Of a DNA stretch of 61,169 bases, positions 1-61,169 are shown one piece after another (position 1 is the first letter of the stretch; each line of letters starts with the position of its first letter). The stretch covers positions 1 through 61,169 of IMG/VR virus record IMGVR_UViG_3300020109_000001. One strand, written 5' to 3'. The translations under genes and the position numbers were made by a program. Under the pieces are notes generated by a model. It did not search any database. It was not told the DNA's origin and saw nothing but the letters and a program-made list of their open reading frames with translations. The DNA is from a virus (Duplodnaviria > Caudoviricetes).

Positions 1-127
1 GCGACGGTTTCGGTAGCGGTTTCGACGGCGGGTTTTTTAGCGTTAGCGGTCATTTTATCTTATCCTATCTCTAAGGGTTAGCGGTTAGCGTTTATCGCTT
101 CCGTATAATCCTTATACCGCGCTTAAC
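1..127. repeat. Terminal 127-bp direct overlap, identical to 61043-61169 (circular assembly overlap)
   Basis: Exact identity seen by eye. 127 is a common assembler k-mer, and the overlap cuts through the 60748-61095 gene and its leader. Confidence 0.9.
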
Positions 128-139
128 TGGGGAAGTAAA
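111..139 (-). promoter_or_regulatory. sigma70-like promoter TTTACT-N17-TATAAG for the 115-aa gene (60748-61095, across the junction)
   Basis: AGTAAA at 134-139 and CTTATA at 111-116 on +; 17-bp spacer; same architecture repeated genome-wide. Confidence 0.8.
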
Positions 140-593
140 GCGGTTTTATACTTAATAAAAGTTAAGTTAGCGGTTAGCGGTTTAGCGTTATGTTATTACC
201 TATCTTGTGCGTCGGGGTGTGCGTCTGCGTGCATGCATCTGCTCTCGGGGAATCACGACACCATGACAGGATGATAACGTGTAAACGTCGCTGAACCATG
301 GTCCCTGCATCTCAGCATGCGGACATCGAAAACAGGGATCGTGACACCGGCTGAGCGCTCAGGCTGGAGTGGTCCATGGTCGCCAGTGCACGTGCCATGA
401 CATCATGATAGGATGACATATTGGCTCGGTGCATGGACCCTGGAGGAAGCACCTGCACAGGGGATTGTGTGTCTGGGATTGTGCGTGTGGGATAGTGGTT
501 GCTCGAGAGTGGTGGGTTGCTCTTGATGCAAGGATCGGTGCGAGGATCGCTTGACCCAAGCCCCAAGGACCGTCACCCATAAAACACCCAGAA

Positions 594-746
594 CATTACC
601 TCAACTAATAATCAAGGACCGTGGATCATTACCCAATTTAATAATCACAAGGCCCATGAACCAAGGTCCCTGAGAGACGACCACCGAATCATCATTACCC
701 CAACTAATAATCAGGCTACCTGGTACATTAGGCCAGCTAATAATCA
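594..746 (+). repeat. Four 21-bp imperfect direct repeats, CATTAcnnCAncTAATAATCA
   Basis: Copies at 594-614, 627-647, 693-713 and 726-746. Confidence 0.8.
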
Positions 747-927
747 GAAAATACTGGAATCAGTACCCAACCTAAATACAAACGACGCTCAAATTTGATA
801 GACGTAAAAGGCGACAGCCAATAAGACTGTCCCAGTCCCCATTCATCTCCCCAAAGAACCTCCCCCGCATATCCAGAGACGATGGTGCGGGGGACGGTGG
901 TGGAAGGTTGGCACGTGTTGTTGTGGT

Positions 928-1113
928 CTATTCGTTTACCTGCAACCATGTTACAAAGCATTCAGCATAGACCTGCTCCGTCATTTCTTGAACACGAGAA
1001 AAGGCAAAGACTTCAGCTTCTCGATACGGATATCGAACACATGCATCCCTGTATGCTTGTTCTTCGTACACGTCTTCTTGTGCGACTTGGTAAGTCATGG
1101 TCTCACTCCTCAA
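928..1113 (-). CDS. hypothetical early protein (61 aa)
   Basis: Start/stop overlap with 1110-1394; GAGGAG upstream. Confidence 0.55.
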   Translation of the reverse strand: MRSETMTYQVAQEDVYEEQAYRDACVRYPYREAEVFAFSRVQEMTEQVYAECFVTWLQVNE

Positions 1114-1394
1114 TCATATGTTACGCCAGGGCAGGGACAAGTACCCCAAATCATATTCTGATCGTGGTACTCCCTGTAGAGTGGTTCGATGGAATAGTGC
1201 TCTGGCTTGAACATCACTGACTCGCTCAGATGGAGCAGTTCCACCAGTTGCTGGGCTCTGTGGATGAGTTTGACCTCATCCTCTGTAATGGTGTCGTAGT
1301 ACTCCGGATGTCCGTCATCGTCGTGCGAATCCGGGATTTGGTACCCCTCCAGGATGTCGTGAATCTGGTGGAGTTCTCGTTGGATGCGGTTCAT
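1110..1394 (-). CDS. hypothetical early protein (94 aa)
   Basis: Tightly packed in the leftward early operon. Confidence 0.65.
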   Translation of the reverse strand: MNRIQRELHQIHDILEGYQIPDSHDDDGHPEYYDTITEDEVKLIHRAQQLVELLHLSESVMFKPEHYSIEPLYREYHDQNMIWGTCPCPGVTYD

Positions 1395-1406
1395 GGATCA
1401 CACGCC

Positions 1407-1673
1407 TCAGTACGGAACAAAGCCATAACGACGATAGATTGGTGCATCATTACCAATCCGAGCACGGATAGCTTTACGCAAGAGACGCATGCTTTTCACA
1501 CCTGCCACCTTACAGGCATGACGACGAGCCAAACGATACTCATTTCCAGAGACTTTGGCCAAAGCATAGCACTCCGACGGAGCACCCATCGCATAAATAT
1601 CATCGACGATGGCAGCGTCCCGATTATGGGGTTTCATCAAAATCGAGATTGCTTTTCCGAGATTCTGGGTCAT
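1407..1673 (-). CDS. hypothetical basic early protein (88 aa)
   Basis: SD AGGAGTAGGA and promoter directly upstream. Confidence 0.75.
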   Translation of the reverse strand: MTQNLGKAISILMKPHNRDAAIVDDIYAMGAPSECYALAKVSGNEYRLARRHACKVAGVKSMRLLRKAIRARIGNDAPIYRRYGFVPY

Positions 1674-1717
1674 TTTATCCTACTCCTATGCTAAAGCCTT
1701 TAGCGGCTTATAGTTAA

Positions 1718-1746
1718 ACTATACCCTATCAGGATAAGGCAGTAAA
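1718..1746 (-). promoter_or_regulatory. promoter TTTACT-N17-TATAGT
   Basis: AGTAAA at 1741-1746, ACTATA at 1718-1723. Confidence 0.8.
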
Positions 1747-1758
1747 TAGCCGATAAAA

Positions 1759-1926
1759 TTATTCAGCAATTCTTTCAGCTGCTTGTCGAGTTCGCCCAAC
1801 ACTCTCATTTGCTCTCTCAATCAATCGATCTGCTTCATGATCGAGTTGTGTATAGTGTAGTTGTGCCATCATGCTGTAGAGAAGTACAAACATGAAGAGA
1901 ACGATTGCGAACTGAGAGCGTGTCAT
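1759..1926 (-). CDS. small membrane protein (55 aa, MTRSQFAIVLFMFVLLYSMM...), not in the ORF track
   Basis: Hand translation; N-terminal hydrophobic helix; AAGGA upstream. Confidence 0.55.
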   Translation of the reverse strand: MTRSQFAIVLFMFVLLYSMMAQLHYTQLDHEADRLIERANESVGRTRQAAERIAE

Positions 1927-2091
1927 TCGAGAGAGTCCTTATGATCAGGGCGAATACAGAAGAGAGTAGGTGAAGAGACAGACTGCGACCATGCACAGGA
2001 TTACACAGATATACAAGACAACCACATCGTTAGATTTGTGACCCAAGTATATCGCAAAATCAGACATGCGAAAGCGAGAAAAGTGTCCATG

Positions 2092-2418
2092 TTACAGCCT
2101 CGTATACAGAGTGAATTTGATCTCTTCCAGCAATCCCAGAAGGAGGCGGGGAGGGAAGTTGGTCTTGTTGATGGAGTGCAGGATTTCCTCTCGGAGCATC
2201 TCAACAGGATTGATCTTGGTCTCTCCAAGTTTCCTGAAGTATTCCTGCTTGTGCTGAACTTCGGATAAGACTTTCCTCCCCGCTCCCTTCTGATCAAGTA
2301 TCTGCTCAGGCTCGAGATCCATGAACTGGACCATGCTGTCCACACCCATACGGGTGAGGACATTGCCTGTACGAACTGATGGTTCGATGGACTTTATGAA
2401 TTCTGACCAGCCGTGCAT
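2092..2418 (-). CDS. RNA polymerase alpha-CTD-like protein
   Basis: EPSVRTGNVLTRMGVDSMVQFMDLEPEQILDQKGAGRKVLSEV aligns to the alpha-CTD pattern ELSVRSxNCL...I..L...tE.ELL..pNLGkKSLxEI; start probably ATG 2418. Confidence 0.65.
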   Translation of the reverse strand: MHGWSEFIKSIEPSVRTGNVLTRMGVDSMVQFMDLEPEQILDQKGAGRKVLSEVQHKQEYFRKLGETKINPVEMLREEILHSINKTNFPPRLLLGLLEEIKFTLYTRL

Positions 2419-2747
2419 TGTTCTTTCTCCAGTTGTTCGATCATCCATTCGAGCAGTTCCCAGCGGAGTGCAGCATATGGACTGTTTTCACGGTCCCAGG
2501 AATACTGTCTATTCTGATCCTCATCGTCATTGGATTCAATACTTTGCCAGAAGCTACCAGGGATTGGATAACAGTTGGCTCCTGAATGTTTTGACCATCC
2601 TTTAGCGAACTCTTGGAACTCTTCTCTTAAATTACTGTAATCCATTTGATGGACACTGTCGATTACGTCACAAATCCCGAAACGAGACCAGTTCTTCTGA
2701 TCTTGCATCTTTGTGTGTACAGCTTTCAGTGCTTCCAATAGTGTCAT
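2394..2747 (-). CDS. hypothetical protein, paralog of 2744-3112
   Basis: Shared MTLL..LK..H..MQD.KNW..GIC and WDR.NSPYAALRWELLEWMI. Confidence 0.75.
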   Translation of the reverse strand: MTLLEALKAVHTKMQDQKNWSRFGICDVIDSVHQMDYSNLREEFQEFAKGWSKHSGANCYPIPGSFWQSIESNDDEDQNRQYSWDRENSPYAALRWELLEWMIEQLEKEQCTAGQNS

Positions 2748-3112
2748 TGTTGCTTCTCCAATTCAGCAATCATCCACTCAAGCAGTTCCCAGCGGAGTGC
2801 AGCATATGGACTGTTGACTCGATCCCACATTCGTGCCTTTTGATCTTCAGCAAGATTGAAATTGAGAGCCCAGATATCATATGCCTCACAACCACCAGGA
2901 AGAGGGAAAGATGAGTGACCACTGAACTTTGGCCATGTGCAAAACAATTGATACATTCTTTCGCTGTAGCCAGGATCGTCCCACCATAAATCCACGAGTT
3001 CTTCTGTGTTCAGTTGTTCACGAATAGTGACGCAAATTCCACTTTTCGTCCAGTTTTTCTTGTCTTGCATTCTTTCGTGCAGTTGCTTCAGGAGATCCAA
3101 CAATGTCATCAC
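2744..3112 (-). CDS. hypothetical protein, paralog of 2394-2747
   Basis: Same motifs; 35-bp exact nucleotide repeat at 2452-2486 and 2781-2815. Confidence 0.75.
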   Translation of the reverse strand: MMTLLDLLKQLHERMQDKKNWTKSGICVTIREQLNTEELVDLWWDDPGYSERMYQLFCTWPKFSGHSSFPLPGGCEAYDIWALNFNLAEDQKARMWDRVNSPYAALRWELLEWMIAELEKQQ

Positions 3113-3336
3113 AACCCCTCCACCAGATGCAGCTCACCGGCCGCATTGCGTACATATTTCTGCCCCAGACCAAGGCCCAAGGACCCAATCGCCCAGATAT
3201 CGTAAGAAGTCTGTGTCATCATGGCACAAGGACCAGCCTTCGTCTTCGCATCATACACGATTTTACCCTCTCTATGGGTAAACATGACTCCAAAATCGTC
3301 ATGCGTCTCCTTCTCTGCACTCAGATAACGAGTCAT
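3109..3336 (-). CDS. hypothetical phage protein (75 aa; YDAKT..GP.AMM..GLGLGQKY)
   Basis: GAGGAGG SD; overlap with the downstream gene. Confidence 0.7.
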   Translation of the reverse strand: MTRYLSAEKETHDDFGVMFTHREGKIVYDAKTKAGPCAMMTQTSYDIWAIGSLGLGLGQKYVRNAAGELHLVEGL

Positions 3337-3435
3337 TCCTCGTCCTCCTCGTAATTCCAGAATGCAATGATCACCATTGGAATCCAGATAGGCATCAGCA
3401 CCCAGTACAGGATCTCTTCCATCACGTCTTTCACA

Positions 3436-3669
3436 TCACACCTCAAAGCTGATTGTTTGGTAGTCGGTCCCGAACTCGAGACCATCTTCATCCCAGGACT
3501 CAAGAATCTCTTTCGGTGTCCTGTCAGTCTTGTACTCTAATCCGACACCCACAGTCCGGTACATCCATCGGGCTGATTCCAGTTCAGTCATCGTTAAGAC
3601 ACCACCCTCAATCCGATCCACCATTTCCTGGGTCAGATGACTAGAAGAGAAAAGGAGATAGACTTTCAT
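3436..3669 (-). CDS. hypothetical protein (77 aa, MKVYLL...)
   Basis: TGATG coupling to 3669-3851. Confidence 0.6.
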   Translation of the reverse strand: MKVYLLFSSSHLTQEMVDRIEGGVLTMTELESARWMYRTVGVGLEYKTDRTPKEILESWDEDGLEFGTDYQTISFEV

Positions 3670-3851
3670 CACTCTGCCCTCACAACCCGAAGAATGGATC
3701 CGGTGTATCCGATGATACCATTCCATTCAAGATACACAGCCAGACGATTTTCTACACCATTATCTTCGATTCTGGTGCGTGCTTCCTCCTCAGTGATCTC
3801 ATAGTATCCCATGTACGCTGAGACAAGTGGTTCAAAGTCAGTGGCTTTCAT
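3669..3851 (-). CDS. hypothetical protein (60 aa)
   Basis: TAGGATAAAGGT SD and promoter upstream. Confidence 0.7.
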   Translation of the reverse strand: MKATDFEPLVSAYMGYYEITEEEARTRIEDNGVENRLAVYLEWNGIIGYTGSILRVVRAE

Positions 3852-3897
3852 AACTGTTACCTTTATCCTAAGTTAGCGGGCCGCGCCCTACTTATAT

Positions 3898-3926
3898 AGG
3901 TTAGCGCGGCCTTAGCGTGAAGTAAA
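3898..3926 (-). promoter_or_regulatory. promoter TTTACT-N17-TAACCT
   Basis: AGTAAA at 3921-3926, AGGTTA at 3898-3903, in a TG/CA-poor island. Confidence 0.65.
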
Positions 3927-3951
3927 ACTCTTTAACGCTGTCAGCTGCTGA

Positions 3952-4110
3952 TTATTTAATCTTCCCCATGATTCGACCCATAATCTTCCCAAGCAATCGA
4001 CGCTTGAGTCTCCGTTCAATCGCACCAGGGCGGGGAGATCGGATGGCCTGAATATCACCCAGCACCTTGGCCAGTGCGTACAGGAATCCGCGAAACTTGT
4101 TAATCGACAT
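3952..4110 (-). CDS. small basic protein (52 aa, MSINKFRGFLYALAKVLGDIQAIR...), not in the ORF track
   Basis: Hand translation; GAGGT and AAGG upstream. Confidence 0.6.
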   Translation of the reverse strand: MSINKFRGFLYALAKVLGDIQAIRSPRPGAIERRLKRRLLGKIMGRIMGKIK

Positions 4111-4182
4111 CCTTATTTACCTCGTTATGTTCCCAAATTGCATCATAGCAGATGAAGTGGAACAACCAGTCGAGAACACGTT

Positions 4183-4458
4183 TCATCGCTCTTGCACCTT
4201 TCCAGTCAGACCATCGATGACCCAGCAATTGTTACCATTGGCTGTTGTGTCACCAGCAGGATAGATTTCGAACTCACCCAACTTCGGACTGAAAAGAACG
4301 GCATAACTCTCCCGCCCACGCTTCGGGAATGCGATCAAGGTCCCTTGATCAGCATCCGCCCAACAAGCTAGATCATCTTTGGACATTGGACCAAATCCTC
4401 CGGTCATCAGTTCTTGGATCAGGTCGTCTTTTGTTAACAGAAGTTTCATTTGATTCAC
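4183..4458 (-). CDS. hypothetical protein (about 90 aa)
   Basis: GAGGAG SD; overlap with 4455-4772. Confidence 0.65.
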   Translation of the reverse strand: MNQMKLLLTKDDLIQELMTGGFGPMSKDDLACWADADQGTLIAFPKRGRESYAVLFSPKLGEFEIYPAGDTTANGNNCWVIDGLTGKVQER

Positions 4459-4772
4459 TCCTCATCACCATTTTCATAGTTAGCCCATTCACAACCCGCA
4501 ACGTCAACGCGAAGGCGGACAACATCACGGTCAAATACCACCAGTTCGAAGAACCGAATCACCGCAGCGAGGTCATCGAAGAACACTTGGGAACAGCGAT
4601 CGTAATAGAGGATATACCCACCACACCAGATTACCTCAGCATCCTCAGGGAGACCAAGTTCAGCCGGAACACCCAAGCCATAGGCGAACGCAGTTGAAGC
4701 AGTCACATTTTCACCAAGGATAACAAAGTTCCCTACATTCAGAGAGTTCAGCTTGTCACGAAGTTCAATCAT
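4455..4772 (-). CDS. hypothetical protein (105 aa)
   Basis: TAGGATAG SD and promoter upstream. Confidence 0.7.
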   Translation of the reverse strand: MIELRDKLNSLNVGNFVILGENVTASTAFAYGLGVPAELGLPEDAEVIWCGGYILYYDRCSQVFFDDLAAVIRFFELVVFDRDVVRLRVDVAGCEWANYENGDEE

Positions 4773-4829
4773 ATCACTATCCTATCATAAAGAGCTTTAC
4801 TAGCAACGCGCTAGGTTAGCCGCTTTATA

Positions 4830-4858
4830 CTTATATACGCCCGCGCGGGCGCAGTAAA
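4830..4858 (-). promoter_or_regulatory. promoter TTTACT-N17-TATAAG
   Basis: AGTAAA at 4853-4858, CTTATA at 4830-4835. Confidence 0.8.
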
Positions 4859-4962
4859 CCTCTTTAGTGCTCGGCGTATTGTGCGAGCGACAATCGTCGC
4901 AAAGAGACGAGCCAAATCACTGTAAAAAGAGCGTTGACAGGGTTATTTCAGCAATAAAGAAC

Positions 4963-4991
4963 TTTACTGCAGTTTATACGTACCTTATACC
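4963..4991 (+). promoter_or_regulatory. putative divergent promoter TTTACT-N17-TATACC for the 5140-7578 operon
   Basis: TTTACT at 4963-4968; imperfect -10; TG/CA-poor island at about 4972-5040. Confidence 0.5.
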
Positions 4992-5139
4992 TTTACGGGT
5001 AGCGGTTAAACGGCGCTACCAGGTAACTCGGAATAAGGTAACATCGAGGAATAAGATGCCTGCTTTCTACGTGTGTGTACTGATACTTGCAGCGCTGCTG
5101 TATATCGGTTCGTAATCTTAGCATAGGACAGAGACCAAA

Positions 5140-5670
5140 ATGCAAAACAAATATGCTACCCATTTCGCCAGCCTCAGCAATGACGAGGCCGAGTACTTCG
5201 CAGATGCGATCGTCGGCGCTCTGAACCTGGAGCCCAAGCCCGAGCAGCAGTACAACGTGGCAAGTGCCCGGAGTGGTGGTGATCTGTATCTGGCGCTGGT
5301 CGCAGAAAATATCGACCACAAGACGGCGTGCATGTCGCTCGCCACGGACCCCAGCCCTATGGCCATCACCATCCTGGAGAAGGTCGTCGGCAACAAGATC
5401 ATCAAGGAAGTCCCGAAGACTGCTCCGGTCGGGAAAGTTCAGCGAGCCAAGGTCGAAGGAGCACCGAAGCCGAAACTGCTCAAGAATGACCCGCGCACCA
5501 TCCACAATATCAAGGAAGGTGCCAAGCGCCCCGGATCGGCGTCCTATGAACGGTACATGCTCTACAAGGAAGGTATGACGGTCACCGAGTTCATCGCTGC
5601 AGGTGGCACCGCTGGCGACATCAAGCACGACGTCAGCAAAGGCTTCATCACTCTGAAGGATCCTGAATAA
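5140..5670 (+). CDS. hypothetical protein with C-terminal 'KRxGS..Y.RY.LY.EGMTV.EF.AAG....D...D..KGFI' domain (paralog family of 3)
   Basis: Domain shared with 22099-22854 and 60748-61095. Confidence 0.8.
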   Translation: MQNKYATHFASLSNDEAEYFADAIVGALNLEPKPEQQYNVASARSGGDLYLALVAENIDHKTACMSLATDPSPMAITILEKVVGNKIIKEVPKTAPVGKVQRAKVEGAPKPKLLKNDPRTIHNIKEGAKRPGSASYERYMLYKEGMTVTEFIAAGGTAGDIKHDVSKGFITLKDPE

Positions 5671-5870
5671 TGCCAGGGGTTTTTGTAGCATTCGCTCTGC
5701 TCATCATCACGCTTATCAATGGTTGGCATTTTGATGAAATCGAGAAACGAATCGAAAATCTCGAGGAGCAAGTTTATGGGAATCCCTGACGGACTTCCTG
5801 TCAACGCTGGGCCGAGCATCTGGATGATGCTCGTGCTCGTCCAGGCAATGAAAGAGAAGGATGCGAAGAA

Positions 5871-6044
5871 ATGAAAGAAGTTCTCTTCAAGACCTTTGTC
5901 ATAGTGCTCGCGCTGAATGCAATCGCAGTGGTTGCAATGACTGTCGTGTTCACGATTGCGAGTGTCTTCGGTGAAGGAACAGGCCCAGGATGTCCTGGTG
6001 ATCCGGAGTGGCTGGGCTTTTGCTCGGAGGTACCAGTGAAATGA
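5871..6044 (+). CDS. small membrane protein (57 aa, MKEVLFKTFVIVLALNAIAVVAM...), not in the ORF track
   Basis: Hand translation; hydrophobic helix; ATGA overlap with 6041. Confidence 0.5.
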   Translation: MKEVLFKTFVIVLALNAIAVVAMTVVFTIASVFGEGTGPGCPGDPEWLGFCSEVPVK

Positions 6045-6313
6045 ACACCAAAGATCTCATCGAGACGATTCTTGATCAAGCAGTTCCCGGAGACATCACA
6101 CTCGGAGAACTCAAGAAATACGCACAGAGGTTGGACATGTGGAAACAAATCCCCAATGTCAAACCAGAGAATGTCGTCGTAAGATTTCTGCAAGGCGATA
6201 AGGAACTTCCAGATACGATGACCATTGGAGAGTTCCGACCACTACCAGACGGACAAATGAACATCACCATCTATCCTGGTGGTCTTGGCGTCGAAGAAAC
6301 GGAGGGTGTGTGA
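6041..6313 (+). CDS. hypothetical protein (90 aa, MNTKDLIE...)
   Basis: GGAGG SD before ATG 6041. Confidence 0.65.
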   Translation: MNTKDLIETILDQAVPGDITLGELKKYAQRLDMWKQIPNVKPENVVVRFLQGDKELPDTMTIGEFRPLPDGQMNITIYPGGLGVEETEGV

Positions 6314-6712
6314 ATGAGCGAGTTCAAATGCTTCCGTGTTCCTGATCGTGACGTTGATCCATCAGAAGACATGATCAACTGGCTCAACGAGCACGAGCGT
6401 TGGGAAGGTGACAGCGAAGGTATTGTTCTGTACGATGATGAGTATGGTGACAGTAACAACGTCTGTTTCCCTGGTGATTGGATCACGTCGATCGAGACAG
6501 CGGAGGGGAGGAAGCTTGTCCGTCTCCCCCGCAAGGGTCGCAAGATGCGTATGTGTCAGATGGATGATGACTCGGAGAAGGAACTCTGGGTCTGGGAACT
6601 GCCGAATGGTCAAGCTGTCTATCTGTACGATGGCCGTGAACCGCGACTCACGACTCTGAGTGTCGATAAGGACAGTAATCGTGGAATCTGGTTTCCAGGA
6701 GGTGAGAAATGA
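6314..6712 (+). CDS. hypothetical acidic protein (132 aa)
   Basis: GGAGG SD; abuts the previous gene. Confidence 0.7.
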   Translation: MSEFKCFRVPDRDVDPSEDMINWLNEHERWEGDSEGIVLYDDEYGDSNNVCFPGDWITSIETAEGRKLVRLPRKGRKMRMCQMDDDSEKELWVWELPNGQAVYLYDGREPRLTTLSVDKDSNRGIWFPGGEK

Positions 6713-6830
6713 TGGATAAGTTTTGGGCGCTCATTATATATTTGATCCATTGCGGATTTCTACTGCTTCTATTTCTGGGACTCGTTTATGGACTACTCCT
6801 GCTTTCGTCTCAAATAGTGGGAATCTTCAT

Positions 6831-7094
6831 ATGACCCAGAAGCCTGAACCCTTTGTCCCAACTGAAGAACAGATCCAGCGTGTTCTTCAGCAGACAGGCG
6901 GTGATCCACGCAAGCTGGCAATTGCATATCTCCGGGCGCAGAATCGTGCCCGTGAGAATGGACTTGGCTTTGGTGTGATGACTGACGTCAACGAGTTGTT
7001 CTTGCGAACAGTGATTGGAGATGAACCTGGAGCCGACAAAGCAATTGAACGAGCCAAGAGCCGCATCAAAACATTCAAGGAGGTAAAAGAGTGA
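6831..7094 (+). CDS. hypothetical protein (87 aa, MTQKPEPF...)
   Basis: Operon packing; ATG 6831 overlaps the stop of a 40-aa hydrophobic ORF (6712-6834). Confidence 0.55.
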   Translation: MTQKPEPFVPTEEQIQRVLQQTGGDPRKLAIAYLRAQNRARENGLGFGVMTDVNELFLRTVIGDEPGADKAIERAKSRIKTFKEVKE

Positions 7095-7345
7095 CCCGCG
7101 ACCCCATCTGGGATGATCTGAAACAGCATTCCAAAGAGAAGTTCGACAGCGACCGAAAGCGGTTCATGGAGCAAGCCATTGAGAACGATGACGGTGGTTG
7201 GACAAAGCACACCGAGTTCCATTGGTCACGGCAAGTGGCGGGGAAGAAGCTGGATTACTGGCCCAGTCGCAAGAAATGGCAATACGAAGGCAAGGTGAAG
7301 CGTGGCGATGTCCTTGCATTTATTCGCAGGAAGGAGAAGAAATGA
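7091..7345 (+). CDS. hypothetical phage protein (84 aa; KLDYWPSRKKWQY)
   Basis: GGAGGT SD; GTGA overlap. Confidence 0.7.
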   Translation: MTRDPIWDDLKQHSKEKFDSDRKRFMEQAIENDDGGWTKHTEFHWSRQVAGKKLDYWPSRKKWQYEGKVKRGDVLAFIRRKEKK

Positions 7346-7578
7346 TCCAGTGTCTTTTGCTCAGCGGGAGTCTCTTCCTGTTCTCGGCTGATGGTGATCG
7401 TGCCATTAATCTTGGAACAGCACAAGGTCTCTGGAAAGAGGATCACAAGGTAATTTCTCGAGTAACAGGTGGTGATGTCTTTGTTAATGGTCTTCCTGAA
7501 GACATGACTCTCTTTCAGATCATGCAGGAATGTGACAATGTTGCATGGGAAAACTATGATGAGGTTGTGAGCGACTAA
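7342..7578 (+). CDS. hypothetical protein (78 aa, MIQCLLL...)
   Basis: AAGGAG SD; ATGA overlap. Confidence 0.6.
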   Translation: MIQCLLLSGSLFLFSADGDRAINLGTAQGLWKEDHKVISRVTGGDVFVNGLPEDMTLFQIMQECDNVAWENYDEVVSD

Positions 7579-7603
7579 CTCTTTCCACAATCTAATCTAC
7601 CTG

Positions 7604-7637
7604 AACCCGCCAGCTTTTGCTAGGCGGGTTTTCTTTT
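7604..7637 (+). terminator. intrinsic terminator
   Basis: AACCCGCC...GGCGGGTT stem followed by TTCTTTT, after the + operon. Confidence 0.75.
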
Positions 7638-7780
7638 ACCTATAGCCCACAAAAACCAGCGCTCTCCAGCGTCTGTCAGCGGGCTTTACTAGGGTTAGGC
7701 TATAGGGGTAGCGGCCGCAAAAGCCCTCTCCCTGGAGCCTCCCAGGGCGCTGTCCAGCTGCCGTAATTTTAGCCCTATTT

Positions 7781-7863
7781 TCAGCCGCTAGGCGGGCGCT
7801 AGGCCGGGCCGCTACCCCTATACCCGGCACGGTTGATAGGCGGTTGACAGGGCTGCTCAGGGG
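7781..7863 (+). repeat. composite dispersed element, copy 1 (TCAG..GGCGGGCG-N12-GCTA-N6-TASC-N27-GCTGCTCAG)
   Basis: Fixed spacings shared with the copies at 11553, 31131, 50929 and 60412. Confidence 0.7.
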
Positions 7864-7911
7864 TCTGTAGGTCTTGGTCACTAACCCGGCCTTAGCGGCC
7901 CGGTTATTGAA

Positions 7912-7990
7912 TAAAAAGACGCCCGGATACCAATGGCACCGGGCGCAAGTCGCGTACGAGGGTACAGTGATCCCAGCAGGATTGCTGGAC
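7912..7990 (-). ncRNA. candidate sRNA of about 77 nt, with 5' hairpin and intrinsic terminator
   Basis: Own promoter at 7995-8023; CCAGCA-AUCC-UGCUGG hairpin; CGCCCGG...CCGGGCG-UCUUUUU terminator; no ORF. Confidence 0.55.
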
Positions 7991-7994
7991 TTAC

Positions 7995-8023
7995 ATTATA
8001 GCTGGTCAGGCGGCTGAAGTAAA
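7995..8023 (-). promoter_or_regulatory. promoter TTTACT-N17-TATAAT
   Basis: AGTAAA at 8018-8023, ATTATA at 7995-8000; overlaps the 3' end of 8006-8524. Confidence 0.7.
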
Positions 8024-8524
8024 GCCTTGTTTACGACACTTCTTTACCAGATAAAGAGCAACCATCGCTACAGGCAACAAGAACGCACCAGCAGGAATGG
8101 GGACAGGAGCAGGATTGACAGGATTATCAGGTGTACCACAAGAGTGCTTGCAACCACCACCAGGATTCCAAGGGAACCATGGATTGTTCGGATGGAAAGG
8201 ATTCCAGATATTCGTCGGCACACTAGTCCAAGTCATCCCTCCCCCGCTCTCCGGAACAAGAATCAGCGGGGGGAGAGGTTCGCCGAGGAGTGTTTCAATT
8301 ACTTCCTCAACTGGAGTGTACTTGGGTGCTTTGCCTGCCAGAAATTGAAATTCGATCCAATCTTCTTCGAGAGGGACAATCTGCATGTTGACTTGTTCTA
8401 TCGTCCCAAGGTTCTTGGCCGATGACCAACGGAACATAACGGTATCTTGCTCTTGATCACCAGTCGCTTTGACTTCGTATTTCCACAGGCATGGAATAGG
8501 TTCAGAACAAGCCACATGGGTCAT
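8006..8524 (-). CDS. protein with C-terminal VPLPA-CTERM-like sorting signal
   Basis: Pro/Gly linker, then PAPVPIPAGAFLLPVAMVALYLVKKCRK (motif, TM helix, basic tail). Confidence 0.7.
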   Translation of the reverse strand: MTHVACSEPIPCLWKYEVKATGDQEQDTVMFRWSSAKNLGTIEQVNMQIVPLEEDWIEFQFLAGKAPKYTPVEEVIETLLGEPLPPLILVPESGGGMTWTSVPTNIWNPFHPNNPWFPWNPGGGCKHSCGTPDNPVNPAPVPIPAGAFLLPVAMVALYLVKKCRKQGFTSAA

Positions 8525-8526
8525 GA

Positions 8527-8922
8527 CTACCTCCTTTTGAATCCCAAGAGATTGCGCCAGCTTTTCTTCTTCGGTTTCTCGTCAGCAGCTGCAATCTGTG
8601 CGAGCAACCGTTCTTGTTCTTCCAGAACCTTGTAGTCAAGATCCATGTTGAGGTTAAGAAGATTCTCGAACTCTTCGTGAGACATGCCTGCCTTCACAAG
8701 GAAATAACGTACCATGCCCAAAATGTTTGCCAGGACAGCTGCAACATCAGGGTCCTTGACTCCATGCTGCCGGCCATAGTCCTGCAAGGTGTTCACGACA
8801 TCCATCTTCATTTTGAAGATAGGATTGTCCTGGTCCATTTGCTGAAGGTGCATGGTCCCTTCACCGAATTGCTCGTCTATCTCATTCTGATTTCCGAGGA
8901 TTTGTTCAGGTTGGATGGTCAT
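8527..8922 (-). CDS. hypothetical protein (131 aa)
   Basis: ORF packing; GGGAG upstream. Confidence 0.7.
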   Translation of the reverse strand: MTIQPEQILGNQNEIDEQFGEGTMHLQQMDQDNPIFKMKMDVVNTLQDYGRQHGVKDPDVAAVLANILGMVRYFLVKAGMSHEEFENLLNLNMDLDYKVLEEQERLLAQIAAADEKPKKKSWRNLLGFKRR

Positions 8923-8960
8923 GGTTTATTCAACTCCCATATTAACTGTTCTAACATTAC

Positions 8961-9455
8961 TCACCACACAGGCTCCACTGGAGGAAGCGACGCGAGCCAC
9001 GCATTGGCTTCCTTGGCTGTGATCTCAGACTTCTTGTCGTAGAGACGTTCTTTCTGGCGACCTTCCTGGGTATTCTGGAACTTGGGTTTCGGAGCGTACA
9101 TCGGGTCACCCTTGTAGCTGTCAATATCATCATCAGACTCAACAATGATTGTTCCGTCAAGTGTTTTCCGTATCCGAATAGTGCCAGGAGGATATGAACC
9201 GTGATGGATAAGACGCCTATGTGCCTCTTCCAACCCACGCCAGTCGTGAAGTCGTGATTCTGGAGAGTAATCCCAAGAAGCAGAGATAGGTTCACGAATG
9301 ATCCGACCAGTCGGTGTTCGAGTTTCTCGAACGTCATACAGTGTCAAATCAAGTGCGATTGGATCACCATTCAGATCAAGGGCCACTCTCTTCGGATCAG
9401 GAGTCATCTTCTTATCCACAAGTCGAGCAAATGTTGAGTCCCACGGCTTCGCCAT
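8961..9455 (-). CDS. hypothetical protein (164 aa, MAKPWDST...)
   Basis: GAGGAGG SD before ATG 9455; the longer track ORF overlaps 9466-9882. Confidence 0.65.
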   Translation of the reverse strand: MAKPWDSTFARLVDKKMTPDPKRVALDLNGDPIALDLTLYDVRETRTPTGRIIREPISASWDYSPESRLHDWRGLEEAHRRLIHHGSYPPGTIRIRKTLDGTIIVESDDDIDSYKGDPMYAPKPKFQNTQEGRQKERLYDKKSEITAKEANAWLASLPPVEPVW

Positions 9456-9465
9456 CTCTTCCTCC

Positions 9466-9882
9466 TCACTCTGGCCAAACATATGGTAGGGAGTCCACTT
9501 CCACCCAGCCAAACTGAGAGTAGTGGTCGGGGTCTTTTCGTAGGAGATTGCTTCGATGAGATGCGTGAAAGGCTTCGTCTCCGAACCAGCTTGGCATTCG
9601 GTATCTTTCGAAGCAGAGGTCCAGAATAACTGGATTATGTTCGAAAGCCATTGTGTTATTGTACCCACGACGAATCCACTCCCTGATACAAAAATCAGTA
9701 TACAACCGAAGTTGTGGGACATGGTCTCTCCACATACGGGCAGCTGGATGATTCGACCAGCCACCAATATTGTAGATAGCATTCACAAGCTGCATTCCTT
9801 CTACACGCTGCTTGCCCAAACGCTTGGTGTCAAGGCACTCAACAGATTTCTGGAAGTCAGCATATGGAAGGAACGTTTGCAT
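9466..9882 (-). CDS. pyrimidine-dimer DNA glycosylase / T4 endonuclease V family (MSMEG_6728-like)
   Basis: MQTFLPY...LD.KRLGKQRVE...W.NHPAARMW...EW.RRGY...HRSNLLRKDP.HY. Confidence 0.9.
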   Translation of the reverse strand: MQTFLPYADFQKSVECLDTKRLGKQRVEGMQLVNAIYNIGGWSNHPAARMWRDHVPQLRLYTDFCIREWIRRGYNNTMAFEHNPVILDLCFERYRMPSWFGDEAFHASHRSNLLRKDPDHYSQFGWVEVDSLPYVWPE

Positions 9883-10229
9883 CAGCCAATACCCAACTCT
9901 GTAGAAACACGGAGAACTTCCTGACGAAGTTCTTCAAACTGGTCATGTCGAAGGATACTAATGGACATAAACATCGGATATCCATTAATTGACATTGGGC
10001 CAGCATCTTTGAGATTAGAATAGAACATACCAATCTCAGTATGATCTTTCCCAGCCAGTAGTCCAAGACCCAAAGGCATCCAGATGTGCCTCAACATGTC
10101 CATATCTTCAGGAGGAACATGAACACTCGTAAAGATTTCGGATTTGACGATACCTGTCGCCAAAGCAGTAATCTCTTCCTTGGTCAAAGGCGTGAGACCC
10201 AGGGACTGAAGTTGCTGTTCTTCGCTCAT
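9882..10229 (-). CDS. hypothetical protein (115 aa)
   Basis: AGGAGG SD; coupled overlaps. Confidence 0.7.
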   Translation of the reverse strand: MSEEQQLQSLGLTPLTKEEITALATGIVKSEIFTSVHVPPEDMDMLRHIWMPLGLGLLAGKDHTEIGMFYSNLKDAGPMSINGYPMFMSISILRHDQFEELRQEVLRVSTELGIG

Positions 10230-10459
10230 GCTATCCTCCTATAGCGTTCAAGAGCCCATCTTGGTGTACGAATCTGACTTGTGTGTTCGACAACTAACCG
10301 AGAGCCATCATGGAAAGCTACTGTTAGTTGTGGATGAACATCAGATACCGTTGCTGGTCGCCAGGAAACTCGATAGTCTCCCCGCATGTTCTTGATCTCA
10401 AAACCTGAAATCTCCACCGGATCACCGATGGAGTACAGGTCGTTCGAATATTTCTTCAT
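10226..10459 (-). CDS. hypothetical protein (77 aa)
   Basis: ATGA overlaps on both sides. Confidence 0.65.
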   Translation of the reverse strand: MKKYSNDLYSIGDPVEISGFEIKNMRGDYRVSWRPATVSDVHPQLTVAFHDGSRLVVEHTSQIRTPRWALERYRRIA

Positions 10460-10728
10460 TGCGTACGCCCCACACGAGTGCCGTCACGCATTTCGCCGTT
10501 GATTTCTTTCTTGTCACGGCGAGTTGCCCATTGACGATCAGGAAACTTGCGCTTCCAATAGCCTTTGGCGGCAGACATCTGCTGTGGGGTCTTGTCAGGA
10601 ACGAAGAAAGATTGACCCACGTTCAGCTTGTCGAAAGGATATCCTGCCTGGAGTGTATCCCTATCATGTACCTCGAAACCATCCTCGATTTCGAACTCAA
10701 ACTTCTCAACTTCAAGCGCCATTTCCAC
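10456..10728 (-). CDS. small putative DNA-binding phage protein (YPFDKLNVGQSFFVP family)
   Basis: YPF..L.VGQSFFVP ... G.RV.R motif common in phages; own promoter. Confidence 0.7.
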   Translation of the reverse strand: MEMALEVEKFEFEIEDGFEVHDRDTLQAGYPFDKLNVGQSFFVPDKTPQQMSAAKGYWKRKFPDRQWATRRDKKEINGEMRDGTRVGRTQ

Positions 10729-10758
10729 TCTCCGGGTTTAGCGTTACGGTATAATTTA

Positions 10759-10787
10759 ACTATAGGCCGGCAGCGGCTTGCGGTAAA
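10759..10787 (-). promoter_or_regulatory. promoter TTTACC-N17-TATAGT
   Basis: GGTAAA at 10782-10787, ACTATA at 10759-10764. Confidence 0.8.
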
Positions 10788-10790
10788 GCG

Positions 10791-11246
10791 TTAAATTATA
10801 CCTTTAACGCCTTTACCGGCTGTAAGGATTTCGGCAATTTCATCCCAGGACCAGCGGGGAGGGCCACCTGACCACTTCCCAAGCCATAGGATACTGCTGT
10901 CGAGCATGTTAGTTCTGTTAATCGTGGCAAGATGATGTCCTTGACAGAGCCAGAGTTCATCCACTGCTGGGCCTTTGCGAGGTCCTCCGTCGTGCCATCG
11001 TCGAATAGCAATGAAAGAAACACCTCCAACCATTCTACGGTGAAGGTGCCATCCAGGTTGCTCGGTACGAATTCCAGGTTTCCATCCGGAAGTCTGTTTG
11101 TACTCAATCCATCTTTCAACGCCTCTTGCGCCAAAATTTGAATCAGGCGTTCCGGGACCAACCAGTCCGGTTTCCACTGATTGCCAGTGGAAACCTGCTT
11201 GGAGTTTAGATCGGAACAAGGGTCGCAATCCACCGTCATCGCTCAA
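10791..11246 (-). CDS. PD-(D/E)xK nuclease (VRR-NUC / Holliday junction resolvase-like)
   Basis: GTPD...WIEYK...RTEQ..W...GG.SFI. Confidence 0.75.
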   Translation of the reverse strand: MSDDGGLRPLFRSKLQAGFHWQSVETGLVGPGTPDSNFGARGVERWIEYKQTSGWKPGIRTEQPGWHLHRRMVGGVSFIAIRRWHDGGPRKGPAVDELWLCQGHHLATINRTNMLDSSILWLGKWSGGPPRWSWDEIAEILTAGKGVKGII

Positions 11247-11536
11247 TGCTTCATCGCCTTTACAATATTGTCGATCGCACCTTCCCGTTCCTTCCGGACA
11301 GATTGGTACAAGAAGACCGGATCAGTTCTGTAGAACAGTGCTGCCAAGACATAGAAGGTGTTCCGTGCAACCTGGTCCTCAGCATTCACTTCAAGACGAT
11401 CAAACGCAAGCATCAAAACATCATCGACATTCAGACCCTCGTTGTAGAGAGCATCAACATCCTCGTCTTGACGCTGAATCCGATCGTCGGGTTTCTTTCC
11501 TTCTTCAGCACACATGCGGCACATTTCATCCTCCAA
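11243..11536 (-). CDS. hypothetical protein (about 92-97 aa)
   Basis: GGAGG SD; ATGA overlap. Confidence 0.6.
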   Translation of the reverse strand: MEDEMCRMCAEEGKKPDDRIQRQDEDVDALYNEGLNVDDVLMLAFDRLEVNAEDQVARNTFYVLAALFYRTDPVFLYQSVRKEREGAIDNIVKAMKH

Positions 11537-11552
11537 TTGTTTAAGGCGTTTT

Positions 11553-11635
11553 TCAGGGCGCTGGCGGGCGTTAGGCGGTTAGGCTATACGGGTAGCGGCC
11601 CCCGTTGAGGGACCGCTGGTAGGGCTGCTCAGGGG
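11553..11635 (+). repeat. composite dispersed element, copy 2
   Basis: TCAG 11553, GGCGGGCG 11563, GCTATACGGGTAGC 11583, GCTGCTCAG 11624. Confidence 0.7.
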
Positions 11636-11638
11636 CTG

Positions 11639-12502
11639 TCAGACCGTGCCACCGGGCGCGCTAGGGGGCGTCTCGTAAACTACGTCCGAGTGCTCGATAG
11701 CCAGACTGTTCTGCGTCTTTTGAACCAGGCTGTTGAAATCCAAGTTCGCATTGCCGGCGAAAGACTTGGCTTTCTGCACCAGACGAGACTGACGGAGGTC
11801 GCGGAAGACTTGCTTTTTCTGCTCCTCGTACAGCTTGGCGTTGCTGACGTCGACCGTGTTGATGATCCATTTGAGTTCACCACCGAGATTCTCGACGATG
11901 TCCATGTCCCATTCTTCAAGGACTTCTTCAACCTCGCCGACCATCATCTGATCACGCGCCTGTACAATGACGTGATCACCCTTCTTCACGTCGATGGCTG
12001 CAAGATAATTATATTCCTGTTTTCCCAGAAACACAACCACCATCTTCACACCAGAGGACTGAAGCAGGGCGAGATAGAATTCGGTATCTTCGTTCATAGT
12101 TTTGGTCTCTTTCTTCACTTTGGGTTGATTTTGTTCGAACACTGCGCCGGTGGAAGGGAACGTTGCTCTTAGCCACATTATATGACTATGTGATGGCCGT
12201 GAATCCGGATACACGGAACCACTTCCTCCACACTGACTCAGTAGTCGTGCGATCTCAGAACGTGAATAGATTCCAGGTTGTTGTATATCGAACCAGAACT
12301 TTGCAACACACTGACCAGGATAACTCTTCACGGACTCGAGAACAAAGAATGCGTTGTAGTTCTCAAAGAACTTCTTCAGACCATCAGGCCAATTGGCACG
12401 AGGATCTTTCCTTTTTCTTGGGACCATTGGATCAGGAATCAGATCCTCTTGCCAGGTTGTTCTGTCATTATATGGATCACCCATTGAATCATACCTACCC
12501 AC
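11639..12502 (-). CDS. hypothetical protein (287 aa)
   Basis: Long ORF coupled to the exonuclease gene. Confidence 0.75.
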   Translation of the reverse strand: MGRYDSMGDPYNDRTTWQEDLIPDPMVPRKRKDPRANWPDGLKKFFENYNAFFVLESVKSYPGQCVAKFWFDIQQPGIYSRSEIARLLSQCGGSGSVYPDSRPSHSHIMWLRATFPSTGAVFEQNQPKVKKETKTMNEDTEFYLALLQSSGVKMVVVFLGKQEYNYLAAIDVKKGDHVIVQARDQMMVGEVEEVLEEWDMDIVENLGGELKWIINTVDVSNAKLYEEQKKQVFRDLRQSRLVQKAKSFAGNANLDFNSLVQKTQNSLAIEHSDVVYETPPSAPGGTV

Positions 12503-13232
12503 GACTATGCTCCTTCATCCAGAAGTCAGCTGTGAACAGCACGTCCTTGTCCATGTCTTGCCGGCGACACCACTGGAGATAATCGTAGGGAACTTCCTTC
12601 CACTTCATCCCACGGTGCTTGCCAAACCGAACAGTGTCGAGAAGAATTGGTTCCTGAGAGAGCCAAATTAGATGCTCAAGAGGATCACCGATATTCGGAT
12701 TCTCTTCCTCGACATGCTTGAGCATATACTTCATGAGGTCCGCAGTCATCAGCGCGTCGAACAACGCACGATGGGGCATACTCCCCGCCTCCTCCGGCAT
12801 CGGCCGGTTGAGACCGAACTCGTACCAAAGAGCCCCATTGGAATGGGACTCAGCATTGGGGAACATGGCCACAGCACACCGCCAGGTGCACACGTACCGC
12901 AAATCCTGAAGGTGCGGGGGGAGAAAGGCTCGATCGAACTCTGCGTTGTGGAAGACGAGGATTGGTTCGATACCATCTGCTTCCATGTGTGAGATAGCTG
13001 TGGGTCCTAACCCCATTAGAACCAGAGCACCTGGAAGATCTTGAGCGTTCCTGACCATATCAAGCGTGATATGGTGAGTGGCCATTGCTCCGAAGCTGAT
13101 TGGTGTCGTGGGATTCACCAGGGAATGGGACCATTCCCCACGCTGGTCAACGAAAGCAATCTCCACAATACTGTTCGTCTCTGCCTCGAAACCAGTGGTC
13201 TCGGTGTCACCAGCGAACCAGAACTTTTTCAT
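12495..13232 (-). CDS. DEDDh 3'-5' exonuclease (exonuclease X-like) with C-terminal FGKH motif
   Basis: DTETTG, HNAEFD, HRALFD; FGKHRG..W..VP.DYL.W. Confidence 0.9.
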   Translation of the reverse strand: MKKFWFAGDTETTGFEAETNSIVEIAFVDQRGEWSHSLVNPTTPISFGAMATHHITLDMVRNAQDLPGALVLMGLGPTAISHMEADGIEPILVFHNAEFDRAFLPPHLQDLRYVCTWRCAVAMFPNAESHSNGALWYEFGLNRPMPEEAGSMPHRALFDALMTADLMKYMLKHVEEENPNIGDPLEHLIWLSQEPILLDTVRFGKHRGMKWKEVPYDYLQWCRRQDMDKDVLFTADFWMKEHSRG

Positions 13233-13564
13233 TGAAACTTCTCCGGCAGAGTCACAGGTGTCGTTCCGTGTTTCCGGTGGTGTTGGAATAGTAGTGTGAC
13301 CACCTTCAAGACAGCTTCAGGATTCTGAAGCAACAGCACCAAAAGGCTCTTCGCCTGGAGTGTGGCGATTGGATGAATTGGAGCATCATCAAGGTTCTTA
13401 TCACCTTTAACATATTCCAACAGTTCATCCTGATTCGCAGCACGGATATCCTTCGCCCACATCACCAGCTTCTTGGTGACTGGATCAGCAATCTCCATCA
13501 GTAGTTCATCAGCAAGTTGAGTGATAGCTTCACGTGCAGCTTTTTTTCGAGCGTCCATTAGCAC
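13229..13564 (-). CDS. hypothetical protein (about 110 aa)
   Basis: Operon packing. Confidence 0.65.
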   Translation of the reverse strand: MLMDARKKAAREAITQLADELLMEIADPVTKKLVMWAKDIRAANQDELLEYVKGDKNLDDAPIHPIATLQAKSLLVLLLQNPEAVLKVVTLLFQHHRKHGTTPVTLPEKFQ

Positions 13565-13758
13565 ATTCCTTTTTCTTCGGCCAGCCAGACCGGGATTGAA
13601 ATTTGAAAAACTTCGTCGCCGTCAAACTCGAAGATGTCCGAGTCTGTTTCGACCAAGGAGATTGGAAGCCAGACCTCCTTGTCGTCTTCGTTCCGTACAA
13701 GCACAGCATCCTTGCTGCGACGGACGAATTCTACATCACAGGTGAACCATTCGCTCAT
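13558..13758 (-). CDS. hypothetical phage protein (66 aa; WLPIS...IPVWLAEEKG)
   Basis: Common small phage motif; coupled overlaps. Confidence 0.7.
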   Translation of the reverse strand: MSEWFTCDVEFVRRSKDAVLVRNEDDKEVWLPISLVETDSDIFEFDGDEVFQISIPVWLAEEKGMC

Positions 13759-14027
13759 TTCTGCAGTTCTCCAATGTAGTTGGTTTCCTCAATATGTGCC
13801 ACCATATGCATCGGCACAATTCGAACTCGATCAGGAACCAGAACTCCTCGACGTGTCCCTCGTTCATTGGTGTATGTATGCATCAGACGGTAGAACAATC
13901 CATTGACTGTTCCCGTATCAGCAATATCATCCATCAGCGCGTCGTGAGTAAGGTCTTCTCCTGCGAGAATTAACCATTGAGCACCGATACGATTTTCATC
14001 CATCAGGTGCACATTCCAAGCTTTCAT
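13755..14027 (-). CDS. hypothetical protein (90 aa)
   Basis: GGAGGT SD; TG/CA-free leader. Confidence 0.7.
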   Translation of the reverse strand: MKAWNVHLMDENRIGAQWLILAGEDLTHDALMDDIADTGTVNGLFYRLMHTYTNERGTRRGVLVPDRVRIVPMHMVAHIEETNYIGELQK

Positions 14028-14067
14028 ATCCTAACCTCCGATAAGCGTATAAGTAAGCTATAAGGTA

Positions 14068-14096
14068 ACTATAACCCTACAGCGGGTTGGTGACTA
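14068..14096 (-). promoter_or_regulatory. promoter TAGTCA-N17-TATAGT
   Basis: ACTATA at 14068-14073; the -35 overlaps the HNH stop codon; TG/CA-poor island at 14028-14090. Confidence 0.55.
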
Positions 14097-14516
14097 ACTC
14101 TTTTTAATGAAACGACCGTTTCTACCAATTGGTTGTTGTCTTCTCCTATTAGATTCTGCAACAGCTTTTCGAGTCTTATCCGACTGACGCTTACCGTGCA
14201 TTCCTCTGTGCCGACCTTTCTTCACCATATCTTGTGAGTTCTCTTTAGATGTTCCTGCGAAAAGATGCTCAGGGTTAACACAACTTGTATTATCACATGT
14301 GTGACAAGCTTTCTTTCCCGGAGGAAGTGGTCCTTTATATTTCTCATAGAACCAACGATTCGCACGAATCTTAGTTTTGTAACCATTACGAACAGCTGAG
14401 ATCAGTCCATAACCATCCTGATCTTTAGAGCCTTCCCAGGTCCAGCAGCCATTGTCCTCAACAAAGTACGACTGCTCAATTGGAACTAATTGTGTGACCT
14501 GTATATCGTGTTCCAT
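14094..14516 (-). CDS. HNH homing endonuclease (His-Cys type, NUMOD3-like tail)
   Basis: CWTWEG...GYG...[28 protein letters not shown]; GK.QS.KTR. Confidence 0.85.
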
Positions 14517-16503
14517 GTACTTTCTCCCATGCTTCGTCCCATGTTGCACCCCAATTATTTTCTTTATCAGCTTCTGCACTTCCCCATGTATCGCCGAACT
14601 CCATATCCACGACAACAGGAACTTCCAACTTCACAGTGTCACGCATGATCTCATAAGCACGCTGCGCATCTCGAGGATCGTTGAAACTATAATCAAGTTC
14701 GTCGTGCATTTGAAGCATCGGTACAAGGCCCGCTTGATATGAAGCACGCATCGCCAACTTTGTCATACGGGCAGCTGAACCTTGGATCAGTGAGTTCATT
14801 GCCTTGTGGGTCATGGCCCGCTTCAGGCGCTTCTTGTACCACGGGTGGTGCTCATCATGGATACGACTCTGTGCCTCTTCAATCTTCACAGCAGCCAAGA
14901 ACTCTCCGTCTTGGTAGCGAGGTTCCCAGAGTTCGTACCGGGACCGTGCACCATCCAGTAGTCGAATATACCCACGCTGATTTGCAATCCGACTACAGGC
15001 TTCCCCTAGCATCTTCACAAAAGGCATTTCACCATCGTATTGGTCCATGACTGCAGCTGCTTCTTCCAGGGTCATACCTGTCATCAGAGCAAACTTGGCA
15101 ACACCAGCACCGAATGCTTTGGCAAAGTTAACATCCTTGGCCTTCTTCCGTGGAAGCTTCGTCATCTCAGCGACGAGAGTATGGAAGTCGGTCCGTGGAT
15201 CATTCCGATACTTCGCAACTGCCTCAGCTGCACCTGGCAGATTCATGAGATATGCGAAGTGAACAATCAGTCGATATTCTTGTTGCGAGTAATCCAACGC
15301 GCCCCAGATGGTTCCCTTTTCAGGCTGAAAGATCTGACGAATTCGCCTTTTGATTCGAGGATTTCTTGAAGGCATTTGTTGGAGCGGAGGGTCGGAATAG
15401 GCAATTCGTGTGGTGCGTGTCCCTCCGTCATCACTTTTAGTCTGATGGATTTCGGCATGGATTCTTCCCCTGTGAGTGTATCCCTGGATGTAGTTTCCAA
15501 TGAACTTGTTCGAAGCCTCGTTCATCTGCTTTGACTGGACCACTAGATCAGGAAGCCAGTGATCAATCTTTGAGATGACATCAGATTCGAATGACGGGTT
15601 GCCTTTCGCTGTCCGAGGAACAGGAATTCCCTCTGACTCGAACGCTCGCATCAGGAACTGTGGTGAGTTGATGTCACCAATCGTGACTTCACGACCCACA
15701 GCAAGACGCCGGCTGATCTCACCAAGGATGTTGTTCCGATCAACAATGAACTGATGCTTGAGTTCTTCAGCATAAGTTGAGTTGACAGGAATACCAGTGC
15801 GACGCATATCAAGGACCATAGGAACAAGGTCCATCTCAAGTCGATACGCGGCTTCACAACCTTGGTTCACGATCTGAGGATAAAGAAGCTTGGCGGCTTC
15901 TAATGTTGCTACACCATCCTGCTCACCGTATGGTCCAACATACTTGGCTGGCATTCGCCACATGTCTTTCTTCGGATCACATCCATAGGCTTCAGCTGCA
16001 GCCCGAAGCAGATGCTCATCTTTTCCCTTGATCCCGTTCCTCTTACAGGTGTCATCAAGGTTGAATGTCTTCTCATATTCATGGAGCGTGAACTCCATAA
16101 TCATGGTGTCTTCAATATTCCTTGGAAGAGGGAGATCCCAACTTGTAGTGAGCCAGCCAAGGTCGTAGATAGCCCTGTGAAAAACCACTTGGCGATCAGA
16201 AAGGAAGAGTTCACGAAGAAAATCTCGTACTGGCCCTTGGTCCCAGTTCGAGGTCTCGGGATGCCGTATGGGATAATACCATGATCCGCGAGAAGTCGAT
16301 ATGCCAACACCAGCGATCCACCCCAAACCGTAGACCCAACCAGGTCCAATATCGTTTGCCAGTCCATCATCTTTGGTCTCGATGTCTACAGCTACGATTC
16401 TCTCTCCGGTTAGATCCGGAAGAGACCGAGGAACCTCCCAATTCGTTTCAGGAAGGAGGAATCCCATTGGGAGTTGGTCTGGATTTTTCTTCCGCTTGGA
16501 CAT
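14476..16503 (-). CDS. DNA polymerase family A with 3'-5' exonuclease domain
   Basis: VDIET exo I; LDYSQQEYR motif A; R..AK..NF...FG motif B; QMHDEL motif C; IQGSAA. Confidence 0.95.
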
Positions 16504-16742
16504 TCTAGTTCCTCGTTTTCAATCAGGATTACTTCAGAGACCAGATCACCAAGTCTCTTGCTTTTGTGCATGTGAGTTTGACCATTTGCATGGTAAAATG
16601 TATCACCACATTGAAACTCCCATGATTCCCAACCGAACCATGAACTCCTATGTCCTGCCGGTGCGATACGAACCATTGGACCGACAAGATTTCCTTGTCG
16701 GTCCGTGTAGTATGCACCCTCTTTCAAAGAGAGTTCTGACAT
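16410..16742 (-). CDS. hypothetical protein (L..GAYY.DRQG..VGPM...DLVSE)
   Basis: Fills the gap between neighbours; C-terminus overlaps the polymerase start. Confidence 0.55.
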   Translation of the reverse strand: MSELSLKEGAYYTDRQGNLVGPMVRIAPAGHRSSWFGWESWEFQCGDTFYHANGQTHMHKSKRLGDLVSEVILIENEELECPSGRKIQTNSQWDSSFLKRIGRFLGLFRI

Positions 16743-16745
16743 TGA

Positions 16746-17267
16746 TCAAATCTCTGGGGTGGTGTTGATCTTGTGAGGTACGACACCACTTCTCATCTCC
16801 CCGCTGAGCGGCTTATGCTTCGGATGGAGCGGGGGAGAGAGTTCTTTCTCCCAATCAATATATCCAGTGGAATGTGGTGTGCTATTCGGTGTGGTTCGGG
16901 ACTCAATATCTGGGTCTTGGTTCACGTATCCTGGACCAGGCTCCATGCTTGAGATCATCTTCCGATCAGCTGCTGCGAGAATATCTGCTTTCGCCTTGGC
17001 GCGGACCAGAAGCAGATACCCGATCAGGTCATCGATGTCGTCGATGATGTCTCCGTGATTCGTCTTCACCAGTTCGAAGATATCGTAGTGAGCAGAACTC
17101 ACCATATTCTCGATGCGGTCCCACTTCCGAGCCAGCATCATGAAGGCACCTGGACCACCACGCTTCTGCCAGGAACCACCGTATGCTTTCTCCTTCTCAT
17201 GGAGAGTGCTGACGATTCCACCTGCGATGGATTCGAGGTGCTTGAGCCACGGATATTGATCAGTCAT
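16746..17267 (-). CDS. nucleotide modification associated domain 1 (Nmad1, MazG-like all-alpha pyrophosphatase fold)
   Basis: EK.KAYGGSW.KRG..G..MMLARKWDR ... D.I.DL.GY.LL. Confidence 0.75.
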   Translation of the reverse strand: MTDQYPWLKHLESIAGGIVSTLHEKEKAYGGSWQKRGGPGAFMMLARKWDRIENMVSSAHYDIFELVKTNHGDIIDDIDDLIGYLLLVRAKAKADILAAADRKMISSMEPGPGYVNQDPDIESRTTPNSTPHSTGYIDWEKELSPPLHPKHKPLSGEMRSGVVPHKINTTPEI

Positions 17268-17803
17268 TTCTTTCCTCCAAGTTGACGTGCCATTTGAGCA
17301 CGATCGTTAAAGTAATCTGTATTGTATTGAGAGAACATATCCATATTCTTATTCATCAGTACTCGAACAGCTGGAATAATCTTCTCAGCGATTTGCCAAC
17401 CATAGTGAACATTTCCGAGACGCATCTCTTCTATTGCGAACTCAAGCATTTCAATCAGATCAGCGCATTTGATCTTCACAGCTTCTTCAGTTGAGACAAG
17501 TCCGTCATGGTACTTACCAGCGGAAACTTCAAATGCTGTTTCAGAATCAATCCGTTCTGCAACCTGCGCCAGATCAGGATTCGCTCGCTTCGCATCGAAA
17601 GGAATGTCACCTGTACCAAGTTCGCCAGCATCATGGTACACGATTGCCACAGTGACATTCGAAGGTGGTGATCCGAACATCTCGATATAGATACGCAGAA
17701 CGTTGAACGTGTGATGACCCACGTTCTGCTTCTGAACAGTTGGCCAGATATGGTAACGCTGGACGTCACCAATATGTCGAGAACTCAATCCGTTACTCAG
17801 CAT
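17264..17803 (-). CDS. HD-domain nucleotidase (YfbR-like)
   Basis: V.RYH...QNVGHH...YHDAGE..TGDIP...KCAD.IEM. Confidence 0.85.
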   Translation of the reverse strand: MLSNGLSSRHIGDVQRYHIWPTVQKQNVGHHTFNVLRIYIEMFGSPPSNVTVAIVYHDAGELGTGDIPFDAKRANPDLAQVAERIDSETAFEVSAGKYHDGLVSTEEAVKIKCADLIEMLEFAIEEMRLGNVHYGWQIAEKIIPAVRVLMNKNMDMFSQYNTDYFNDRAQMARQLGGKK

Positions 17804-18797
17804 GTTTATTGGTCCACTTTTGGAAACGACGATTGATCCACAGCTGCATAGCTAGTTGCCAGTCTGTGGCTTCGATACAACCCAACCACTCGTAACACTG
17901 TTCCCAGTTCTTCTCCTTGAAAGCCAGATGCGCCATCCAAGCAGGACGAGCCGTCAGATAGAACCACATGTTCTCATAATCGTGAGTATTCACTGGATCC
18001 ATCATGAACTTGTGGAGATCCTGGTCCCACTTGTCAGGATTGGACATAATCGACCAAGGTTCGACTCGACCAGTTCGATAGAAGTTCGTGTCAATCATGC
18101 CATGAATCGCAAACTTGTTTAGCACATCTGTGTAGGCGTGCCAGTTGTTACTCATCTGGTAGAACTTACCTACAGGTACACCAATTCTGCCAGCGAGGTA
18201 TTCCTGTAAGAACGTCATGTGTACCGCGTTGGCACCGTAAGCGCCATAAATCACGTCATTGGATCGAACACAGACGGTGATGTCCAAAGCACCATTCACG
18301 ATACGTGGATAGATGTGTGTGTTGCAGGGGACATCTTTCCACTGCTTCGCACCCAGGTTCTGGAAGTCGACGTACATATCCCACATTGAGATAACGACAC
18401 GTCGATCTTTCGGATCAGCTTTCAGTCTTTCAACTGTTCGATCCAGCTGGTCATAACCCGTCCAATCTCTCCAACGACGACCATAAGCACCATGAATATT
18501 TCCACCCTCTTCACCAAATCGACTTGAAAAGTCTCCCACAAATCGATCCAGCCAGCGACCATCCCGATCACCGTGCAACATCCACAAACACTCGAACAGA
18601 TGGAAGAACGGATTGGCGTCCCTATTCTCATCGAAGAGAACGCGCTCCATGGGTCGATCCGTGACAGTCATAACCGGGAAGGGGACAACCTTCACCTGAC
18701 CAGCCCGCGAATCCTCAATCACTCCATCTCGCTGGACGAAATGGAGTGCCTGAGGATAAAGATCGTTGATGTTGCGCCCACTCAGTACATATGTCAT
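17793..18797 (-). CDS. thymidylate synthase homolog, probable dUMP hydroxymethylase
   Basis: DANPFFH, DRR.VISMWD, DVPCN (catalytic Cys), RSND..YGAYGAN (Asn consistent with dUMP specificity), NNWHAY; modification-cluster context. Confidence 0.85.
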   Translation of the reverse strand: MTYVLSGRNINDLYPQALHFVQRDGVIEDSRAGQVKVVPFPVMTVTDRPMERVLFDENRDANPFFHLFECLWMLHGDRDGRWLDRFVGDFSSRFGEEGGNIHGAYGRRWRDWTGYDQLDRTVERLKADPKDRRVVISMWDMYVDFQNLGAKQWKDVPCNTHIYPRIVNGALDITVCVRSNDVIYGAYGANAVHMTFLQEYLAGRIGVPVGKFYQMSNNWHAYTDVLNKFAIHGMIDTNFYRTGRVEPWSIMSNPDKWDQDLHKFMMDPVNTHDYENMWFYLTARPAWMAHLAFKEKNWEQCYEWLGCIEATDWQLAMQLWINRRFQKWTNKHAE

Positions 18798-19612
18798 GCT
18801 CGGTCTCCTATCTCATACGCCTTCTTCCACTGAACGGTGGCCTCGACACGAGTGCCGAACTCACCACCGCCCTTGTTCTCCTTGACACGTGCGGACACGT
18901 AACCAGGATGCAAATCCATCAGCTTGTACACTGCTTGCTCTTGTAGGTCATGTGTGCGCCAGATCGAGCAACCACCCTCAGTGTTCGTTGCCTTCTGGCC
19001 CGTGGCCCAATAGACAGTTACACAAGTGAGACGCTTCCTGCGGAGGAGTTGTAAGGTGATGTCGAAATCCTCCATAACCGGAACCCGCCCATGTTCCAGT
19101 GAGAGAAACTCATCGACCGAGAAGGCGTTGGCACGCATCCCTCGATAGTGAGGTTGTACTGCTTCGCGACCTCCGAGGCCCAAGCGATTGTTTCCTTCTC
19201 GGGCACCCAAGGAGACTTGCGCATATCCAGAATCCAACAAGCTAATGACGTCATTGTACATGTCGACTGTTTCGTCATCTTCCGTGTACCTCAACTGCCA
19301 ATTGTCGGGTGCTCGACGGACCAGGAAGTTTACATCATCGTCGACCATCAGGATCTTCTTGTATCCACGCTTTCGCGCTTCAACGGCCATCTGCCGGCGC
19401 TTCTCTCCAATGTTCCAATAACCCAACATCATAACGTCATTAACGTGCTCAAGAATCTTCGGATCACGGTAACGCCCACCATCTTCAACGTGCGTGAACA
19501 TAAACGTGTGTTCACGAAGCTTCGGTGACAGACATTTGAGAGTGTCCCGGAATCCTAGCACCTGCTTGTGACGACCCCGAGAAGGAATCGCGATCATCAT
19601 ATCATTCGACAT
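18794..19612 (-). CDS. GT-A fold DNA-base glycosyltransferase (TAGT/GREB1/JGT-like)
   Basis: IAIPSRGR, IG.KR, MVDDD, MEDFD.TLQLL, EGGCS..RT; GAGGAG SD before ATG 19612. Confidence 0.8.
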   Translation of the reverse strand: MSNDMMIAIPSRGRHKQVLGFRDTLKCLSPKLREHTFMFTHVEDGGRYRDPKILEHVNDVMMLGYWNIGEKRRQMAVEARKRGYKKILMVDDDVNFLVRRAPDNWQLRYTEDDETVDMYNDVISLLDSGYAQVSLGAREGNNRLGLGGREAVQPHYRGMRANAFSVDEFLSLEHGRVPVMEDFDITLQLLRRKRLTCVTVYWATGQKATNTEGGCSIWRTHDLQEQAVYKLMDLHPGYVSARVKENKGGGEFGTRVEATVQWKKAYEIGDRA

Positions 19613-20051
19613 TTTCGGACTCCTCAAGTTTCCTGGTGATTCCCTCGAGATATTCATCCCCAGCAGGAACGTCAGTGCTTCCTGGAGCCGGCTCATCTTC
19701 TTTCCCCGGATATGTATCTGGAAACCATCCTAATGATCCATCCTGATCCATATCACCGTGCCAGAACTCGAAATTCGGAACAAGGATGCTCTTCCAATAA
19801 TCAGGATACTGGTTCTGTGGATGCTGTAGAATTAGATTTGGCTCGAATATAAGACCACGGCGAACAATCTCTCGAGCCATACAGTCTCCGATCATCATGA
19901 GATAGACCAGGTATGGCTTCCACTCAGAATCTTCAGCCTCCCCCGCCTGAATGTCTCGATGAAGATCACGAGCGTCACGAAAGTTGTCCAGAACGACGTT
20001 ATCCGGTAAAACCGCTGCACTGATTACAGGGTTTGGGAATGGTAGATACAT
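19602..20051 (-). CDS. divergent endonuclease V / pyrimidine-dimer glycosylase-fold protein, paralog of 9466-9882
   Basis: YLPF.....SA.VL and W..Y...L......MAREIVRRG align to FLPY.....SV.CL and W..H...L......IREWIRRG. Confidence 0.55.
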   Translation of the reverse strand: MYLPFPNPVISAAVLPDNVVLDNFRDARDLHRDIQAGEAEDSEWKPYLVYLMMIGDCMAREIVRRGLIFEPNLILQHPQNQYPDYWKSILVPNFEFWHGDMDQDGSLGWFPDTYPGKEDEPAPGSTDVPAGDEYLEGITRKLEESENVE

Positions 20052-20074
20052 CAGATTTCTCCTTCTCTTAGGGT

Positions 20075-20103
20075 ATTATACCCTGTCAAAAGGGCTGGCG
20101 CTA
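20075..20103 (-). promoter_or_regulatory. promoter TAGCGC-N17-TATAAT for the modification and polymerase operon
   Basis: ATTATA at 20075-20080, GCGCTA at 20098-20103; same -35 as at 28140. Confidence 0.65.
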
Positions 20104-20154
20104 CGGGGATCAGCGGGGAGAAGCGCTCGGTCGAAGTGTTTCATGGGGATGCTC

Positions 20155-20313
20155 CTAACCGAACAGAAAAATAATGAACGAGCCTGACGCAGCGACGAAC
20201 ATGGTAAAGATCACTGCGGACAACACAGAGGCAAGTTCGCTCGATCTGAACATTTTTACCCGATCCTTCAGCGGGATACGTTCGAGATAGATGCGCTTAC
20301 GGGGTGGGGTCAT
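20155..20313 (-). CDS. small membrane protein (52 aa, MTPPRKRIYL...), not in the ORF track
   Basis: Hand translation; TAAGGAG SD; C-terminal hydrophobic helix. Confidence 0.55.
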   Translation of the reverse strand: MTPPRKRIYLERIPLKDRVKMFRSSELASVLSAVIFTMFVAASGSFIIFLFG

Positions 20314-20334
20314 GTGGTTGCTCCTTAGAGGTGC

Positions 20335-20583
20335 TTAGATTTGTTTCTCGTCACCGTCAAGATATCGCTTGAAGTCGATCGTCCAAGGATATTCCTTCTG
20401 CATGTTCTTGAACTGTTCAGCAGTACCAACCCATGCATAGTTGCGGTCAGTTGTTTCGCCAAGGCAACTGTAATTGACGTATGTCCTGCTCTCAGCATTC
20501 CAGGCGATGTATTTCCTACCACCTGGAAATCGAGACTGAACAGCCCATTCGTTGTATTCCCTTTTCTTCTTCAGAGGTTTCAT
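20335..20583 (-). CDS. hypothetical protein (82 aa)
   Basis: ATGA overlap with the kinase gene. Confidence 0.65.
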   Translation of the reverse strand: MKPLKKKREYNEWAVQSRFPGGRKYIAWNAESRTYVNYSCLGETTDRNYAWVGTAEQFKNMQKEYPWTIDFKRYLDGDEKQI

Positions 20584-21527
20584 CGATACGTTCCTCGTGG
20601 CCTTCCTTCACCATTGTTTGCTCGCTGGTACTTGTCGAACTCGCATAGCGAGTGCTCGATCTCTCGCATCTCTAATGGACGCTCGGGCCAAGGCCAATTT
20701 TCAGTTGGTCTCGACATAACTCGAAGATCAAACATTTCTTTATTCCACTCTTCCTTCTTCTGAGTGAAATTCAGCTTCCGACCATGAAGTCTGTTTAGAC
20801 CACGCATCGCACCGGGTCCAGCATTGGCCCAGGTCATGATATCGGGAGCACGCTCCAAGGCCCGAGTGAAGCGGAGGTCGGTCACAACCTCATAGGCCAT
20901 GAAATCACCCAGGTAGCTGAACTTGCGAAGCCAGTCCCAGGCGTCTTGGAGAGTGACCGTGCAATTTGTATCAAACATGATTTCTGCACCTCCTCTCCAA
21001 CTGACATTGTCGATGAGGACACAATCACGTTCTACATTGTGTCGCGTGTATCGAAGTGGGTACTTATCCCTCCAGAAATGCTCCAAGGCCCAACACACAC
21101 CGTGCAGTTTTGTCATTCCGCTCGGAGTCTTGATGATGTAGGCACCTGTGACGAAGGGACCATGAGGACCAATATGCTTGAGCAAAGCATCCTTGATGAT
21201 CTGCCCATCACCAGACTTTCGGAACTCTTCATATGGATTATCTCCAACATAAAGATCATCGGTGTTGAACAATGCTTCACCACTCACAGTCCGATTGAAC
21301 CAACGGAACAGAACCGTCGCCAGAATGATGTCTTCTCGATTCCGGAGCGGATCACGAACATTCTCTCGGAACCACACAGTCGTGCGATCATCTTCACGAA
21401 ACACGTTCGTGAATTTGTAATAGTCGAGAATCTCATCCTTGGTCCAAGGACGAGGCTCCCCGGCCTGCTTCTTCAGGAAGATGCGGTAGCGTTCCTGGAT
21501 GAAATTGAAGAAGGGTGTGGGATCCAT
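20580..21527 (-). CDS. 5-hydroxymethyl-dU DNA kinase (aGPT-Pplase1 family)
   Basis: F...ER..I..KK.AG.P.PWT.D.IL..YKFTNVFREDDR, FRWFN, FMAYE.VTDL, GPGA.RGL, REIEHSLCEFDKY.R. Confidence 0.9.
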   Translation of the reverse strand: MDPTPFFNFIQERYRIFLKKQAGEPRPWTKDEILDYYKFTNVFREDDRTTVWFRENVRDPLRNREDIILATVLFRWFNRTVSGEALFNTDDLYVGDNPYEEFRKSGDGQIIKDALLKHIGPHGPFVTGAYIIKTPSGMTKLHGVCWALEHFWRDKYPLRYTRHNVERDCVLIDNVSWRGGAEIMFDTNCTVTLQDAWDWLRKFSYLGDFMAYEVVTDLRFTRALERAPDIMTWANAGPGAMRGLNRLHGRKLNFTQKKEEWNKEMFDLRVMSRPTENWPWPERPLEMREIEHSLCEFDKYQRANNGEGRPRGTYR

Positions 21528-21530
21528 GAT

Positions 21531-21914
21531 TCAATCCTTCCTCTCAATGCTGAAAGACCAACGCCAGTCTTGTTCCATCATCTCAGCAACTCTTTCACCA
21601 ATCTTACTTCCAAACTCACCAGCTTGAATTGCTGCAACAACCTTCGCCTTGACAGCAGCATTATGCTCGACCATGTACTCTCGCACAGCTTCCCGAGCCG
21701 CATTGCGAAGTTCATGACCGACCAACCAATCAAGATATGAAACTTCTTTGACACCATACTCATGCGAAGTCTTCGGATGACCTGTGTTTTCACTTACAGG
21801 TTTGTTGAAGGCTGCAGCAATCAACTTCTCAACCATTTCAGGTGTTGTGTTGAATGCTTCGATCACCTTCGCCTGGATTGTTGTCTTCAAGAGTGCTTCG
21901 ATTTGTTGGTCCAT
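21531..21914 (-). CDS. hypothetical protein (127 aa)
   Basis: GGAG SD and promoter upstream. Confidence 0.75.
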   Translation of the reverse strand: MDQQIEALLKTTIQAKVIEAFNTTPEMVEKLIAAAFNKPVSENTGHPKTSHEYGVKEVSYLDWLVGHELRNAAREAVREYMVEHNAAVKAKVVAAIQAGEFGSKIGERVAEMMEQDWRWSFSIERKD

Positions 21915-21945
21915 TGGTGGGTCTCCAGCGTTACGTTATACAAGA

Positions 21946-21974
21946 ATTATACCGCTTCAGCGGTCTGCCGTAAA
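21946..21974 (-). promoter_or_regulatory. promoter TTTACG-N17-TATAAT
   Basis: CGTAAA at 21969-21974, ATTATA at 21946-21951. Confidence 0.8.
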
Positions 21975-21978
21975 ACTG

Positions 21979-22006
21979 AAAAACCCCGGAGATTTCTCTC
22001 CGGGGT
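21979..22006 (-). terminator. intrinsic terminator
   Basis: CCCCGGAGA-N4-TCTCCGGGG then TTTTT on the minus strand. Confidence 0.8.
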
Positions 22007-22098
22007 CGACGGGCCATGTGCGTAGGATTGAGTTCAGTCAGTCGTGGCGCGATCAGGCTGCAACCATTCCGAAAACACCCAGGCCCGATCCTGGAAAC

Positions 22099-22854
22099 TC
22101 AGGCAGGGTTCTTGATCGCGATGAAGTTCTTCTGGACGTCGAACTCCAGGTCACCACGAGTCAGGCCGGCAGCAATGGCCTGTTCGACAGTCATGCCATT
22201 GGTGTAGAGCGCGAACCGCTCAGCCGATTTCGAACCAGCACGCTTCGGATTGTTCTCGGCGCCATAGGGATTGCCATCCTTGTCGGCGAGCAGCGTGATG
22301 ATCGACTCGTTCTTGTACTTGGGCTCACGGACCGGAGGCTTGCGCTTCGTGGTACCTTTTTCGGTGGTCGCTTCCGAAGCAGGAGCAGCATCGCTCACGA
22401 TTTGACCAGCATTGGTCTCGGTGGTCGCAGCAGCTTCGGTGTTCTTCGGGTCTTTAGCCATCTTTCTGGTCTCCAGGTTTGGTGCGAGACGATCTCGCTT
22501 GATGATTTCAAAAATGGTTTCTGCCTCAGTGGGTAGAGGTTTGCACTTATCGAGCATCTTTTGCCAAAGAAGCCCGCGATAGCGATCCATGGTGAGGATC
22601 CAGTTGTCCCATCCTTTAGATTTGAAGTCTACAAGAATCTCCGAACGTTCAACTGGATCAACCAGAACTGACAACAACCAGGGAAATTCTCGACGAGTCC
22701 AATTCCTCTCGATGAAATCTGGGCCTTCACAGATCACATCCCCGTACTGGATAAGAGGGTGGGTATATGCTGACTTCCAATCAGGAAACCACCAGAAATC
22801 ACCTTCCCCATTCCGGGTAACTGCAACAACTCCCTTTTCCGCCGCTTCAACCAT
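22099..22854 (-). CDS. hypothetical protein with C-terminal NPKR.GS...RFALY..GMTV domain (paralog family of 3)
   Basis: NPKRAGSKSAERFALYTNGMTVEQAIAAGLTRGDLEFDVQKNFI. Confidence 0.8.
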   Translation of the reverse strand: MVEAAEKGVVAVTRNGEGDFWWFPDWKSAYTHPLIQYGDVICEGPDFIERNWTRREFPWLLSVLVDPVERSEILVDFKSKGWDNWILTMDRYRGLLWQKMLDKCKPLPTEAETIFEIIKRDRLAPNLETRKMAKDPKNTEAAATTETNAGQIVSDAAPASEATTEKGTTKRKPPVREPKYKNESIITLLADKDGNPYGAENNPKRAGSKSAERFALYTNGMTVEQAIAAGLTRGDLEFDVQKNFIAIKNPA

Positions 22855-22860
22855 ATTCTT

Positions 22861-22889
22861 AATTTACCCCCGCATCAGGACGTTGTAAA
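22861..22889 (-). promoter_or_regulatory. promoter TTTACA-N17-TAAATT; predicted +1 coincides with ATG 22854 (leaderless)
   Basis: TGTAAA at 22884-22889, AATTTA at 22861-22866; no SD. Confidence 0.6.
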
Positions 22890-22917
22890 GCGTTATTTTA
22901 CGCCCAAGTTGATATTT

Positions 22918-24417
22918 TTATAGGTCATAGTGGAGAACATCACTCGGCTTCACCAGAGTGAGTTTTTGACGAGTCCGAGTCACTCCAACATACCATACAC
23001 GAGCCTCGTCTTCAGGGTTACTTTGCATCTCTTGATGTGTTCGTTTCGCCATATCTGGAATAAGAATCACATGGTCGGCCTCGCCACCTTTTGAACCATG
23101 GATTGTAGACAGTCGAATGTTCGATTTCCCAAGCGTCTCGCCACGCTGGATCACCGCACGAATGTAATTCAATTCTTCCCTCGGAATACGATCTAGAGCA
23201 TCGAACCAAGGTTTGTCAGTCAACAATCCAGCATTCTTCTTCAGCCACGCGAGGTCGACTTGGAGATCATCAGGATGTCCAGGAATCTTTTTATATCCTC
23301 TTCTAACACCTTTGCCACTCGACATTTGTTCGTAAAGGAATCGAGCATCGTCGACGGATATTTCCTTGCCTCTTCGAAGGTCCTCCCATCTTCTAACCGC
23401 ACCGATAACCGCAGGCTTAATAGATGGTGATGATCGTAAATCGAACTGGTGACCTTCCCTTCGAAGATGCGCAGCGAGATTTCTGAGAGAGAAGACATTC
23501 CGGGCCAATACAAGTATGTCAGTGCCGGAATAATCGATGTCATAGATCGAACTTGCTCGCTCCAGTATTCCTTGTCCTTCTTTAGGTCTCCATTCCTTAT
23601 CACGACGATGCTTAACTTTGCCAATGAGTTCATTCGAAATCTCCTGTATCTCAGCTGGCACCCGCCATGATTGACCCAGAACTCGTGTGTTCCCCCGCAT
23701 GTCCACGAAATGTTCAACAGCTGCACCAGCCCAACGATAAATGGCCTGATCATCGTCTCCGGCCACAACGACACGGGAGGAGCGGGAGGCGAGTTTCTCG
23801 ACAACTCTCCACTGCAGCAGACTCAAGTCTTGTGCTTCGTCTACGATGAGAACTTCAAGCTGTGGTGCCCAGTCCCCATCTGCAAACATTGACAGCATGT
23901 CTGTGTAGTCGTAGAGATTCTTGGCTCGCTTGAACTTTTCCAGACCACGAGCCACACGGTCCACGAACGTCCAAGGAAGACCATCGTGATACTGATCATA
24001 CAGCTGGCGAAGTGGAACACACATCACCCGAGCCATGTTCTCCATATGAAGTGCACGGTCCCCTTCGGTAAACCCAAAGAGTGTTGAGTCATCCATCTTT
24101 AGAGACTGACTCAATCGTATTCCGAGCCAGTCTCCAAATTCCAGCAGCTTCTTGCCTTCAAACACATCAGCATTACTCAAGCCAAGTGTGTGAAAGCACA
24201 TCGAATGTAGTGTCCGGAAGAATGGTAGATCTGTCTTTTGTAGATTGAACTTCTTGACGGCTCGATCTATTGCTTCATTCGCAGCTTTCTTCGTGAATGA
24301 GAAGAACCCAATTCTGTCGGGTGGAGTTCCGATTGAGAGTTCTTCGTCAACAATATTAAGAAGTGATGTAGTTTTTCCACAACCTGGAGGACCGAGAATA
24401 ATTTCAGGTTCCAACAT
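22918..24417 (-). CDS. UvrD/Rep-family SF1 DNA helicase
   Basis: GPPGCGKTT, FTKKAA, VDEAQD, GDDDQAIY, TIHGSKGGE, YVGVTR; start ATG 24417. Confidence 0.95.
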   Translation of the reverse strand: MLEPEIILGPPGCGKTTSLLNIVDEELSIGTPPDRIGFFSFTKKAANEAIDRAVKKFNLQKTDLPFFRTLHSMCFHTLGLSNADVFEGKKLLEFGDWLGIRLSQSLKMDDSTLFGFTEGDRALHMENMARVMCVPLRQLYDQYHDGLPWTFVDRVARGLEKFKRAKNLYDYTDMLSMFADGDWAPQLEVLIVDEAQDLSLLQWRVVEKLASRSSRVVVAGDDDQAIYRWAGAAVEHFVDMRGNTRVLGQSWRVPAEIQEISNELIGKVKHRRDKEWRPKEGQGILERASSIYDIDYSGTDILVLARNVFSLRNLAAHLRREGHQFDLRSSPSIKPAVIGAVRRWEDLRRGKEISVDDARFLYEQMSSGKGVRRGYKKIPGHPDDLQVDLAWLKKNAGLLTDKPWFDALDRIPREELNYIRAVIQRGETLGKSNIRLSTIHGSKGGEADHVILIPDMAKRTHQEMQSNPEDEARVWYVGVTRTRQKLTLVKPSDVLHYDL

Positions 24418-24778
24418 AAAGATCTCTCCTAGTTGCTGCCTGCTCCATATAGTGACTATTCTGAACATTCACTGACTGTGTAACTACTCGTATATTCTTC
24501 CAGCGATTGTCATCTCTTATTCTATTTTCGTGATCGACAACTAATTCTGGTGGGGGATATTCACCAGTCATATAGAAAACTGCAAGTCGTGACACATACC
24601 AATTCTCTCGAAACAAACAAATAGCTCGATGTCCATCAGCTTGTTTCCATCCAGCCTCTTCTCCAGCTTTACATCGCCCTCTACTTTCTCTCCAAGTCAT
24701 TATCCCAGTTATAGGATCATAATGGATCAGTTTAATCAACTGAGCATGTGTGAATGTTGGAACTTTTGCATGTATCAT
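24404..24778 (-). CDS. HNH homing endonuclease
   Basis: YDP.TG...W...G..AG ... RLA.FY.TG..P...VDHENR.RDDNRW.NIR.VT.S.N..N; AT-richer than flanks. Confidence 0.85.
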   Translation of the reverse strand: MIHAKVPTFTHAQLIKLIHYDPITGIMTWRESRGRCKAGEEAGWKQADGHRAICLFRENWYVSRLAVFYMTGEYPPPELVVDHENRIRDDNRWKNIRVVTQSVNVQNSHYMEQAATRRDLYVGT

Positions 24779-24786
24779 TACATCAC

Positions 24787-26346
24787 CTAGATTGGGTCTA
24801 CTGGAACGTCCGGAATGATAGCTTCTGGATCAGCAGTGAACAAGTTGTCCGGAACTGCAAAGAGGTTCACGAATTTGCCACCAATGTTCTTTCCCTTCTT
24901 GGTTCCCAGATCACCGAGGAGTTTCCCCACTTTGTTCCGTCCCCAGACTTTGAAGTTCTCTCGCTCGAGTAGCTTCATGAAATCTTGCAAACGGAACCAG
25001 TGCTGAGCTGTTTCTGGATCAAAGTAAGGACGTCCCTGATGGATGTCTTCCCACCGTTCGCCCTTGTGTCGGTCAGTGATGAATGCCTCAAGGAGTTCCA
25101 TAAAGTGACCCTTAATGGACATTTCTGGTGGCACCTCGATGATCGTAGCATTCTGCATCGCCTCACCAATCATCTGAGACCAGACATCATGTTTCACTGG
25201 CATGAAGAAGATTGTTAGTTGCTCCATACATGCCGCCTGGAACGATCGGTAGTTCTGTAGAGCATCAGTTGACAACTCAATCCGATCACCATCGATATCC
25301 AAGAACCAGATAGGTGGTTCTGAGTTCAACTTCGACAGACCACTCACAACTGGATAGAGACCTGTCCCACCAACACCAAACTTCCGTGTTCGACACACGG
25401 TTGACTCACAATGGTTACAGAGTGGTGTATCACGACAACTGTAATTGTATTCTGATTTCTCAAGATTTTTGATGATGCCCATCATCTCTTCAGAATCGAG
25501 CGGTGGAGTAATGTATTTACGATTGATCTCTTCTAGCTGATCTTTCCAACTCTCGCCGTATTTCTTCTTACAGTACACGCCGAACGCGAAGAGACCCTTG
25601 TTCCTTGTTCCTTCAGGTAATCCGAGGAGTGATAGGTGCTGAAGACATGGAGGACCATCCGCGAATGGAATATCCGACTCAGATTGACCACGCTTCTCAG
25701 TTGCAATCGGTCGGGTGTACTTCACTTCATGAAGTGCGACAGCCATCGACTCGGCATAATTCAAAAACTCTTCAACCGTCATCGCGAGACCGTTCTCACG
25801 TACACCGTAACGATTAGACTCATCACCACCTAGATAGGGCATATTGAGCCAGTTACCCAGGTCACCTTTTTCAGACAGAATGCGATTCTGCTTCGGAAAT
25901 ATCTCGCAATCACCCCAACCCATAGATGCTGCAACATTCTTCAGAGTAGCACGAAGATCTTCTGCTGATTCTGGATACTTGAGGAACAAATATGCATGCG
26001 CTCCCCCGCTCTTGGTCTTACACACGACCAGCGGGAGGCCTCGCTTCTTCAGTTCCTTCACTACCTCTCCGTGGTTGATGTCATATCGATCGACGTCAAT
26101 ACATCCCCAGAGACATGTGCTATCTTTTCGAATCGGGATAATCCCAAGTGCTCTGTCACCTGATAGATGCTGTTCCCACATCTCAATGGTAACTGACTCA
26201 CGAAGGGTTCGTGCTGATTTCTTGATCTCGAGTTTTCCACCTTTCGCATCGTTCTTATCCGTTTTACCATGCGTTCCATGCGCATCTTCGTACCCTGCGA
26301 ACAGGGCCATGAATCTTTCTGCAGTGTTCCTCACCGGACCCTCCAA
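24787..26346 (-). CDS. archaeo-eukaryotic-type primase with PriCT domain
   Basis: HLSG...LGI.P, WGCIDVD, TKSGGAH.YLF, EIFPKQ, GNWLNMPY, PPCL...EGTRN..LF. Confidence 0.85.
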   Translation of the reverse strand: MEGPVRNTAERFMALFAGYEDAHGTHGKTDKNDAKGGKLEIKKSARTLRESVTIEMWEQHLSGDRALGIIPIRKDSTCLWGCIDVDRYDINHGEVVKELKKRGLPLVVCKTKSGGAHAYLFLKYPESAEDLRATLKNVAASMGWGDCEIFPKQNRILSEKGDLGNWLNMPYLGGDESNRYGVRENGLAMTVEEFLNYAESMAVALHEVKYTRPIATEKRGQSESDIPFADGPPCLQHLSLLGLPEGTRNKGLFAFGVYCKKKYGESWKDQLEEINRKYITPPLDSEEMMGIIKNLEKSEYNYSCRDTPLCNHCESTVCRTRKFGVGGTGLYPVVSGLSKLNSEPPIWFLDIDGDRIELSTDALQNYRSFQAACMEQLTIFFMPVKHDVWSQMIGEAMQNATIIEVPPEMSIKGHFMELLEAFITDRHKGERWEDIHQGRPYFDPETAQHWFRLQDFMKLLERENFKVWGRNKVGKLLGDLGTKKGKNIGGKFVNLFAVPDNLFTADPEAIIPDVPVDPI

Positions 26347-26383
26347 TTCGCAAAGTTATGGCCGGGAATCCCCGGCCACTACT

Positions 26384-26611
26384 CTACTCGAATTTGTTGA
26401 GGAAGTCGACAATATGCCGATAGAATGTCACATCAGGCCATTCTGGGTCATAATATGCGATTGTTAATGATAGGTCCGACTCGTTAAGTCCAACCTCACT
26501 GACACAATACACGTCACCAGACTTCTTGTGTGTGTACTCGCGATCGACTTCGACCATCTGCTTGCCCTCATTAACGAGAGCAAGCAACTGTTCCTTCGAG
26601 AGCCTGGTCAT
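26384..26611 (-). CDS. DUF1653-like protein (75 aa)
   Basis: Y.HKK.G..Y.V......E......AY.......FYR....F..KF; start ATG 26611. Confidence 0.6.
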   Translation of the reverse strand: MTRLSKEQLLALVNEGKQMVEVDREYTHKKSGDVYCVSEVGLNESDLSLTIAYYDPEWPDVTFYRHIVDFLNKFE

Positions 26612-26612
26612 T

Positions 26613-27476
26613 TCAGATCGGCAGCGTATCCGGATCAACCACCGAAGCGCCTGATCCTTCGCCCATCTCAGCAACGTTCGCCTGAACCTTGTTGTCCTTC
26701 AGGGACTTCAGAAGTTCCAGACCAGCCCGCAGCTGATTCTCGTCATGGATCCAGCCCAAGTCTTTCACGTCATAGTTGAACCAGGACTGCGATCCACGCT
26801 CGCGGTATTTGGTGCTGACCGCATATTTCCGGAAGAACGCTGCGGCCTTGGTGCCATTCGGAAGCTTGAATTGCTTCATGGTGGCAGTCCATTGACGCGA
26901 CACGGTGTGGTTCGTGCCGGCCATCGGAATTACCAGGGGCATCGCACCGTCGTCCGTCAGAGCATAGCCGAAATGGTAGCGAGTATCCACCAGACGGTTG
27001 CCGTTGTCCCGGATCAGCATCTTCTTGTCCGGGTTCTCAGGGTCTTGAACTTCCTTGGTGTCTTCCGGCGGCGAATCGAAATCGAACTGACCGACAGGAA
27101 CACCTTCACCGACTTCACCCTGCCACTCGACCCAGACATGCTGGAAGCCACAAGGTTGGAAGATCATCGGCCCGTCCTGGGCGATGTTGATAACCTTCTG
27201 AATCGACCGAATGATCAGGTCGCCCGCCTGAGCACCATCGATGCGCTTCGAATGTCTCGCCTTCACCTCACCCGACTGATCCTGGAGAATCGCCAGAATC
27301 GGGATCATCGAGTCTTCTTGCTTCTCCGAATAGCCAAGATCGCCAACTTCGGCAACTTCGTCCATCAAGCCAGCGGGAAGCTGGAATCCACCTTCACTGG
27401 TCGCAGGCAGATTCGCTTCGTCCGAAATCTCAACGGTCTCAGCATCATTCTTTACAGCTGCTTTAGCCATAGTCAC
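26613..27476 (-). CDS. putative ssDNA-binding protein
   Basis: D..IP.L.ILQ..S..V; position in the replication module; acidic C-terminus ending DPDTLPI. Confidence 0.6.
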   Translation of the reverse strand: MTMAKAAVKNDAETVEISDEANLPATSEGGFQLPAGLMDEVAEVGDLGYSEKQEDSMIPILAILQDQSGEVKARHSKRIDGAQAGDLIIRSIQKVINIAQDGPMIFQPCGFQHVWVEWQGEVGEGVPVGQFDFDSPPEDTKEVQDPENPDKKMLIRDNGNRLVDTRYHFGYALTDDGAMPLVIPMAGTNHTVSRQWTATMKQFKLPNGTKAAAFFRKYAVSTKYRERGSQSWFNYDVKDLGWIHDENQLRAGLELLKSLKDNKVQANVAEMGEGSGASVVDPDTLPI

Positions 27477-28084
27477 TTCCTCACTTTGATTTTGACAATA
27501 TTACCGATCATGCCGCCGAGTTTCTCGAGATCTACAGCGACACCCTTCTTGTGCAACTCTTTGATCGTTGCAGTCAGAGTGTTCCAAGGAACGCTCTTCT
27601 TGACGGACGGAATCGGAATCTCCGTACCACCAAATTCGTCAATCTTCTCCGCCATCAGATTCAGCATCGCCACGACAGTCATCGCATGCGCATACTGATC
27701 TTTACTGAAGGAGAAGGTCACCTGTGTGCGAATAATATCCGACACACCCAGTTCTTCCAGATGCGCGAAAGCTGCATCCTGACGCTCGGGTTCCCATTCC
27801 GCAGAAATGTTCGCCTTCGCATAATCTTCGAGCACAATATCAACACCAGCACTCGCGAGACCGTGCTTGTCGACATCGAGGCTCAGCATGATATCCGGAA
27901 GCGTCTTGTGCTTCATCTCATGGATATCTTTATTCAGATTCTCGAGTTCCGATTCGAGAACCTTCTTCTTCTGTTCCAAAGCAACGAATTCTGCTGCCTT
28001 TTCCGAGAGGGTTTTGAGATCAGCGTCGCTCGCCACACCGCTGACGTCCTTAGCCTCTTCGGCTAATTCCTCGAAAATACCCAT
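27473..28084 (-). CDS. conserved replication-module protein (coiled coil; V..NTL.A.IKE)
   Basis: Long ORF, GGAG SD, own promoter. Confidence 0.7.
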   Translation of the reverse strand: MGIFEELAEEAKDVSGVASDADLKTLSEKAAEFVALEQKKKVLESELENLNKDIHEMKHKTLPDIMLSLDVDKHGLASAGVDIVLEDYAKANISAEWEPERQDAAFAHLEELGVSDIIRTQVTFSFSKDQYAHAMTVVAMLNLMAEKIDEFGGTEIPIPSVKKSVPWNTLTATIKELHKKGVAVDLEKLGGMIGNIVKIKVRK

Positions 28085-28116
28085 TGATGTCTCCGGATAA
28101 ACTTACTGGAAGCCCT

Positions 28117-28145
28117 ACTATAACCCGGCAAACGCTCGGGCGCTA
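28117..28145 (-). promoter_or_regulatory. promoter TAGCGC-N17-TATAGT for the replication operon
   Basis: ACTATA at 28117-28122, GCGCTA at 28140-28145. Confidence 0.7.
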
Positions 28146-28159
28146 CTAGCATTTTAAGC

Positions 28160-28495
28160 GGAAGTAATAAAGTAATAACCGAAAAACAATACCATCTAAT
28201 ACGCTGAAAAACCCTATAGTAAAATCATTATTGCTTTATTGGATTATTCGTCAGGTGTGATACACGTATATGCTCACACGTACGTATAGCACATGTGAGG
28301 AAAAACTAATAAAACAATAATAACCGAAAAGCAAGATACGCAACCCGTTGTAATAAAAGAAAAATCACATTATCGTTTTTATTATTGCTTCCGAAAAGTA
28401 AAATAATAAAGCAATAGGATTACGTGCCACAATGACGCTGGAATAGTGTGTGCGGGGGAGGCGACAAAGTTTCAAGTTCTCATATACGGGTGCAT
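28160..28495 (+). other. AT-rich non-coding element, copy A (candidate replication origin)
   Basis: Many TAATAA/TTATT words; colinear blocks shared with 59970-60280. Confidence 0.55.
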
Positions 28496-28506
28496 TAAGG
28501 CGACGC

Positions 28507-28535
28507 TTTTCTTCGGGCGTTTGTTAGGCTATACT
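28507..28535 (+). promoter_or_regulatory. promoter TTTTCT-N17-TATACT for the SNF2 helicase operon
   Basis: TTTTCT at 28507-28512, TATACT at 28530-28535. Confidence 0.65.
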
Positions 28536-28565
28536 AGGTGGACATTCTCCCCACGTGAGGTTAAC

Positions 28566-30041
28566 ATGCTCTACGAGTTCAAGACCAAACCCTATGAGCA
28601 CCAGAAGACTGCTCTTCGTAAGTCAGGGATTCTGGACCGTCGCCCCCGCCCCGCCTATGCATGGCTGATGGAAATGGGTACCGGAAAGTCGAAAGTCGAC
28701 TGTGATGAGACAGGGATCATGTATTCCTGTGGACTGCTTGATGCATGGGTGATTTGGGCTCCGAAAGGTGTGTACAACAACTGGATCAAGACATCTGGCG
28801 AACTCGAGACACATATGGCGATTCCCTATGTCGCAGCCAAATGGGAAGCGGGGGGCGGCAACAGTAAGAACAAGCGTGCGCTCGAGAAGCTTCTCTCCCC
28901 CGCCAATTCTCTGAGAATCCTGGTTATCAACATCGAGTCCGTGTCCTCGGGCAAGAAAGCACTCGAGTATGTGAAGCGTTTCATTGAGTCATGCTCCAAG
29001 AACCCCGAAGGAAAATACAAGGTGAAGATGTCTGTCGACGAAGCCACAAGGATCAAGAACCCTGAGGCACAGCGCACCATCAACATCATCAATCTCGGGA
29101 AGCTATGTGCATTCAGACGCATCCTGACCGGCTCTCCGATCACCAAGAATCCTCTGGATGCGTATGGGCAGTTCACGTTCCTTGATCCGAAGATTCTGGG
29201 TCACAACAGCTGGTTCTCGTTCCGTGCGCGTTACGCGGTCATGCAGGAGCGTCACTTTGGTACGCGGAAAGCCAAGGTGATTGTCGGCTTCCGAAATCAG
29301 GAAGAACTGAAGGATAAGATACAACATCACAGTTATCGTGTTCTAAAAGAAGATTGTCTCGATCTCCCCGAGAAAGTCTATCAGATGCGAGAAGTAGAAC
29401 TGACGGATGAACAGATGTCGGTCTACACTCAGATGCGAGATCAGGCCTTCGCAGAATTCAAGGGCGGTTTCACTTCTGCTCAAAACGCAATCACCATCTT
29501 GATGAAACTCCAGCAGATCGTATGTGGTCACGTAAAGGATGCAGAGGGAAATGTTCACCGACTCTCAACAAACAGAATCGATGCTCTTCTCGAAACTATT
29601 GAGGAGACATCGTCCGACTGTATTATCTGGTCTCGATACCGTGAAGATATTGATCGGATTGTCGAAGCGGTCAAAAAGGAGTATGGCGACAACTCTATTG
29701 CGCAATTTCACGGCGGCAACACCCGCACAAGAGATTCTGAAGCCACTCGATTTATCACAGAAAAAGAATGCCGCTTCATCGTCTCAACCCAACAATCAGG
29801 TGGCTTCGGCAACACCTGGCTCAATGGAAGACAGACAATTTTCTATTCCAATTCAGAGGATTTGGAACACCGTCTCCAGTCGGAAGATCGTCCGCACCGG
29901 GCAGGGCAACGTGAGACTTGTTTTTACACAGACTTGGTTACACCAGGCACGATCCAAGTGAAGATGCTGAAGAGTTTCCGTAACAAGATGGATATCGCCA
30001 GCACGATTCTGGGTGATGATCCGAGGGAGTGGTTGCTATGA
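28566..30041 (+). CDS. SNF2-family helicase
   Basis: PYEHQ, MEMGTGKS, VDEATRIKN, LTGSPI, KLQQI..GH, QSEDRPHRAGQ; GAGGT SD before ATG 28566. Confidence 0.95.
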   Translation: MLYEFKTKPYEHQKTALRKSGILDRRPRPAYAWLMEMGTGKSKVDCDETGIMYSCGLLDAWVIWAPKGVYNNWIKTSGELETHMAIPYVAAKWEAGGGNSKNKRALEKLLSPANSLRILVINIESVSSGKKALEYVKRFIESCSKNPEGKYKVKMSVDEATRIKNPEAQRTINIINLGKLCAFRRILTGSPITKNPLDAYGQFTFLDPKILGHNSWFSFRARYAVMQERHFGTRKAKVIVGFRNQEELKDKIQHHSYRVLKEDCLDLPEKVYQMREVELTDEQMSVYTQMRDQAFAEFKGGFTSAQNAITILMKLQQIVCGHVKDAEGNVHRLSTNRIDALLETIEETSSDCIIWSRYREDIDRIVEAVKKEYGDNSIAQFHGGNTRTRDSEATRFITEKECRFIVSTQQSGGFGNTWLNGRQTIFYSNSEDLEHRLQSEDRPHRAGQRETCFYTDLVTPGTIQVKMLKSFRNKMDIASTILGDDPREWLL

Positions 30042-30211
30042 GTCTCGATCTCTCAAAAGAAATTGAAGAACACGCTGAACGTGTCTGTGAACACTGTGGT
30101 ACTTGGACTCGGAAGAAATTCCAGTCATGTTGGAAATGTGGTCTCTGGGAAGGTGTTACATATGAAAGAACTGGTGGACATCAGCATAAGGATAACCGAC
30201 TGGATGCCTAG
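30038..30211 (+). CDS. small zinc-ribbon protein (CEHC...CWKC)
   Basis: Two CxxC motifs; ATGA overlap. Confidence 0.55.
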   Translation: MSLDLSKEIEEHAERVCEHCGTWTRKKFQSCWKCGLWEGVTYERTGGHQHKDNRLDA

Positions 30212-30527
30212 AGTATATCAAAAAGTAACCGTCACTGTGACAGATGATCATATCTGTGCAGCATTCAACGAACTCGAACTCGAGGTTGAAACGGAGGTTT
30301 CTGCGACTCCCCGCTCCTTCCCTCATGATTATGAACCTTGGACAGAATACCATGATTTGGAAGTTGGTTATCCTATGACCATCAACGGCGAGGATTGGTC
30401 AGAGTTCGAAGTTCGAGAGAGGGTGGTCCCGGCGCAGTTGAAACAACTCGAGCAACTCTTGTTCAATGCAGTAGACAATGATGCGTGGCCAGCGGGGGAG
30501 GAAGGATATGACCCAGACGGATATTGA
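30204..30527 (+). CDS. hypothetical acidic protein (107 aa, MPRVYQKV...)
   Basis: TAAGGA SD. Confidence 0.6.
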   Translation: MPRVYQKVTVTVTDDHICAAFNELELEVETEVSATPRSFPHDYEPWTEYHDLEVGYPMTINGEDWSEFEVRERVVPAQLKQLEQLLFNAVDNDAWPAGEEGYDPDGY

Positions 30528-31152
30528 GGGCATCGGTTCATACTTCCAGAAACAGGGCTATCAAAAGAAACAAGGACACTACCTCGATGTTGAGAAGGTC
30601 ATCCAGATATTCGCCATGCTTTCCTGCGATGTACCTGTCTACGAGATTGGAAAGCATTTCGCAGTCTCCTCTCAAATGGTCTACCACATCAAGAACGGAA
30701 CTCGGTGGTCCTGGGTCCGAGACAAACTCTTGGAACCCACTAACGATACTCGAATTCGCCATGAATGGGTGCCTGATCCGAAGAGGAAAGGGAAGTACGT
30801 ATGCAACGAATGTGGCGTGAGGTATGACCAACTGGTAATGTTTGCGAAATGTCCCGTTCGAGAAAAGCAGGACGATGCACCAATCTACCTGACTTGGAAA
30901 ATGCCTGAGCCCAAGAAGCCACAGTACAAGATTGCGATGCCTGGTGCCAACCTGAAGCGTATGCGGCAATACAAAAAGAAAGAGCAGAAGCTGAAGGAAG
31001 AGTTTGATGCCAAGAAGAATCGGAAAAGGGCTCGTGATGCTGAGAAGGAAGCCAAGCGCCAACAACTGTTGGCAGAGGTTGCTGCTCTTCGTCTTCGTAA
31101 CCAACTCGCCGAAATTGCCACAGGTAAAAATCAGGCCGTAGGCGGGCGGTAA
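30508..31152 (+). CDS. HTH plus zinc-ribbon plus basic coiled-coil protein (putative regulator)
   Basis: YEIGKHFAVSSQMVYHIKNG.RW helix-turn-helix; H.W...YVCNECG; GAGGAAGG SD. Confidence 0.65.
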   Translation: MTQTDIEGIGSYFQKQGYQKKQGHYLDVEKVIQIFAMLSCDVPVYEIGKHFAVSSQMVYHIKNGTRWSWVRDKLLEPTNDTRIRHEWVPDPKRKGKYVCNECGVRYDQLVMFAKCPVREKQDDAPIYLTWKMPEPKKPQYKIAMPGANLKRMRQYKKKEQKLKEEFDAKKNRKRARDAEKEAKRQQLLAEVAALRLRNQLAEIATGKNQAVGGR

Positions 31153-31213
31153 CGCGGGCCGCTATACGGGTAGCGCGGCGCTTTGACCAAGGACTAGAAC
31201 AGCTGCTCAGCGC
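31131..31213 (+). repeat. composite dispersed element, copy 3
   Basis: TCAG 31131, GGCGGGCG 31141, GCTATACGGGTAGC 31161, GCTGCTCAG 31202. Confidence 0.7.
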
Positions 31214-31277
31214 CTCCAGCGGTTAAGAAAATAACTAGGCGGGCGGTTATAGGCGGCGGGGCGCGGTACAGGGCGTG

Positions 31278-31316
31278 AAAATGAAAATGGGCCAGGGTTT
31301 GATCCCCGGCCCATTT
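31278..31316 (-). terminator. intrinsic terminator of the late operon (possibly bidirectional)
   Basis: AAATGGGCC...GGCCCATTT then TCATTTT, between convergent operons. Confidence 0.75.
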
Positions 31317-31317
31317 G

Positions 31318-31692
31318 TTATTTCAACAGTTTCCCAATCTTCTGACCTTCTTTGAAGGCTTCCAGACCATTCTCTACGACAGCCGCTACCTGTTTCTCCT
31401 TGGTAGGTGTCAGCACATACGGCCGAGGGATTTGTCCAGTGAAGGTTCCTCGGTTGTACGCGAACAGTAGCAGGTAGAGAGGTGTCAGCTTTCGAATGAC
31501 CTCAGAGATCATTTCAGCACTGATGTCTGCTCCGAATGCTGAAAGAACATAGACAATTGACTCGGCGACAGGACCACCCTGGTCAGAACCAAAGGTGGTG
31601 AAGACGAATTCAATTGCTGCAAGGATCGTTGGGAAAAGTCCCGTCCACCAACTTGCAGTCTTGGCGAACCAAATAGGAATGATTGTTTTCAT
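31318..31692 (-). CDS. membrane protein after the endolysin (holin-like)
   Basis: W.....WW plus hydrophobic segments; lysis context; start ATG 31692. Confidence 0.6.
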   Translation of the reverse strand: MKTIIPIWFAKTASWWTGLFPTILAAIEFVFTTFGSDQGGPVAESIVYVLSAFGADISAEMISEVIRKLTPLYLLLFAYNRGTFTGQIPRPYVLTPTKEKQVAAVVENGLEAFKEGQKIGKLLK

Positions 31693-31693
31693 T

Positions 31694-32365
31694 TCAGGCC
31701 TCATTCGTTGACAGTTTTCCAGAAGCATCTGCAAACACAACACTTCCACTCACTTCCCGCTCCAACGGCCAGCGTGACTGTAGAAGACGGTTCTTGGCGA
31801 TGCGCGTGATCGTCACAGCATCAGATTGGTTCCCACCGAGAACATGGTATGCGCTGCTGTCCTCAGCATAGTAAAATCCAACATGACCCTGCCAACCTTT
31901 CGGACTCCCCCGCCAGAATGTGAGAACTGACCCACGGCGGGGGGAGACGGGTTGCCCGAACGCCCCCCACTGTCGTGCTCCGAGAGGATTCTCAGGAAGC
32001 TTGATATCTGGATTCCATTTCCTGAAGCAGGTGGCAACGAATGCGCCGCACCAGGGAATCTCTTTGGGATTGATCCATTGAACAGACTTGTCGAACCACT
32101 GCTTCAGGGTGGTGTAGTTTTTCCGTTCATGTAGACCCTTGACCAGAAGAGCCTCGGACATCCAAGGTTCTTCTTTGGTTGAATGTGCAATCTTCATCAG
32201 GGCTTCATGGGTCAGAGGCCCATAATAATCCCTCGCGACAAAGCCGATAGATTTCTTGAACGCTACGATGGCTTGATTGGTGAGGGGACCACGGTCCCCG
32301 TCAACTTTACCACTGTAGAAGCCCAAATCTTTCAGGCGTTGTTGGATTGCTTTCCAATCATACAT
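31694..32365 (-). CDS. endolysin: peptidoglycan-binding domain plus TIGR02594-like (NlpC/P60/CHAP) peptidase
   Basis: IQQRL..LG.Y.G.VDG..GP.T..AI..F; PWCGAFV; GHVGFY; VLGGNQSD. Confidence 0.9.
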   Translation of the reverse strand: MYDWKAIQQRLKDLGFYSGKVDGDRGPLTNQAIVAFKKSIGFVARDYYGPLTHEALMKIAHSTKEEPWMSEALLVKGLHERKNYTTLKQWFDKSVQWINPKEIPWCGAFVATCFRKWNPDIKLPENPLGARQWGAFGQPVSPRRGSVLTFWRGSPKGWQGHVGFYYAEDSSAYHVLGGNQSDAVTITRIAKNRLLQSRWPLEREVSGSVVFADASGKLSTNEA

Positions 32366-32841
32366 TATTCCATCTCCTCTCTTGGAAAGATAGAGAACAT
32401 GTTGCTTGTTGTGCAGACCACTTTATCAGGAAGCAATCCACCGAAAGGTCGGATCACTGTCCAACACACTTCGGCGTAATACTTACCAACAGGAAGTCGA
32501 CCACACCATTCATCGTCAGCCCATTGTGTGATTGGGGCTTCATGAGGCTCAAACAAGCCACCTCGATATCGCAAATTATCAGAACCACCACAAGTCATGT
32601 GACCATCAGGTGGATCTTTCCAGATACTCACTGAGTACATTCCATCAAAGCTTCTGTGGATTGTTCGAGTGATCGAGACGATTGGTTCTTCCCCAACTTG
32701 AGCATCTGAGATGGAGATTCGACCAGGCTCATACCACCATGTTGCGGGGACCAGCCAAGCTGCTGTATAGAGCACGAGTGCAATTGGAAAAACGAAGAAC
32801 CACATGATGACTCGTATAGATCGCCTATCAGTTGGGCTCAT
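32365..32841 (-). CDS. membrane-anchored lysis-region protein (158 aa, MSPTDRRS...)
   Basis: N-terminal TM helix; GGGAG SD; ATGA overlap. Confidence 0.6.
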   Translation of the reverse strand: MSPTDRRSIRVIMWFFVFPIALVLYTAAWLVPATWWYEPGRISISDAQVGEEPIVSITRTIHRSFDGMYSVSIWKDPPDGHMTCGGSDNLRYRGGLFEPHEAPITQWADDEWCGRLPVGKYYAEVCWTVIRPFGGLLPDKVVCTTSNMFSIFPREEME

Positions 32842-33098
32842 TGGCCTGCTCCCATGAATTCCTTGAACTTGTCCCATATCGATTGTCCTTGGCTCATTAG
32901 AAGAATGATTGCTGCAAGGAAAGCCAGAAGTCGCTTTCCCATCCATCCTGCTGTCTCAAACCATTGAACGAGTTCACCGGCACGTTTGAGTTGGGCAATT
33001 TCCTCTGCTGAAAATGGACATGGTTCATTGACTTTTTCTAGTCTGGCGGCTATTCTCTCAAGCGACCTCGCTAGTTCTATGATGTTTGGCTCAGTCAT
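32838..33098 (-). CDS. small membrane protein (holin/antiholin-like, 86 aa)
   Basis: Coiled coil plus C-terminal TM helix; lysis context. Confidence 0.6.
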   Translation of the reverse strand: MTEPNIIELARSLERIAARLEKVNEPCPFSAEEIAQLKRAGELVQWFETAGWMGKRLLAFLAAIILLMSQGQSIWDKFKEFMGAGQ

Positions 33099-33155
33099 TT
33101 TTCCACCCTCGGGGATCGGCGCTCTCGCGATGGTGCGAAAGCGCCGGAAGTCAGG

Positions 33156-35921
33156 TCAGGCAGGGACCGTGTAGATCGGCTTGCCGTTCGTGATGACCAG
33201 ACCGGGCGGGAGGATCGCACCATTGTCTACGAAGGTGTAGCCCGGCCCGGTCAGGTCGTGGACGGAACCCGCAACCGCCGCACCCTTCTCAACCTCGATG
33301 ATACTGCCCGCGTCCAGTGTCACCGTGACGTTGACTGTCGAGGCTGGGGTGGACCAGTCCTCCTGGATGCGCTCCAGCTTGGGCATCGCCGCCGTCAGAG
33401 AGGTCGTGGTCGTGACAGCATCGAAGTGACGGAAGCGCATGATGCCGCCGGACTGGACCTTTAGAGCAGCCGTGCCGCTGCCCTTGTGACCGATATAGCC
33501 CTGCTTGCCGATCCTGATGTCTAGCACCTTGCCATTGCTGACGGTGTAGTCTGGTCCAAGGAACACCTGTGCATATTGGTCATCAATGATCAGATCTTTG
33601 CCCGAGATGGGGCAGTCGAACACCAGCCGGCCCTGGGTGACGAGGAACGTCGGGACGTTGGTGGCGGTCTTGATGTAAAGCTGACCGGAAACGTCCCTGA
33701 CGCGAACCACGTCGATGTTGTTGAGGGTGTCGGCGGTCAGACGACCCGAGACACATTCCAGCAGCGCAGCGCCTTCACCGTCCACCGTCGCCAGTTCAGA
33801 CGTGACTTCCCCGAAGCGCGTCGTGGCCCCGCGAAGCTGCACGCTGTCCTTGTAGACCGTGCCCGGCACCATCTCCGTCAGCCAGTTGCGGCGATCCGCC
33901 CACAGCACGCCAGAGAAGCGCCGGTTCGGCTGGAACACGTCAGTCGTCGCTGCCGTGCGCGGGGCGCGGTAAAGCCCCGGCCAAGGTTCGCGGAAATACT
34001 GCTGGAACAGGCGGCGCTGCTCTTCCCGCTGCGCAGGCGTGAGGGTCCGCAGCCAGTCGAAATAGGCGTGAATTTTATCGCCCTCTTCGACGCCCGTCAG
34101 GTCCATCTGCGTGGCGGCGAAACGCTGGATTGTGGTTTCATCCAGGACCGCAGGGTCCGCACCCTTGGCAATCGCGTTGTCGGGGTTGCTTATCCAAGTG
34201 GGCGTTACCCAATCCCAGAAGCAGTTGTCGTGGGGCTGGGCATATTCGGTATCAGAGCCATAGTTGAACGCGAAGGCCATCTGCTCCTTGCCCTGGTTGG
34301 TCAGTTTTTCCACCCGCTCCGCCGCGTCATCCGGGTTTGCCCAGTGCATGACGATGTTTTCAAACGCCTCCGGATCGCTCCCGTCGAGGGAGAAGCCGAA
34401 ATTGACCGCAGCCGGTCGCATGTTTGATGCTACGCGCTTATACCCACCGGACGTCAGGATGTTGCCGACAAACGAAATATAATTCCCCATGCGACCCACT
34501 GAATTGATGTCGGTTACTGGGTCTTTGCTGGTGCCGGGCGCGTTGCCGAAGACATTGGCCTCTGCCAGCACGTTATCTTCCACGATCCCGCCCGGTCGAA
34601 TTTGGATCGCATGAGACGAACCGCGCGTGACCCAGTTGCGCCGAAGCGTGGCGTTCGCATGGTTGTGCTGGATATAGAAGTTATGGGCCAGGGCAGTCGG
34701 CGGGACGGGGAGGAAAGTGGTCGGGTCCGCAGGATCGGCAAAAATCCTGTTGGTCAGGTCATACCCGCGCTCCCATCCTCCCATATCAGGATAGCTTTCC
34801 AAGCACAGGAAGCTGTCCAGCGTCTCGGTGTAGACGCTCGCGTGGTGCTTGGCTCCGCCACTGCCCCAATTGTTGTTGGCAAGCTGCGTCGAGTTTGCAT
34901 CAGCGGGCAGAGGATGTGCGTCGAACGAGCCGCACCGATACATCGTCTTGTGGCCGCCGCCTTGAAGGTAGAAGCCACCGCGATACCTCAGCCTTTCTTT
35001 GTGACCCCACACATCGACGTGGCTGTAAATGGCACTAAAGGCCGAAAGGTTCCAGATGTAGGGGCAATCCACGTTCTGCTGGCAAATCCAGTTGCCCGTT
35101 ACGCGGTCTTGAAACTGCGCTGCACCGGTATGGTTGATGAACGGGCGAGTGCCGGTCCCGTAGCTGGTAATCAGAACCGGGTGGAACGGGCTTTCGCCTG
35201 AAGTGTGATCTGGGATGAAGTTTCCGCCAGATGGGTGACGGAAGTCCGAATAATCAAACCCGGCCTCAATAACGAGCCAGTTTGACTCGAAGAAGCGGCC
35301 ATTTCCGCCCCGGGTCTTGAGAAGGTTCGACCACAATGCAGCGGCCGTTTCGAAAGCCAGCGGCTTGTTCTCGGACTTGCCGTAGATACCATTATCCCTG
35401 ATCCAGGTGTCGGTGATCGAGGACAAGGCCACGCCCAATTCAGTGGCGATGTCCTGCTTGGTATATCCACCCTTGCCGCTCACATCATTGCGGGGACGGC
35501 GGGTCGCGAAATACTTGTGCCCAGACCGCCCTTTCTCGAACGCGACCATGCCGGTCGTCTTGTCGATCGGCAGCATGTAGTTGATGCCCTTGGCATGGCC
35601 CCGGTATTGCCGACGCGGCACCAGGTTGATCTTGACCGGTGTTCCGGTGTCCGTCTCGCCCGTCAGTTCGGTGACCGTGTTGAAGTCCGGCAGATCAGAG
35701 AGGACGACATAGGTGCCGCCCTCCTCGGCAGGCACCACATGGCCTTGGGAGATCGAGGCAATGGTTTCGGGCACCAGGACAGTCTTGCCGTCCCAGGCCG
35801 TGATCGTGATTTCCTCGCTGGGCGCAGGCTCATTGCCCCAATCCGCCCTGGTCTTGGTCACGCCGCGATGCCGCTTCGTGACGGTCCGGCCATTGAGATA
35901 AGGTCCAAACTTACGGGTCAT
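33156..35921 (-). CDS. large receptor-binding / tailspike-like protein, probably right-handed beta-helix
   Basis: PVLITSYGTG.RP, HNFYIQ, IQIRPGG.VEDN pectate-lyase-like motifs; end of the tail module; higher GC. Confidence 0.65.
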   Translation of the reverse strand: MTRKFGPYLNGRTVTKRHRGVTKTRADWGNEPAPSEEITITAWDGKTVLVPETIASISQGHVVPAEEGGTYVVLSDLPDFNTVTELTGETDTGTPVKINLVPRRQYRGHAKGINYMLPIDKTTGMVAFEKGRSGHKYFATRRPRNDVSGKGGYTKQDIATELGVALSSITDTWIRDNGIYGKSENKPLAFETAAALWSNLLKTRGGNGRFFESNWLVIEAGFDYSDFRHPSGGNFIPDHTSGESPFHPVLITSYGTGTRPFINHTGAAQFQDRVTGNWICQQNVDCPYIWNLSAFSAIYSHVDVWGHKERLRYRGGFYLQGGGHKTMYRCGSFDAHPLPADANSTQLANNNWGSGGAKHHASVYTETLDSFLCLESYPDMGGWERGYDLTNRIFADPADPTTFLPVPPTALAHNFYIQHNHANATLRRNWVTRGSSHAIQIRPGGIVEDNVLAEANVFGNAPGTSKDPVTDINSVGRMGNYISFVGNILTSGGYKRVASNMRPAAVNFGFSLDGSDPEAFENIVMHWANPDDAAERVEKLTNQGKEQMAFAFNYGSDTEYAQPHDNCFWDWVTPTWISNPDNAIAKGADPAVLDETTIQRFAATQMDLTGVEEGDKIHAYFDWLRTLTPAQREEQRRLFQQYFREPWPGLYRAPRTAATTDVFQPNRRFSGVLWADRRNWLTEMVPGTVYKDSVQLRGATTRFGEVTSELATVDGEGAALLECVSGRLTADTLNNIDVVRVRDVSGQLYIKTATNVPTFLVTQGRLVFDCPISGKDLIIDDQYAQVFLGPDYTVSNGKVLDIRIGKQGYIGHKGSGTAALKVQSGGIMRFRHFDAVTTTTSLTAAMPKLERIQEDWSTPASTVNVTVTLDAGSIIEVEKGAAVAGSVHDLTGPGYTFVDNGAILPPGLVITNGKPIYTVPA

Positions 35922-35931
35922 GTCATGATCC

Positions 35932-37674
35932 TCAGGCTAGAAGGGCGTTGATTTGGTCGTTGGTCAGATCGGCATTTATGACCACCACACGATGGACAGC
36001 GCCGGTCCAAGACAGTTCAGAGGCCACAGACCGCTTGCCGTAGGCGACACGGTTCACGGCTGGCAGAGCGCCAGATGCGGCTGAAGATGCCCCTGCTACC
36101 CCATTTACCATCCCATAGTAATTACCGCTCTTGGCGCGCACCGCCATTCGGACAGGGCTGCTTGTCGACAGAAGGGGCGAGGTGATCGAACCGAGGCGGG
36201 AGCTGTTACCGGCTTGCGAGAAAAGTGCTGCTCGATATTCGTTATTCGCGAAGTGCCGGCCCACATAGACGATTTCGTCATTTGTGATCCCATCGTCTCC
36301 ATCATCCAGCGCGGCTAGGATTTGCGTTTGGTTTACATCAGCCGTGATCCCCTTCGCGGCAAGAACGTAGGAAGTGCCCAAGCCCGACACATCACTATAA
36401 TCAACCCCGGTAGGGCTGGTCTTGATCGCATTGGCTGTTCGTGCCGCTTCGATGCTGGCGTAGCTGACACCATTGATGCGAGCGCGGTTGTTCTGGAAGT
36501 CCACATCAACAATACTGTCAGGCACCCACCAGTTAGCAGGCGCCGCCACCGCGATCCCGTTGCTGAACACCGCCAGTTCGCTGTCGCTTCCCGCGCCTTC
36601 CATCCAGTCGCGGCGATAGATGTTCTTGCCGCCGTCCAGGACAGGATCGACGGTGTAGATGGCGACTCCTTCCGTTCCCTCGATCAAGGTCGCATCCAGC
36701 GCGGTCGTTCCGCGATAGTAGGCATGGCCGAACTGGATCGGCTCGATGCTGTCATCCCAGGTGAACAGAGGATCGCGGGTCGTCGTGACGGCATCCCCGC
36801 TGCGCGAGACCACTGCTTCCACGAGGTTCGCCATGCCATTGGTCAGGGACGAGTCCGGGGTGACGTAAGACCCTGCGTATTCCTGCGGCTCCTCAAAGAT
36901 CACCGGCTCAGAACCAGGGTCACCCTGCAACATGATTTCATAGTCGCGCTCAACCAAGGCAGACAAAGCCGAATCCACCGTAGCATTCAGGTTGAAGGTC
37001 TTCCAGCCATCCTTGATAGCCGTAAAGGAGATGGGTCCTTGGGCTCGAGCGATGAAGAGCCAGCGGTTGGTTGTCCCATCCCGAACCACCGGGACTACCG
37101 TCTGCCCCTGCGTAATAGTAGGGAGCCCTTTGATGTCCGTGTTGAAGGTGATCTGGGACTGCTGATCGACGGGGTTGAGATTCAGGACAGCCGTGATCTG
37201 TGGCATTTCCGACAGTTCTAGTTCATTGGACCACAGGGTGATTGTCCCACTGTCGTTGGTATAAGGAACCCCAGCCCGGATCCGACCTCCAGCTGTAACC
37301 GATCCAGAAGTAGGTGTATAGGTGTTCCCAGCCTGTCCTGAGATAGTCTCCCACGAGGCATTCTCATCAATTCGATACTGCCAGATAGGTGCACCTGGAT
37401 TAGGAGTTGGAACTCCTGAAACAGATCCCGTAGCAGCAAGAGTGATCGTGTCTCCAATCAATCCAGTTCCCGTGATTTGGGGATCAGAAACACGGGCAGG
37501 GGCGGAGGGAGCCGTCGAAGCCAGGGTCTTCAAATCGACCTGAGGTCCGACGAGACGTGCCTGGTAATTCGTATTGGGATCGAGACCAAGAACGTTGAAG
37601 TTTCCAGTCCCCGGCCGGAGATCCCATTGGGTCTCCGAAGCTTTCTTGATAATGATACCATTGACTTCAGGCAT
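35932..37674 (-). CDS. tail fibre / adhesin with Ig-like and C-terminal LamG-like regions
   Basis: P.ITG....G.TIT, WQYR.....W..ISG....TYTP; C-terminal beta-rich W.G.V.RV.V.N..LT..QI. Confidence 0.6.
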   Translation of the reverse strand: MPEVNGIIIKKASETQWDLRPGTGNFNVLGLDPNTNYQARLVGPQVDLKTLASTAPSAPARVSDPQITGTGLIGDTITLAATGSVSGVPTPNPGAPIWQYRIDENASWETISGQAGNTYTPTSGSVTAGGRIRAGVPYTNDSGTITLWSNELELSEMPQITAVLNLNPVDQQSQITFNTDIKGLPTITQGQTVVPVVRDGTTNRWLFIARAQGPISFTAIKDGWKTFNLNATVDSALSALVERDYEIMLQGDPGSEPVIFEEPQEYAGSYVTPDSSLTNGMANLVEAVVSRSGDAVTTTRDPLFTWDDSIEPIQFGHAYYRGTTALDATLIEGTEGVAIYTVDPVLDGGKNIYRRDWMEGAGSDSELAVFSNGIAVAAPANWWVPDSIVDVDFQNNRARINGVSYASIEAARTANAIKTSPTGVDYSDVSGLGTSYVLAAKGITADVNQTQILAALDDGDDGITNDEIVYVGRHFANNEYRAALFSQAGNSSRLGSITSPLLSTSSPVRMAVRAKSGNYYGMVNGVAGASSAASGALPAVNRVAYGKRSVASELSWTGAVHRVVVINADLTNDQINALLA

Positions 37675-38212
37675 TGGTCCGCTCCAAGGTGATCGTCGTC
37701 TCTCCGACGGTAAAGGTGTAGTCAGGGAAGGTCCCTGCGTTCTGGACCGAGATCGAGTTCTCGAAGGGGGTGAACACAGGGACCGCGGTTGGTTTGATCT
37801 CGTAGTTCACCCGGATGGTGTTGCTTTGACCATTTGCTCCAGTAACCACAACGATCGCAAAACCAGCACCAATTGATGCAACATTCCCGTTGACAGTCAG
37901 GACCGATCCAGAGATCGAGAATCCTGTAATTGGTGATTGCAAGCTGAAGGTGTATGGAGTTACACCCCCAGATACCAAGTCATTGAGATTGACTGTAGTC
38001 ATCTGCCCCCGTTCCAGATTAACTGGATTAGGATTGGCAACGACAGGAGCATTTTGCTCTTTCGTAACAGTCACAGTTCCTGGCATCTTACGAGTGTTAT
38101 AGATCTCATAAGAACCAGGAGCAACCTTTTCTTCGACGAAAGAATTTCCTCTCCTTCTCACAAAGAGGGGAACGTCGATGATGTCGTCGTCAACAACGAA
38201 AAGTTTAGGCAT
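37667..38212 (-). CDS. Ig-like virion protein
   Basis: NAPV...VSGGVTPYTFS..GFSI; GAGGAG SD before ATG 38212. Confidence 0.6.
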   Translation of the reverse strand: MPKLFVVDDDIIDVPLFVRRRGNSFVEEKVAPGSYEIYNTRKMPGTVTVTKEQNAPVVANPNPVNLERGQMTTVNLNDLVSGGVTPYTFSLQSPITGFSISGSVLTVNGNVASIGAGFAIVVVTGANGQSNTIRVNYEIKPTAVPVFTPFENSISVQNAGTFPDYTFTVGETTITLERTNA

Positions 38213-39005
38213 CTTCTGTCTCCTCAAAACTCATCCATTCAATACCGCCAGAAACATTGATCGTATTCACATCCGGCATCTTATTGAAGGTGATTCTAGA
38301 ATCACCACCCTGAACATCCCACAAGGAAACAGGTGAATCAATCACACCCACTGTGATTGTTACTTCTCGAGTCACACCTCTATCATAAAGGACGCTTGTC
38401 AGGATGAGCTGACCCGCGCGGTCGGGTATGTATACGCCTCCGGTTGTTTCTGAAAGAACATCCTCAGACACATCAACATTGTCTAGAACAAGCTTCCAGG
38501 TTAAACCAATACCCTGCCCTGGGTCAATTTGAAGTTCATCACCAACAGAAGCATTCGTAGGAGTGATAGACGGTTGTCTTACAAATTCAGGTTGTGGAAT
38601 ATTGGCAGGGCCAACAAACCAACCGCGTTGTTCTAGCTCAGGGTCTGACGGGTGTAGTCCCTTAGCTTGTGCAGTCCAAGTCAAATCACCTATATCTGGG
38701 AGGGTGACTTGAAATGGCTCTTGATTATTTCTTGTTGCGACAACTTGTTCGCGAAACTTAAGAACACCCATATAGACTATTGGACCAGTTCCAAGATATG
38801 TAGCTGGTGTGATGGTTATAACCTCCCCCGCCTTTGGATTTGCTGGAGAGATTTGCGTTGGTGTCTCAAGTGTTAATTTTTGGAGTAGTTCTCCTTGTCC
38901 ATCCCACTCAATTGGTTGTCCCATATAGTATGGAACAATTTTTTTCTTCACACCATCTGAACCAACAATCCAGATTTCAACAAACTTCTTGAATAGATTT
39001 CGCAT
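38205..39005 (-). CDS. putative virion protein (266 aa, beta-rich)
   Basis: Tail module context. Confidence 0.6.
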   Translation of the reverse strand: MRNLFKKFVEIWIVGSDGVKKKIVPYYMGQPIEWDGQGELLQKLTLETPTQISPANPKAGEVITITPATYLGTGPIVYMGVLKFREQVVATRNNQEPFQVTLPDIGDLTWTAQAKGLHPSDPELEQRGWFVGPANIPQPEFVRQPSITPTNASVGDELQIDPGQGIGLTWKLVLDNVDVSEDVLSETTGGVYIPDRAGQLILTSVLYDRGVTREVTITVGVIDSPVSLWDVQGGDSRITFNKMPDVNTINVSGGIEWMSFEETEDA

Positions 39006-39006
39006 G

Positions 39007-39432
39007 TCACACCGTCACAAGGTAGATCATGTTTCTTTCTGGATTTGTCATCGAGTCAAACAACTGTTTGCTGATAACCCTGTTTTGATAACCAGTCACC
39101 AGATTCTCTTGTTCAATTACGAGCAAGTCGAAATCATGAATAGGACGTTCTTTACGAATGTAGAGCGGGGGGACAGGGTCGACCACCGCTCCATCATTCA
39201 ACTCGATGACAACTTGGTACTTGGTGTCTGCAAAATACCCAGCGTCATTCGGCCAGACATCTACACTGAACTCACCTTCACCATTGTGTGTTGCAGCGAT
39301 AGATTTCTTAGCGATGTATTCACCATTCTCGAAGTCAGAACCTGTTAGTCGAAAAGTGATCGACTTGATATTTGCACTTTGACCATCTGGCAAAGTGATC
39401 GTTCCTTCAACCTTTACTTTACTGATGGTCAT
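39007..39432 (-). CDS. putative tail-fibre adaptor (TITLPDG...F.V.VWPN..G...T.Y)
   Basis: Motif typical of tail-fibre N-termini; GAGGA SD before ATG 39432. Confidence 0.6.
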   Translation of the reverse strand: MTISKVKVEGTITLPDGQSANIKSITFRLTGSDFENGEYIAKKSIAATHNGEGEFSVDVWPNDAGYFADTKYQVVIELNDGAVVDPVPPLYIRKERPIHDFDLLVIEQENLVTGYQNRVISKQLFDSMTNPERNMIYLVTV

Positions 39433-39442
39433 TTTATTTTCC

Positions 39443-39925
39443 TCAGGTTGGTGCACCAAACATAACGTCAGCTTGTTTGGGTGTTATGTTTGCATACTTG
39501 CGGATTTCTTCAAATAACGGATGATTCCTTTCAATTTGAGTAACACCCGCCCAAAAAACTTCAATTTCGTCAGCAGACATACCAGTTCCACTGCTTTCTA
39601 AGAAAGATTGGAAAGTAGGTGGCCAATCTCCTTTAGCAGCGATTTTTGCTTCTTGTGGAGTAAGAATACCCATTCTCATGAGAGTGAGGCAGAAATCTGC
39701 CTTACTCACTGACGCTGTTTTTCGCCATAGTTCAATAGCAACATCAGAAACATCAGATTGACCAGGAGGAAGAATTGGCGGGTTTGTTCTTACAACGTCT
39801 TCCCAAACAGCTGGATACTCTTTTTGTGAGATTGTGATTGGCACCCAGCCATGGTGTGGATGTTTGATATCCATATCAATTCGGGATTTATCAGGATTGA
39901 TGTACCGTGCGTTACGAAAATCCAT
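39443..39925 (-). CDS. tail fibre assembly/chaperone-like protein
   Basis: RNARY......IDM.I.HP.HGWVP; follows the fibre gene. Confidence 0.65.
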   Translation of the reverse strand: MDFRNARYINPDKSRIDMDIKHPHHGWVPITISQKEYPAVWEDVVRTNPPILPPGQSDVSDVAIELWRKTASVSKADFCLTLMRMGILTPQEAKIAAKGDWPPTFQSFLESSGTGMSADEIEVFWAGVTQIERNHPLFEEIRKYANITPKQADVMFGAPT

Positions 39926-41460
39926 CAGGAGATCCTCTTGAAGAGTGAGACCATTCGACCATCGCCAGAAGTGTAGGACGATAGGATACCATGAAGTTGC
40001 CAGGTTCCGGAAGGAGATTGGGCATTAAACTGACCGGGGTGGTCGATCCGTCCAGAGGCGTTCGCATAGTAAAGACTACTACCTGACACCGTTCGCCCAA
40101 CTTGCCAGGCTCCCGTTCCCCCAGGGGTAAGTAGAGCATAGGTCCCTATTGCCCCCACCCCCAATCGAGAAGTTAGTTCACCAACAGCTGCTGCAGACAA
40201 TGAATGAGTGTGACTAGTGTCAGTTCGAGTGTTTTCAGAATCAGCAGTAATGGAACTGGGGATGCCAAGTGAGATCGTGCGATCTCCTCCAAGATTTCCT
40301 CCACCGGCTAGTCCCATGCCCGCCAAAACCTGACGAGATGTCCGAACTACCGTGGAGTCTACAGACAAGGTTCGGCTTCCGGCAAGTGAACCTCCACCAT
40401 TCAACCCGTCGCCGGCTGAGATAGTCACAGAAGTTCGAGCAATACTTGAGGGAATCCGATCAACGTCAAAGACACCAGTCCCCATGTTTGCAGGATTCAA
40501 GTTTGTCAGAGCGCTTCCGTCCCCTCCAAAAGAGGCTGCGCTTAGTCGACCAGTAGACCCATTGAAACTGAAGGTTTTATAGTTCACCCCGTCAGTAGCA
40601 TAAGACCGAAGATGAGTGTTTGCATCCGCCCCAGAAAAGAGAACGGCTCTGCGAAGTCCATCGTTAGCTCGAAGCCAGAACTCGGAGTTCCCTGTCGCCG
40701 TTGGAGCATCGACAAACAGGTGCCCCAGGATATACTGTGACCCAGTGAAAGTGTTACCTGCATTCCTCCGAGCAACTGTTGAATCAACCGCAAGAGTTCT
40801 ATCTGCAGAAAGGTTACCACCACCAGAAAGTCCGTCACCGGATGTAATATTTCGAGAAGTTCTTACAATTGTCGAAGGTGCTCGAGCATCTGCAAACGTA
40901 CCCGTCATATTGGCTGCGTTTAGATAATACGATCCTTGCTGGCCATCCAGCAAATCTGCATCAAGCCCACTCCCCGCTCCATCAACATTCTTGAGCATCG
41001 TAAGAATGTTAGCATCCGTAAAGTTACCCGCAGTAACCAAACCAAGTTCAGTTGCTGTTGGTTTATTACCAGGATGATAGACAGTCTGTCCGTTCACCTT
41101 CAAGGCGGCAGTAGCACCATTCAAAGGAACAATGTTAATCGAACCATCGTTACCAATTCGGATCGATTGACGTTGTGTAGTTCCCTTGCTCAATGTTAGA
41201 GCAACCTGGTCGCCTGATGTAGCAGATGCCTGCATAACTGGAGGCATTGCAAAAGTAAGTGTCTGCAACATGGTCGATGCCACGTTGCGATTGATGAATG
41301 CTGTCGTATCGAGGTTCGTGTTCCAGTACGCAACAAGTGCGTTCAACTGAGTAACAAAACCAGGAAGAGCACCCATGAACGAATCTGCCCGAGCCGCAAA
41401 ATCGGCTGGGTTCGCTCGAGTAGGAGGAGCGGGGAGTGGTGTGAGTACAGGTGCGGCCAT
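39925..41460 (-). CDS. tail fibre protein
   Basis: PAPPTR.NP.DF..RADSF; VDG.GSGLDADLLDG; three I..GDGL.GGG.L...RT repeats; G.IGTYA...GTW. Confidence 0.85.
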   Translation of the reverse strand: MAAPVLTPLPAPPTRANPADFAARADSFMGALPGFVTQLNALVAYWNTNLDTTAFINRNVASTMLQTLTFAMPPVMQASATSGDQVALTLSKGTTQRQSIRIGNDGSINIVPLNGATAALKVNGQTVYHPGNKPTATELGLVTAGNFTDANILTMLKNVDGAGSGLDADLLDGQQGSYYLNAANMTGTFADARAPSTIVRTSRNITSGDGLSGGGNLSADRTLAVDSTVARRNAGNTFTGSQYILGHLFVDAPTATGNSEFWLRANDGLRRAVLFSGADANTHLRSYATDGVNYKTFSFNGSTGRLSAASFGGDGSALTNLNPANMGTGVFDVDRIPSSIARTSVTISAGDGLNGGGSLAGSRTLSVDSTVVRTSRQVLAGMGLAGGGNLGGDRTISLGIPSSITADSENTRTDTSHTHSLSAAAVGELTSRLGVGAIGTYALLTPGGTGAWQVGRTVSGSSLYYANASGRIDHPGQFNAQSPSGTWQLHGILSSYTSGDGRMVSLFKRIS

Positions 41461-42392
41461 CAGACCAATCCTTCTACAGTAATCGATGCATAACTGTCAG
41501 CACCGACTTCAAGGTTTGCTGAGAAATCTGTATAGTAGCCAAAGATCATAGTCCCGGCACCATCAGTCATCCCATCGACATAGAACACACAAGGTTTCGC
41601 TCGAATCTTCGCAAGTTCTGTCAAGAGACTCCTGGTCTGATCACTTGGATAGACGATATTGAAGTCACCGTAAATAGAGTAAGGACGCTCAACGATGACA
41701 GGACGTCCGAACTCATCTCGCTCTTTGCGAGAATAATCTCGAATCCCGAAAGTTGGTTTCTCCAAGGTGACACCAATTTCCATTTCCTCACCATACACGA
41801 TCTCACCAATCTCTACAGATGCTGACGAGTCCACACGAACATAGAGAAAGTTACCTGTATAACCTGGTAGACCTGTAAAGATCATATCAGGTATCATCGT
41901 ATATTTTGAGAAGAAGTATTCAAACCAGTTTCGAATTGTTGGACTGCTGGACACTTTTCTTGTTTGAGTCGTTCCAGGTATTGTACTATAGGATGTTCCA
42001 TCAAACGTCTGCATCGCTACAGTCACTGTTTCACCAACAAGCCCAAAGAGTGCAACAGCAGTGACGTTTTCGGTCATTTGAAACCGATAAATCATCTGCC
42101 CAGTATTACCCTTTGCAGATTGTCCAAGTACGCGATCGAAGACTTTGTAACGATTAGAGTATCCAATGTTCACCCATTTTGGATTAGCAGACAACTGATC
42201 TGTAACTGGGTTCACATTGGTGCTCGTGGCGATTGCTTCAAAATCATACCGGAGGGCACCATCTGAAGCAGAGACTCGATCTCCAATCGCATAAGCTGTG
42301 GCACTTGACCAAGTTGGGTATTCGCTTAGGTCAGACCCCGACGATGACGTGAGTACCACATTGTCGGGGTCAACAGGGATCAGGATTTTCAT
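41460..42392 (-). CDS. tail tip / distal tail protein
   Basis: Directly after the tape measure gene; GIRDYSRKERDEFG...VER. Confidence 0.75.
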   Translation of the reverse strand: MKILIPVDPDNVVLTSSSGSDLSEYPTWSSATAYAIGDRVSASDGALRYDFEAIATSTNVNPVTDQLSANPKWVNIGYSNRYKVFDRVLGQSAKGNTGQMIYRFQMTENVTAVALFGLVGETVTVAMQTFDGTSYSTIPGTTQTRKVSSSPTIRNWFEYFFSKYTMIPDMIFTGLPGYTGNFLYVRVDSSASVEIGEIVYGEEMEIGVTLEKPTFGIRDYSRKERDEFGRPVIVERPYSIYGDFNIVYPSDQTRSLLTELAKIRAKPCVFYVDGMTDGAGTMIFGYYTDFSANLEVGADSYASITVEGLV

Positions 42393-45300
42393 GGTACGCT
42401 AACCTCTGGACGAACAGGGGGTGTTCCATCAACATCCCATTTACGTTGGATATCTGCACTCTGTTTTGCCTGACGAGCGATCTGAGCATTTCCAGAGTTG
42501 TTCTCCTGACGAAGCTGCTTCACTTCATCTCGCAGACCCTTTACTTCTTGGATCAGCGTCGTGGTTGGATTAACAACACCAACCTGACCAGGAACAACAG
42601 GAGCACCTGGAATTGCTGAACCAGATGGATCACTCAAAGGTGAGTCGAAGATACCAGCTTCAGCATTCGCAAGTTTGGCGATGGCTTTATCCAGGTTTTT
42701 CAGAGCATCCGTCAGAGACAGTACAGTCTCTTCCTGGAGACCATACTTCTTCAGTGCTTCTTCAAGACGCTGTTCTGCACCTTTCGCTTGTTCAGCCTGT
42801 TCCTCAGACACACTCTTCAGGAGGCTTGCTGCACGGGCAGAAGCGATCGCAAAGTCAGTGTAACTTCCGAAGTTGTTCACATCAACAGCAGCGGCTCGCT
42901 CAGCAAGATTCTGGAGACTTGTGTCCCAAACTTTCCCAGTTTCCAGAGCAATCCGGAGTTGACGTTCAGCAGCCAAGCGTTGTGCTTCACCAGTAGCGAA
43001 GGCAGCTTCCATCGTCGTATCCGCCAATTGACGGATCGCATCAGATGTTGACTTCAGCGTGTTAATGCGCTCCCGCTCAGCATTTGCAGCGTTACGGGCA
43101 GCATTTTCAGCTTCAGTCACAGCAGCCTGAGCATCTTGGATTGCCCAGATTTGCTGCTGAAGTGCACGGTTACTCGCATCCAGAGTCAGCAACTCACGCT
43201 GACGCAAAGTGCCGGTACGACCCAGAACTTCAAGCAACTGCTCTTCCAGATCTTTCCGTTCAGCTTCAATCGCTTTGGTTTTCTCCAGAGCCCAGATACG
43301 TTGCTGAAGTGCACGGTTAGACGGATGAAGCTGAGCCAACTCTAGACGACGCAGTTCCGCGTTGTTCTCAGTCAGTTCCAACCACTGTTGTTCCAGACCC
43401 TTGCGTTCATCCTCAATCTTCGCGAGATCTTCCAGATGCCAAATTTGGCGCTGGAGAGCGCGGTTCGCAGGATCAAGAGCAGCCAGTTCCAACTTGCGCA
43501 GAGCAGCAGTGTTTCCTTGCAACTGAAGGAGTTGTCGCTCAAGACCCTCCCGCTCTTGCGCGATCGCATTGGCTTTCTCCACTGCCCAAATCTGCTTCTG
43601 AAGAGCACGATTGGCGGGGGAGAGCGCGGCGAGTTCTAGGCGACGCAGTTCGGCTGTATTCCCCTGAGCAGTGAGAAGTGCACGTTCAAGAGTTTCACGT
43701 TCAGCTGCAACACGATTCTCTTCTTCGATCTGCCAGATACGACGCTGCAATGCACGGTTAGAAGGATCAAGCGCAGCCAGTTCCAGTTGCCGCAACGCAT
43801 ACGTTTTGCCTTGGACTTGGAGCAACTGTTGCTCGAGATTCTTCCGTTGGTCATTGATTTCGTTCTGTTTTTCAACAGCCCAAATCTGACGAAGCAGTGC
43901 TCGGTTAGACGGATGAAGAGCGGCAAGTTCACGACGACGCAGTTCCGCGATGTTTCCTTGAGCGGTCAACAGACGAGTCTCAAGATCATAACGTTCCTGC
44001 ATAATGTCGTTGGTCTTGTCTGTCTCGCCAGCCAGTTCCTTCTGCATATTGAGCATCTCGATGAATGCTGGTCCGAGTTTCATCAACTCCGCAACAGCAT
44101 TCGTTCGACCAGCAGCATTGAGTCGGTCGACCAGTTTCCGGAACTGTTCCGTTGTTTGAGGAACAGTCTTGATTCCCAGTTCTTTCAGAGCACCATTGAA
44201 GGACTTCTGTGCATTCTTTGCACGCTCCTGAAGACTGTAGAAGTTCTCATAATAGAAAGATGCCGCTTGAGTAAACTCATTCAGACCACCGAAGAGATCA
44301 GCAAACTTCGATGCTGCAGCTGCACCAGCCACGGACAAATCAAAAGTCCTCAGACCCAAGTCTTTCATGAACACATTGACAGTCGAGAGGCTCGTGGCCA
44401 ATCGTTGCATGGTCTCAACAGCTGTCTCTTCGCCCTGACGATAACGACCGATATTCGGAATCACCTTCTTGACCAAGAGTTCGCTGTATTCTTCCATGCC
44501 TTCCATCAGGCGTTCTTGAATCTCCTCTTGAGACATTCCCTTGGTGCTGAACTTCATCTCAAACTCAACACCTTTGAGAGATGCAGAGTTCAATTTCATA
44601 ATCTTGGAGAAGTCTGTGACAGTCTTACCAATCTCAGAGAATGCTTGACCCAGTGGGTTGGTGAGTTCGTCAGGAGCCTCAGACCACTTAGTCTTGTCAC
44701 TCCGGAACCAACCACCCTTGTAGAATTTGTAGGTGTGGGCAGCAATTCCTTCGGCCATTGAGAACGTCGCCTCAATACCTGTGTCCTTCAGTTTGCGACC
44801 AAACATCTTTTTCGCCAGCGAAACAACACCAACGACAGCACCAATGATTGGAACAGCTGCACCGATTGCTGAAGTGATGCCAGCAATCCCACCCATAGAG
44901 AGACCAGCACCAATCCCAGAGATAGATGAACTGAGTCCACCACTAAGAGCGCCCAGAATACCACCACTAGAAAATCCACTACTGATTCCAGACCAGACAC
45001 CAGAGAGACCACCCAGAACACCACCGCCAGCAGCTGCACCCCAAGTTCCCAATGCCTTCCCGAGAATTCCTTTTCTAACGGGAGCACCTGCTAGTCCAAG
45101 AGCACTCGAAAGGGGATCCATCCCCATTGATATCATGATTCTGTTACGTGCTGCAGTTGCAATCATCTCAGAGAGCATGTTCTTGAACACATTCAGAACG
45201 GAACTGGCAAACTCTTTGAAATCAGAGAATCCAGAAGCAACATAATCACCCCAGGCGTCAGCAATCTCACCGATTGCTCCTTTGACTTTCTCCCATGCTT

Positions 45301-48300
45301 TTTCTTCAGCAGCAACTGCGATCGAACGATCGATAGCATTTTGAATTGCTTCTTTGCTGTATTTGCGCTCGCTCTGAGCAACCTTGTCGATAACCGACTT
45401 AGCAATCTCACGACGCTCAATCTCTTCATCAGAAAGACCAATCAGAGACTTTCTGTAATCCAGTTCCTTATGGATATCAGCCAGAATATCCTTCTGTGCT
45501 TGGCCCTTGTCTTTTGCGCCCTTCTTAGATTTCTTCGCACCCTTTTCTTCCTCCTTATGGAGTTTCTCGGCAGCATTAACAGCACCTTCATATCCATCTT
45601 GGACATGCTTGAGTGCGAGAGAAATCTGACCAGCGTTCGGGATGACATTCCCGAGCATGTTACCAATAACACCAAGTCCCTGACCGGCAGCTTGGCCCGC
45701 TCCACCAATACCGCCTAAACCCGGTATAGCGCCCGCGATAGCTGAGACGCCTTTGAGAAGCCCTGAAAATGCCCGTAGGCCAGCCAACAACTTCGCCAAG
45801 AGCGAAGCCATCATATCAGAGGCTCCACCAATCTCACCCTTCATAATCCCGAAGGCGTTCGCAAGATTGTTAGCGGCACCAACAGAAGTCAAAATGAGAT
45901 TCAATTGTTGTTGAGAAGCACCCAGTCCCTCAAGTTGAGTCTTGAGGGTCTCAGCTTCTTGACGCTGACGCTCCCGAACAACACTGATGTGATCTTGACC
46001 GTACTGAAGCGCCAGACGATCGAGACGAATACGATCCTCAGTCTCTTTCGTGATCTGCTTGATCTCATCTTGGTTTTCACGCATCTTCTCAAGAAGATCG
46101 TTGGCACCATCAACCAGCTTTTCCCATGCGCCAGCAAAAGTCTTGGTTGCTTCAGCACGAAGTTCCACAGAACGAGCCAGATCATATTCGAGCATCTTCT
46201 GCTCGACATACTGTTTAGTGATGTCAACGTTGAAGTCTTTTTGGGCAGCAAAAGCAAGAGCAGTCTGACGAGCCTGTTCACGCTTCAGACGCTCAACTTC
46301 AATTGACTTCTCACCATACCTCAGAATTGCTTGAGACATAGCTATCTGAGACTCTGCAGCAAATTTTGCTTGAGCAGCCTCTTGGATGGCCTTATCAGTC
46401 ATCCCTTCTGTAGAAGTGGCAACCTTACCCCAGGTCCCAGCCAGGGACTTGAGGATTGCGTCAGCCATTCCAAGATAACCAGTTTGTTCAGCAAGTTGAC
46501 CGTTCAAACGATCGACTTCTGCCTGGGCTTCGCGAATTGCATCGGTCTCGAACAACTGAAGTGAAGGACCAACACCAAAGTCGAGTTCAGTCCACCACTT
46601 TGCAGCTGCCAGTCGTTCCTCTGCAACAGCCAATGCTGCTTTGATATCGGCAATGGCTGCATCTGCTTGTGTCTTTAGACCAACAGCTGTATCTAGATTC
46701 CGCTGGTTCTCGAAAGCACGCAGCTTGTTTTGGAAGTCTTCCTGCGAAGCTGTTGCAGTCTTGATTGCGGCATCATATTCCTGAACCAGTTCTCGGTTCC
46801 GGCTGATCTGCATCCCGAATCCGACCAGTGAGGCCAGAAGCATGGCGGGGAGGAAGGTCTTCATCGCCAGTGATGCAGCTTGGACAACCTTCGTAAACGA
46901 TGCGACAGCACCACCAGCAGCAGTCACAGCACTTAGAAGTTGACGTCCGAAGTGCAGAGTCGCCAGTGACGCTGCAACCAGACCGAGGAAACGCAGGTCC
47001 CCCGCCAGTTCGCGAACCGTTCCAGCATTCTCAACCACAGAACGGCTGAAGCTGACCATACTCTCCGACACTCGCATGATCCCGCGCGAAAGTGTTTGCG
47101 AGAAACCAACTGCGTGGTCCATTTCACCGATTGACACCATGAAGGTGTCAGCCATCACAGTCAGTGCCTGGCTGAGAGTCGGCACAGTTTTGCCGAATGT
47201 CTTTTCCAGGTTATCCGATTGAGACAGCAATGCGTCAAAGAATTTCTTCGAAGACAGTTCTCCGGCCAGCATCATCTGGCGGAGTTTCATCACCGATCCG
47301 CCGGTTTCCTCAATCCCTCGTGCAACAGCAACCAGGATAGGATAACCACCTTCCAACAGCGAGTTGAATTCTTCTGCGCGGACCGTACCCATACCGATGG
47401 CCTGAGCCAACTGGAGCAGAGCACCGCGAGTAGAAATTGTTGCACCACCTTGCTGAGCAAGAGCAAGACCAACGTTCTTCGTGAATTGAAGAATCTGATC
47501 TTGCGAGGCACCAAGTTCTTTGGCTGCCATCGTGGTTTTCTGATAGATTTTCGCGAGTTCGTCGACAGGAGATCGGGTCGTACGAGCAATGTCTTGAATT
47601 TCCCGCAGTTTCTCGGCGGCTTGTCCACCTTCAAAACCCAGGACTTTCAAAATGTTCGTAAGTTCGGTGTACTTATTCAGCGAGTTGTAAACTGCGAATA
47701 CACCAATACCTGCAATCAATCCATTAATCGACAGGAGGGAACCATGGATACGAGACAGTGTCCCGAGAAGTCCACGTCCCGAACGGTTATTCCTGTCTTC
47801 AATGCGTTGTGCTTCACGGAGACGCTCGGCTTCAGCACGACGGAACATTGCGTCCATGCGAGCCTGTTCACGCATCATCGATGCAACACGACGTCCTTCA
47901 GCCTGCTCAGCACGGGCAGCGGCAGCAATTTCTCTTTGAGCCTGACGTTCAGCTGCAGCAGCGGCACGATCACGTTCGGCTTGAAGGCGAAGAGAGTTGC
48001 GATAATTGCGACGGAAAGCGGCTTCTTCAGCATCAGCTGCCCGACGAGCGATCGATTCTTGTTTCGCAGCAGCTTGGGCTGCGCGATTGGCTTCTTGTTC
48101 CCGAGCCTTTTGGATCGTCAGTAGACGCTGGAACTGTTGACGCGCTGTGCGATCTTCGACATCCTGTTGACGACGAGAAGCAGCAATCTGACGTTCCCGT
48201 TGACGTTCTTCCTGCAACGCAGCTTGGTCACGCGCTTTCTGCGCCGCAAGAATGCGACGATACTCAGAACGCATCTGACGATCAGCAACAGATTCTGCAC

Positions 48301-48694
48301 GAGCAGCGGCAGCAGCACGCTGTTGTTCAACCCGAACTTCTTGCGCAGCTGCCTGTTCACGCGCACGCTGAAGTTGGAGAGAGCGGGAGTACTGCTGGCG
48401 GACAGACTTGTCTTCCTGCTGACGGATCGCTTCTACACCACGCGCAGCGTTGATGATCAAAGAGGCCCGCGACTTCTCAGCCCGAGCCTCTTCTGCTTTC
48501 ATGCGTGCGATAGACTGACTGGCTTGCGCAATCTTATTCGCGGCCATGCTGTATTCACCAGCCAGACGACGACTGAAAAGCGCAGATGTTGCAGCAGTCT
48601 TCTGCATAGAGTCGGCAAGTTGATCGACTGAACGCTTCCCCCGATCGATATCGGAGGTGTCGAGTTCCATGTCCATATCAACGATGTCGACCAT
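42389..48694 (-). CDS. tail tape measure protein (2101 aa)
   Basis: LLQLAQA.G.G.VRAEEFNSLLE tape-measure domain; Ala/Gly-rich helices; six 49-aa repeats near the C-terminus. Confidence 0.95.
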   Translation of the reverse strand: MVDIVDMDMELDTSDIDRGKRSVDQLADSMQKTAATSALFSRRLAGEYSMAANKIAQASQSIARMKAEEARAEKSRASLIINAARGVEAIRQQEDKSVRQQYSRSLQLQRAREQAAAQEVRVEQQRAAAAARAESVADRQMRSEYRRILAAQKARDQAALQEERQRERQIAASRRQQDVEDRTARQQFQRLLTIQKAREQEANRAAQAAAKQESIARRAADAEEAAFRRNYRNSLRLQAERDRAAAAAERQAQREIAAAARAEQAEGRRVASMMREQARMDAMFRRAEAERLREAQRIEDRNNRSGRGLLGTLSRIHGSLLSINGLIAGIGVFAVYNSLNKYTELTNILKVLGFEGGQAAEKLREIQDIARTTRSPVDELAKIYQKTTMAAKELGASQDQILQFTKNVGLALAQQGGATISTRGALLQLAQAIGMGTVRAEEFNSLLEGGYPILVAVARGIEETGGSVMKLRQMMLAGELSSKKFFDALLSQSDNLEKTFGKTVPTLSQALTVMADTFMVSIGEMDHAVGFSQTLSRGIMRVSESMVSFSRSVVENAGTVRELAGDLRFLGLVAASLATLHFGRQLLSAVTAAGGAVASFTKVVQAASLAMKTFLPAMLLASLVGFGMQISRNRELVQEYDAAIKTATASQEDFQNKLRAFENQRNLDTAVGLKTQADAAIADIKAALAVAEERLAAAKWWTELDFGVGPSLQLFETDAIREAQAEVDRLNGQLAEQTGYLGMADAILKSLAGTWGKVATSTEGMTDKAIQEAAQAKFAAESQIAMSQAILRYGEKSIEVERLKREQARQTALAFAAQKDFNVDITKQYVEQKMLEYDLARSVELRAEATKTFAGAWEKLVDGANDLLEKMRENQDEIKQITKETEDRIRLDRLALQYGQDHISVVRERQRQEAETLKTQLEGLGASQQQLNLILTSVGAANNLANAFGIMKGEIGGASDMMASLLAKLLAGLRAFSGLLKGVSAIAGAIPGLGGIGGAGQAAGQGLGVIGNMLGNVIPNAGQISLALKHVQDGYEGAVNAAEKLHKEEEKGAKKSKKGAKDKGQAQKDILADIHKELDYRKSLIGLSDEEIERREIAKSVIDKVAQSERKYSKEAIQNAIDRSIAVAAEEKAWEKVKGAIGEIADAWGDYVASGFSDFKEFASSVLNVFKNMLSEMIATAARNRIMISMGMDPLSSALGLAGAPVRKGILGKALGTWGAAAGGGVLGGLSGVWSGISSGFSSGGILGALSGGLSSSISGIGAGLSMGGIAGITSAIGAAVPIIGAVVGVVSLAKKMFGRKLKDTGIEATFSMAEGIAAHTYKFYKGGWFRSDKTKWSEAPDELTNPLGQAFSEIGKTVTDFSKIMKLNSASLKGVEFEMKFSTKGMSQEEIQERLMEGMEEYSELLVKKVIPNIGRYRQGEETAVETMQRLATSLSTVNVFMKDLGLRTFDLSVAGAAAASKFADLFGGLNEFTQAASFYYENFYSLQERAKNAQKSFNGALKELGIKTVPQTTEQFRKLVDRLNAAGRTNAVAELMKLGPAFIEMLNMQKELAGETDKTNDIMQERYDLETRLLTAQGNIAELRRRELAALHPSNRALLRQIWAVEKQNEINDQRKNLEQQLLQVQGKTYALRQLELAALDPSNRALQRRIWQIEEENRVAAERETLERALLTAQGNTAELRRLELAALSPANRALQKQIWAVEKANAIAQEREGLERQLLQLQGNTAALRKLELAALDPANRALQRQIWHLEDLAKIEDERKGLEQQWLELTENNAELRRLELAQLHPSNRALQQRIWALEKTKAIEAERKDLEEQLLEVLGRTGTLRQRELLTLDASNRALQQQIWAIQDAQAAVTEAENAARNAANAERERINTLKSTSDAIRQLADTTMEAAFATGEAQRLAAERQLRIALETGKVWDTSLQNLAERAAAVDVNNFGSYTDFAIASARAASLLKSVSEEQAEQAKGAEQRLEEALKKYGLQEETVLSLTDALKNLDKAIAKLANAEAGIFDSPLSDPSGSAIPGAPVVPGQVGVVNPTTTLIQEVKGLRDEVKQLRQENNSGNAQIARQAKQSADIQRKWDVDGTPPVRPEVSVP

Positions 48695-49112
48695 TATTCC
48701 TATCCATCATTGCCATCAGAATCGCGTCAAGCTGATCACTGACTTTCTTTCTGTGCTCTTCGATGTCCACAATGAACGGAGGAGGACAGGCTTTGTCAGT
48801 TGACAGGTTGTATTGGTGCGCGAACTCCTGAGAAAGTTGATAAAGAATCTTCACTTCCCAGTGTTGTAGTTCGCGATCCATCAGGCTTGACCATGCAAGA
48901 ATATCTAGCCATGATATTCCTGTATATCCAAATCCCGTTGATCGAACAGGGTTTATCTCAAACAACCAAGTGACAAGATAACTCATCTCTGGTTCTGGAG
49001 GCAGGTGCGCGGTGGTGGTGTTCCACCGCGATCCCGATCCTTCAACTGGTGCCGACAGCCAGGCATGCTGTCGAACAAACAGTGTTAGTTGTTCGAGTTG
49101 GTCTGCAAAAAA
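48678..49112 (-). CDS. tail assembly chaperone, -1 frameshift extension (gpGT-like)
   Basis: T TTT TTG slippery site at 49106-49112; -1 frame open into 48678-48986; ISW.DI.AW.......L..WE. Confidence 0.75.
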   Translation of the reverse strand, partial: FFADQLEQLTLFVRQHAWLSAPVEGSGSRWNTTTAHLPPEPEMSYLVTWLFEINPVRSTGFGYTGISWLDILAWSSLMDRELQHWEVKILYQLSQEFAHQYNLSTDKACPPPFIVDIEEHRKKVSDQLDAILMAMMDRNNGRHR

Positions 49113-49522
49113 TTCTCGGCCTCAGCCACAAATTCATCGACCTGACGACGCAGCCAAGGACGAGCCTTGTAGATCATCTTGGCGTTCTCACGGGTGCAAG
49201 CAAGTTCTGCTTTCTCACCGTACTCATTCGGCCAGACCATGCCCTCCCAGCCGGTGGTCACAGAGGCCAGCAAATCTGCACTCTGTTCCTCAATCTCGGC
49301 GAGAGATTGTTCCTTGTTCTTCCGCTTGCTGTTCTGGCGCATGTGAAAATCCATGCGGTTGCGGAAGGTCTTCGAATCGTTCCCCTTCAGGAAGATGCGG
49401 ATAGGTTTCGTCTCACCCATCTCATCAACGAAGGTCATTTCTTCACCCGTCACCGGGTTCCGGACAACCATGGGAGCGCCTTCTTCGGCAGCGTTGCCAA
49501 GGTCAAGATCAAAGATATCCAT
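49085..49522 (-). CDS. tail assembly chaperone (gpG-like)
   Basis: Between tail tube and tape measure; G.DS..F, LA..T.GW, PWLR.QV..F....ENF. Confidence 0.8.
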   Translation of the reverse strand: MDIFDLDLGNAAEEGAPMVVRNPVTGEEMTFVDEMGETKPIRIFLKGNDSKTFRNRMDFHMRQNSKRKNKEQSLAEIEEQSADLLASVTTGWEGMVWPNEYGEKAELACTRENAKMIYKARPWLRRQVDEFVAEAENFLQTNSNN

Positions 49523-49536
49523 TTTCAGTTTCCATA

Positions 49537-49583
49537 GTCTCAGGTCTCAAGCTGGGGTCGGTGAGACCAATCCCGACCCCAGC
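49537..49583 (-). promoter_or_regulatory. predicted RNA H-type pseudoknot in the leader of the tail chaperone gene
   Basis: 11-bp stem GCTGGGGTCGG/CCGACCCCAGC; loop GGTCTCA complementary to the adjacent TGAGACC. Confidence 0.55.
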
Positions 49584-49601
49584 CACCCATCTGCTGATGG
49601 A

Positions 49602-50054
49602 TTAGGCGGCGACGCGGACGATCAGGTCGCTGTCGACTTCCACGGTCGGCGATGCAGTGACAACGTCATCGACACCACCAACGTTCGGCTTGAAGGACAT
49701 CACTTTGCCCATCAGATAGTATTTCGCACCACTCTGCAGAGTGACCATGAATGCGTAGGATTCATCGCTTTCCAGCGCTTCTTCCATCAGAATTTGACCC
49801 GCATCCACAGGGTCCAGAGCCAGCGCGGGGTTCAGAGTCCCGTTGTTGTAGCTGCCTTTGCCTTTCTTCACACCACGGGTGCTCAGAGGCTGGTGAGTCA
49901 CCAGGGCGAATTCTTTGCCGAATTCACCGATGTTCGTGATCTCACCGACAGCGACATAGGACTTCGCAGCATATCCAGCTGCATCAGCGGTAGCAGGGGC
50001 ACCTGGGGTGCTCGCGATCGAAAGAGACGCGCCTGCAGCAGTTTGCCAAGCCAT
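49602..50054 (-). CDS. major tail tube protein
   Basis: VGEITNIGEFG....LVTH.PL..R...K.KGSYN.G; D.GQ. Confidence 0.85.
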   Translation of the reverse strand: MAWQTAAGASLSIASTPGAPATADAAGYAAKSYVAVGEITNIGEFGKEFALVTHQPLSTRGVKKGKGSYNNGTLNPALALDPVDAGQILMEEALESDESYAFMVTLQSGAKYYLMGKVMSFKPNVGGVDDVVTASPTVEVDSDLIVRVAA

Positions 50055-50078
50055 GATTTTCTCCTATCCAGATGGCAT

Positions 50079-50471
50079 TTATGCAGGTTTCATAAATCCT
50101 TGATACCTGACCTGCACAGGCATTCGGTAGTGTGTTGCTCCATCCGGATATCCAGAAAGCCGATGAGGCCAATGATTGACTCTCGCCCCAGCCAGCACAG
50201 CATTATAGAAATGATTCTGGACCCTTCGCGCAACAGTCAGTGCTTCATCGGAACCTGTGTTCGCAAGCACCCTCACAGAGATTTGAAATCTCCCTGTGAA
50301 CTCATGCGTTCCATCTAGAGACCTCCGGAAAGGTTCATCAGGAACAGATTCTACAATCAACAAGGTGTCATCCTCACCTTGCCAATGTTGGTTTTCCCAC
50401 ACAATCGAGGGGCGGGGAGAGAGCGCGGTCAGATGTAGTGCCGCAGCATTCAGAATGTCATCTTCAGTCAT
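50079..50471 (-). CDS. tail terminator-like protein
   Basis: I.WEN, G.FQISV....N.G, PV.VRY; synteny. Confidence 0.7.
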   Translation of the reverse strand: MTEDDILNAAALHLTALSPRPSIVWENQHWQGEDDTLLIVESVPDEPFRRSLDGTHEFTGRFQISVRVLANTGSDEALTVARRVQNHFYNAVLAGARVNHWPHRLSGYPDGATHYRMPVQVRYQGFMKPA

Positions 50472-50902
50472 TCCATCATACTCGCTCTCTTGGCTTCGTC
50501 CCTCGCGATCCTTTTCGCCAATCCTTCACCATATTCGATGAAGTGAACACCTGCCTGGTTGTAGTATCGACCCAGAGAGTCGGTTCCAGTAAATCCATAG
50601 TTGATACGATCAGCATAAGGTGCTGTCCATCCCCAACGGATATTGCCTTCAAACGGTGGTAGAGAGATCAATTCCCGATAGGCTTCAGCACCAATCAGAA
50701 GCGTCCCTCCCGCATCTACCACAAGCGAGTCTCGGAGTTCGCCAGTAACAACAGGCATCCGACCGCCGCTACTCCGAGGTCTTTGTTGTGCCTGCATAAT
50801 TCTCGCTGCAGTCATCACCTTAACATAGTCAAGACGGTGCTTGACCATTGCGGCCCAGCGATCGGCCTGTGAGAAGCGAAATCGCGCCATATCAGACCCC
50901 AT
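50468..50902 (-). CDS. tail completion / neck protein (HK97 gp10-like)
   Basis: MPV.TG.LR.S, APYA.RI.YGF.G.DSLGR.YNQAG. Confidence 0.75.
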   Translation of the reverse strand: MGSDMARFRFSQADRWAAMVKHRLDYVKVMTAARIMQAQQRPRSSGGRMPVVTGELRDSLVVDAGGTLLIGAEAYRELISLPPFEGNIRWGWTAPYADRINYGFTGTDSLGRYYNQAGVHFIEYGEGLAKRIARDEAKRASMME

Positions 50903-50928
50903 ATTGAGGAGCGCTGGAGAGGCTCGCA

Positions 50929-51010
50929 GGCGGGCGTAACGCCCTAACGGGTAACGCCCTAGCGGCTAGGGCGTTCCGGGCCTCCAGCGGGCTGCTCAGC
51001 GGCTCTCAGG
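50929..51010 (+). repeat. composite dispersed element, copy 4
   Basis: GGCGGGCG 50929, GGTA-ACGCCC-TAGC 50950, GCTGCTCAG 50991. Confidence 0.6.
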
Positions 51011-51023
51011 TACGTTTCAAAGG

Positions 51024-51380
51024 CTAACCCGCTACCGTAGCGTTCCAAAGTACGGTGAGACCGGCTGGAGCGATCTCTTTGACCGTTTGGATCGTCAGAA
51101 TTGAATCTCCGAACTCGATCTGATCATTGTCTTCAACTTTGACACGACCAATAGTCGAGATGAGGAAACTGTTCTTCGTAATCGAAAGACGTGCGTCATT
51201 GGGTGACGTGATTGTCTTTGTGATCCGAAAGACAGTGATTCTCTTCCGAATTGGCTCACCAATTGTTGGTCGATGCTCTGGACCAGTCTTTGGTCCTGGC
51301 TTGAGGAGATATGCTTCTGTACCAAACTCAGCAAGCATCTCTTCAGCCATTGAGCGAAATTCAGCGTAGATGGGGTTCAT
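51024..51380 (-). CDS. head closure / head-tail adaptor
   Basis: Y......A..ML.EFG; I.PAG..VLW; synteny. Confidence 0.7.
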   Translation of the reverse strand: MNPIYAEFRSMAEEMLAEFGTEAYLLKPGPKTGPEHRPTIGEPIRKRITVFRITKTITSPNDARLSITKNSFLISTIGRVKVEDNDQIEFGDSILTIQTVKEIAPAGLTVLWNATVAG

Positions 51381-51865
51381 TATCGCACCCAGAAAATGGG
51401 GAAGGAACCCTGGTTGTCATTGATGATGTCGATCAGGATACCTTCGATTACAGGAAGGTAGGGTAGATTGTCACGAGAGTACATCGACTGGTTCTTGAAG
51501 AACTCTCGCTCAAGGACATCTATCTTTTGCTTCTTCACTTGTTGTGAAGCGAAACTCGTTGGTAGGATACCACCAGGCCGGAGGACTTCGCTCTTCGCAA
51601 TCTCGAAGGCGGCAACCTCAACAGCAGGAGGAATCATATCGAAGGGGATCAACTCCCCGCGAATTGTTTGTGCGCCTTCCCGAGGCCATTGGCGGATTTG
51701 AGCAATCCCACCAGTCTTTTGACCAGGAAAACGATGGGCATAGATAGCGTCGAGGATCATGGAACCCTGGGTCAGCGCAGTCGTCTTTTGGGCTTCATCC
51801 AGATCACCCCATTCAGGGAAACTGGCGCCATAGTACGTTGTTGCTTTTTCCAGGGTTCCATACAT
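51380..51865 (-). CDS. head-tail connector (DnaT-like annotated family)
   Basis: MYGT...A..YY, QWPR, IP.AV..A..E.A; start ATG 51865. Confidence 0.7.
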   Translation of the reverse strand: MYGTLEKATTYYGASFPEWGDLDEAQKTTALTQGSMILDAIYAHRFPGQKTGGIAQIRQWPREGAQTIRGELIPFDMIPPAVEVAAFEIAKSEVLRPGGILPTSFASQQVKKQKIDVLEREFFKNQSMYSRDNLPYLPVIEGILIDIINDNQGSFPIFWVR

Positions 51866-51869
51866 TGTC

Positions 51870-52277
51870 TTATGCTTTCTCGGACAGAGCCCAGATGCGG
51901 TCGCGTTCTTCAGCCGTGATGTTCGGCTTGCCGGCTTCATGAAGCTTCTCGTTCACACGACGAACTTCAGGACGACCATCACCCATCATCGCGTCATCAG
52001 GCAGCGACTTCATGATTGCGAGGATTTCCTGGTCGGCTTCATCAGCCGAAGGCTCCTCATCAGCTTCCTGGACAGTTTCAGGATTCTGAACGTCCACGAT
52101 GCGGAACGAATCATCGTCCTCGTCCACAGGAGCGCCAGTGATCTCAAGAACACCGAGTTGCTCCAGTTTGCGAAGGGACCGCGGAATGCGGCCCTCCACT
52201 TCCAGAGTACCACCGGCATCGAGAGCCTGACCACTGATGGTGACGCGCTGTTCACCAATGTTTTTCACACTTGCCAT
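51870..52277 (-). CDS. hypothetical virion-associated protein (DGRPEV..VN...ITAEERD.IW)
   Basis: GAGGA SD; head module. Confidence 0.7.
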   Translation of the reverse strand: MASVKNIGEQRVTISGQALDAGGTLEVEGRIPRSLRKLEQLGVLEITGAPVDEDDDSFRIVDVQNPETVQEADEEPSADEADQEILAIMKSLPDDAMMGDGRPEVRRVNEKLHEAGKPNITAEERDRIWALSEKA

Positions 52278-52286
52278 GATCCGTCC

Positions 52287-52475
52287 TCAATTGTCGCCGA
52301 CAGCTGCAGCTTTTACAGCCCACATCGACGCGGTTTCCAGGTTAGTCAGGGCAACAGAACGCCGACGCCCTGCAGGGAGTTCCTCGATGATGGAAGCGAG
52401 TTGGTTACTCGCCTCCTTGATTCGAGTGATCATCGGGTCACCACTTGGGTTGAAATTGGTATCTGTAACAGACAT
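52287..52475 (-). CDS. Acb2/Tad1-like helical-hairpin protein (putative cyclic-nucleotide sponge)
   Basis: FNPSG...I..IK......L...I.....GR..SVALTNLETASMWAVKA; TGATG coupling to the capsid gene. Confidence 0.65.
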   Translation of the reverse strand: MSVTDTNFNPSGDPMITRIKEASNQLASIIEELPAGRRRSVALTNLETASMWAVKAAAVGDN

Positions 52476-53425
52476 CAGATTCCATCCATGTAGGTGACTT
52501 CCAGGGGACGACGGATATCCACACCACCCAGACGGAACAGACCAGGAACGTCCCAGCGGAACGGACCGGACTGATACACAGGGAAGAAGCGGTGAGGCAT
52601 CGGCATGTGCAGCTTCAGCACTTCCGGCGACCGACGATAGGCAACGATCCGGTTGGAGTTACCAACACCAGCTTTGTCCAGCCCATACACTGCACGAATC
52701 GTCAGCGGACGACCAGTGGTAATCGTGTACAGATTGTACTTCATGATGTATTCCATGAGGCTACCAGCCGTCATGGTGCCCGACACATCCGTCAGCCGAC
52801 GAGTTGCCAGCAGGGTGATGATGTCATAGGGCAGCAGCACCGTGTCTGCGATCGAGGTGTACTTCGTGTCTTTCCAGGAGACAGTCAGTGCCTCGTTGAA
52901 ATCGGCCAGGATCTGGTCGATGTCAGCATTGGCCCAATCCCCGTTGGGGGCAGTGCGGGGGGTGATGGCGTTGTGGTTGACCACGCCCTTCAGGTTCTTC
53001 TCGGAGTCACCGACGAAGCAGATGCGGTTGATCATGTCTTCCGCGGCACGACGAGCAGCGACAGCGTCTTCTGCAGGCAGGTTGCGACCAGCAGCCATGG
53101 CGCCGACCAGTTCCTCATAGCCCCAGCCATAACCGATGGCTGCGGTGTAGACGGTCGACATCCCGCGCGTGCGGACTTGACCGGCAGTCGGAACGTCATC
53201 GTTGTTGGCGTTGAACCACTGGGCTCGGCCATACATATCGCCCGACCAGAATTCGACAACCTGGGTCCATTCAGGAGCCGACATATCGATCGGCACCAGC
53301 TGGGCATAGTTGAATTCCGGGTAGCGCATCATGTTGACGCCAGGCTCGATGTAGGTTCGTGCCTGGGATGCATATCCCGCGACAGCAACCATGTCGTCCT
53401 GAGTCAGATGTTGATTCGGATACAT
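52475..53425 (-). CDS. major capsid protein (DUF2184 type)
   Basis: YPE..Y..LVP, IGYGW..EEL, AARRA.E..IN...F.GD, R.GGV.IRRP....YMDGI. Confidence 0.9.
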   Translation of the reverse strand: MYPNQHLTQDDMVAVAGYASQARTYIEPGVNMMRYPEFNYAQLVPIDMSAPEWTQVVEFWSGDMYGRAQWFNANNDDVPTAGQVRTRGMSTVYTAAIGYGWGYEELVGAMAAGRNLPAEDAVAARRAAEDMINRICFVGDSEKNLKGVVNHNAITPRTAPNGDWANADIDQILADFNEALTVSWKDTKYTSIADTVLLPYDIITLLATRRLTDVSGTMTAGSLMEYIMKYNLYTITTGRPLTIRAVYGLDKAGVGNSNRIVAYRRSPEVLKLHMPMPHRFFPVYQSGPFRWDVPGLFRLGGVDIRRPLEVTYMDGI

Positions 53426-53436
53426 CGTTGCTCTCC

Positions 53437-53895
53437 TCAGAGGTCGATGTTGACGATGACGAGTTCGCCAGCGTCAGCACTTGTTTCGAATTTACCGACA
53501 CGAATGTTGCCCGTATCGATGTTGGTGACCAGGCCAGGATTGGCAGGAGTCACATAGGCATCGGTGTCAGCGACGACAGCGACAGATGCCTTGACCCAGA
53601 AGCTACCACGCGCAGCCAGACGAGCAGAGTCGTACTGTGCGAAGCCTTCTGCGGTCGTGTCCGTTGCCGGGCGAGCACCACGGTCAAGCACAGTCAGAGC
53701 CAGAACCGAGGTCTTGCCCACCAGGTTGGTCGTGACAGTGCGTTCAGTCGTGCCGCGAGCGACAAATCGACCGAAGCGGGTGATGCCGGCATCCTCGCAG
53801 GTCCGCGAGAAGAAGTCGCGGGGACGAGCATTCGCCACAGCGCCTTCATAGCCTTCCGGCATATGGTCATTATAGACAGTTTGAATCGGCGGCAT
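53437..53895 (-). CDS. head decoration / cement protein
   Basis: Between the DUF2213 gene and capsid; FG..V.RG, G.FWV.A. Confidence 0.7.
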   Translation of the reverse strand: MPPIQTVYNDHMPEGYEGAVANARPRDFFSRTCEDAGITRFGRFVARGTTERTVTTNLVGKTSVLALTVLDRGARPATDTTAEGFAQYDSARLAARGSFWVKASVAVVADTDAYVTPANPGLVTNIDTGNIRVGKFETSADAGELVIVNIDL

Positions 53896-53907
53896 GGTAT
53901 GCGCTCC

Positions 53908-55014
53908 TTACTGCGGGGTTTTCCAGGCGTCCGCGAGTTCTTTCTCGCGGGCATGATACCCGAAGGAATCATTCACCTGGGTCGGGTTGCTCTGACGATC
54001 GAGAACGGTCGACATCACATTGTCACCCAGTTGGGTTTTCTTCTGGGCTTCCTTGGCCTGCTTCAGAGCAATATCGAACATGGCTTCGATATAGGCTTCG
54101 CCCTTGTCAGCATACTCAGCATCGACAGTCACAACAGCTTTCTTGCGGACATCAGCATCGGACAGACCCTTGAAGTCAGCCTTGGGTGCGATCAGAGCCG
54201 CGTCAGCCAGCAGCTGGGCACGCTTGGCCACACGTTCATCCAGCTGTGCGTCGTTCAGCTGAGCAGCTTCCAGTTCCTTGATGCGAGCATCCTTCGTCGC
54301 GAGTTCCTTGTCTTTCGCGTCGATAGCAGCTTGGGCGCGATCTTGAATATTCTTGATGTGACCAGTGATCTTGTCCGCATCAGTGGCGATAACCTCTGCG
54401 GTCGAATCGCCGATCGCAATATGCTTCGTGGTCATCTTGACCTCCTTTTCTATCGGGGCAGCACCCCATTCGTCGCCGATCTGGCAATTCCCCGCACGTC
54501 CGTTGGGGACGACCGCGAGATGGTTGATGCGAATATTGGTCTGCTTCGCATCGTAGTCTTGTCCATCAGATGTAACACCAGGAGTTGCATCCAACACACA
54601 AGTGTAACCAGCAGACAACTGCCGGGTACCACTTTGAATGGCGGCAACCGCCGCAGCATCCTTGATCACGAGAGGCAACTTGATTCGGTTACCATCCCAC
54701 ATCGCCTCGGTTGAGACTTCCCCGACAGCCAGCTTGTTCCAGTTATCAGCTGTCACAGCTTCTTTGGGGTGTCCCATGGTCACAGGTGCGTGGCTGAAAG
54801 TCGTGAGACTGTCAGGAGCACGAACCTCATCCTCAGGACGATAGACCCGGACGATGGCCTTGTCGCGAAGACCCAGAGTTCCATCCGGATCAACTTCTTT
54901 GCCAGTGTACAGTTGGACGCCAGTACGGACTGCAAAAGCTTCCGTCACCATGTATCCATCTGAAGTGATGCGAGTGCCACTCAGCGTGACACTGTCGCGA
55001 AGGGGCACAGTCAT
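53908..55014 (-). CDS. DUF2213 prohead protease / scaffold
   Basis: RTGVQ.Y, YRP.DEV....SL.TF...PVT.GHP, LSAGY, Q.NI.INHLAVV..GRAG. Confidence 0.9.
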   Translation of the reverse strand: MTVPLRDSVTLSGTRITSDGYMVTEAFAVRTGVQLYTGKEVDPDGTLGLRDKAIVRVYRPEDEVRAPDSLTTFSHAPVTMGHPKEAVTADNWNKLAVGEVSTEAMWDGNRIKLPLVIKDAAAVAAIQSGTRQLSAGYTCVLDATPGVTSDGQDYDAKQTNIRINHLAVVPNGRAGNCQIGDEWGAAPIEKEVKMTTKHIAIGDSTAEVIATDADKITGHIKNIQDRAQAAIDAKDKELATKDARIKELEAAQLNDAQLDERVAKRAQLLADAALIAPKADFKGLSDADVRKKAVVTVDAEYADKGEAYIEAMFDIALKQAKEAQKKTQLGDNVMSTVLDRQSNPTQVNDSFGYHAREKELADAWKTPQ

Positions 55015-56918
55015 GTCGCATCCTTTTTGATTGTCTCGAAGACTTCTGGACCAAGAACAATCTTACCAGTGTATGGCTCGATGTCGTCAAGATTCAGACC
55101 GTCAACAGACTTCGACAGAGAGATATGTGGCTTGTAGTCTGGGTAAGACGACGAAGCACCACGATCAATCATATCTTCGTGACGATACTTCAGTTGGTAG
55201 CTGTTGAACCGAAGAACGAGTGTCTCATCGTCAGGAGGACCAAAGATGTCGAGCATCCGAGCACCACCAGGACGAATCTCGAGGTTCCCGTTCCGCCAGT
55301 CACCCGCCCAGTCATCTTCCATACTCATCCAGTCAACAGGTGTCTCACTGTAGAGGATGGTAACATGCAAGTCGTCGGCTGGGAACAGGTCTTGGATTCC
55401 CTGCTTCTTGGCCCAATCGAGAATGGATTTCGCATTCACGACCTTGCGACTCACATAGAGAGGCATGGGACCTCTCTCGTCGTTGACTGCTTTCTTGCGG
55501 GATGCGGGGGGCGAGTTCTCGTTCGCAGCACCACCAGGCTTGGGTTCAGGCTTCAATGCTGCTTTGACAACATCGATAGCTTCACCAGGTTCATTCCGAA
55601 CCTTCTGATGCATCTCCCAAGCATCTTCAAGACCAGGCATGGCTTCGTGCTCGACGATGGTGTTAACGACAGCCGCACCCATCGAGTAGGGGTCGATCAT
55701 GCCGTTCTTGATCATCGTCTCGCCGACCTTCGCAGCATTCAGAGCAATCTCTGCACGCTCCTTCTCGGTCACCTGCCACAATGGGCGCCAGGTATAGAAG
55801 ATCTCTTTCGGACGACGACCCAGAGCGGAGCGGATCACCGCCTCGTCGTAGTTCTTCATCGCCGGAGTGATCTTATTATTCTGCATCGACTGAACACGAT
55901 CATAGTAATGGCGGATATCCGCCTCACCTGTTGCGTTCAGACCACCAGGGCTGGTTCCGAAGAGTCGAGTAACAGGAATGCTGCACGACCCAGAAACATA
56001 CTGGTAGAAGCGGTCGATGAGTTCAGGAAGAGAACCATAGGTCTGGCTCTTCTGTTGGTACTGTTCCAGTTCATCCAGGATGAGCGTACCGTTGACGCTT
56101 TTCGACATGCTCGCCATGGCGAATCGCTTCAGAAGGTCAGCCTCATATCCCGGCTGCTGAGCCAGCTTGGTCATCAGACCCTTGACGTTGATTACGTCAA
56201 TCTTCGCTTCAAAGATCAGGTTGGCGATTGCCGTGATGGCTCCGTCAACATGTTTAGTGGCGTTCAACACAACCTGTAGAACCGAACGTGACCATTGCGT
56301 GTTCACGCGCGGCATATCAAGCGGTCGTTCATCACCCTTGAAGATCATCAGACGAGTGTGGTGAATCTTGACGTCACCGCCATCAGCTTTCTTGTACAGA
56401 TAGTACACAGGCTTGCCGAAGTTCTCGCTGTCCAGGTTCTCATCGAGATCACCCTGAGTCAGTTGAAGCTGACTGAAGACGATACAACGACGAAGATCGC
56501 CTTTCCCGATGGTCTTCGCATCAAATGGGGTGTCGGGCTTTTGGCCACGGATTGGGAAATAGACTGCAGCGCCTCCGAGCAGGCGTCCATTCTTCAACCC
56601 AGTCTCTACTGCTTGTAGAACACCCGTGCGAGATTCTTCGGCTTCGATGGCGGTGATCTGGTCGGGAGGAGCGTTCCAGTTCCGCCAGCGACGAGTCGCA
56701 TCTTCAGCGATGGTATCTACGATTCGGCGTGGGAGGAACGCCGTTTCATAGGCAGCAAGCAACTCAGCATCAGTGTAAGTGCGTGACATGTACACGCCAG
56801 CTGATGCTTTGTCTCTACCACCACCAAAGCCTGCGACTACATTGCCGTAGCCATCCCACATTTCAAGTACTTGACCGTCCGCTGTGACACGCGCACGACC
56901 ACGAGGCTTCTCTGTCAT
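55011..56918 (-). CDS. portal protein (DUF1073) fused to a C-terminal Acb1-like 2H phosphodiesterase
   Basis: IVD..AEDATR.W, IH.TR...F.G, IPVTRLFG.SP.GLNATGE.D...YYD; C-terminal LHVTILYS...YKPHISL...LGPEVF. Confidence 0.85.
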   Translation of the reverse strand: MTEKPRGRARVTADGQVLEMWDGYGNVVAGFGGGRDKASAGVYMSRTYTDAELLAAYETAFLPRRIVDTIAEDATRRWRNWNAPPDQITAIEAEESRTGVLQAVETGLKNGRLLGGAAVYFPIRGQKPDTPFDAKTIGKGDLRRCIVFSQLQLTQGDLDENLDSENFGKPVYYLYKKADGGDVKIHHTRLMIFKGDERPLDMPRVNTQWSRSVLQVVLNATKHVDGAITAIANLIFEAKIDVINVKGLMTKLAQQPGYEADLLKRFAMASMSKSVNGTLILDELEQYQQKSQTYGSLPELIDRFYQYVSGSCSIPVTRLFGTSPGGLNATGEADIRHYYDRVQSMQNNKITPAMKNYDEAVIRSALGRRPKEIFYTWRPLWQVTEKERAEIALNAAKVGETMIKNGMIDPYSMGAAVVNTIVEHEAMPGLEDAWEMHQKVRNEPGEAIDVVKAALKPEPKPGGAANENSPPASRKKAVNDERGPMPLYVSRKVVNAKSILDWAKKQGIQDLFPADDLHVTILYSETPVDWMSMEDDWAGDWRNGNLEIRPGGARMLDIFGPPDDETLVLRFNSYQLKYRHEDMIDRGASSSYPDYKPHISLSKSVDGLNLDDIEPYTGKIVLGPEVFETIKKDAT

Positions 56919-58369
56919 AGCGCATACTCCAGCACTTCGGTCTCCAGCAAGCGAGCAAATGCCCGCGAGCAGGCATCGATTTGGTCTTTGAATCTCCCTG
57001 CTGGGAAGGTTTCAGCTTCAGACAGGAACGCATTGTTCCAATCACCTTGTACGAGGAACACATTCCCCGCAGCAGCCTGGGCAGCAAGTGGTGCCGCCCG
57101 TGTGGCTTTGTCTCCAGATTCGGTCGAGAACGTGTAATCGTATCCCAACAGCTTACCGACCAGATATGTGACCTGGAACTTCCCCGACTGTCCAGGGTCC
57201 TGGGGCAAGGAGCCAGGAACCAAATAACCGTCTTGTTTAGCTGTTGCGATCAAAGTCGTTTCGACCATCAGCGGATCGCCGCGAAACCGCTTCATGTCGC
57301 CAATGTAAATCTTTCCGGCAGGACTTATCCCAACCAATGCTCCAGCAGTAAAGGCTGCTGTTGCACTGTCCGTGGCCGCCAAGTCCCATCCACGAGCCCA
57401 TCGAGTCCCCTTGGGGGCAAAATCGACGACTTTGAACCAGTCTCGCTTAAACAACCCGCCGCCACGGGGCGAGGGCCGCTGCTGGAATTGGCCCGCAACT
57501 GCGTACGGACCCGAGATCGACATCATGACTTTCTTGTCACGTTCGACTACTTCTCGTGAGAATCGTTCCGGGAAGAGGAGTTCATCGACCTCAGTACGTG
57601 GATCAACAAAACCAATGCTAGTATAGCACTTGCGATCAGGCTCAAACTCCATAGGAAGGTTAAGATGTTCGTAACCAAGACCTTCCTCCAGAATAATACC
57701 AGCAGGATCACGCTCATGGAGACGCTGCATAATCATTACAATGGCATCCCGCTCCGGATCGTTGAGGCGGGAGGGCACGGCTTCAGTGAACGTCTCAGCC
57801 ACCTGCTGAAGGATGACTGGTGAACGAGCATCGTCGACGGAGAGAGGGTCGTCGATCCCGACTCGATGTCCCCGAGAACCCGTCAGAGAGGTGAAAGCCA
57901 TAGCTTCCCGGAATCCCCGCTCGCTGTTCTCGAACTTCTGCTTCGAGTCACTTCCTGAGTCAATCGTGAACTGGGAACCCCAGCGAGACTGGTACCAATC
58001 AGACTTGATCAGGTTCCGAGTCTTCTGGGAATCACGAAGAGCCAGGTCTTGTTTGTGTGAGGTCCCAAGATACCGGACCCACGGCATTTGTTTGGGACCC
58101 CACTCCCACGCGGTCCAGAAGACCCCTGTGAGAAGCGATTTCATCATGCCCGGAGGGACGGTGATGAGAAGTCGTTTCAAATGACCGTCGGTCACGGCCT
58201 CGAGATGATCACAGATTGCGTCAAGAGCCCAACCCCATTTGAGTTCGGCTCCTGGTTCGAGAACATGCCAACCACCCTTGGTGAATCCCGCGAGCGTGGC
58301 GAACTCTTTGCGTTCTTTGCGCCGACGAAGAACCTCGGCCGCAGCCTGGGCTCTAGTTACCATCGTCAT
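56915..58369 (-). CDS. terL: terminase large subunit
   Basis: RLLITVPPGMMKS, IDDP, MQRLHERD, QFQQRP.P.GG, WDLA, DQIDA. Confidence 0.95.
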   Translation of the reverse strand: MTMVTRAQAAAEVLRRRKERKEFATLAGFTKGGWHVLEPGAELKWGWALDAICDHLEAVTDGHLKRLLITVPPGMMKSLLTGVFWTAWEWGPKQMPWVRYLGTSHKQDLALRDSQKTRNLIKSDWYQSRWGSQFTIDSGSDSKQKFENSERGFREAMAFTSLTGSRGHRVGIDDPLSVDDARSPVILQQVAETFTEAVPSRLNDPERDAIVMIMQRLHERDPAGIILEEGLGYEHLNLPMEFEPDRKCYTSIGFVDPRTEVDELLFPERFSREVVERDKKVMMSISGPYAVAGQFQQRPSPRGGGLFKRDWFKVVDFAPKGTRWARGWDLAATDSATAAFTAGALVGISPAGKIYIGDMKRFRGDPLMVETTLIATAKQDGYLVPGSLPQDPGQSGKFQVTYLVGKLLGYDYTFSTESGDKATRAAPLAAQAAAGNVFLVQGDWNNAFLSEAETFPAGRFKDQIDACSRAFARLLETEVLEYAL

Positions 58370-58841
58370 CTCCTGGAGGGAGAATGTCGTAGTCAGCTTC
58401 CGTCAGCAAGATCTCCTCGAGTTCGTCATCGGTCATTTCCTCGAGGCTCTTGTCCTCCGTTTTGAGGCTGATCTCCTGTTTCGGAGCGCCCAAGCCACGG
58501 GTCTCTGCATCCCGCAGCATCGTGTTGACATCCGAGTTGATGAACTTGAGGATCTTCTGGATGGCCTCAGCGCGTTCCTCTTCGGTGGCGTCCGGATTAA
58601 CAACAACGAGTTGTTGGGTTGCAATCTGGGATTCCAATGTTTCAAGTAGAGTGGCACGAATACGAAGAGCAGTCTTTGCATTTATTCGTCCTTGGGCTGC
58701 GTCACGGTTGCTCATCCCGAATAAGTTGGGATTCCCGGTCTGCCCTTTGACGAATCGAGTAGCCATCTGTCGAGGGCTGAGAATCATAGACTGTGCCGAA
58801 GCAGGTGCCTCCCGCTCGGCTTGCTCTTTGGTACGAGGCAT
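58353..58841 (-). CDS. terS: terminase small subunit
   Basis: TRF.KGQTGNP; LEEMTDDELE; directly upstream of terL. Confidence 0.75.
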   Translation of the reverse strand: MPRTKEQAEREAPASAQSMILSPRQMATRFVKGQTGNPNLFGMSNRDAAQGRINAKTALRIRATLLETLESQIATQQLVVVNPDATEEERAEAIQKILKFINSDVNTMLRDAETRGLGAPKQEISLKTEDKSLEEMTDDELEEILLTEADYDILPPGDDDGN

Positions 58842-58872
58842 GTGGGTCCATCCTCATGGTTGTGAATAGCTT

Positions 58873-58922
58873 CGCCCGAGGGCTCCAGTCAACCCTCGGG
58901 CGTAGTGACCCTCTAAGGGTCA
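58873..58922 (-). promoter_or_regulatory. tandem hairpins in the late-operon leader (candidate antitermination element)
   Basis: CGCCCGAGGG-N10-CCCTCGGGCG at 58873-58902 and TGACCCT-N3-AGGGTCA at 58906-58922; no U tract. Confidence 0.55.
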
Positions 58923-59021
58923 GGCGCAGCACTGGTAGGCCCAAAGCCGCTAGTCCAGGAGGTCACTTCCACAATCTTCTGGCGAGGAGAACTGGGCAGA
59001 CCGTACAACCGAACTATGGTC

Positions 59022-59050
59022 AGAATAACCCGGCCCGATAATGAAGTAAA
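59022..59050 (-). promoter_or_regulatory. late-operon promoter TTTACT-N17-TATTCT
   Basis: AGTAAA at 59045-59050, AGAATA at 59022-59027. Confidence 0.7.
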
Positions 59051-59074
59051 GTATTATTTTTTGGACGACGATAA

Positions 59075-59563
59075 TTATTTTATGGGTGTGATGTCAGTGA
59101 GTAGACATTTGATCGGATGGTCACAATCATCAGGCCAGACAATGGCTACATGACCCTTACATTCTTGGACCGTGCCCTTCAATCCATTCAATGTCTCATC
59201 CGTAAACACAACCCGTGCCAACCGTGGAAGAGGCCTCCCCATCACCATCGACCGTCTCTCCAGTTCCTGAGCATAATAGACCTGCTCTTGGGGGACTTTG
59301 ACTGGCATCCCGGTGGCGGGGGAGCGGAGGAAGTGGTGGGTCCATCGCTCAGCGAGTTGTGCGAGTCGGTGGAGTGCGTCCGGATGCAGGAAGGCGTATC
59401 CTGGGTACATTAAAGTGCGGATCGCTTTGGGACGTCTTTTTCGTCCTGCTCGCGTATATGTGGTCATGCGCGGGCGGATTAGGTGTTGTGGGGGGAGGTT
59501 CTCTTCAATCGCGGTCAAATTGGTGTTTGAGGAACGAATTACGTGGAAATAGTCGAAATTCAT
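59075..59563 (-). CDS. NusG/RfaH-like transcription antitermination factor
   Basis: P......R..RK......LMYPGYAFL (NGN), FLR....P..VP.EQV, RV.F....L.GL.GTV (KOW). Confidence 0.7.
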   Translation of the reverse strand: MNFDYFHVIRSSNTNLTAIEENLPPQHLIRPRMTTYTRAGRKRRPKAIRTLMYPGYAFLHPDALHRLAQLAERWTHHFLRSPATGMPVKVPQEQVYYAQELERRSMVMGRPLPRLARVVFTDETLNGLKGTVQECKGHVAIVWPDDCDHPIKCLLTDITPIK

Positions 59564-59838
59564 CGCTTTAGACCCTTTTCACGAAGGAATTCGACACATT
59601 CGGGGAATGTTGTGGGCCAATTCTTGGCTTTCCTGTGTTTATTACTCAGATACATGTACTCGTGACCGAGATGCAAGGCAACTTCGTATTGGAGCACGTT
59701 TATACTGAGATCCTCTAAAGGTCGGGAAGATTGGAACGTTAGTGAGGCGTCAATCTTCTTCTCGATTTTGGCGCGGTCCTTGGCCTCTTCTTCGGCGGCG
59801 ATGTCGAGTGGGTGACGCTCGTGGTCGTATAGTTTCAT
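59560..59838 (-). CDS. hypothetical protein (92 aa)
   Basis: ATGA overlap; promoter upstream. Confidence 0.65.
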   Translation of the reverse strand: MKLYDHERHPLDIAAEEEAKDRAKIEKKIDASLTFQSSRPLEDLSINVLQYEVALHLGHEYMYLSNKHRKAKNWPTTFPECVEFLREKGLKR

Positions 59839-59880
59839 GGTCCGTGGGTCCTGGATCAGAAAGTTAAAGCCATATTGGAT

Positions 59881-59909
59881 ATTATACCGCCTTATTACTT
59901 TTTAGTAAA
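59881..59909 (-). promoter_or_regulatory. promoter TTTACT-N17-TATAAT
   Basis: AGTAAA at 59904-59909, ATTATA at 59881-59886. Confidence 0.8.
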
Positions 59910-59969
59910 GGGTGTTTTTAGCGAGTAATTGTCGCGTAACCATAAGTTATTGGTATTGGTTCTTAAAAC

Positions 59970-60280
59970 CCGTCTAATACCCTGTTGCGCCCCTATAGTA
60001 AAATCAACCTTTGTCAAATTACTTTATTGGATTTTACCTCGGATGCGATGTGTGTACGTATTCGCTCGTACGTACGTAAGGACCGGAAATAAGTAATAAT
60101 CCAATAATACAATAATACAGGACTGAATACGCGATGAATACTCTCGTAATCAACTTATTAGATTCTTATTGCATTTTTATTACGACGCGGCGGAAATAAT
60201 AATGCACCTAAAATCAATGCCGCTGGAAGAGCGCGAGCGGGGGAAGAGAAATTCGGATTCGCTCTCATATGTAGGTGCAC
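59970..60280 (+). other. AT-rich non-coding element, copy B (candidate replication origin)
   Basis: Colinear blocks shared with 28190-28495. Confidence 0.55.
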
Positions 60281-60411
60281 GTTATGGTTGATGCGGTTGT
60301 GCTTGTGGTGTTGGTGGATGTTGTAAGTCTGGTGAAGTCGAGGAAGTGTGTCCTCCCCCGCTGCTTCCTGACTTGGTCGTGAAAACGTCCGGGACGTTAA
60401 AACGGGCCGTA

Positions 60412-60490
60412 GGCGGCTGAAACGGGCTTTTAGGCTATACGGGTAGCGGGCGGTTACTGTGCGACGGCTAAAAACGCTGCTCCGGGGCTG
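60412..60490 (+). repeat. composite dispersed element, copy 5
   Basis: GCTATACGGGTAGC 60434, GCTGCTCCG 60476. Confidence 0.6.
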
Positions 60491-60747
60491 GAGAGGGTCG
60501 CAAAATAGGCGGGTTTAGCCCTATAGGCGGGCGGGCGGCGGAACCTACGATCAAATCCCGTTCCAAAAATTTGCAGCGATTTTTGTGTGTACGAATGCCG
60601 TTTTCATCTGTCATTCCACTTTTGGGAATTTGCACGCTGTCTCAGACACAGCTGCACCGCCGGGGGTAGGGGGTGGGGGGCGGTACCTCCACCGCGATAG
60701 TTTAACGTTAAACTAATCGGGCCGCCGGTTAGCGGCCCGTTAGCGCC

Positions 60748-61095
60748 TTAACCTTCAATAACGATAAAGTTTCTTTCACTATCAAACTTAAGGTCTGCGG
60801 TAGCTACGCCCGGTTTATCGCCCTTAGCGGTACAAGCGGCGATATAGTCCTTAACGGTCATACCATCTTTATAAAGGGCGAAGCGCGTCGCGGCCTTACC
60901 GCGTTTAGGGTTTAGCTTAACCGCGCCGGTTTCCTTATCCGCGATTTCCGGGTTAAGGCGAATTACGCGGTTATCCGCGTATAGCCGGTTAGCGGCCATT
61001 TTACGCCCGAAAACGACGGGCGCGAAAGTAACCGGGTTAGCGGCGACGGTTTCGGTAGCGGTTTCGACGGCGGGTTTTTTAGCGTTAGCGGTCAT
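60748..61095 (-). CDS. TG/CA-depleted early gene; NPKR...RFALYKDGMTV domain (paralog family of 3)
   Basis: Homologous to 5140-5670 and 22099-22854; TAGGATAAG SD; own promoter at 111-139. Confidence 0.85.
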   Translation of the reverse strand: MTANAKKPAVETATETVAANPVTFAPVVFGRKMAANRLYADNRVIRLNPEIADKETGAVKLNPKRGKAATRFALYKDGMTVKDYIAACTAKGDKPGVATADLKFDSERNFIVIEG

Positions 61096-61169
61096 TTTAT
61101 CTTATCCTATCTCTAAGGGTTAGCGGTTAGCGTTTATCGCTTCCGTATAATCCTTATACCGCGCTTAAC

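What the first reader, a model, noticed from the sequence alone, without database searches (positions are those of the whole stretch)
60748..61095. A whole gene written almost without TG/CA: candidate modification-free 'bootstrap' gene
Seen: I count 9 TG or CA dinucleotides in 348 nt, against about 43 under uniform composition. 60866-61092 (227 nt) has only one, an unavoidable Met codon. The protein has no Gln, His or Trp, whose codons force CA or TG. Leu uses CTA/CTT/TTA, and Val/Phe/Ile before a G-starting codon mostly use NTC, which avoids T|G. Its paralogs (5140, 22099) use TG/CA normally, so the domain does not explain the bias. The island runs through the leader and promoter to about 205. 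Known: thymidine hypermodification in M6/ViI/phiW-14 was inferred from restriction patterns to target TG/TC. Inference: the gene is kept free of bulky modified T so host RNA polymerase can transcribe it from incoming virion DNA, and its product may enable expression of the modified remainder.
Basis: partly seen in the sequence, partly recalled or inferred. Interest (0 to 1): 0.92.

Follow-up and report, generated by a model that had tools for sequence, protein, structure and literature searches.

The report
Phage gene purged of T-then-G/C
One small phage gene, with its promoter and terminator, is written almost without a T followed by G or C on either strand; this is the sequence context where related phages put bulky groups on thymine, so it is probably a deliberately unmodified island in an otherwise modified genome.

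Summary
The window is a circular 61,042-bp siphovirus contig. A 557-nt island (60691..205 across the junction) holds one complete transcription unit. It has 11 TG/CA where about 81 are expected. TC/GA are also 2-3-fold low. The four most depleted dinucleotides are exactly TG, TC, CA and GA, which is "T followed by G or C" on either strand.

Synonymous resampling gives 41±4 TG/CA for the gene (minimum 23 of 20,000); 9 are observed. An ortholog at 71.5% nucleotide identity keeps the depletion although 14 of 32 four-fold sites differ, so selection maintains it.

The genome carries a thymine-modification module: TS-like hydroxymethylase, TAGT-like glycosyltransferase and an M6 gp55-like protein. 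It has no P-loop 5-hmdU kinase.

Of 10 other near-complete phage genomes with this module, 4 have comparable or partial islands. Each lies 1.4-2.9 kb from terL and encodes a small protein of the same winged-helix-like domain family. Seven kinase/transferase-type phages (M6, PaMx11, PhiJL001, phiW-14, ViI, SH-Ab 15599, LuckyBarnes) have none.

Best reading: a modification-free island. Why it exists is unproven; immediate-early expression or a cis-acting site near the genome end are the candidates.

The parts
60691..61169 (.). TS-free island, first part. It continues at 1..205; 61043..61169 repeats 1..127 because the contig is circular.
   Evidence: 11 TG/CA in 557 nt. T is followed by A/C/G/T in 45/13/4/38% of cases, against 13/32/30/25% in the rest of the genome.
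1..205 (.). TS-free island, second part: start of the CDS, leader, promoter and about 65 nt of non-transcribed upstream DNA.
   Evidence: The next TG/CA is at 206.
60748..61095 (-). 115-aa gene: disordered Ala/Thr/Asn-rich N-terminus, an invariant FGRKMAAN segment, and a C-terminal winged-helix-like domain of about 55 aa.
   Evidence: ORF. 16 homologs at 63-94% identity. AF2 model pLDDT 74.8. No Pfam, PHROG or NCBIfam hit.
111..139 (-). Sigma-70-like promoter TTTACT-N17-TATAAG. Both hexamers are TS-free approximations of the consensus.
   Evidence: Pattern search. The consensus scanner missed it because position 6 of the -10 is G. Inferred, not tested.
60718..60739 (-). Terminator-like hairpin directly after the stop codon.
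   Evidence: 9 pairs, 8 of them G-C.
60698..60715 (.). 18-bp perfect palindrome TAGTTTAACGTTAAACTA at the island's downstream edge, identical in the ortholog locus.
   Evidence: Candidate packaging or end site; inference only.
60621..60690 (.). Conserved C-rich non-coding element (minus strand GGTACCGCCCCCCACCCCC...) abutting the island.
   Evidence: The blastn match to L002 extends through it; alignment.
206..560 (.). Block richest in TG/CA in the whole genome, with CATG-rich repeats, abutting the island's upstream edge.
   Evidence: 65 per 300 nt at 216, z = 3.2, the genome maximum. Repeats.
37..187 (-). Seven of the 12 same-orientation CGCTAA motifs (TTAGCG on + at 37, 43, 78, 85, 167, 174, 182). 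The other five are at 60729, 60740, 60824, 60989 and 61037.
   Evidence: 12 copies, none in the opposite orientation, P about 0.005 against a first-order Markov model. Only 11 copies occur in the other 60.5 kb.
22099..22854 (-). 251-aa paralog carrying the same C-terminal domain, next to the modification genes, with normal TG/CA.
   Evidence: A homolog lies near the gp55-like gene in 6 of 10 related genomes.
5140..5670 (+). 176-aa paralog carrying the same C-terminal domain, with normal TG/CA.
17793..18797 (-). Thymidylate-synthase-family protein, probably a pyrimidine hydroxymethylase.
   Evidence: PF00303, 4.2e-21. Below the NCBIfam thymidylate-synthase cut-offs. 43% identical to M6 gp58.
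18794..19696 (-). TAGT-like DNA glycosyltransferase.
   Evidence: PF20691, 9.9e-16. phrog_842, 1.9e-29.
20580..21527 (-). M6 gp55 / PaMx11 gp50-like protein.
   Evidence: PF18723 HMUDK_hel, 3.4e-47. 35-40% identical to M6 gp55 and PaMx11 gp50. 139 phage records hold a homolog.
56915..58369 (-). Large terminase; its start lies 2.3 kb from the island.
   Evidence: phrog_38, 1.3e-71.

Best explanation
The 115-aa gene with its promoter, leader and terminator is a roughly 560-bp stretch from which 'T followed by G or C' has been removed on both strands. Selection keeps it that way.

The phage most likely replaces thymine with 5-hydroxymethyluracil and decorates it further, probably with a sugar. 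In studied phages such decoration goes to TG first, then TC, and hardly to TT or TA. A stretch without TG or TC on either strand would therefore stay essentially undecorated in the virion.

I read the island as a programmed modification-free patch. Its promoter, template and protein-binding sites stay in ordinary B-DNA chemistry whatever the state of the rest of the genome. It sits next to the packaging genes, probably at or near a chromosome end. The most likely use is prompt expression of the small winged-helix-like protein from incoming DNA by the unaided host polymerase.

Shown: the depletion, its exact spectrum, its maintenance by selection, its recurrence in phages with the same module, its position near terL, and the presence of the modification genes.

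Inferred: that the DNA is modified, that the context is TS in this phage, that the island lies at a genome end, when the gene is expressed, and what its product does.
For: 1. Spectrum. In this island and in the orthologous one, the four most depleted of 16 dinucleotides are CA, TG, TC and GA. One rule, T followed by S, covers all four. The 5' neighbour of T is unbiased.

2. Selection. The ortholog L002 is 71.5% identical over 509 nt. 27 of 74 degenerate same-residue codons differ and 14 of 32 four-fold sites differ. It still has 15 TG/CA in 336 nt, 6 of them forced, against 41 +/- 4 expected, minimum 26 of 10,000.

3. DNA level, not RNA or codon level. The non-transcribed upstream 101 nt has 2 TG/CA and 3 TC/GA, against about 15 and 16 expected.

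4. Modification genes. TS-like, TAGT-like glycosyltransferase, gp55-like and an HD phosphohydrolase.

5. Published context. TS in M6, ViI and phiW-14 (PMC6449724). TG > TC >> TT/TA in SH-Ab 15599 (PMC13458397).

6. Recurrence. 10 near-complete genomes with the TS-like + GT + gp55-like module were examined. The minimum/mean TG+CA per 300 nt is 0.07 in G004, 0.06 in G009, 0.28 in G010 and 0.30 in G003; the window is 0.05. Each of these four islands holds a small ORF of the same domain family. Each is depleted at the synonymous level. For example the G004 gene has 4 TG/CA and 2 TC/GA in 300 nt, against 35 +/- 4 and 28 +/- 4. In its 707-nt island, T is followed by G or C in 5% of cases against 70% elsewhere. 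Island GC content ranges from about 27% to 64%, so a shared donor composition is excluded.

7. Position. terL lies 1.4-2.9 kb from the island in all 5 island-bearing genomes.

8. Controls. Seven kinase/transferase-type phages give 0.52-0.63. In 80 unrelated viral loci the lowest value is 0.33.

9. Plausibility. Bulky major-groove groups on U or C cut E. coli RNA polymerase transcription to under 15% in vitro, whereas plain 5-hmU raises it (PMC6457204, passages read).
Against: - No chemical or sequencing evidence of modification exists for this uncultured phage.
- The P-loop 5-hmdU kinase and the aGPT-Pplase2/AADT transferase of the studied pathway are absent. The TS preference is therefore carried over by analogy only.
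- Seven of 7 T-hypermodified phages of the studied type have no island.
- Five of 10 genomes with the very same module have none (G001, G002, G005, G006, G007: 0.41-0.57). A sixth, G008 (0.32), has only a non-coding low.
- Domain copies in those genomes have normal TG/CA, 7.4-17.0 per 100 nt over 16 copies. The island is therefore not obligatory.
- From my own knowledge, not from a call: T4 early genes are transcribed by host polymerase from fully glucosylated DNA. Bulk alone does not force such a device.
- The other early-type promoters of this genome drive genes with normal TS content.
- The orientation of the island gene relative to terL differs between lineages.
Confidence: 0.5

Rival explanations
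1. The island is mainly a cis-acting DNA site at or next to the genome end. It could serve packaging recognition or termination, end protection, or loading of a DNA-binding protein such as the encoded winged-helix-like protein. It is kept TS-free so that proteins can bind it whatever the modification state. On this reading the gene inside is secondary.
For: - It lies 1.4-2.9 kb from terL in 5 of 5 island-bearing genomes.
- An 18-bp perfect palindrome and a C-tract at its edge are better conserved than the coding sequence.
- There are 12 same-orientation CGCTAA motifs in this island and 12 in the orthologous one, at similar places (7 non-coding, 5 coding), P 0.001-0.005.
- G004 has CGCTACGC seven times, P about 0 of 500.
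- A second TS-poor stretch (60381..60563, 7 TG/CA in 183 nt) lies on the other side of the conserved element.
- In M6 the lowest TG/CA window lies just upstream of terS, and in PaMx11 one of the three lowest does.
Against: - The island's limits coincide with one transcription unit, promoter to terminator.
- The whole coding sequence is purged at synonymous sites, not just short sites.
- The AT-rich islands of G009 and G010 have no enriched motif.
- Motif enrichment may partly follow from the restricted 'grammar' and from repeated Ala-Asn/Ala-Thr codons.
- Genome termini are not known; only contigs could be laid, not reads.
Confidence: 0.2
2. TS is avoided because something other than the phage's own modification reads it. 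Candidates are a host or phage nuclease, a glycosylase or another defence acting at T-G/T-C steps. Alternatively the avoided mark sits on the paired adenine (A preceded by G or C).
For: The depletion is symmetric on both strands and extends into non-transcribed DNA. That fits any agent reading double-stranded DNA. SA on one strand is the same site as TS on the other.
Against: - I know of no nuclease or defence with a two-base T-S specificity (own knowledge).
- The rest of the genome is rich in TS: 62% of T are followed by S. An indiscriminate reader would hit it everywhere.
- The association is with a thymine-modification module.
Confidence: 0.1
3. A foreign 'moron' cassette that simply retains the composition of its donor.
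For: It has its own promoter and terminator and a composition unlike its surroundings. Its upstream edge is a synteny break with L002.
Against: - Synonymous sites have diverged (14 of 32 four-fold sites), yet only 1 of the 27 synonymous codon differences involves a codon with an avoidable internal TG/CA, namely GCA.
- The same rule holds in islands of about 27%, 49% and 64% GC in different lineages.
- No genome with such a signature was met in 80 viral loci.
Confidence: 0.05
4. An RNA-level or translation-level cause: avoidance of an endoribonuclease site in the mRNA (as in ACA-less, MazF-resistant messages), or extreme codon bias for high expression.
For: On the coding strand CA is the rarest dinucleotide: 3 in 557 nt and 1 in the CDS.
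Against: - Non-transcribed DNA is equally purged.
- Both a dinucleotide and its complement are depleted.
- Amino-acid composition is bent as well.
- The same rule is met with entirely different codon sets in G004 and G009.
Confidence: 0.04

Closest known systems
5-hmdU-derived thymidine hypermodification of phages M6, PaMx11, ViI, phiW-14 and SH-Ab 15599 (PMC5889632 seen in a search listing only; PMC8989533 section 16 and passages read; PMC6449724 abstract and passages read; PMC13458397 passages read)
   Same: TS-family hydroxymethylase 43% identical to M6 gp58. gp55/gp50-like protein. HD phosphohydrolase. The reported preference TG > TC >> TT/TA is the mirror image of what the island lacks.
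   Different: No P-loop 5-hmdU kinase and no aGPT-Pplase2/AADT. A TAGT-like glycosyltransferase is present instead. None of the 7 studied-type genomes examined has a TS-free island.
First-entering early regions of T5 (first-step-transfer DNA) and T7 (gene 0.3 region), which carry anti-restriction genes and few restriction sites (recalled from my own knowledge, no call)
   Same: A small early-type gene with a host-type promoter, next to the packaging region, with a sequence shaped by what enzymes can do to the DNA.
   Different: Those regions avoid host restriction sites. Here the avoided word is apparently the phage's own modification context. Entry order and timing are unknown here.
Restriction-site or palindrome avoidance, and unmethylated CpG islands (recalled)
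   Same: Local or global sequence composition shaped by a DNA-modifying or DNA-cutting activity.
   Different: A two-base word is removed from one whole transcription unit, including synonymous sites and amino-acid choice, in a genome that is otherwise rich in that word.
Morons of lambdoid phages (recalled)
   Same: A single gene flanked by its own promoter and terminator, with a composition unlike its neighbours.
   Different: The composition is actively maintained and recurs under different GC contents. It is not inherited from a donor.
ParB-dependent phage T-dioxygenases (PMC13229309, passages read)
   Same: Sequence-selective action on T (NTG/NTR or NTC/YTY) and dependence on an accessory DNA-binding protein encoded in the modification cluster. 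Here a 251-aa protein with the island's domain lies near the gp55-like gene in 6 of 10 genomes.
   Different: No Tet/JBP dioxygenase was found in this genome, though the control was uninformative. No ParB. The role of the winged-helix-like domain is unknown.

Membership tests
5-hmdU-derived thymidine hypermodification pathway (as in M6, PaMx11, ViI, phiW-14) | Thymidylate-synthase-family dUMP hydroxymethylase | tested here: met
   PF00303 4.2e-21. phrog_5131 1.4e-98. Below the NCBIfam thymidylate-synthase cut-offs. 43% identical to M6 gp58. Substrate (dUMP or dCMP) was not determined.
5-hmdU-derived thymidine hypermodification pathway | P-loop 5-hmdU DNA kinase (M6 gp54, PaMx11 gp49) | tested here: not met
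   No tblastn hit at E <= 0.01. No hit in the own-genome search at E <= 1, though that search had no positive control. Walker A motifs occur only in the helicase, the primase-helicase and the tape-measure ORFs.
5-hmdU-derived thymidine hypermodification pathway | aGPT-Pplase2 / amino-acid:DNA transferase (M6 gp51, PaMx11 gp46) | tested here: not met
   No tblastn hit at E <= 0.01.
5-hmdU-derived thymidine hypermodification pathway | gp55/gp50-like cluster protein (Pfam HMUDK_hel) | tested here: met
   PF18723 3.4e-47. 35-40% identical to M6 gp55 and PaMx11 gp50. Its function is undetermined: it was dispensable in the M6 lysate reconstitution (PMC8989533 section 16).
5-hmdU-derived thymidine hypermodification pathway | Modified thymidine present in virion DNA, in a TS context | not testable with these tools
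   Uncultured phage. Only assembled contigs of public runs were available.
TET/JBP-associated glycosyltransferase (TAGT) DNA glycosylation | TAGT-family glycosyltransferase | tested here: met
   PF20691, 58.7 bits against a cut-off of 27.5. 178 homologs at E <= 1e-20, nearly all of the listed ones carrying PF20691.
TET/JBP-associated glycosyltransferase (TAGT) DNA glycosylation | Partner Tet/JBP dioxygenase | tested here: inconclusive
   No PF12851 match in the genome, but the family rang in none of the 14 control genomes either.
Moron | Own promoter and terminator, with composition inherited from a foreign donor | tested here: not met
   A promoter-like site and a terminator-like site are present. 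The composition, however, is maintained by selection and recurs at different GC contents.
First-entry early region (T5 FST / T7 gene 0.3 type) | Lies at the DNA end that enters first and is expressed before the rest | not testable with these tools
   Only its position near terL and a conserved palindrome are known. No read ends and no RNA data.
Winged-helix DNA-binding proteins | Significant fold or sequence match to a characterised winged-helix protein | tested here: inconclusive
   AF2 pLDDT 74.8. Best PDB Foldseek E = 0.42. Best BFVD E = 0.034. No Pfam hit.

The most novel reading that the evidence does not exclude
A group of roughly 60-kb phages that (probably) glycosylate 5-hydroxymethyluracil writes one immediate-early cassette in a 'dialect' without T-G/T-C. 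It is then the only stretch of virion DNA free of the bulky mark. It sits at the chromosome end that enters first. Its small protein has a domain that is also fused to ADP-ribosyltransferases and encoded beside the modification genes. That protein then either lets the host polymerase read the decorated remainder or disarms a defence that recognises the mark. The same solution has been kept or reached in at least three lineages of very different GC content, down to TS-free promoter hexamers and, in one case, a reading frame with no ATG, GTG or TTG at all.
Probability: 0.3. Interest if true: 0.92.

Novelty: categorically new. Interest (0 to 1): 0.86.

Why it matters
If the reading holds, the sequence itself tells where a hypermodifying phage does not want its own mark. 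Three things follow.

- It gives a purely computational read-out of the modification context (T followed by G or C) for an uncultured phage group with an uncharacterised glycosyltransferase-type pathway.
- It shows that hypermodification has a cost that phages design around. That would be a principle not described for T4, SPO1, M6, ViI or phiW-14.
- It singles out a small conserved protein family as a candidate key to how decorated DNA is first expressed or protected.

It also offers a simple genome-scan signature, a local collapse of one dinucleotide class on both strands. That signature could be used to find other context-specific DNA modifications.

Three literature searches found no report of such islands.

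Tried and rejected
Function of the protein. There was no hit in Pfam, PHROGs or NCBIfam. Foldseek against PDB and BFVD gave nothing significant. The ESM Atlas returned only unnamed viral clusters. The profile search found 459 clusters sharing the C-terminal domain. Of 10 longer hits scanned, 4 carry a C-terminal ADP-ribosyltransferase domain, 1 is an Ig-domain false positive and 5 have no family. This is a lead, not a function.

More ortholog DNA. Two scans of viral contigs and the one metagenome scan returned a single orthologous contig, held as L001, L002 and L005. A search with the neighbouring 162-aa protein found none. Only a matching contig length (57,469) links P0007 with the glycosyltransferase homolog P0170.

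Sequencing runs. 11 runs were listed, all kept as assembled contigs, and no RNA holder was listed. Laying 4 of the 11 gave no read ends, no usable depth and no variants inside the island. Contigs over the island have somewhat higher word depth in 2 of 4 runs, but the tool warns that this cannot be ranked, so I draw nothing from it.

RNA genes. There were no Rfam matches and no tRNAs in the window.

Generic restriction-site avoidance. Rejected. The island has more 4-bp palindromes than the rest of the genome (86 against 50 per kb).

Other low-TG/CA stretches. About a dozen intergenic stretches of this genome reach 3-7 per 100 nt. They lie within what intergenic DNA shows in the comparison genomes and are not claimed as islands.

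A Chi-like reading of CGCTAA. Considered. The orientation would fit an exonuclease entering from a nearby end, but host, Chi sequence and ends are all unknown, so I dropped it.

The 14-base motif scan. It returned at least 117 mostly unrelated contigs, of which 80 were listed. I used those 80 only as a composition control. L070 shares 20 identical bases but no protein similarity.

GC skew gave no origin signal.

Sampling. I examined 10 of the 16 contigs of 50-66 kb among the 80 loci. The other 6 were not examined. G003/G004 are close to each other, and so are G008/G009/G010. The island-bearing genomes therefore represent about three lineages, not five independent ones.
Full report
WHAT THE WINDOW IS. 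The first and last 127 bases are identical, so the contig is circular at 61,042 bp. IMG/VR classes it as complete with direct terminal repeats. It is a siphovirus-type genome with a large terminase (56915..58369), a portal, a head protease and a 2,101-aa tape-measure protein. It also encodes a family-A DNA polymerase, helicases and a primase. No cultured phage matches it at the DNA level. It occurs in lake-water metagenomes from several studies.

THE OBSERVATION. The gene 60748..61095 on the minus strand has 9 TG/CA in 348 nt, and 60866..61092 has 1. Genome windows of the same length give 50.5 ± 7.2. Treated as a circle, the depleted stretch runs from 60691 to 205. That is 557 nt with 11 TG/CA, where the genome's mean spacing of 6.9 nt predicts about 81. 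No other of 85 ORFs falls below 8.3 per 100 nt; this one has 2.6.

Resampling synonymous codons from the genome's own usage gives 41.1 ± 4.3 with a minimum of 23 in 20,000. Four of the 9 are forced by three Met and one Cys. The protein has no Gln, His or Trp and only one Ser. Codon junctions avoid T|G and C|A. The two paralogous domains are real and have normal density.

WHAT EXACTLY IS MISSING. TC and GA are also low: 27 in the gene against 42.9 ± 3.7, with a minimum of 29. Ranked against the rest of the genome, the four most depleted dinucleotides are CA, TG, TC and GA, both here and in the orthologous island. One rule covers all four: a T followed by G or C, on either strand. In the island T is followed by A/C/G/T in 45/13/4/38% of cases. 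Elsewhere the figures are 13/32/30/25%. The base before T is unbiased.

The non-transcribed 101 nt upstream of the promoter are as purged as the transcript, with 2 TG/CA and 3 TC/GA. The cause therefore acts on double-stranded DNA, not on the RNA or on codon choice.

ANATOMY. The island is one transcription unit. It contains, in order:
- an A/T-rich upstream stretch;
- a promoter TTTACT-N17-TATAAG (139..111), whose hexamers are TS-free versions of the sigma-70 consensus;
- a leader of about 50 nt;
- the CDS;
- a hairpin terminator (60739..60718).

At its downstream edge lies an 18-bp perfect palindrome followed by a C-tract. Both are more conserved between the two phages than the gene itself. 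At its upstream edge the genome jumps to its TG/CA maximum, 65 per 300 nt starting at 216.

The hexamer CGCTAA occurs 12 times in the island, always on the coding strand. It also occurs 12 times in the orthologous island, at similar places. This is more than a first-order Markov model of the island's own composition gives (P 0.001-0.005). Only 11 copies lie in the other 60.5 kb, most of them in promoter-like intergenic DNA.

SELECTION, NOT HISTORY. The only ortholog with DNA at hand is L002, a 5.5-kb contig syntenic through terS and terL. It is 71.5% identical over the island. Of 74 degenerate codons encoding the same residue, 27 differ. At four-fold sites 14 of 32 differ. Yet its gene has 15 TG/CA in 336 nt, 6 of them forced, against 41 ± 4 expected with a minimum of 26. 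Its island (587 nt) has 18. Synonymous sites have thus drifted widely, but only within the TS-free set.

THE LINK TO DNA MODIFICATION. The genome encodes four relevant proteins:
- a thymidylate-synthase-family protein, 43% identical to M6 gp58 and below the curated cut-offs for true thymidylate synthases;
- an HD phosphohydrolase;
- a TAGT-like glycosyltransferase;
- a homolog of M6 gp55 / PaMx11 gp50, a protein found in 139 phage records including M6, YuA, PaMx11, SH-Ab 15599, phiW-14 and SP-10.

It lacks the P-loop 5-hmdU kinase and the amino-acid:DNA transferase of the characterised pathway (pathway roles from PMC8989533 section 16). No Tet/JBP dioxygenase was detected, but the control for that search was uninformative.

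Restriction mapping in the literature places thymidine hypermodification at TG or TC in M6, ViI and phiW-14 (PMC6449724). In SH-Ab 15599 it is placed at TG, less at TC, and rarely at TT or TA (PMC13458397). The island's spectrum is the mirror image of this order.

COMPARISON GENOMES. Seven phages of the characterised type have no such island: M6, PaMx11, PhiJL001, phiW-14, ViI, SH-Ab 15599 and LuckyBarnes. Their lowest 300-nt window is 0.52-0.63 of the genome mean, against 0.05 here. Eighty unrelated viral loci reach 0.33 at the lowest.

I then took 10 near-complete genomes that carry the same glycosyltransferase. These were 10 of the 16 contigs of 50-66 kb. All 10 also have the TS-like and gp55-like genes, the polymerase and the SNF2 helicase. 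Their minimum/mean ratios are:
- G009 0.06, G004 0.07, G010 0.28, G003 0.30;
- G008 0.32, where the low stretch is non-coding;
- G001 0.41, G005 0.52, G006 0.54, G007 0.56, G002 0.57.

In G004, G003, G010 and G009 the low stretch contains a small ORF. Its product ends in the same domain as the window's protein (NPK-K/R-x-GS-x-A-x-x-R-Y/F-ALY ... D-h-x-Y/F-D-h-x-K-G-h-h). This rests on the alignment and on hhalign for G004, E 3.9e-4, probability only 35%.

The G004 gene has 4 TG/CA and 2 TC/GA in 300 nt, against 35 ± 4 and 28 ± 4 expected. In its 707-nt island only 5% of T are followed by G or C, against 70% elsewhere. G003, G010 and G009 are depleted to a lesser degree.

Island GC content ranges from about 27% (G009) to 64% (G004), so a shared donor composition is excluded. 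In all five island-bearing genomes terL lies 1.4-2.9 kb away. These genomes fall into about three lineages: window/L002, G003/G004 and G009/G010.

Against generality, half of the module-bearing genomes have no island. Sixteen other copies of the domain in G001-G007 have ordinary TG/CA, 7.4-17.0 per 100 nt.

THE PROTEIN. Sixteen homologs at 63-94% identity share an invariant FGRKMAAN segment and the C-terminal domain. The AlphaFold model is confident only for residues from about 40 to 115 and looks like a small winged-helix-type fold. No structural match is significant. The domain is widespread, in 459 clusters, mostly at the C-terminus of small phage proteins. In 4 of 10 long proteins scanned it precedes an ADP-ribosyltransferase domain. 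In this phage a 251-aa protein with the domain lies next to the modification genes, and its homolog lies near the gp55-like gene in 6 of 10 related genomes. The function remains unknown.

HOW IT MOST LIKELY WORKS. The best-supported chain has three steps, two of them inferred.
- Shown: selection removes T-then-S from a whole transcription unit next to the packaging genes, in phages that carry a thymine-modification module.
- Inferred: the module decorates T in TS contexts, so the island stays bare.
- More weakly inferred: this keeps a host-type promoter, its template and any binding sites usable on incoming DNA, giving prompt expression of the small protein.

In vitro, bulky major-groove groups on pyrimidines suppress transcription by E. 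coli polymerase, whereas plain 5-hmU does not (PMC6457204). So a cost of decoration is plausible.

The main rival is that the island is primarily a protein-binding site at the chromosome end. Supporting it are the conserved palindrome, the oriented motif array, the constant distance to terL and a second TS-poor stretch on the other side of the conserved element. The two readings are not exclusive.

Foreign origin, RNA-level avoidance and codon bias are each contradicted by specific results.

NOVELTY AND LIMITS. Three full-text searches found no description of modification-context-free islands in phage genomes. Supplements were closed and subscription journals are not covered. There is no direct evidence of modification, of genome ends, of timing or of protein function. 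The sequence context is borrowed from phages with a partly different enzyme set.

Noticed in passing
G009 (locus L280) 19524..19745, + strand: The island ORF of this AT-rich relative has no ATG, GTG or TTG anywhere in its stop-to-stop frame; all three contain TG. An ATA at 19554 preceded by AAGG could be the start. A paralog 400 nt downstream (20155..20364) starts with ATG at the aligned position. It is either a non-canonical start forced by TG avoidance or a dead copy.
   Followed up: partly
window 206..560: The block richest in TG/CA in the genome (65 per 300 nt, z = 3.2) directly abuts the TG/CA-poorest one. It is full of CATG-containing repeats such as CCATGACAGGATGATA. In L002 the contig's TG/CA maximum (43 per 200 nt at 1201..1400) also lies just upstream of the island.
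   Followed up: partly
window 594..749: Four iteron-like copies of CATTACC(C)CAACTAATAATCA, about 45-55 nt apart, in non-coding DNA between the island and the first + strand genes. Possibly an origin or an operator array.
   Followed up: no
window 7640..7880, 31130..31270, 50927..50985, 60381..60563: A family of GC-rich stretches punctuated by TA, with few TG/CA (for example TAGGCGGGCGG, TATACGGGTAGCGG), at intergenic sites including the convergent gene junction near 31.2 kb. Nature unknown.
   Followed up: no
window about 28230..28330 and 59990..60100, minus strand: Two similar AT-rich segments contain GATTTTACTATAGGG, reminiscent of single-subunit RNA polymerase promoters. However, no phage RNA polymerase was found among the proteins scanned.
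   Followed up: partly
window 17264..21527 and G001-G010: The TS-like hydroxymethylase, TAGT-like glycosyltransferase and gp55-like protein, without a P-loop kinase in the window, form a module with PolA, SNF2 helicase and primase. It is conserved in 10 of 10 related genomes of about 60 kb with unrelated structural genes. This suggests an uncharacterised, possibly glycosylated-5-hmdU, modification pathway.
   Followed up: partly
P0045, P0046, P0116, P0132 (metagenomic proteins): The island protein's C-terminal domain occurs once or twice near the N-terminus of 551-1025-aa proteins that end in an ADP-ribosyltransferase domain (PF03496). This hints at a role in targeting host-takeover enzymes.
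   Followed up: no
L070 3820..3839 (IMG/VR contig): An unrelated 46-kb viral contig shares 20 identical bases (the GGGTTAGCGGTTAGCG region) inside an intergenic stretch of about 450 nt that is low in TG/CA. There is no protein similarity to the window. Coincidence or convergence.
   Followed up: partly
window 59075..59563, minus strand: A 162-aa protein between the island and the terminase genes, 49% identical in L002, has no family hit. By eye it has a KOW-like C-terminus, suggesting a NusG/RfaH-type factor. Not tested.
   Followed up: no
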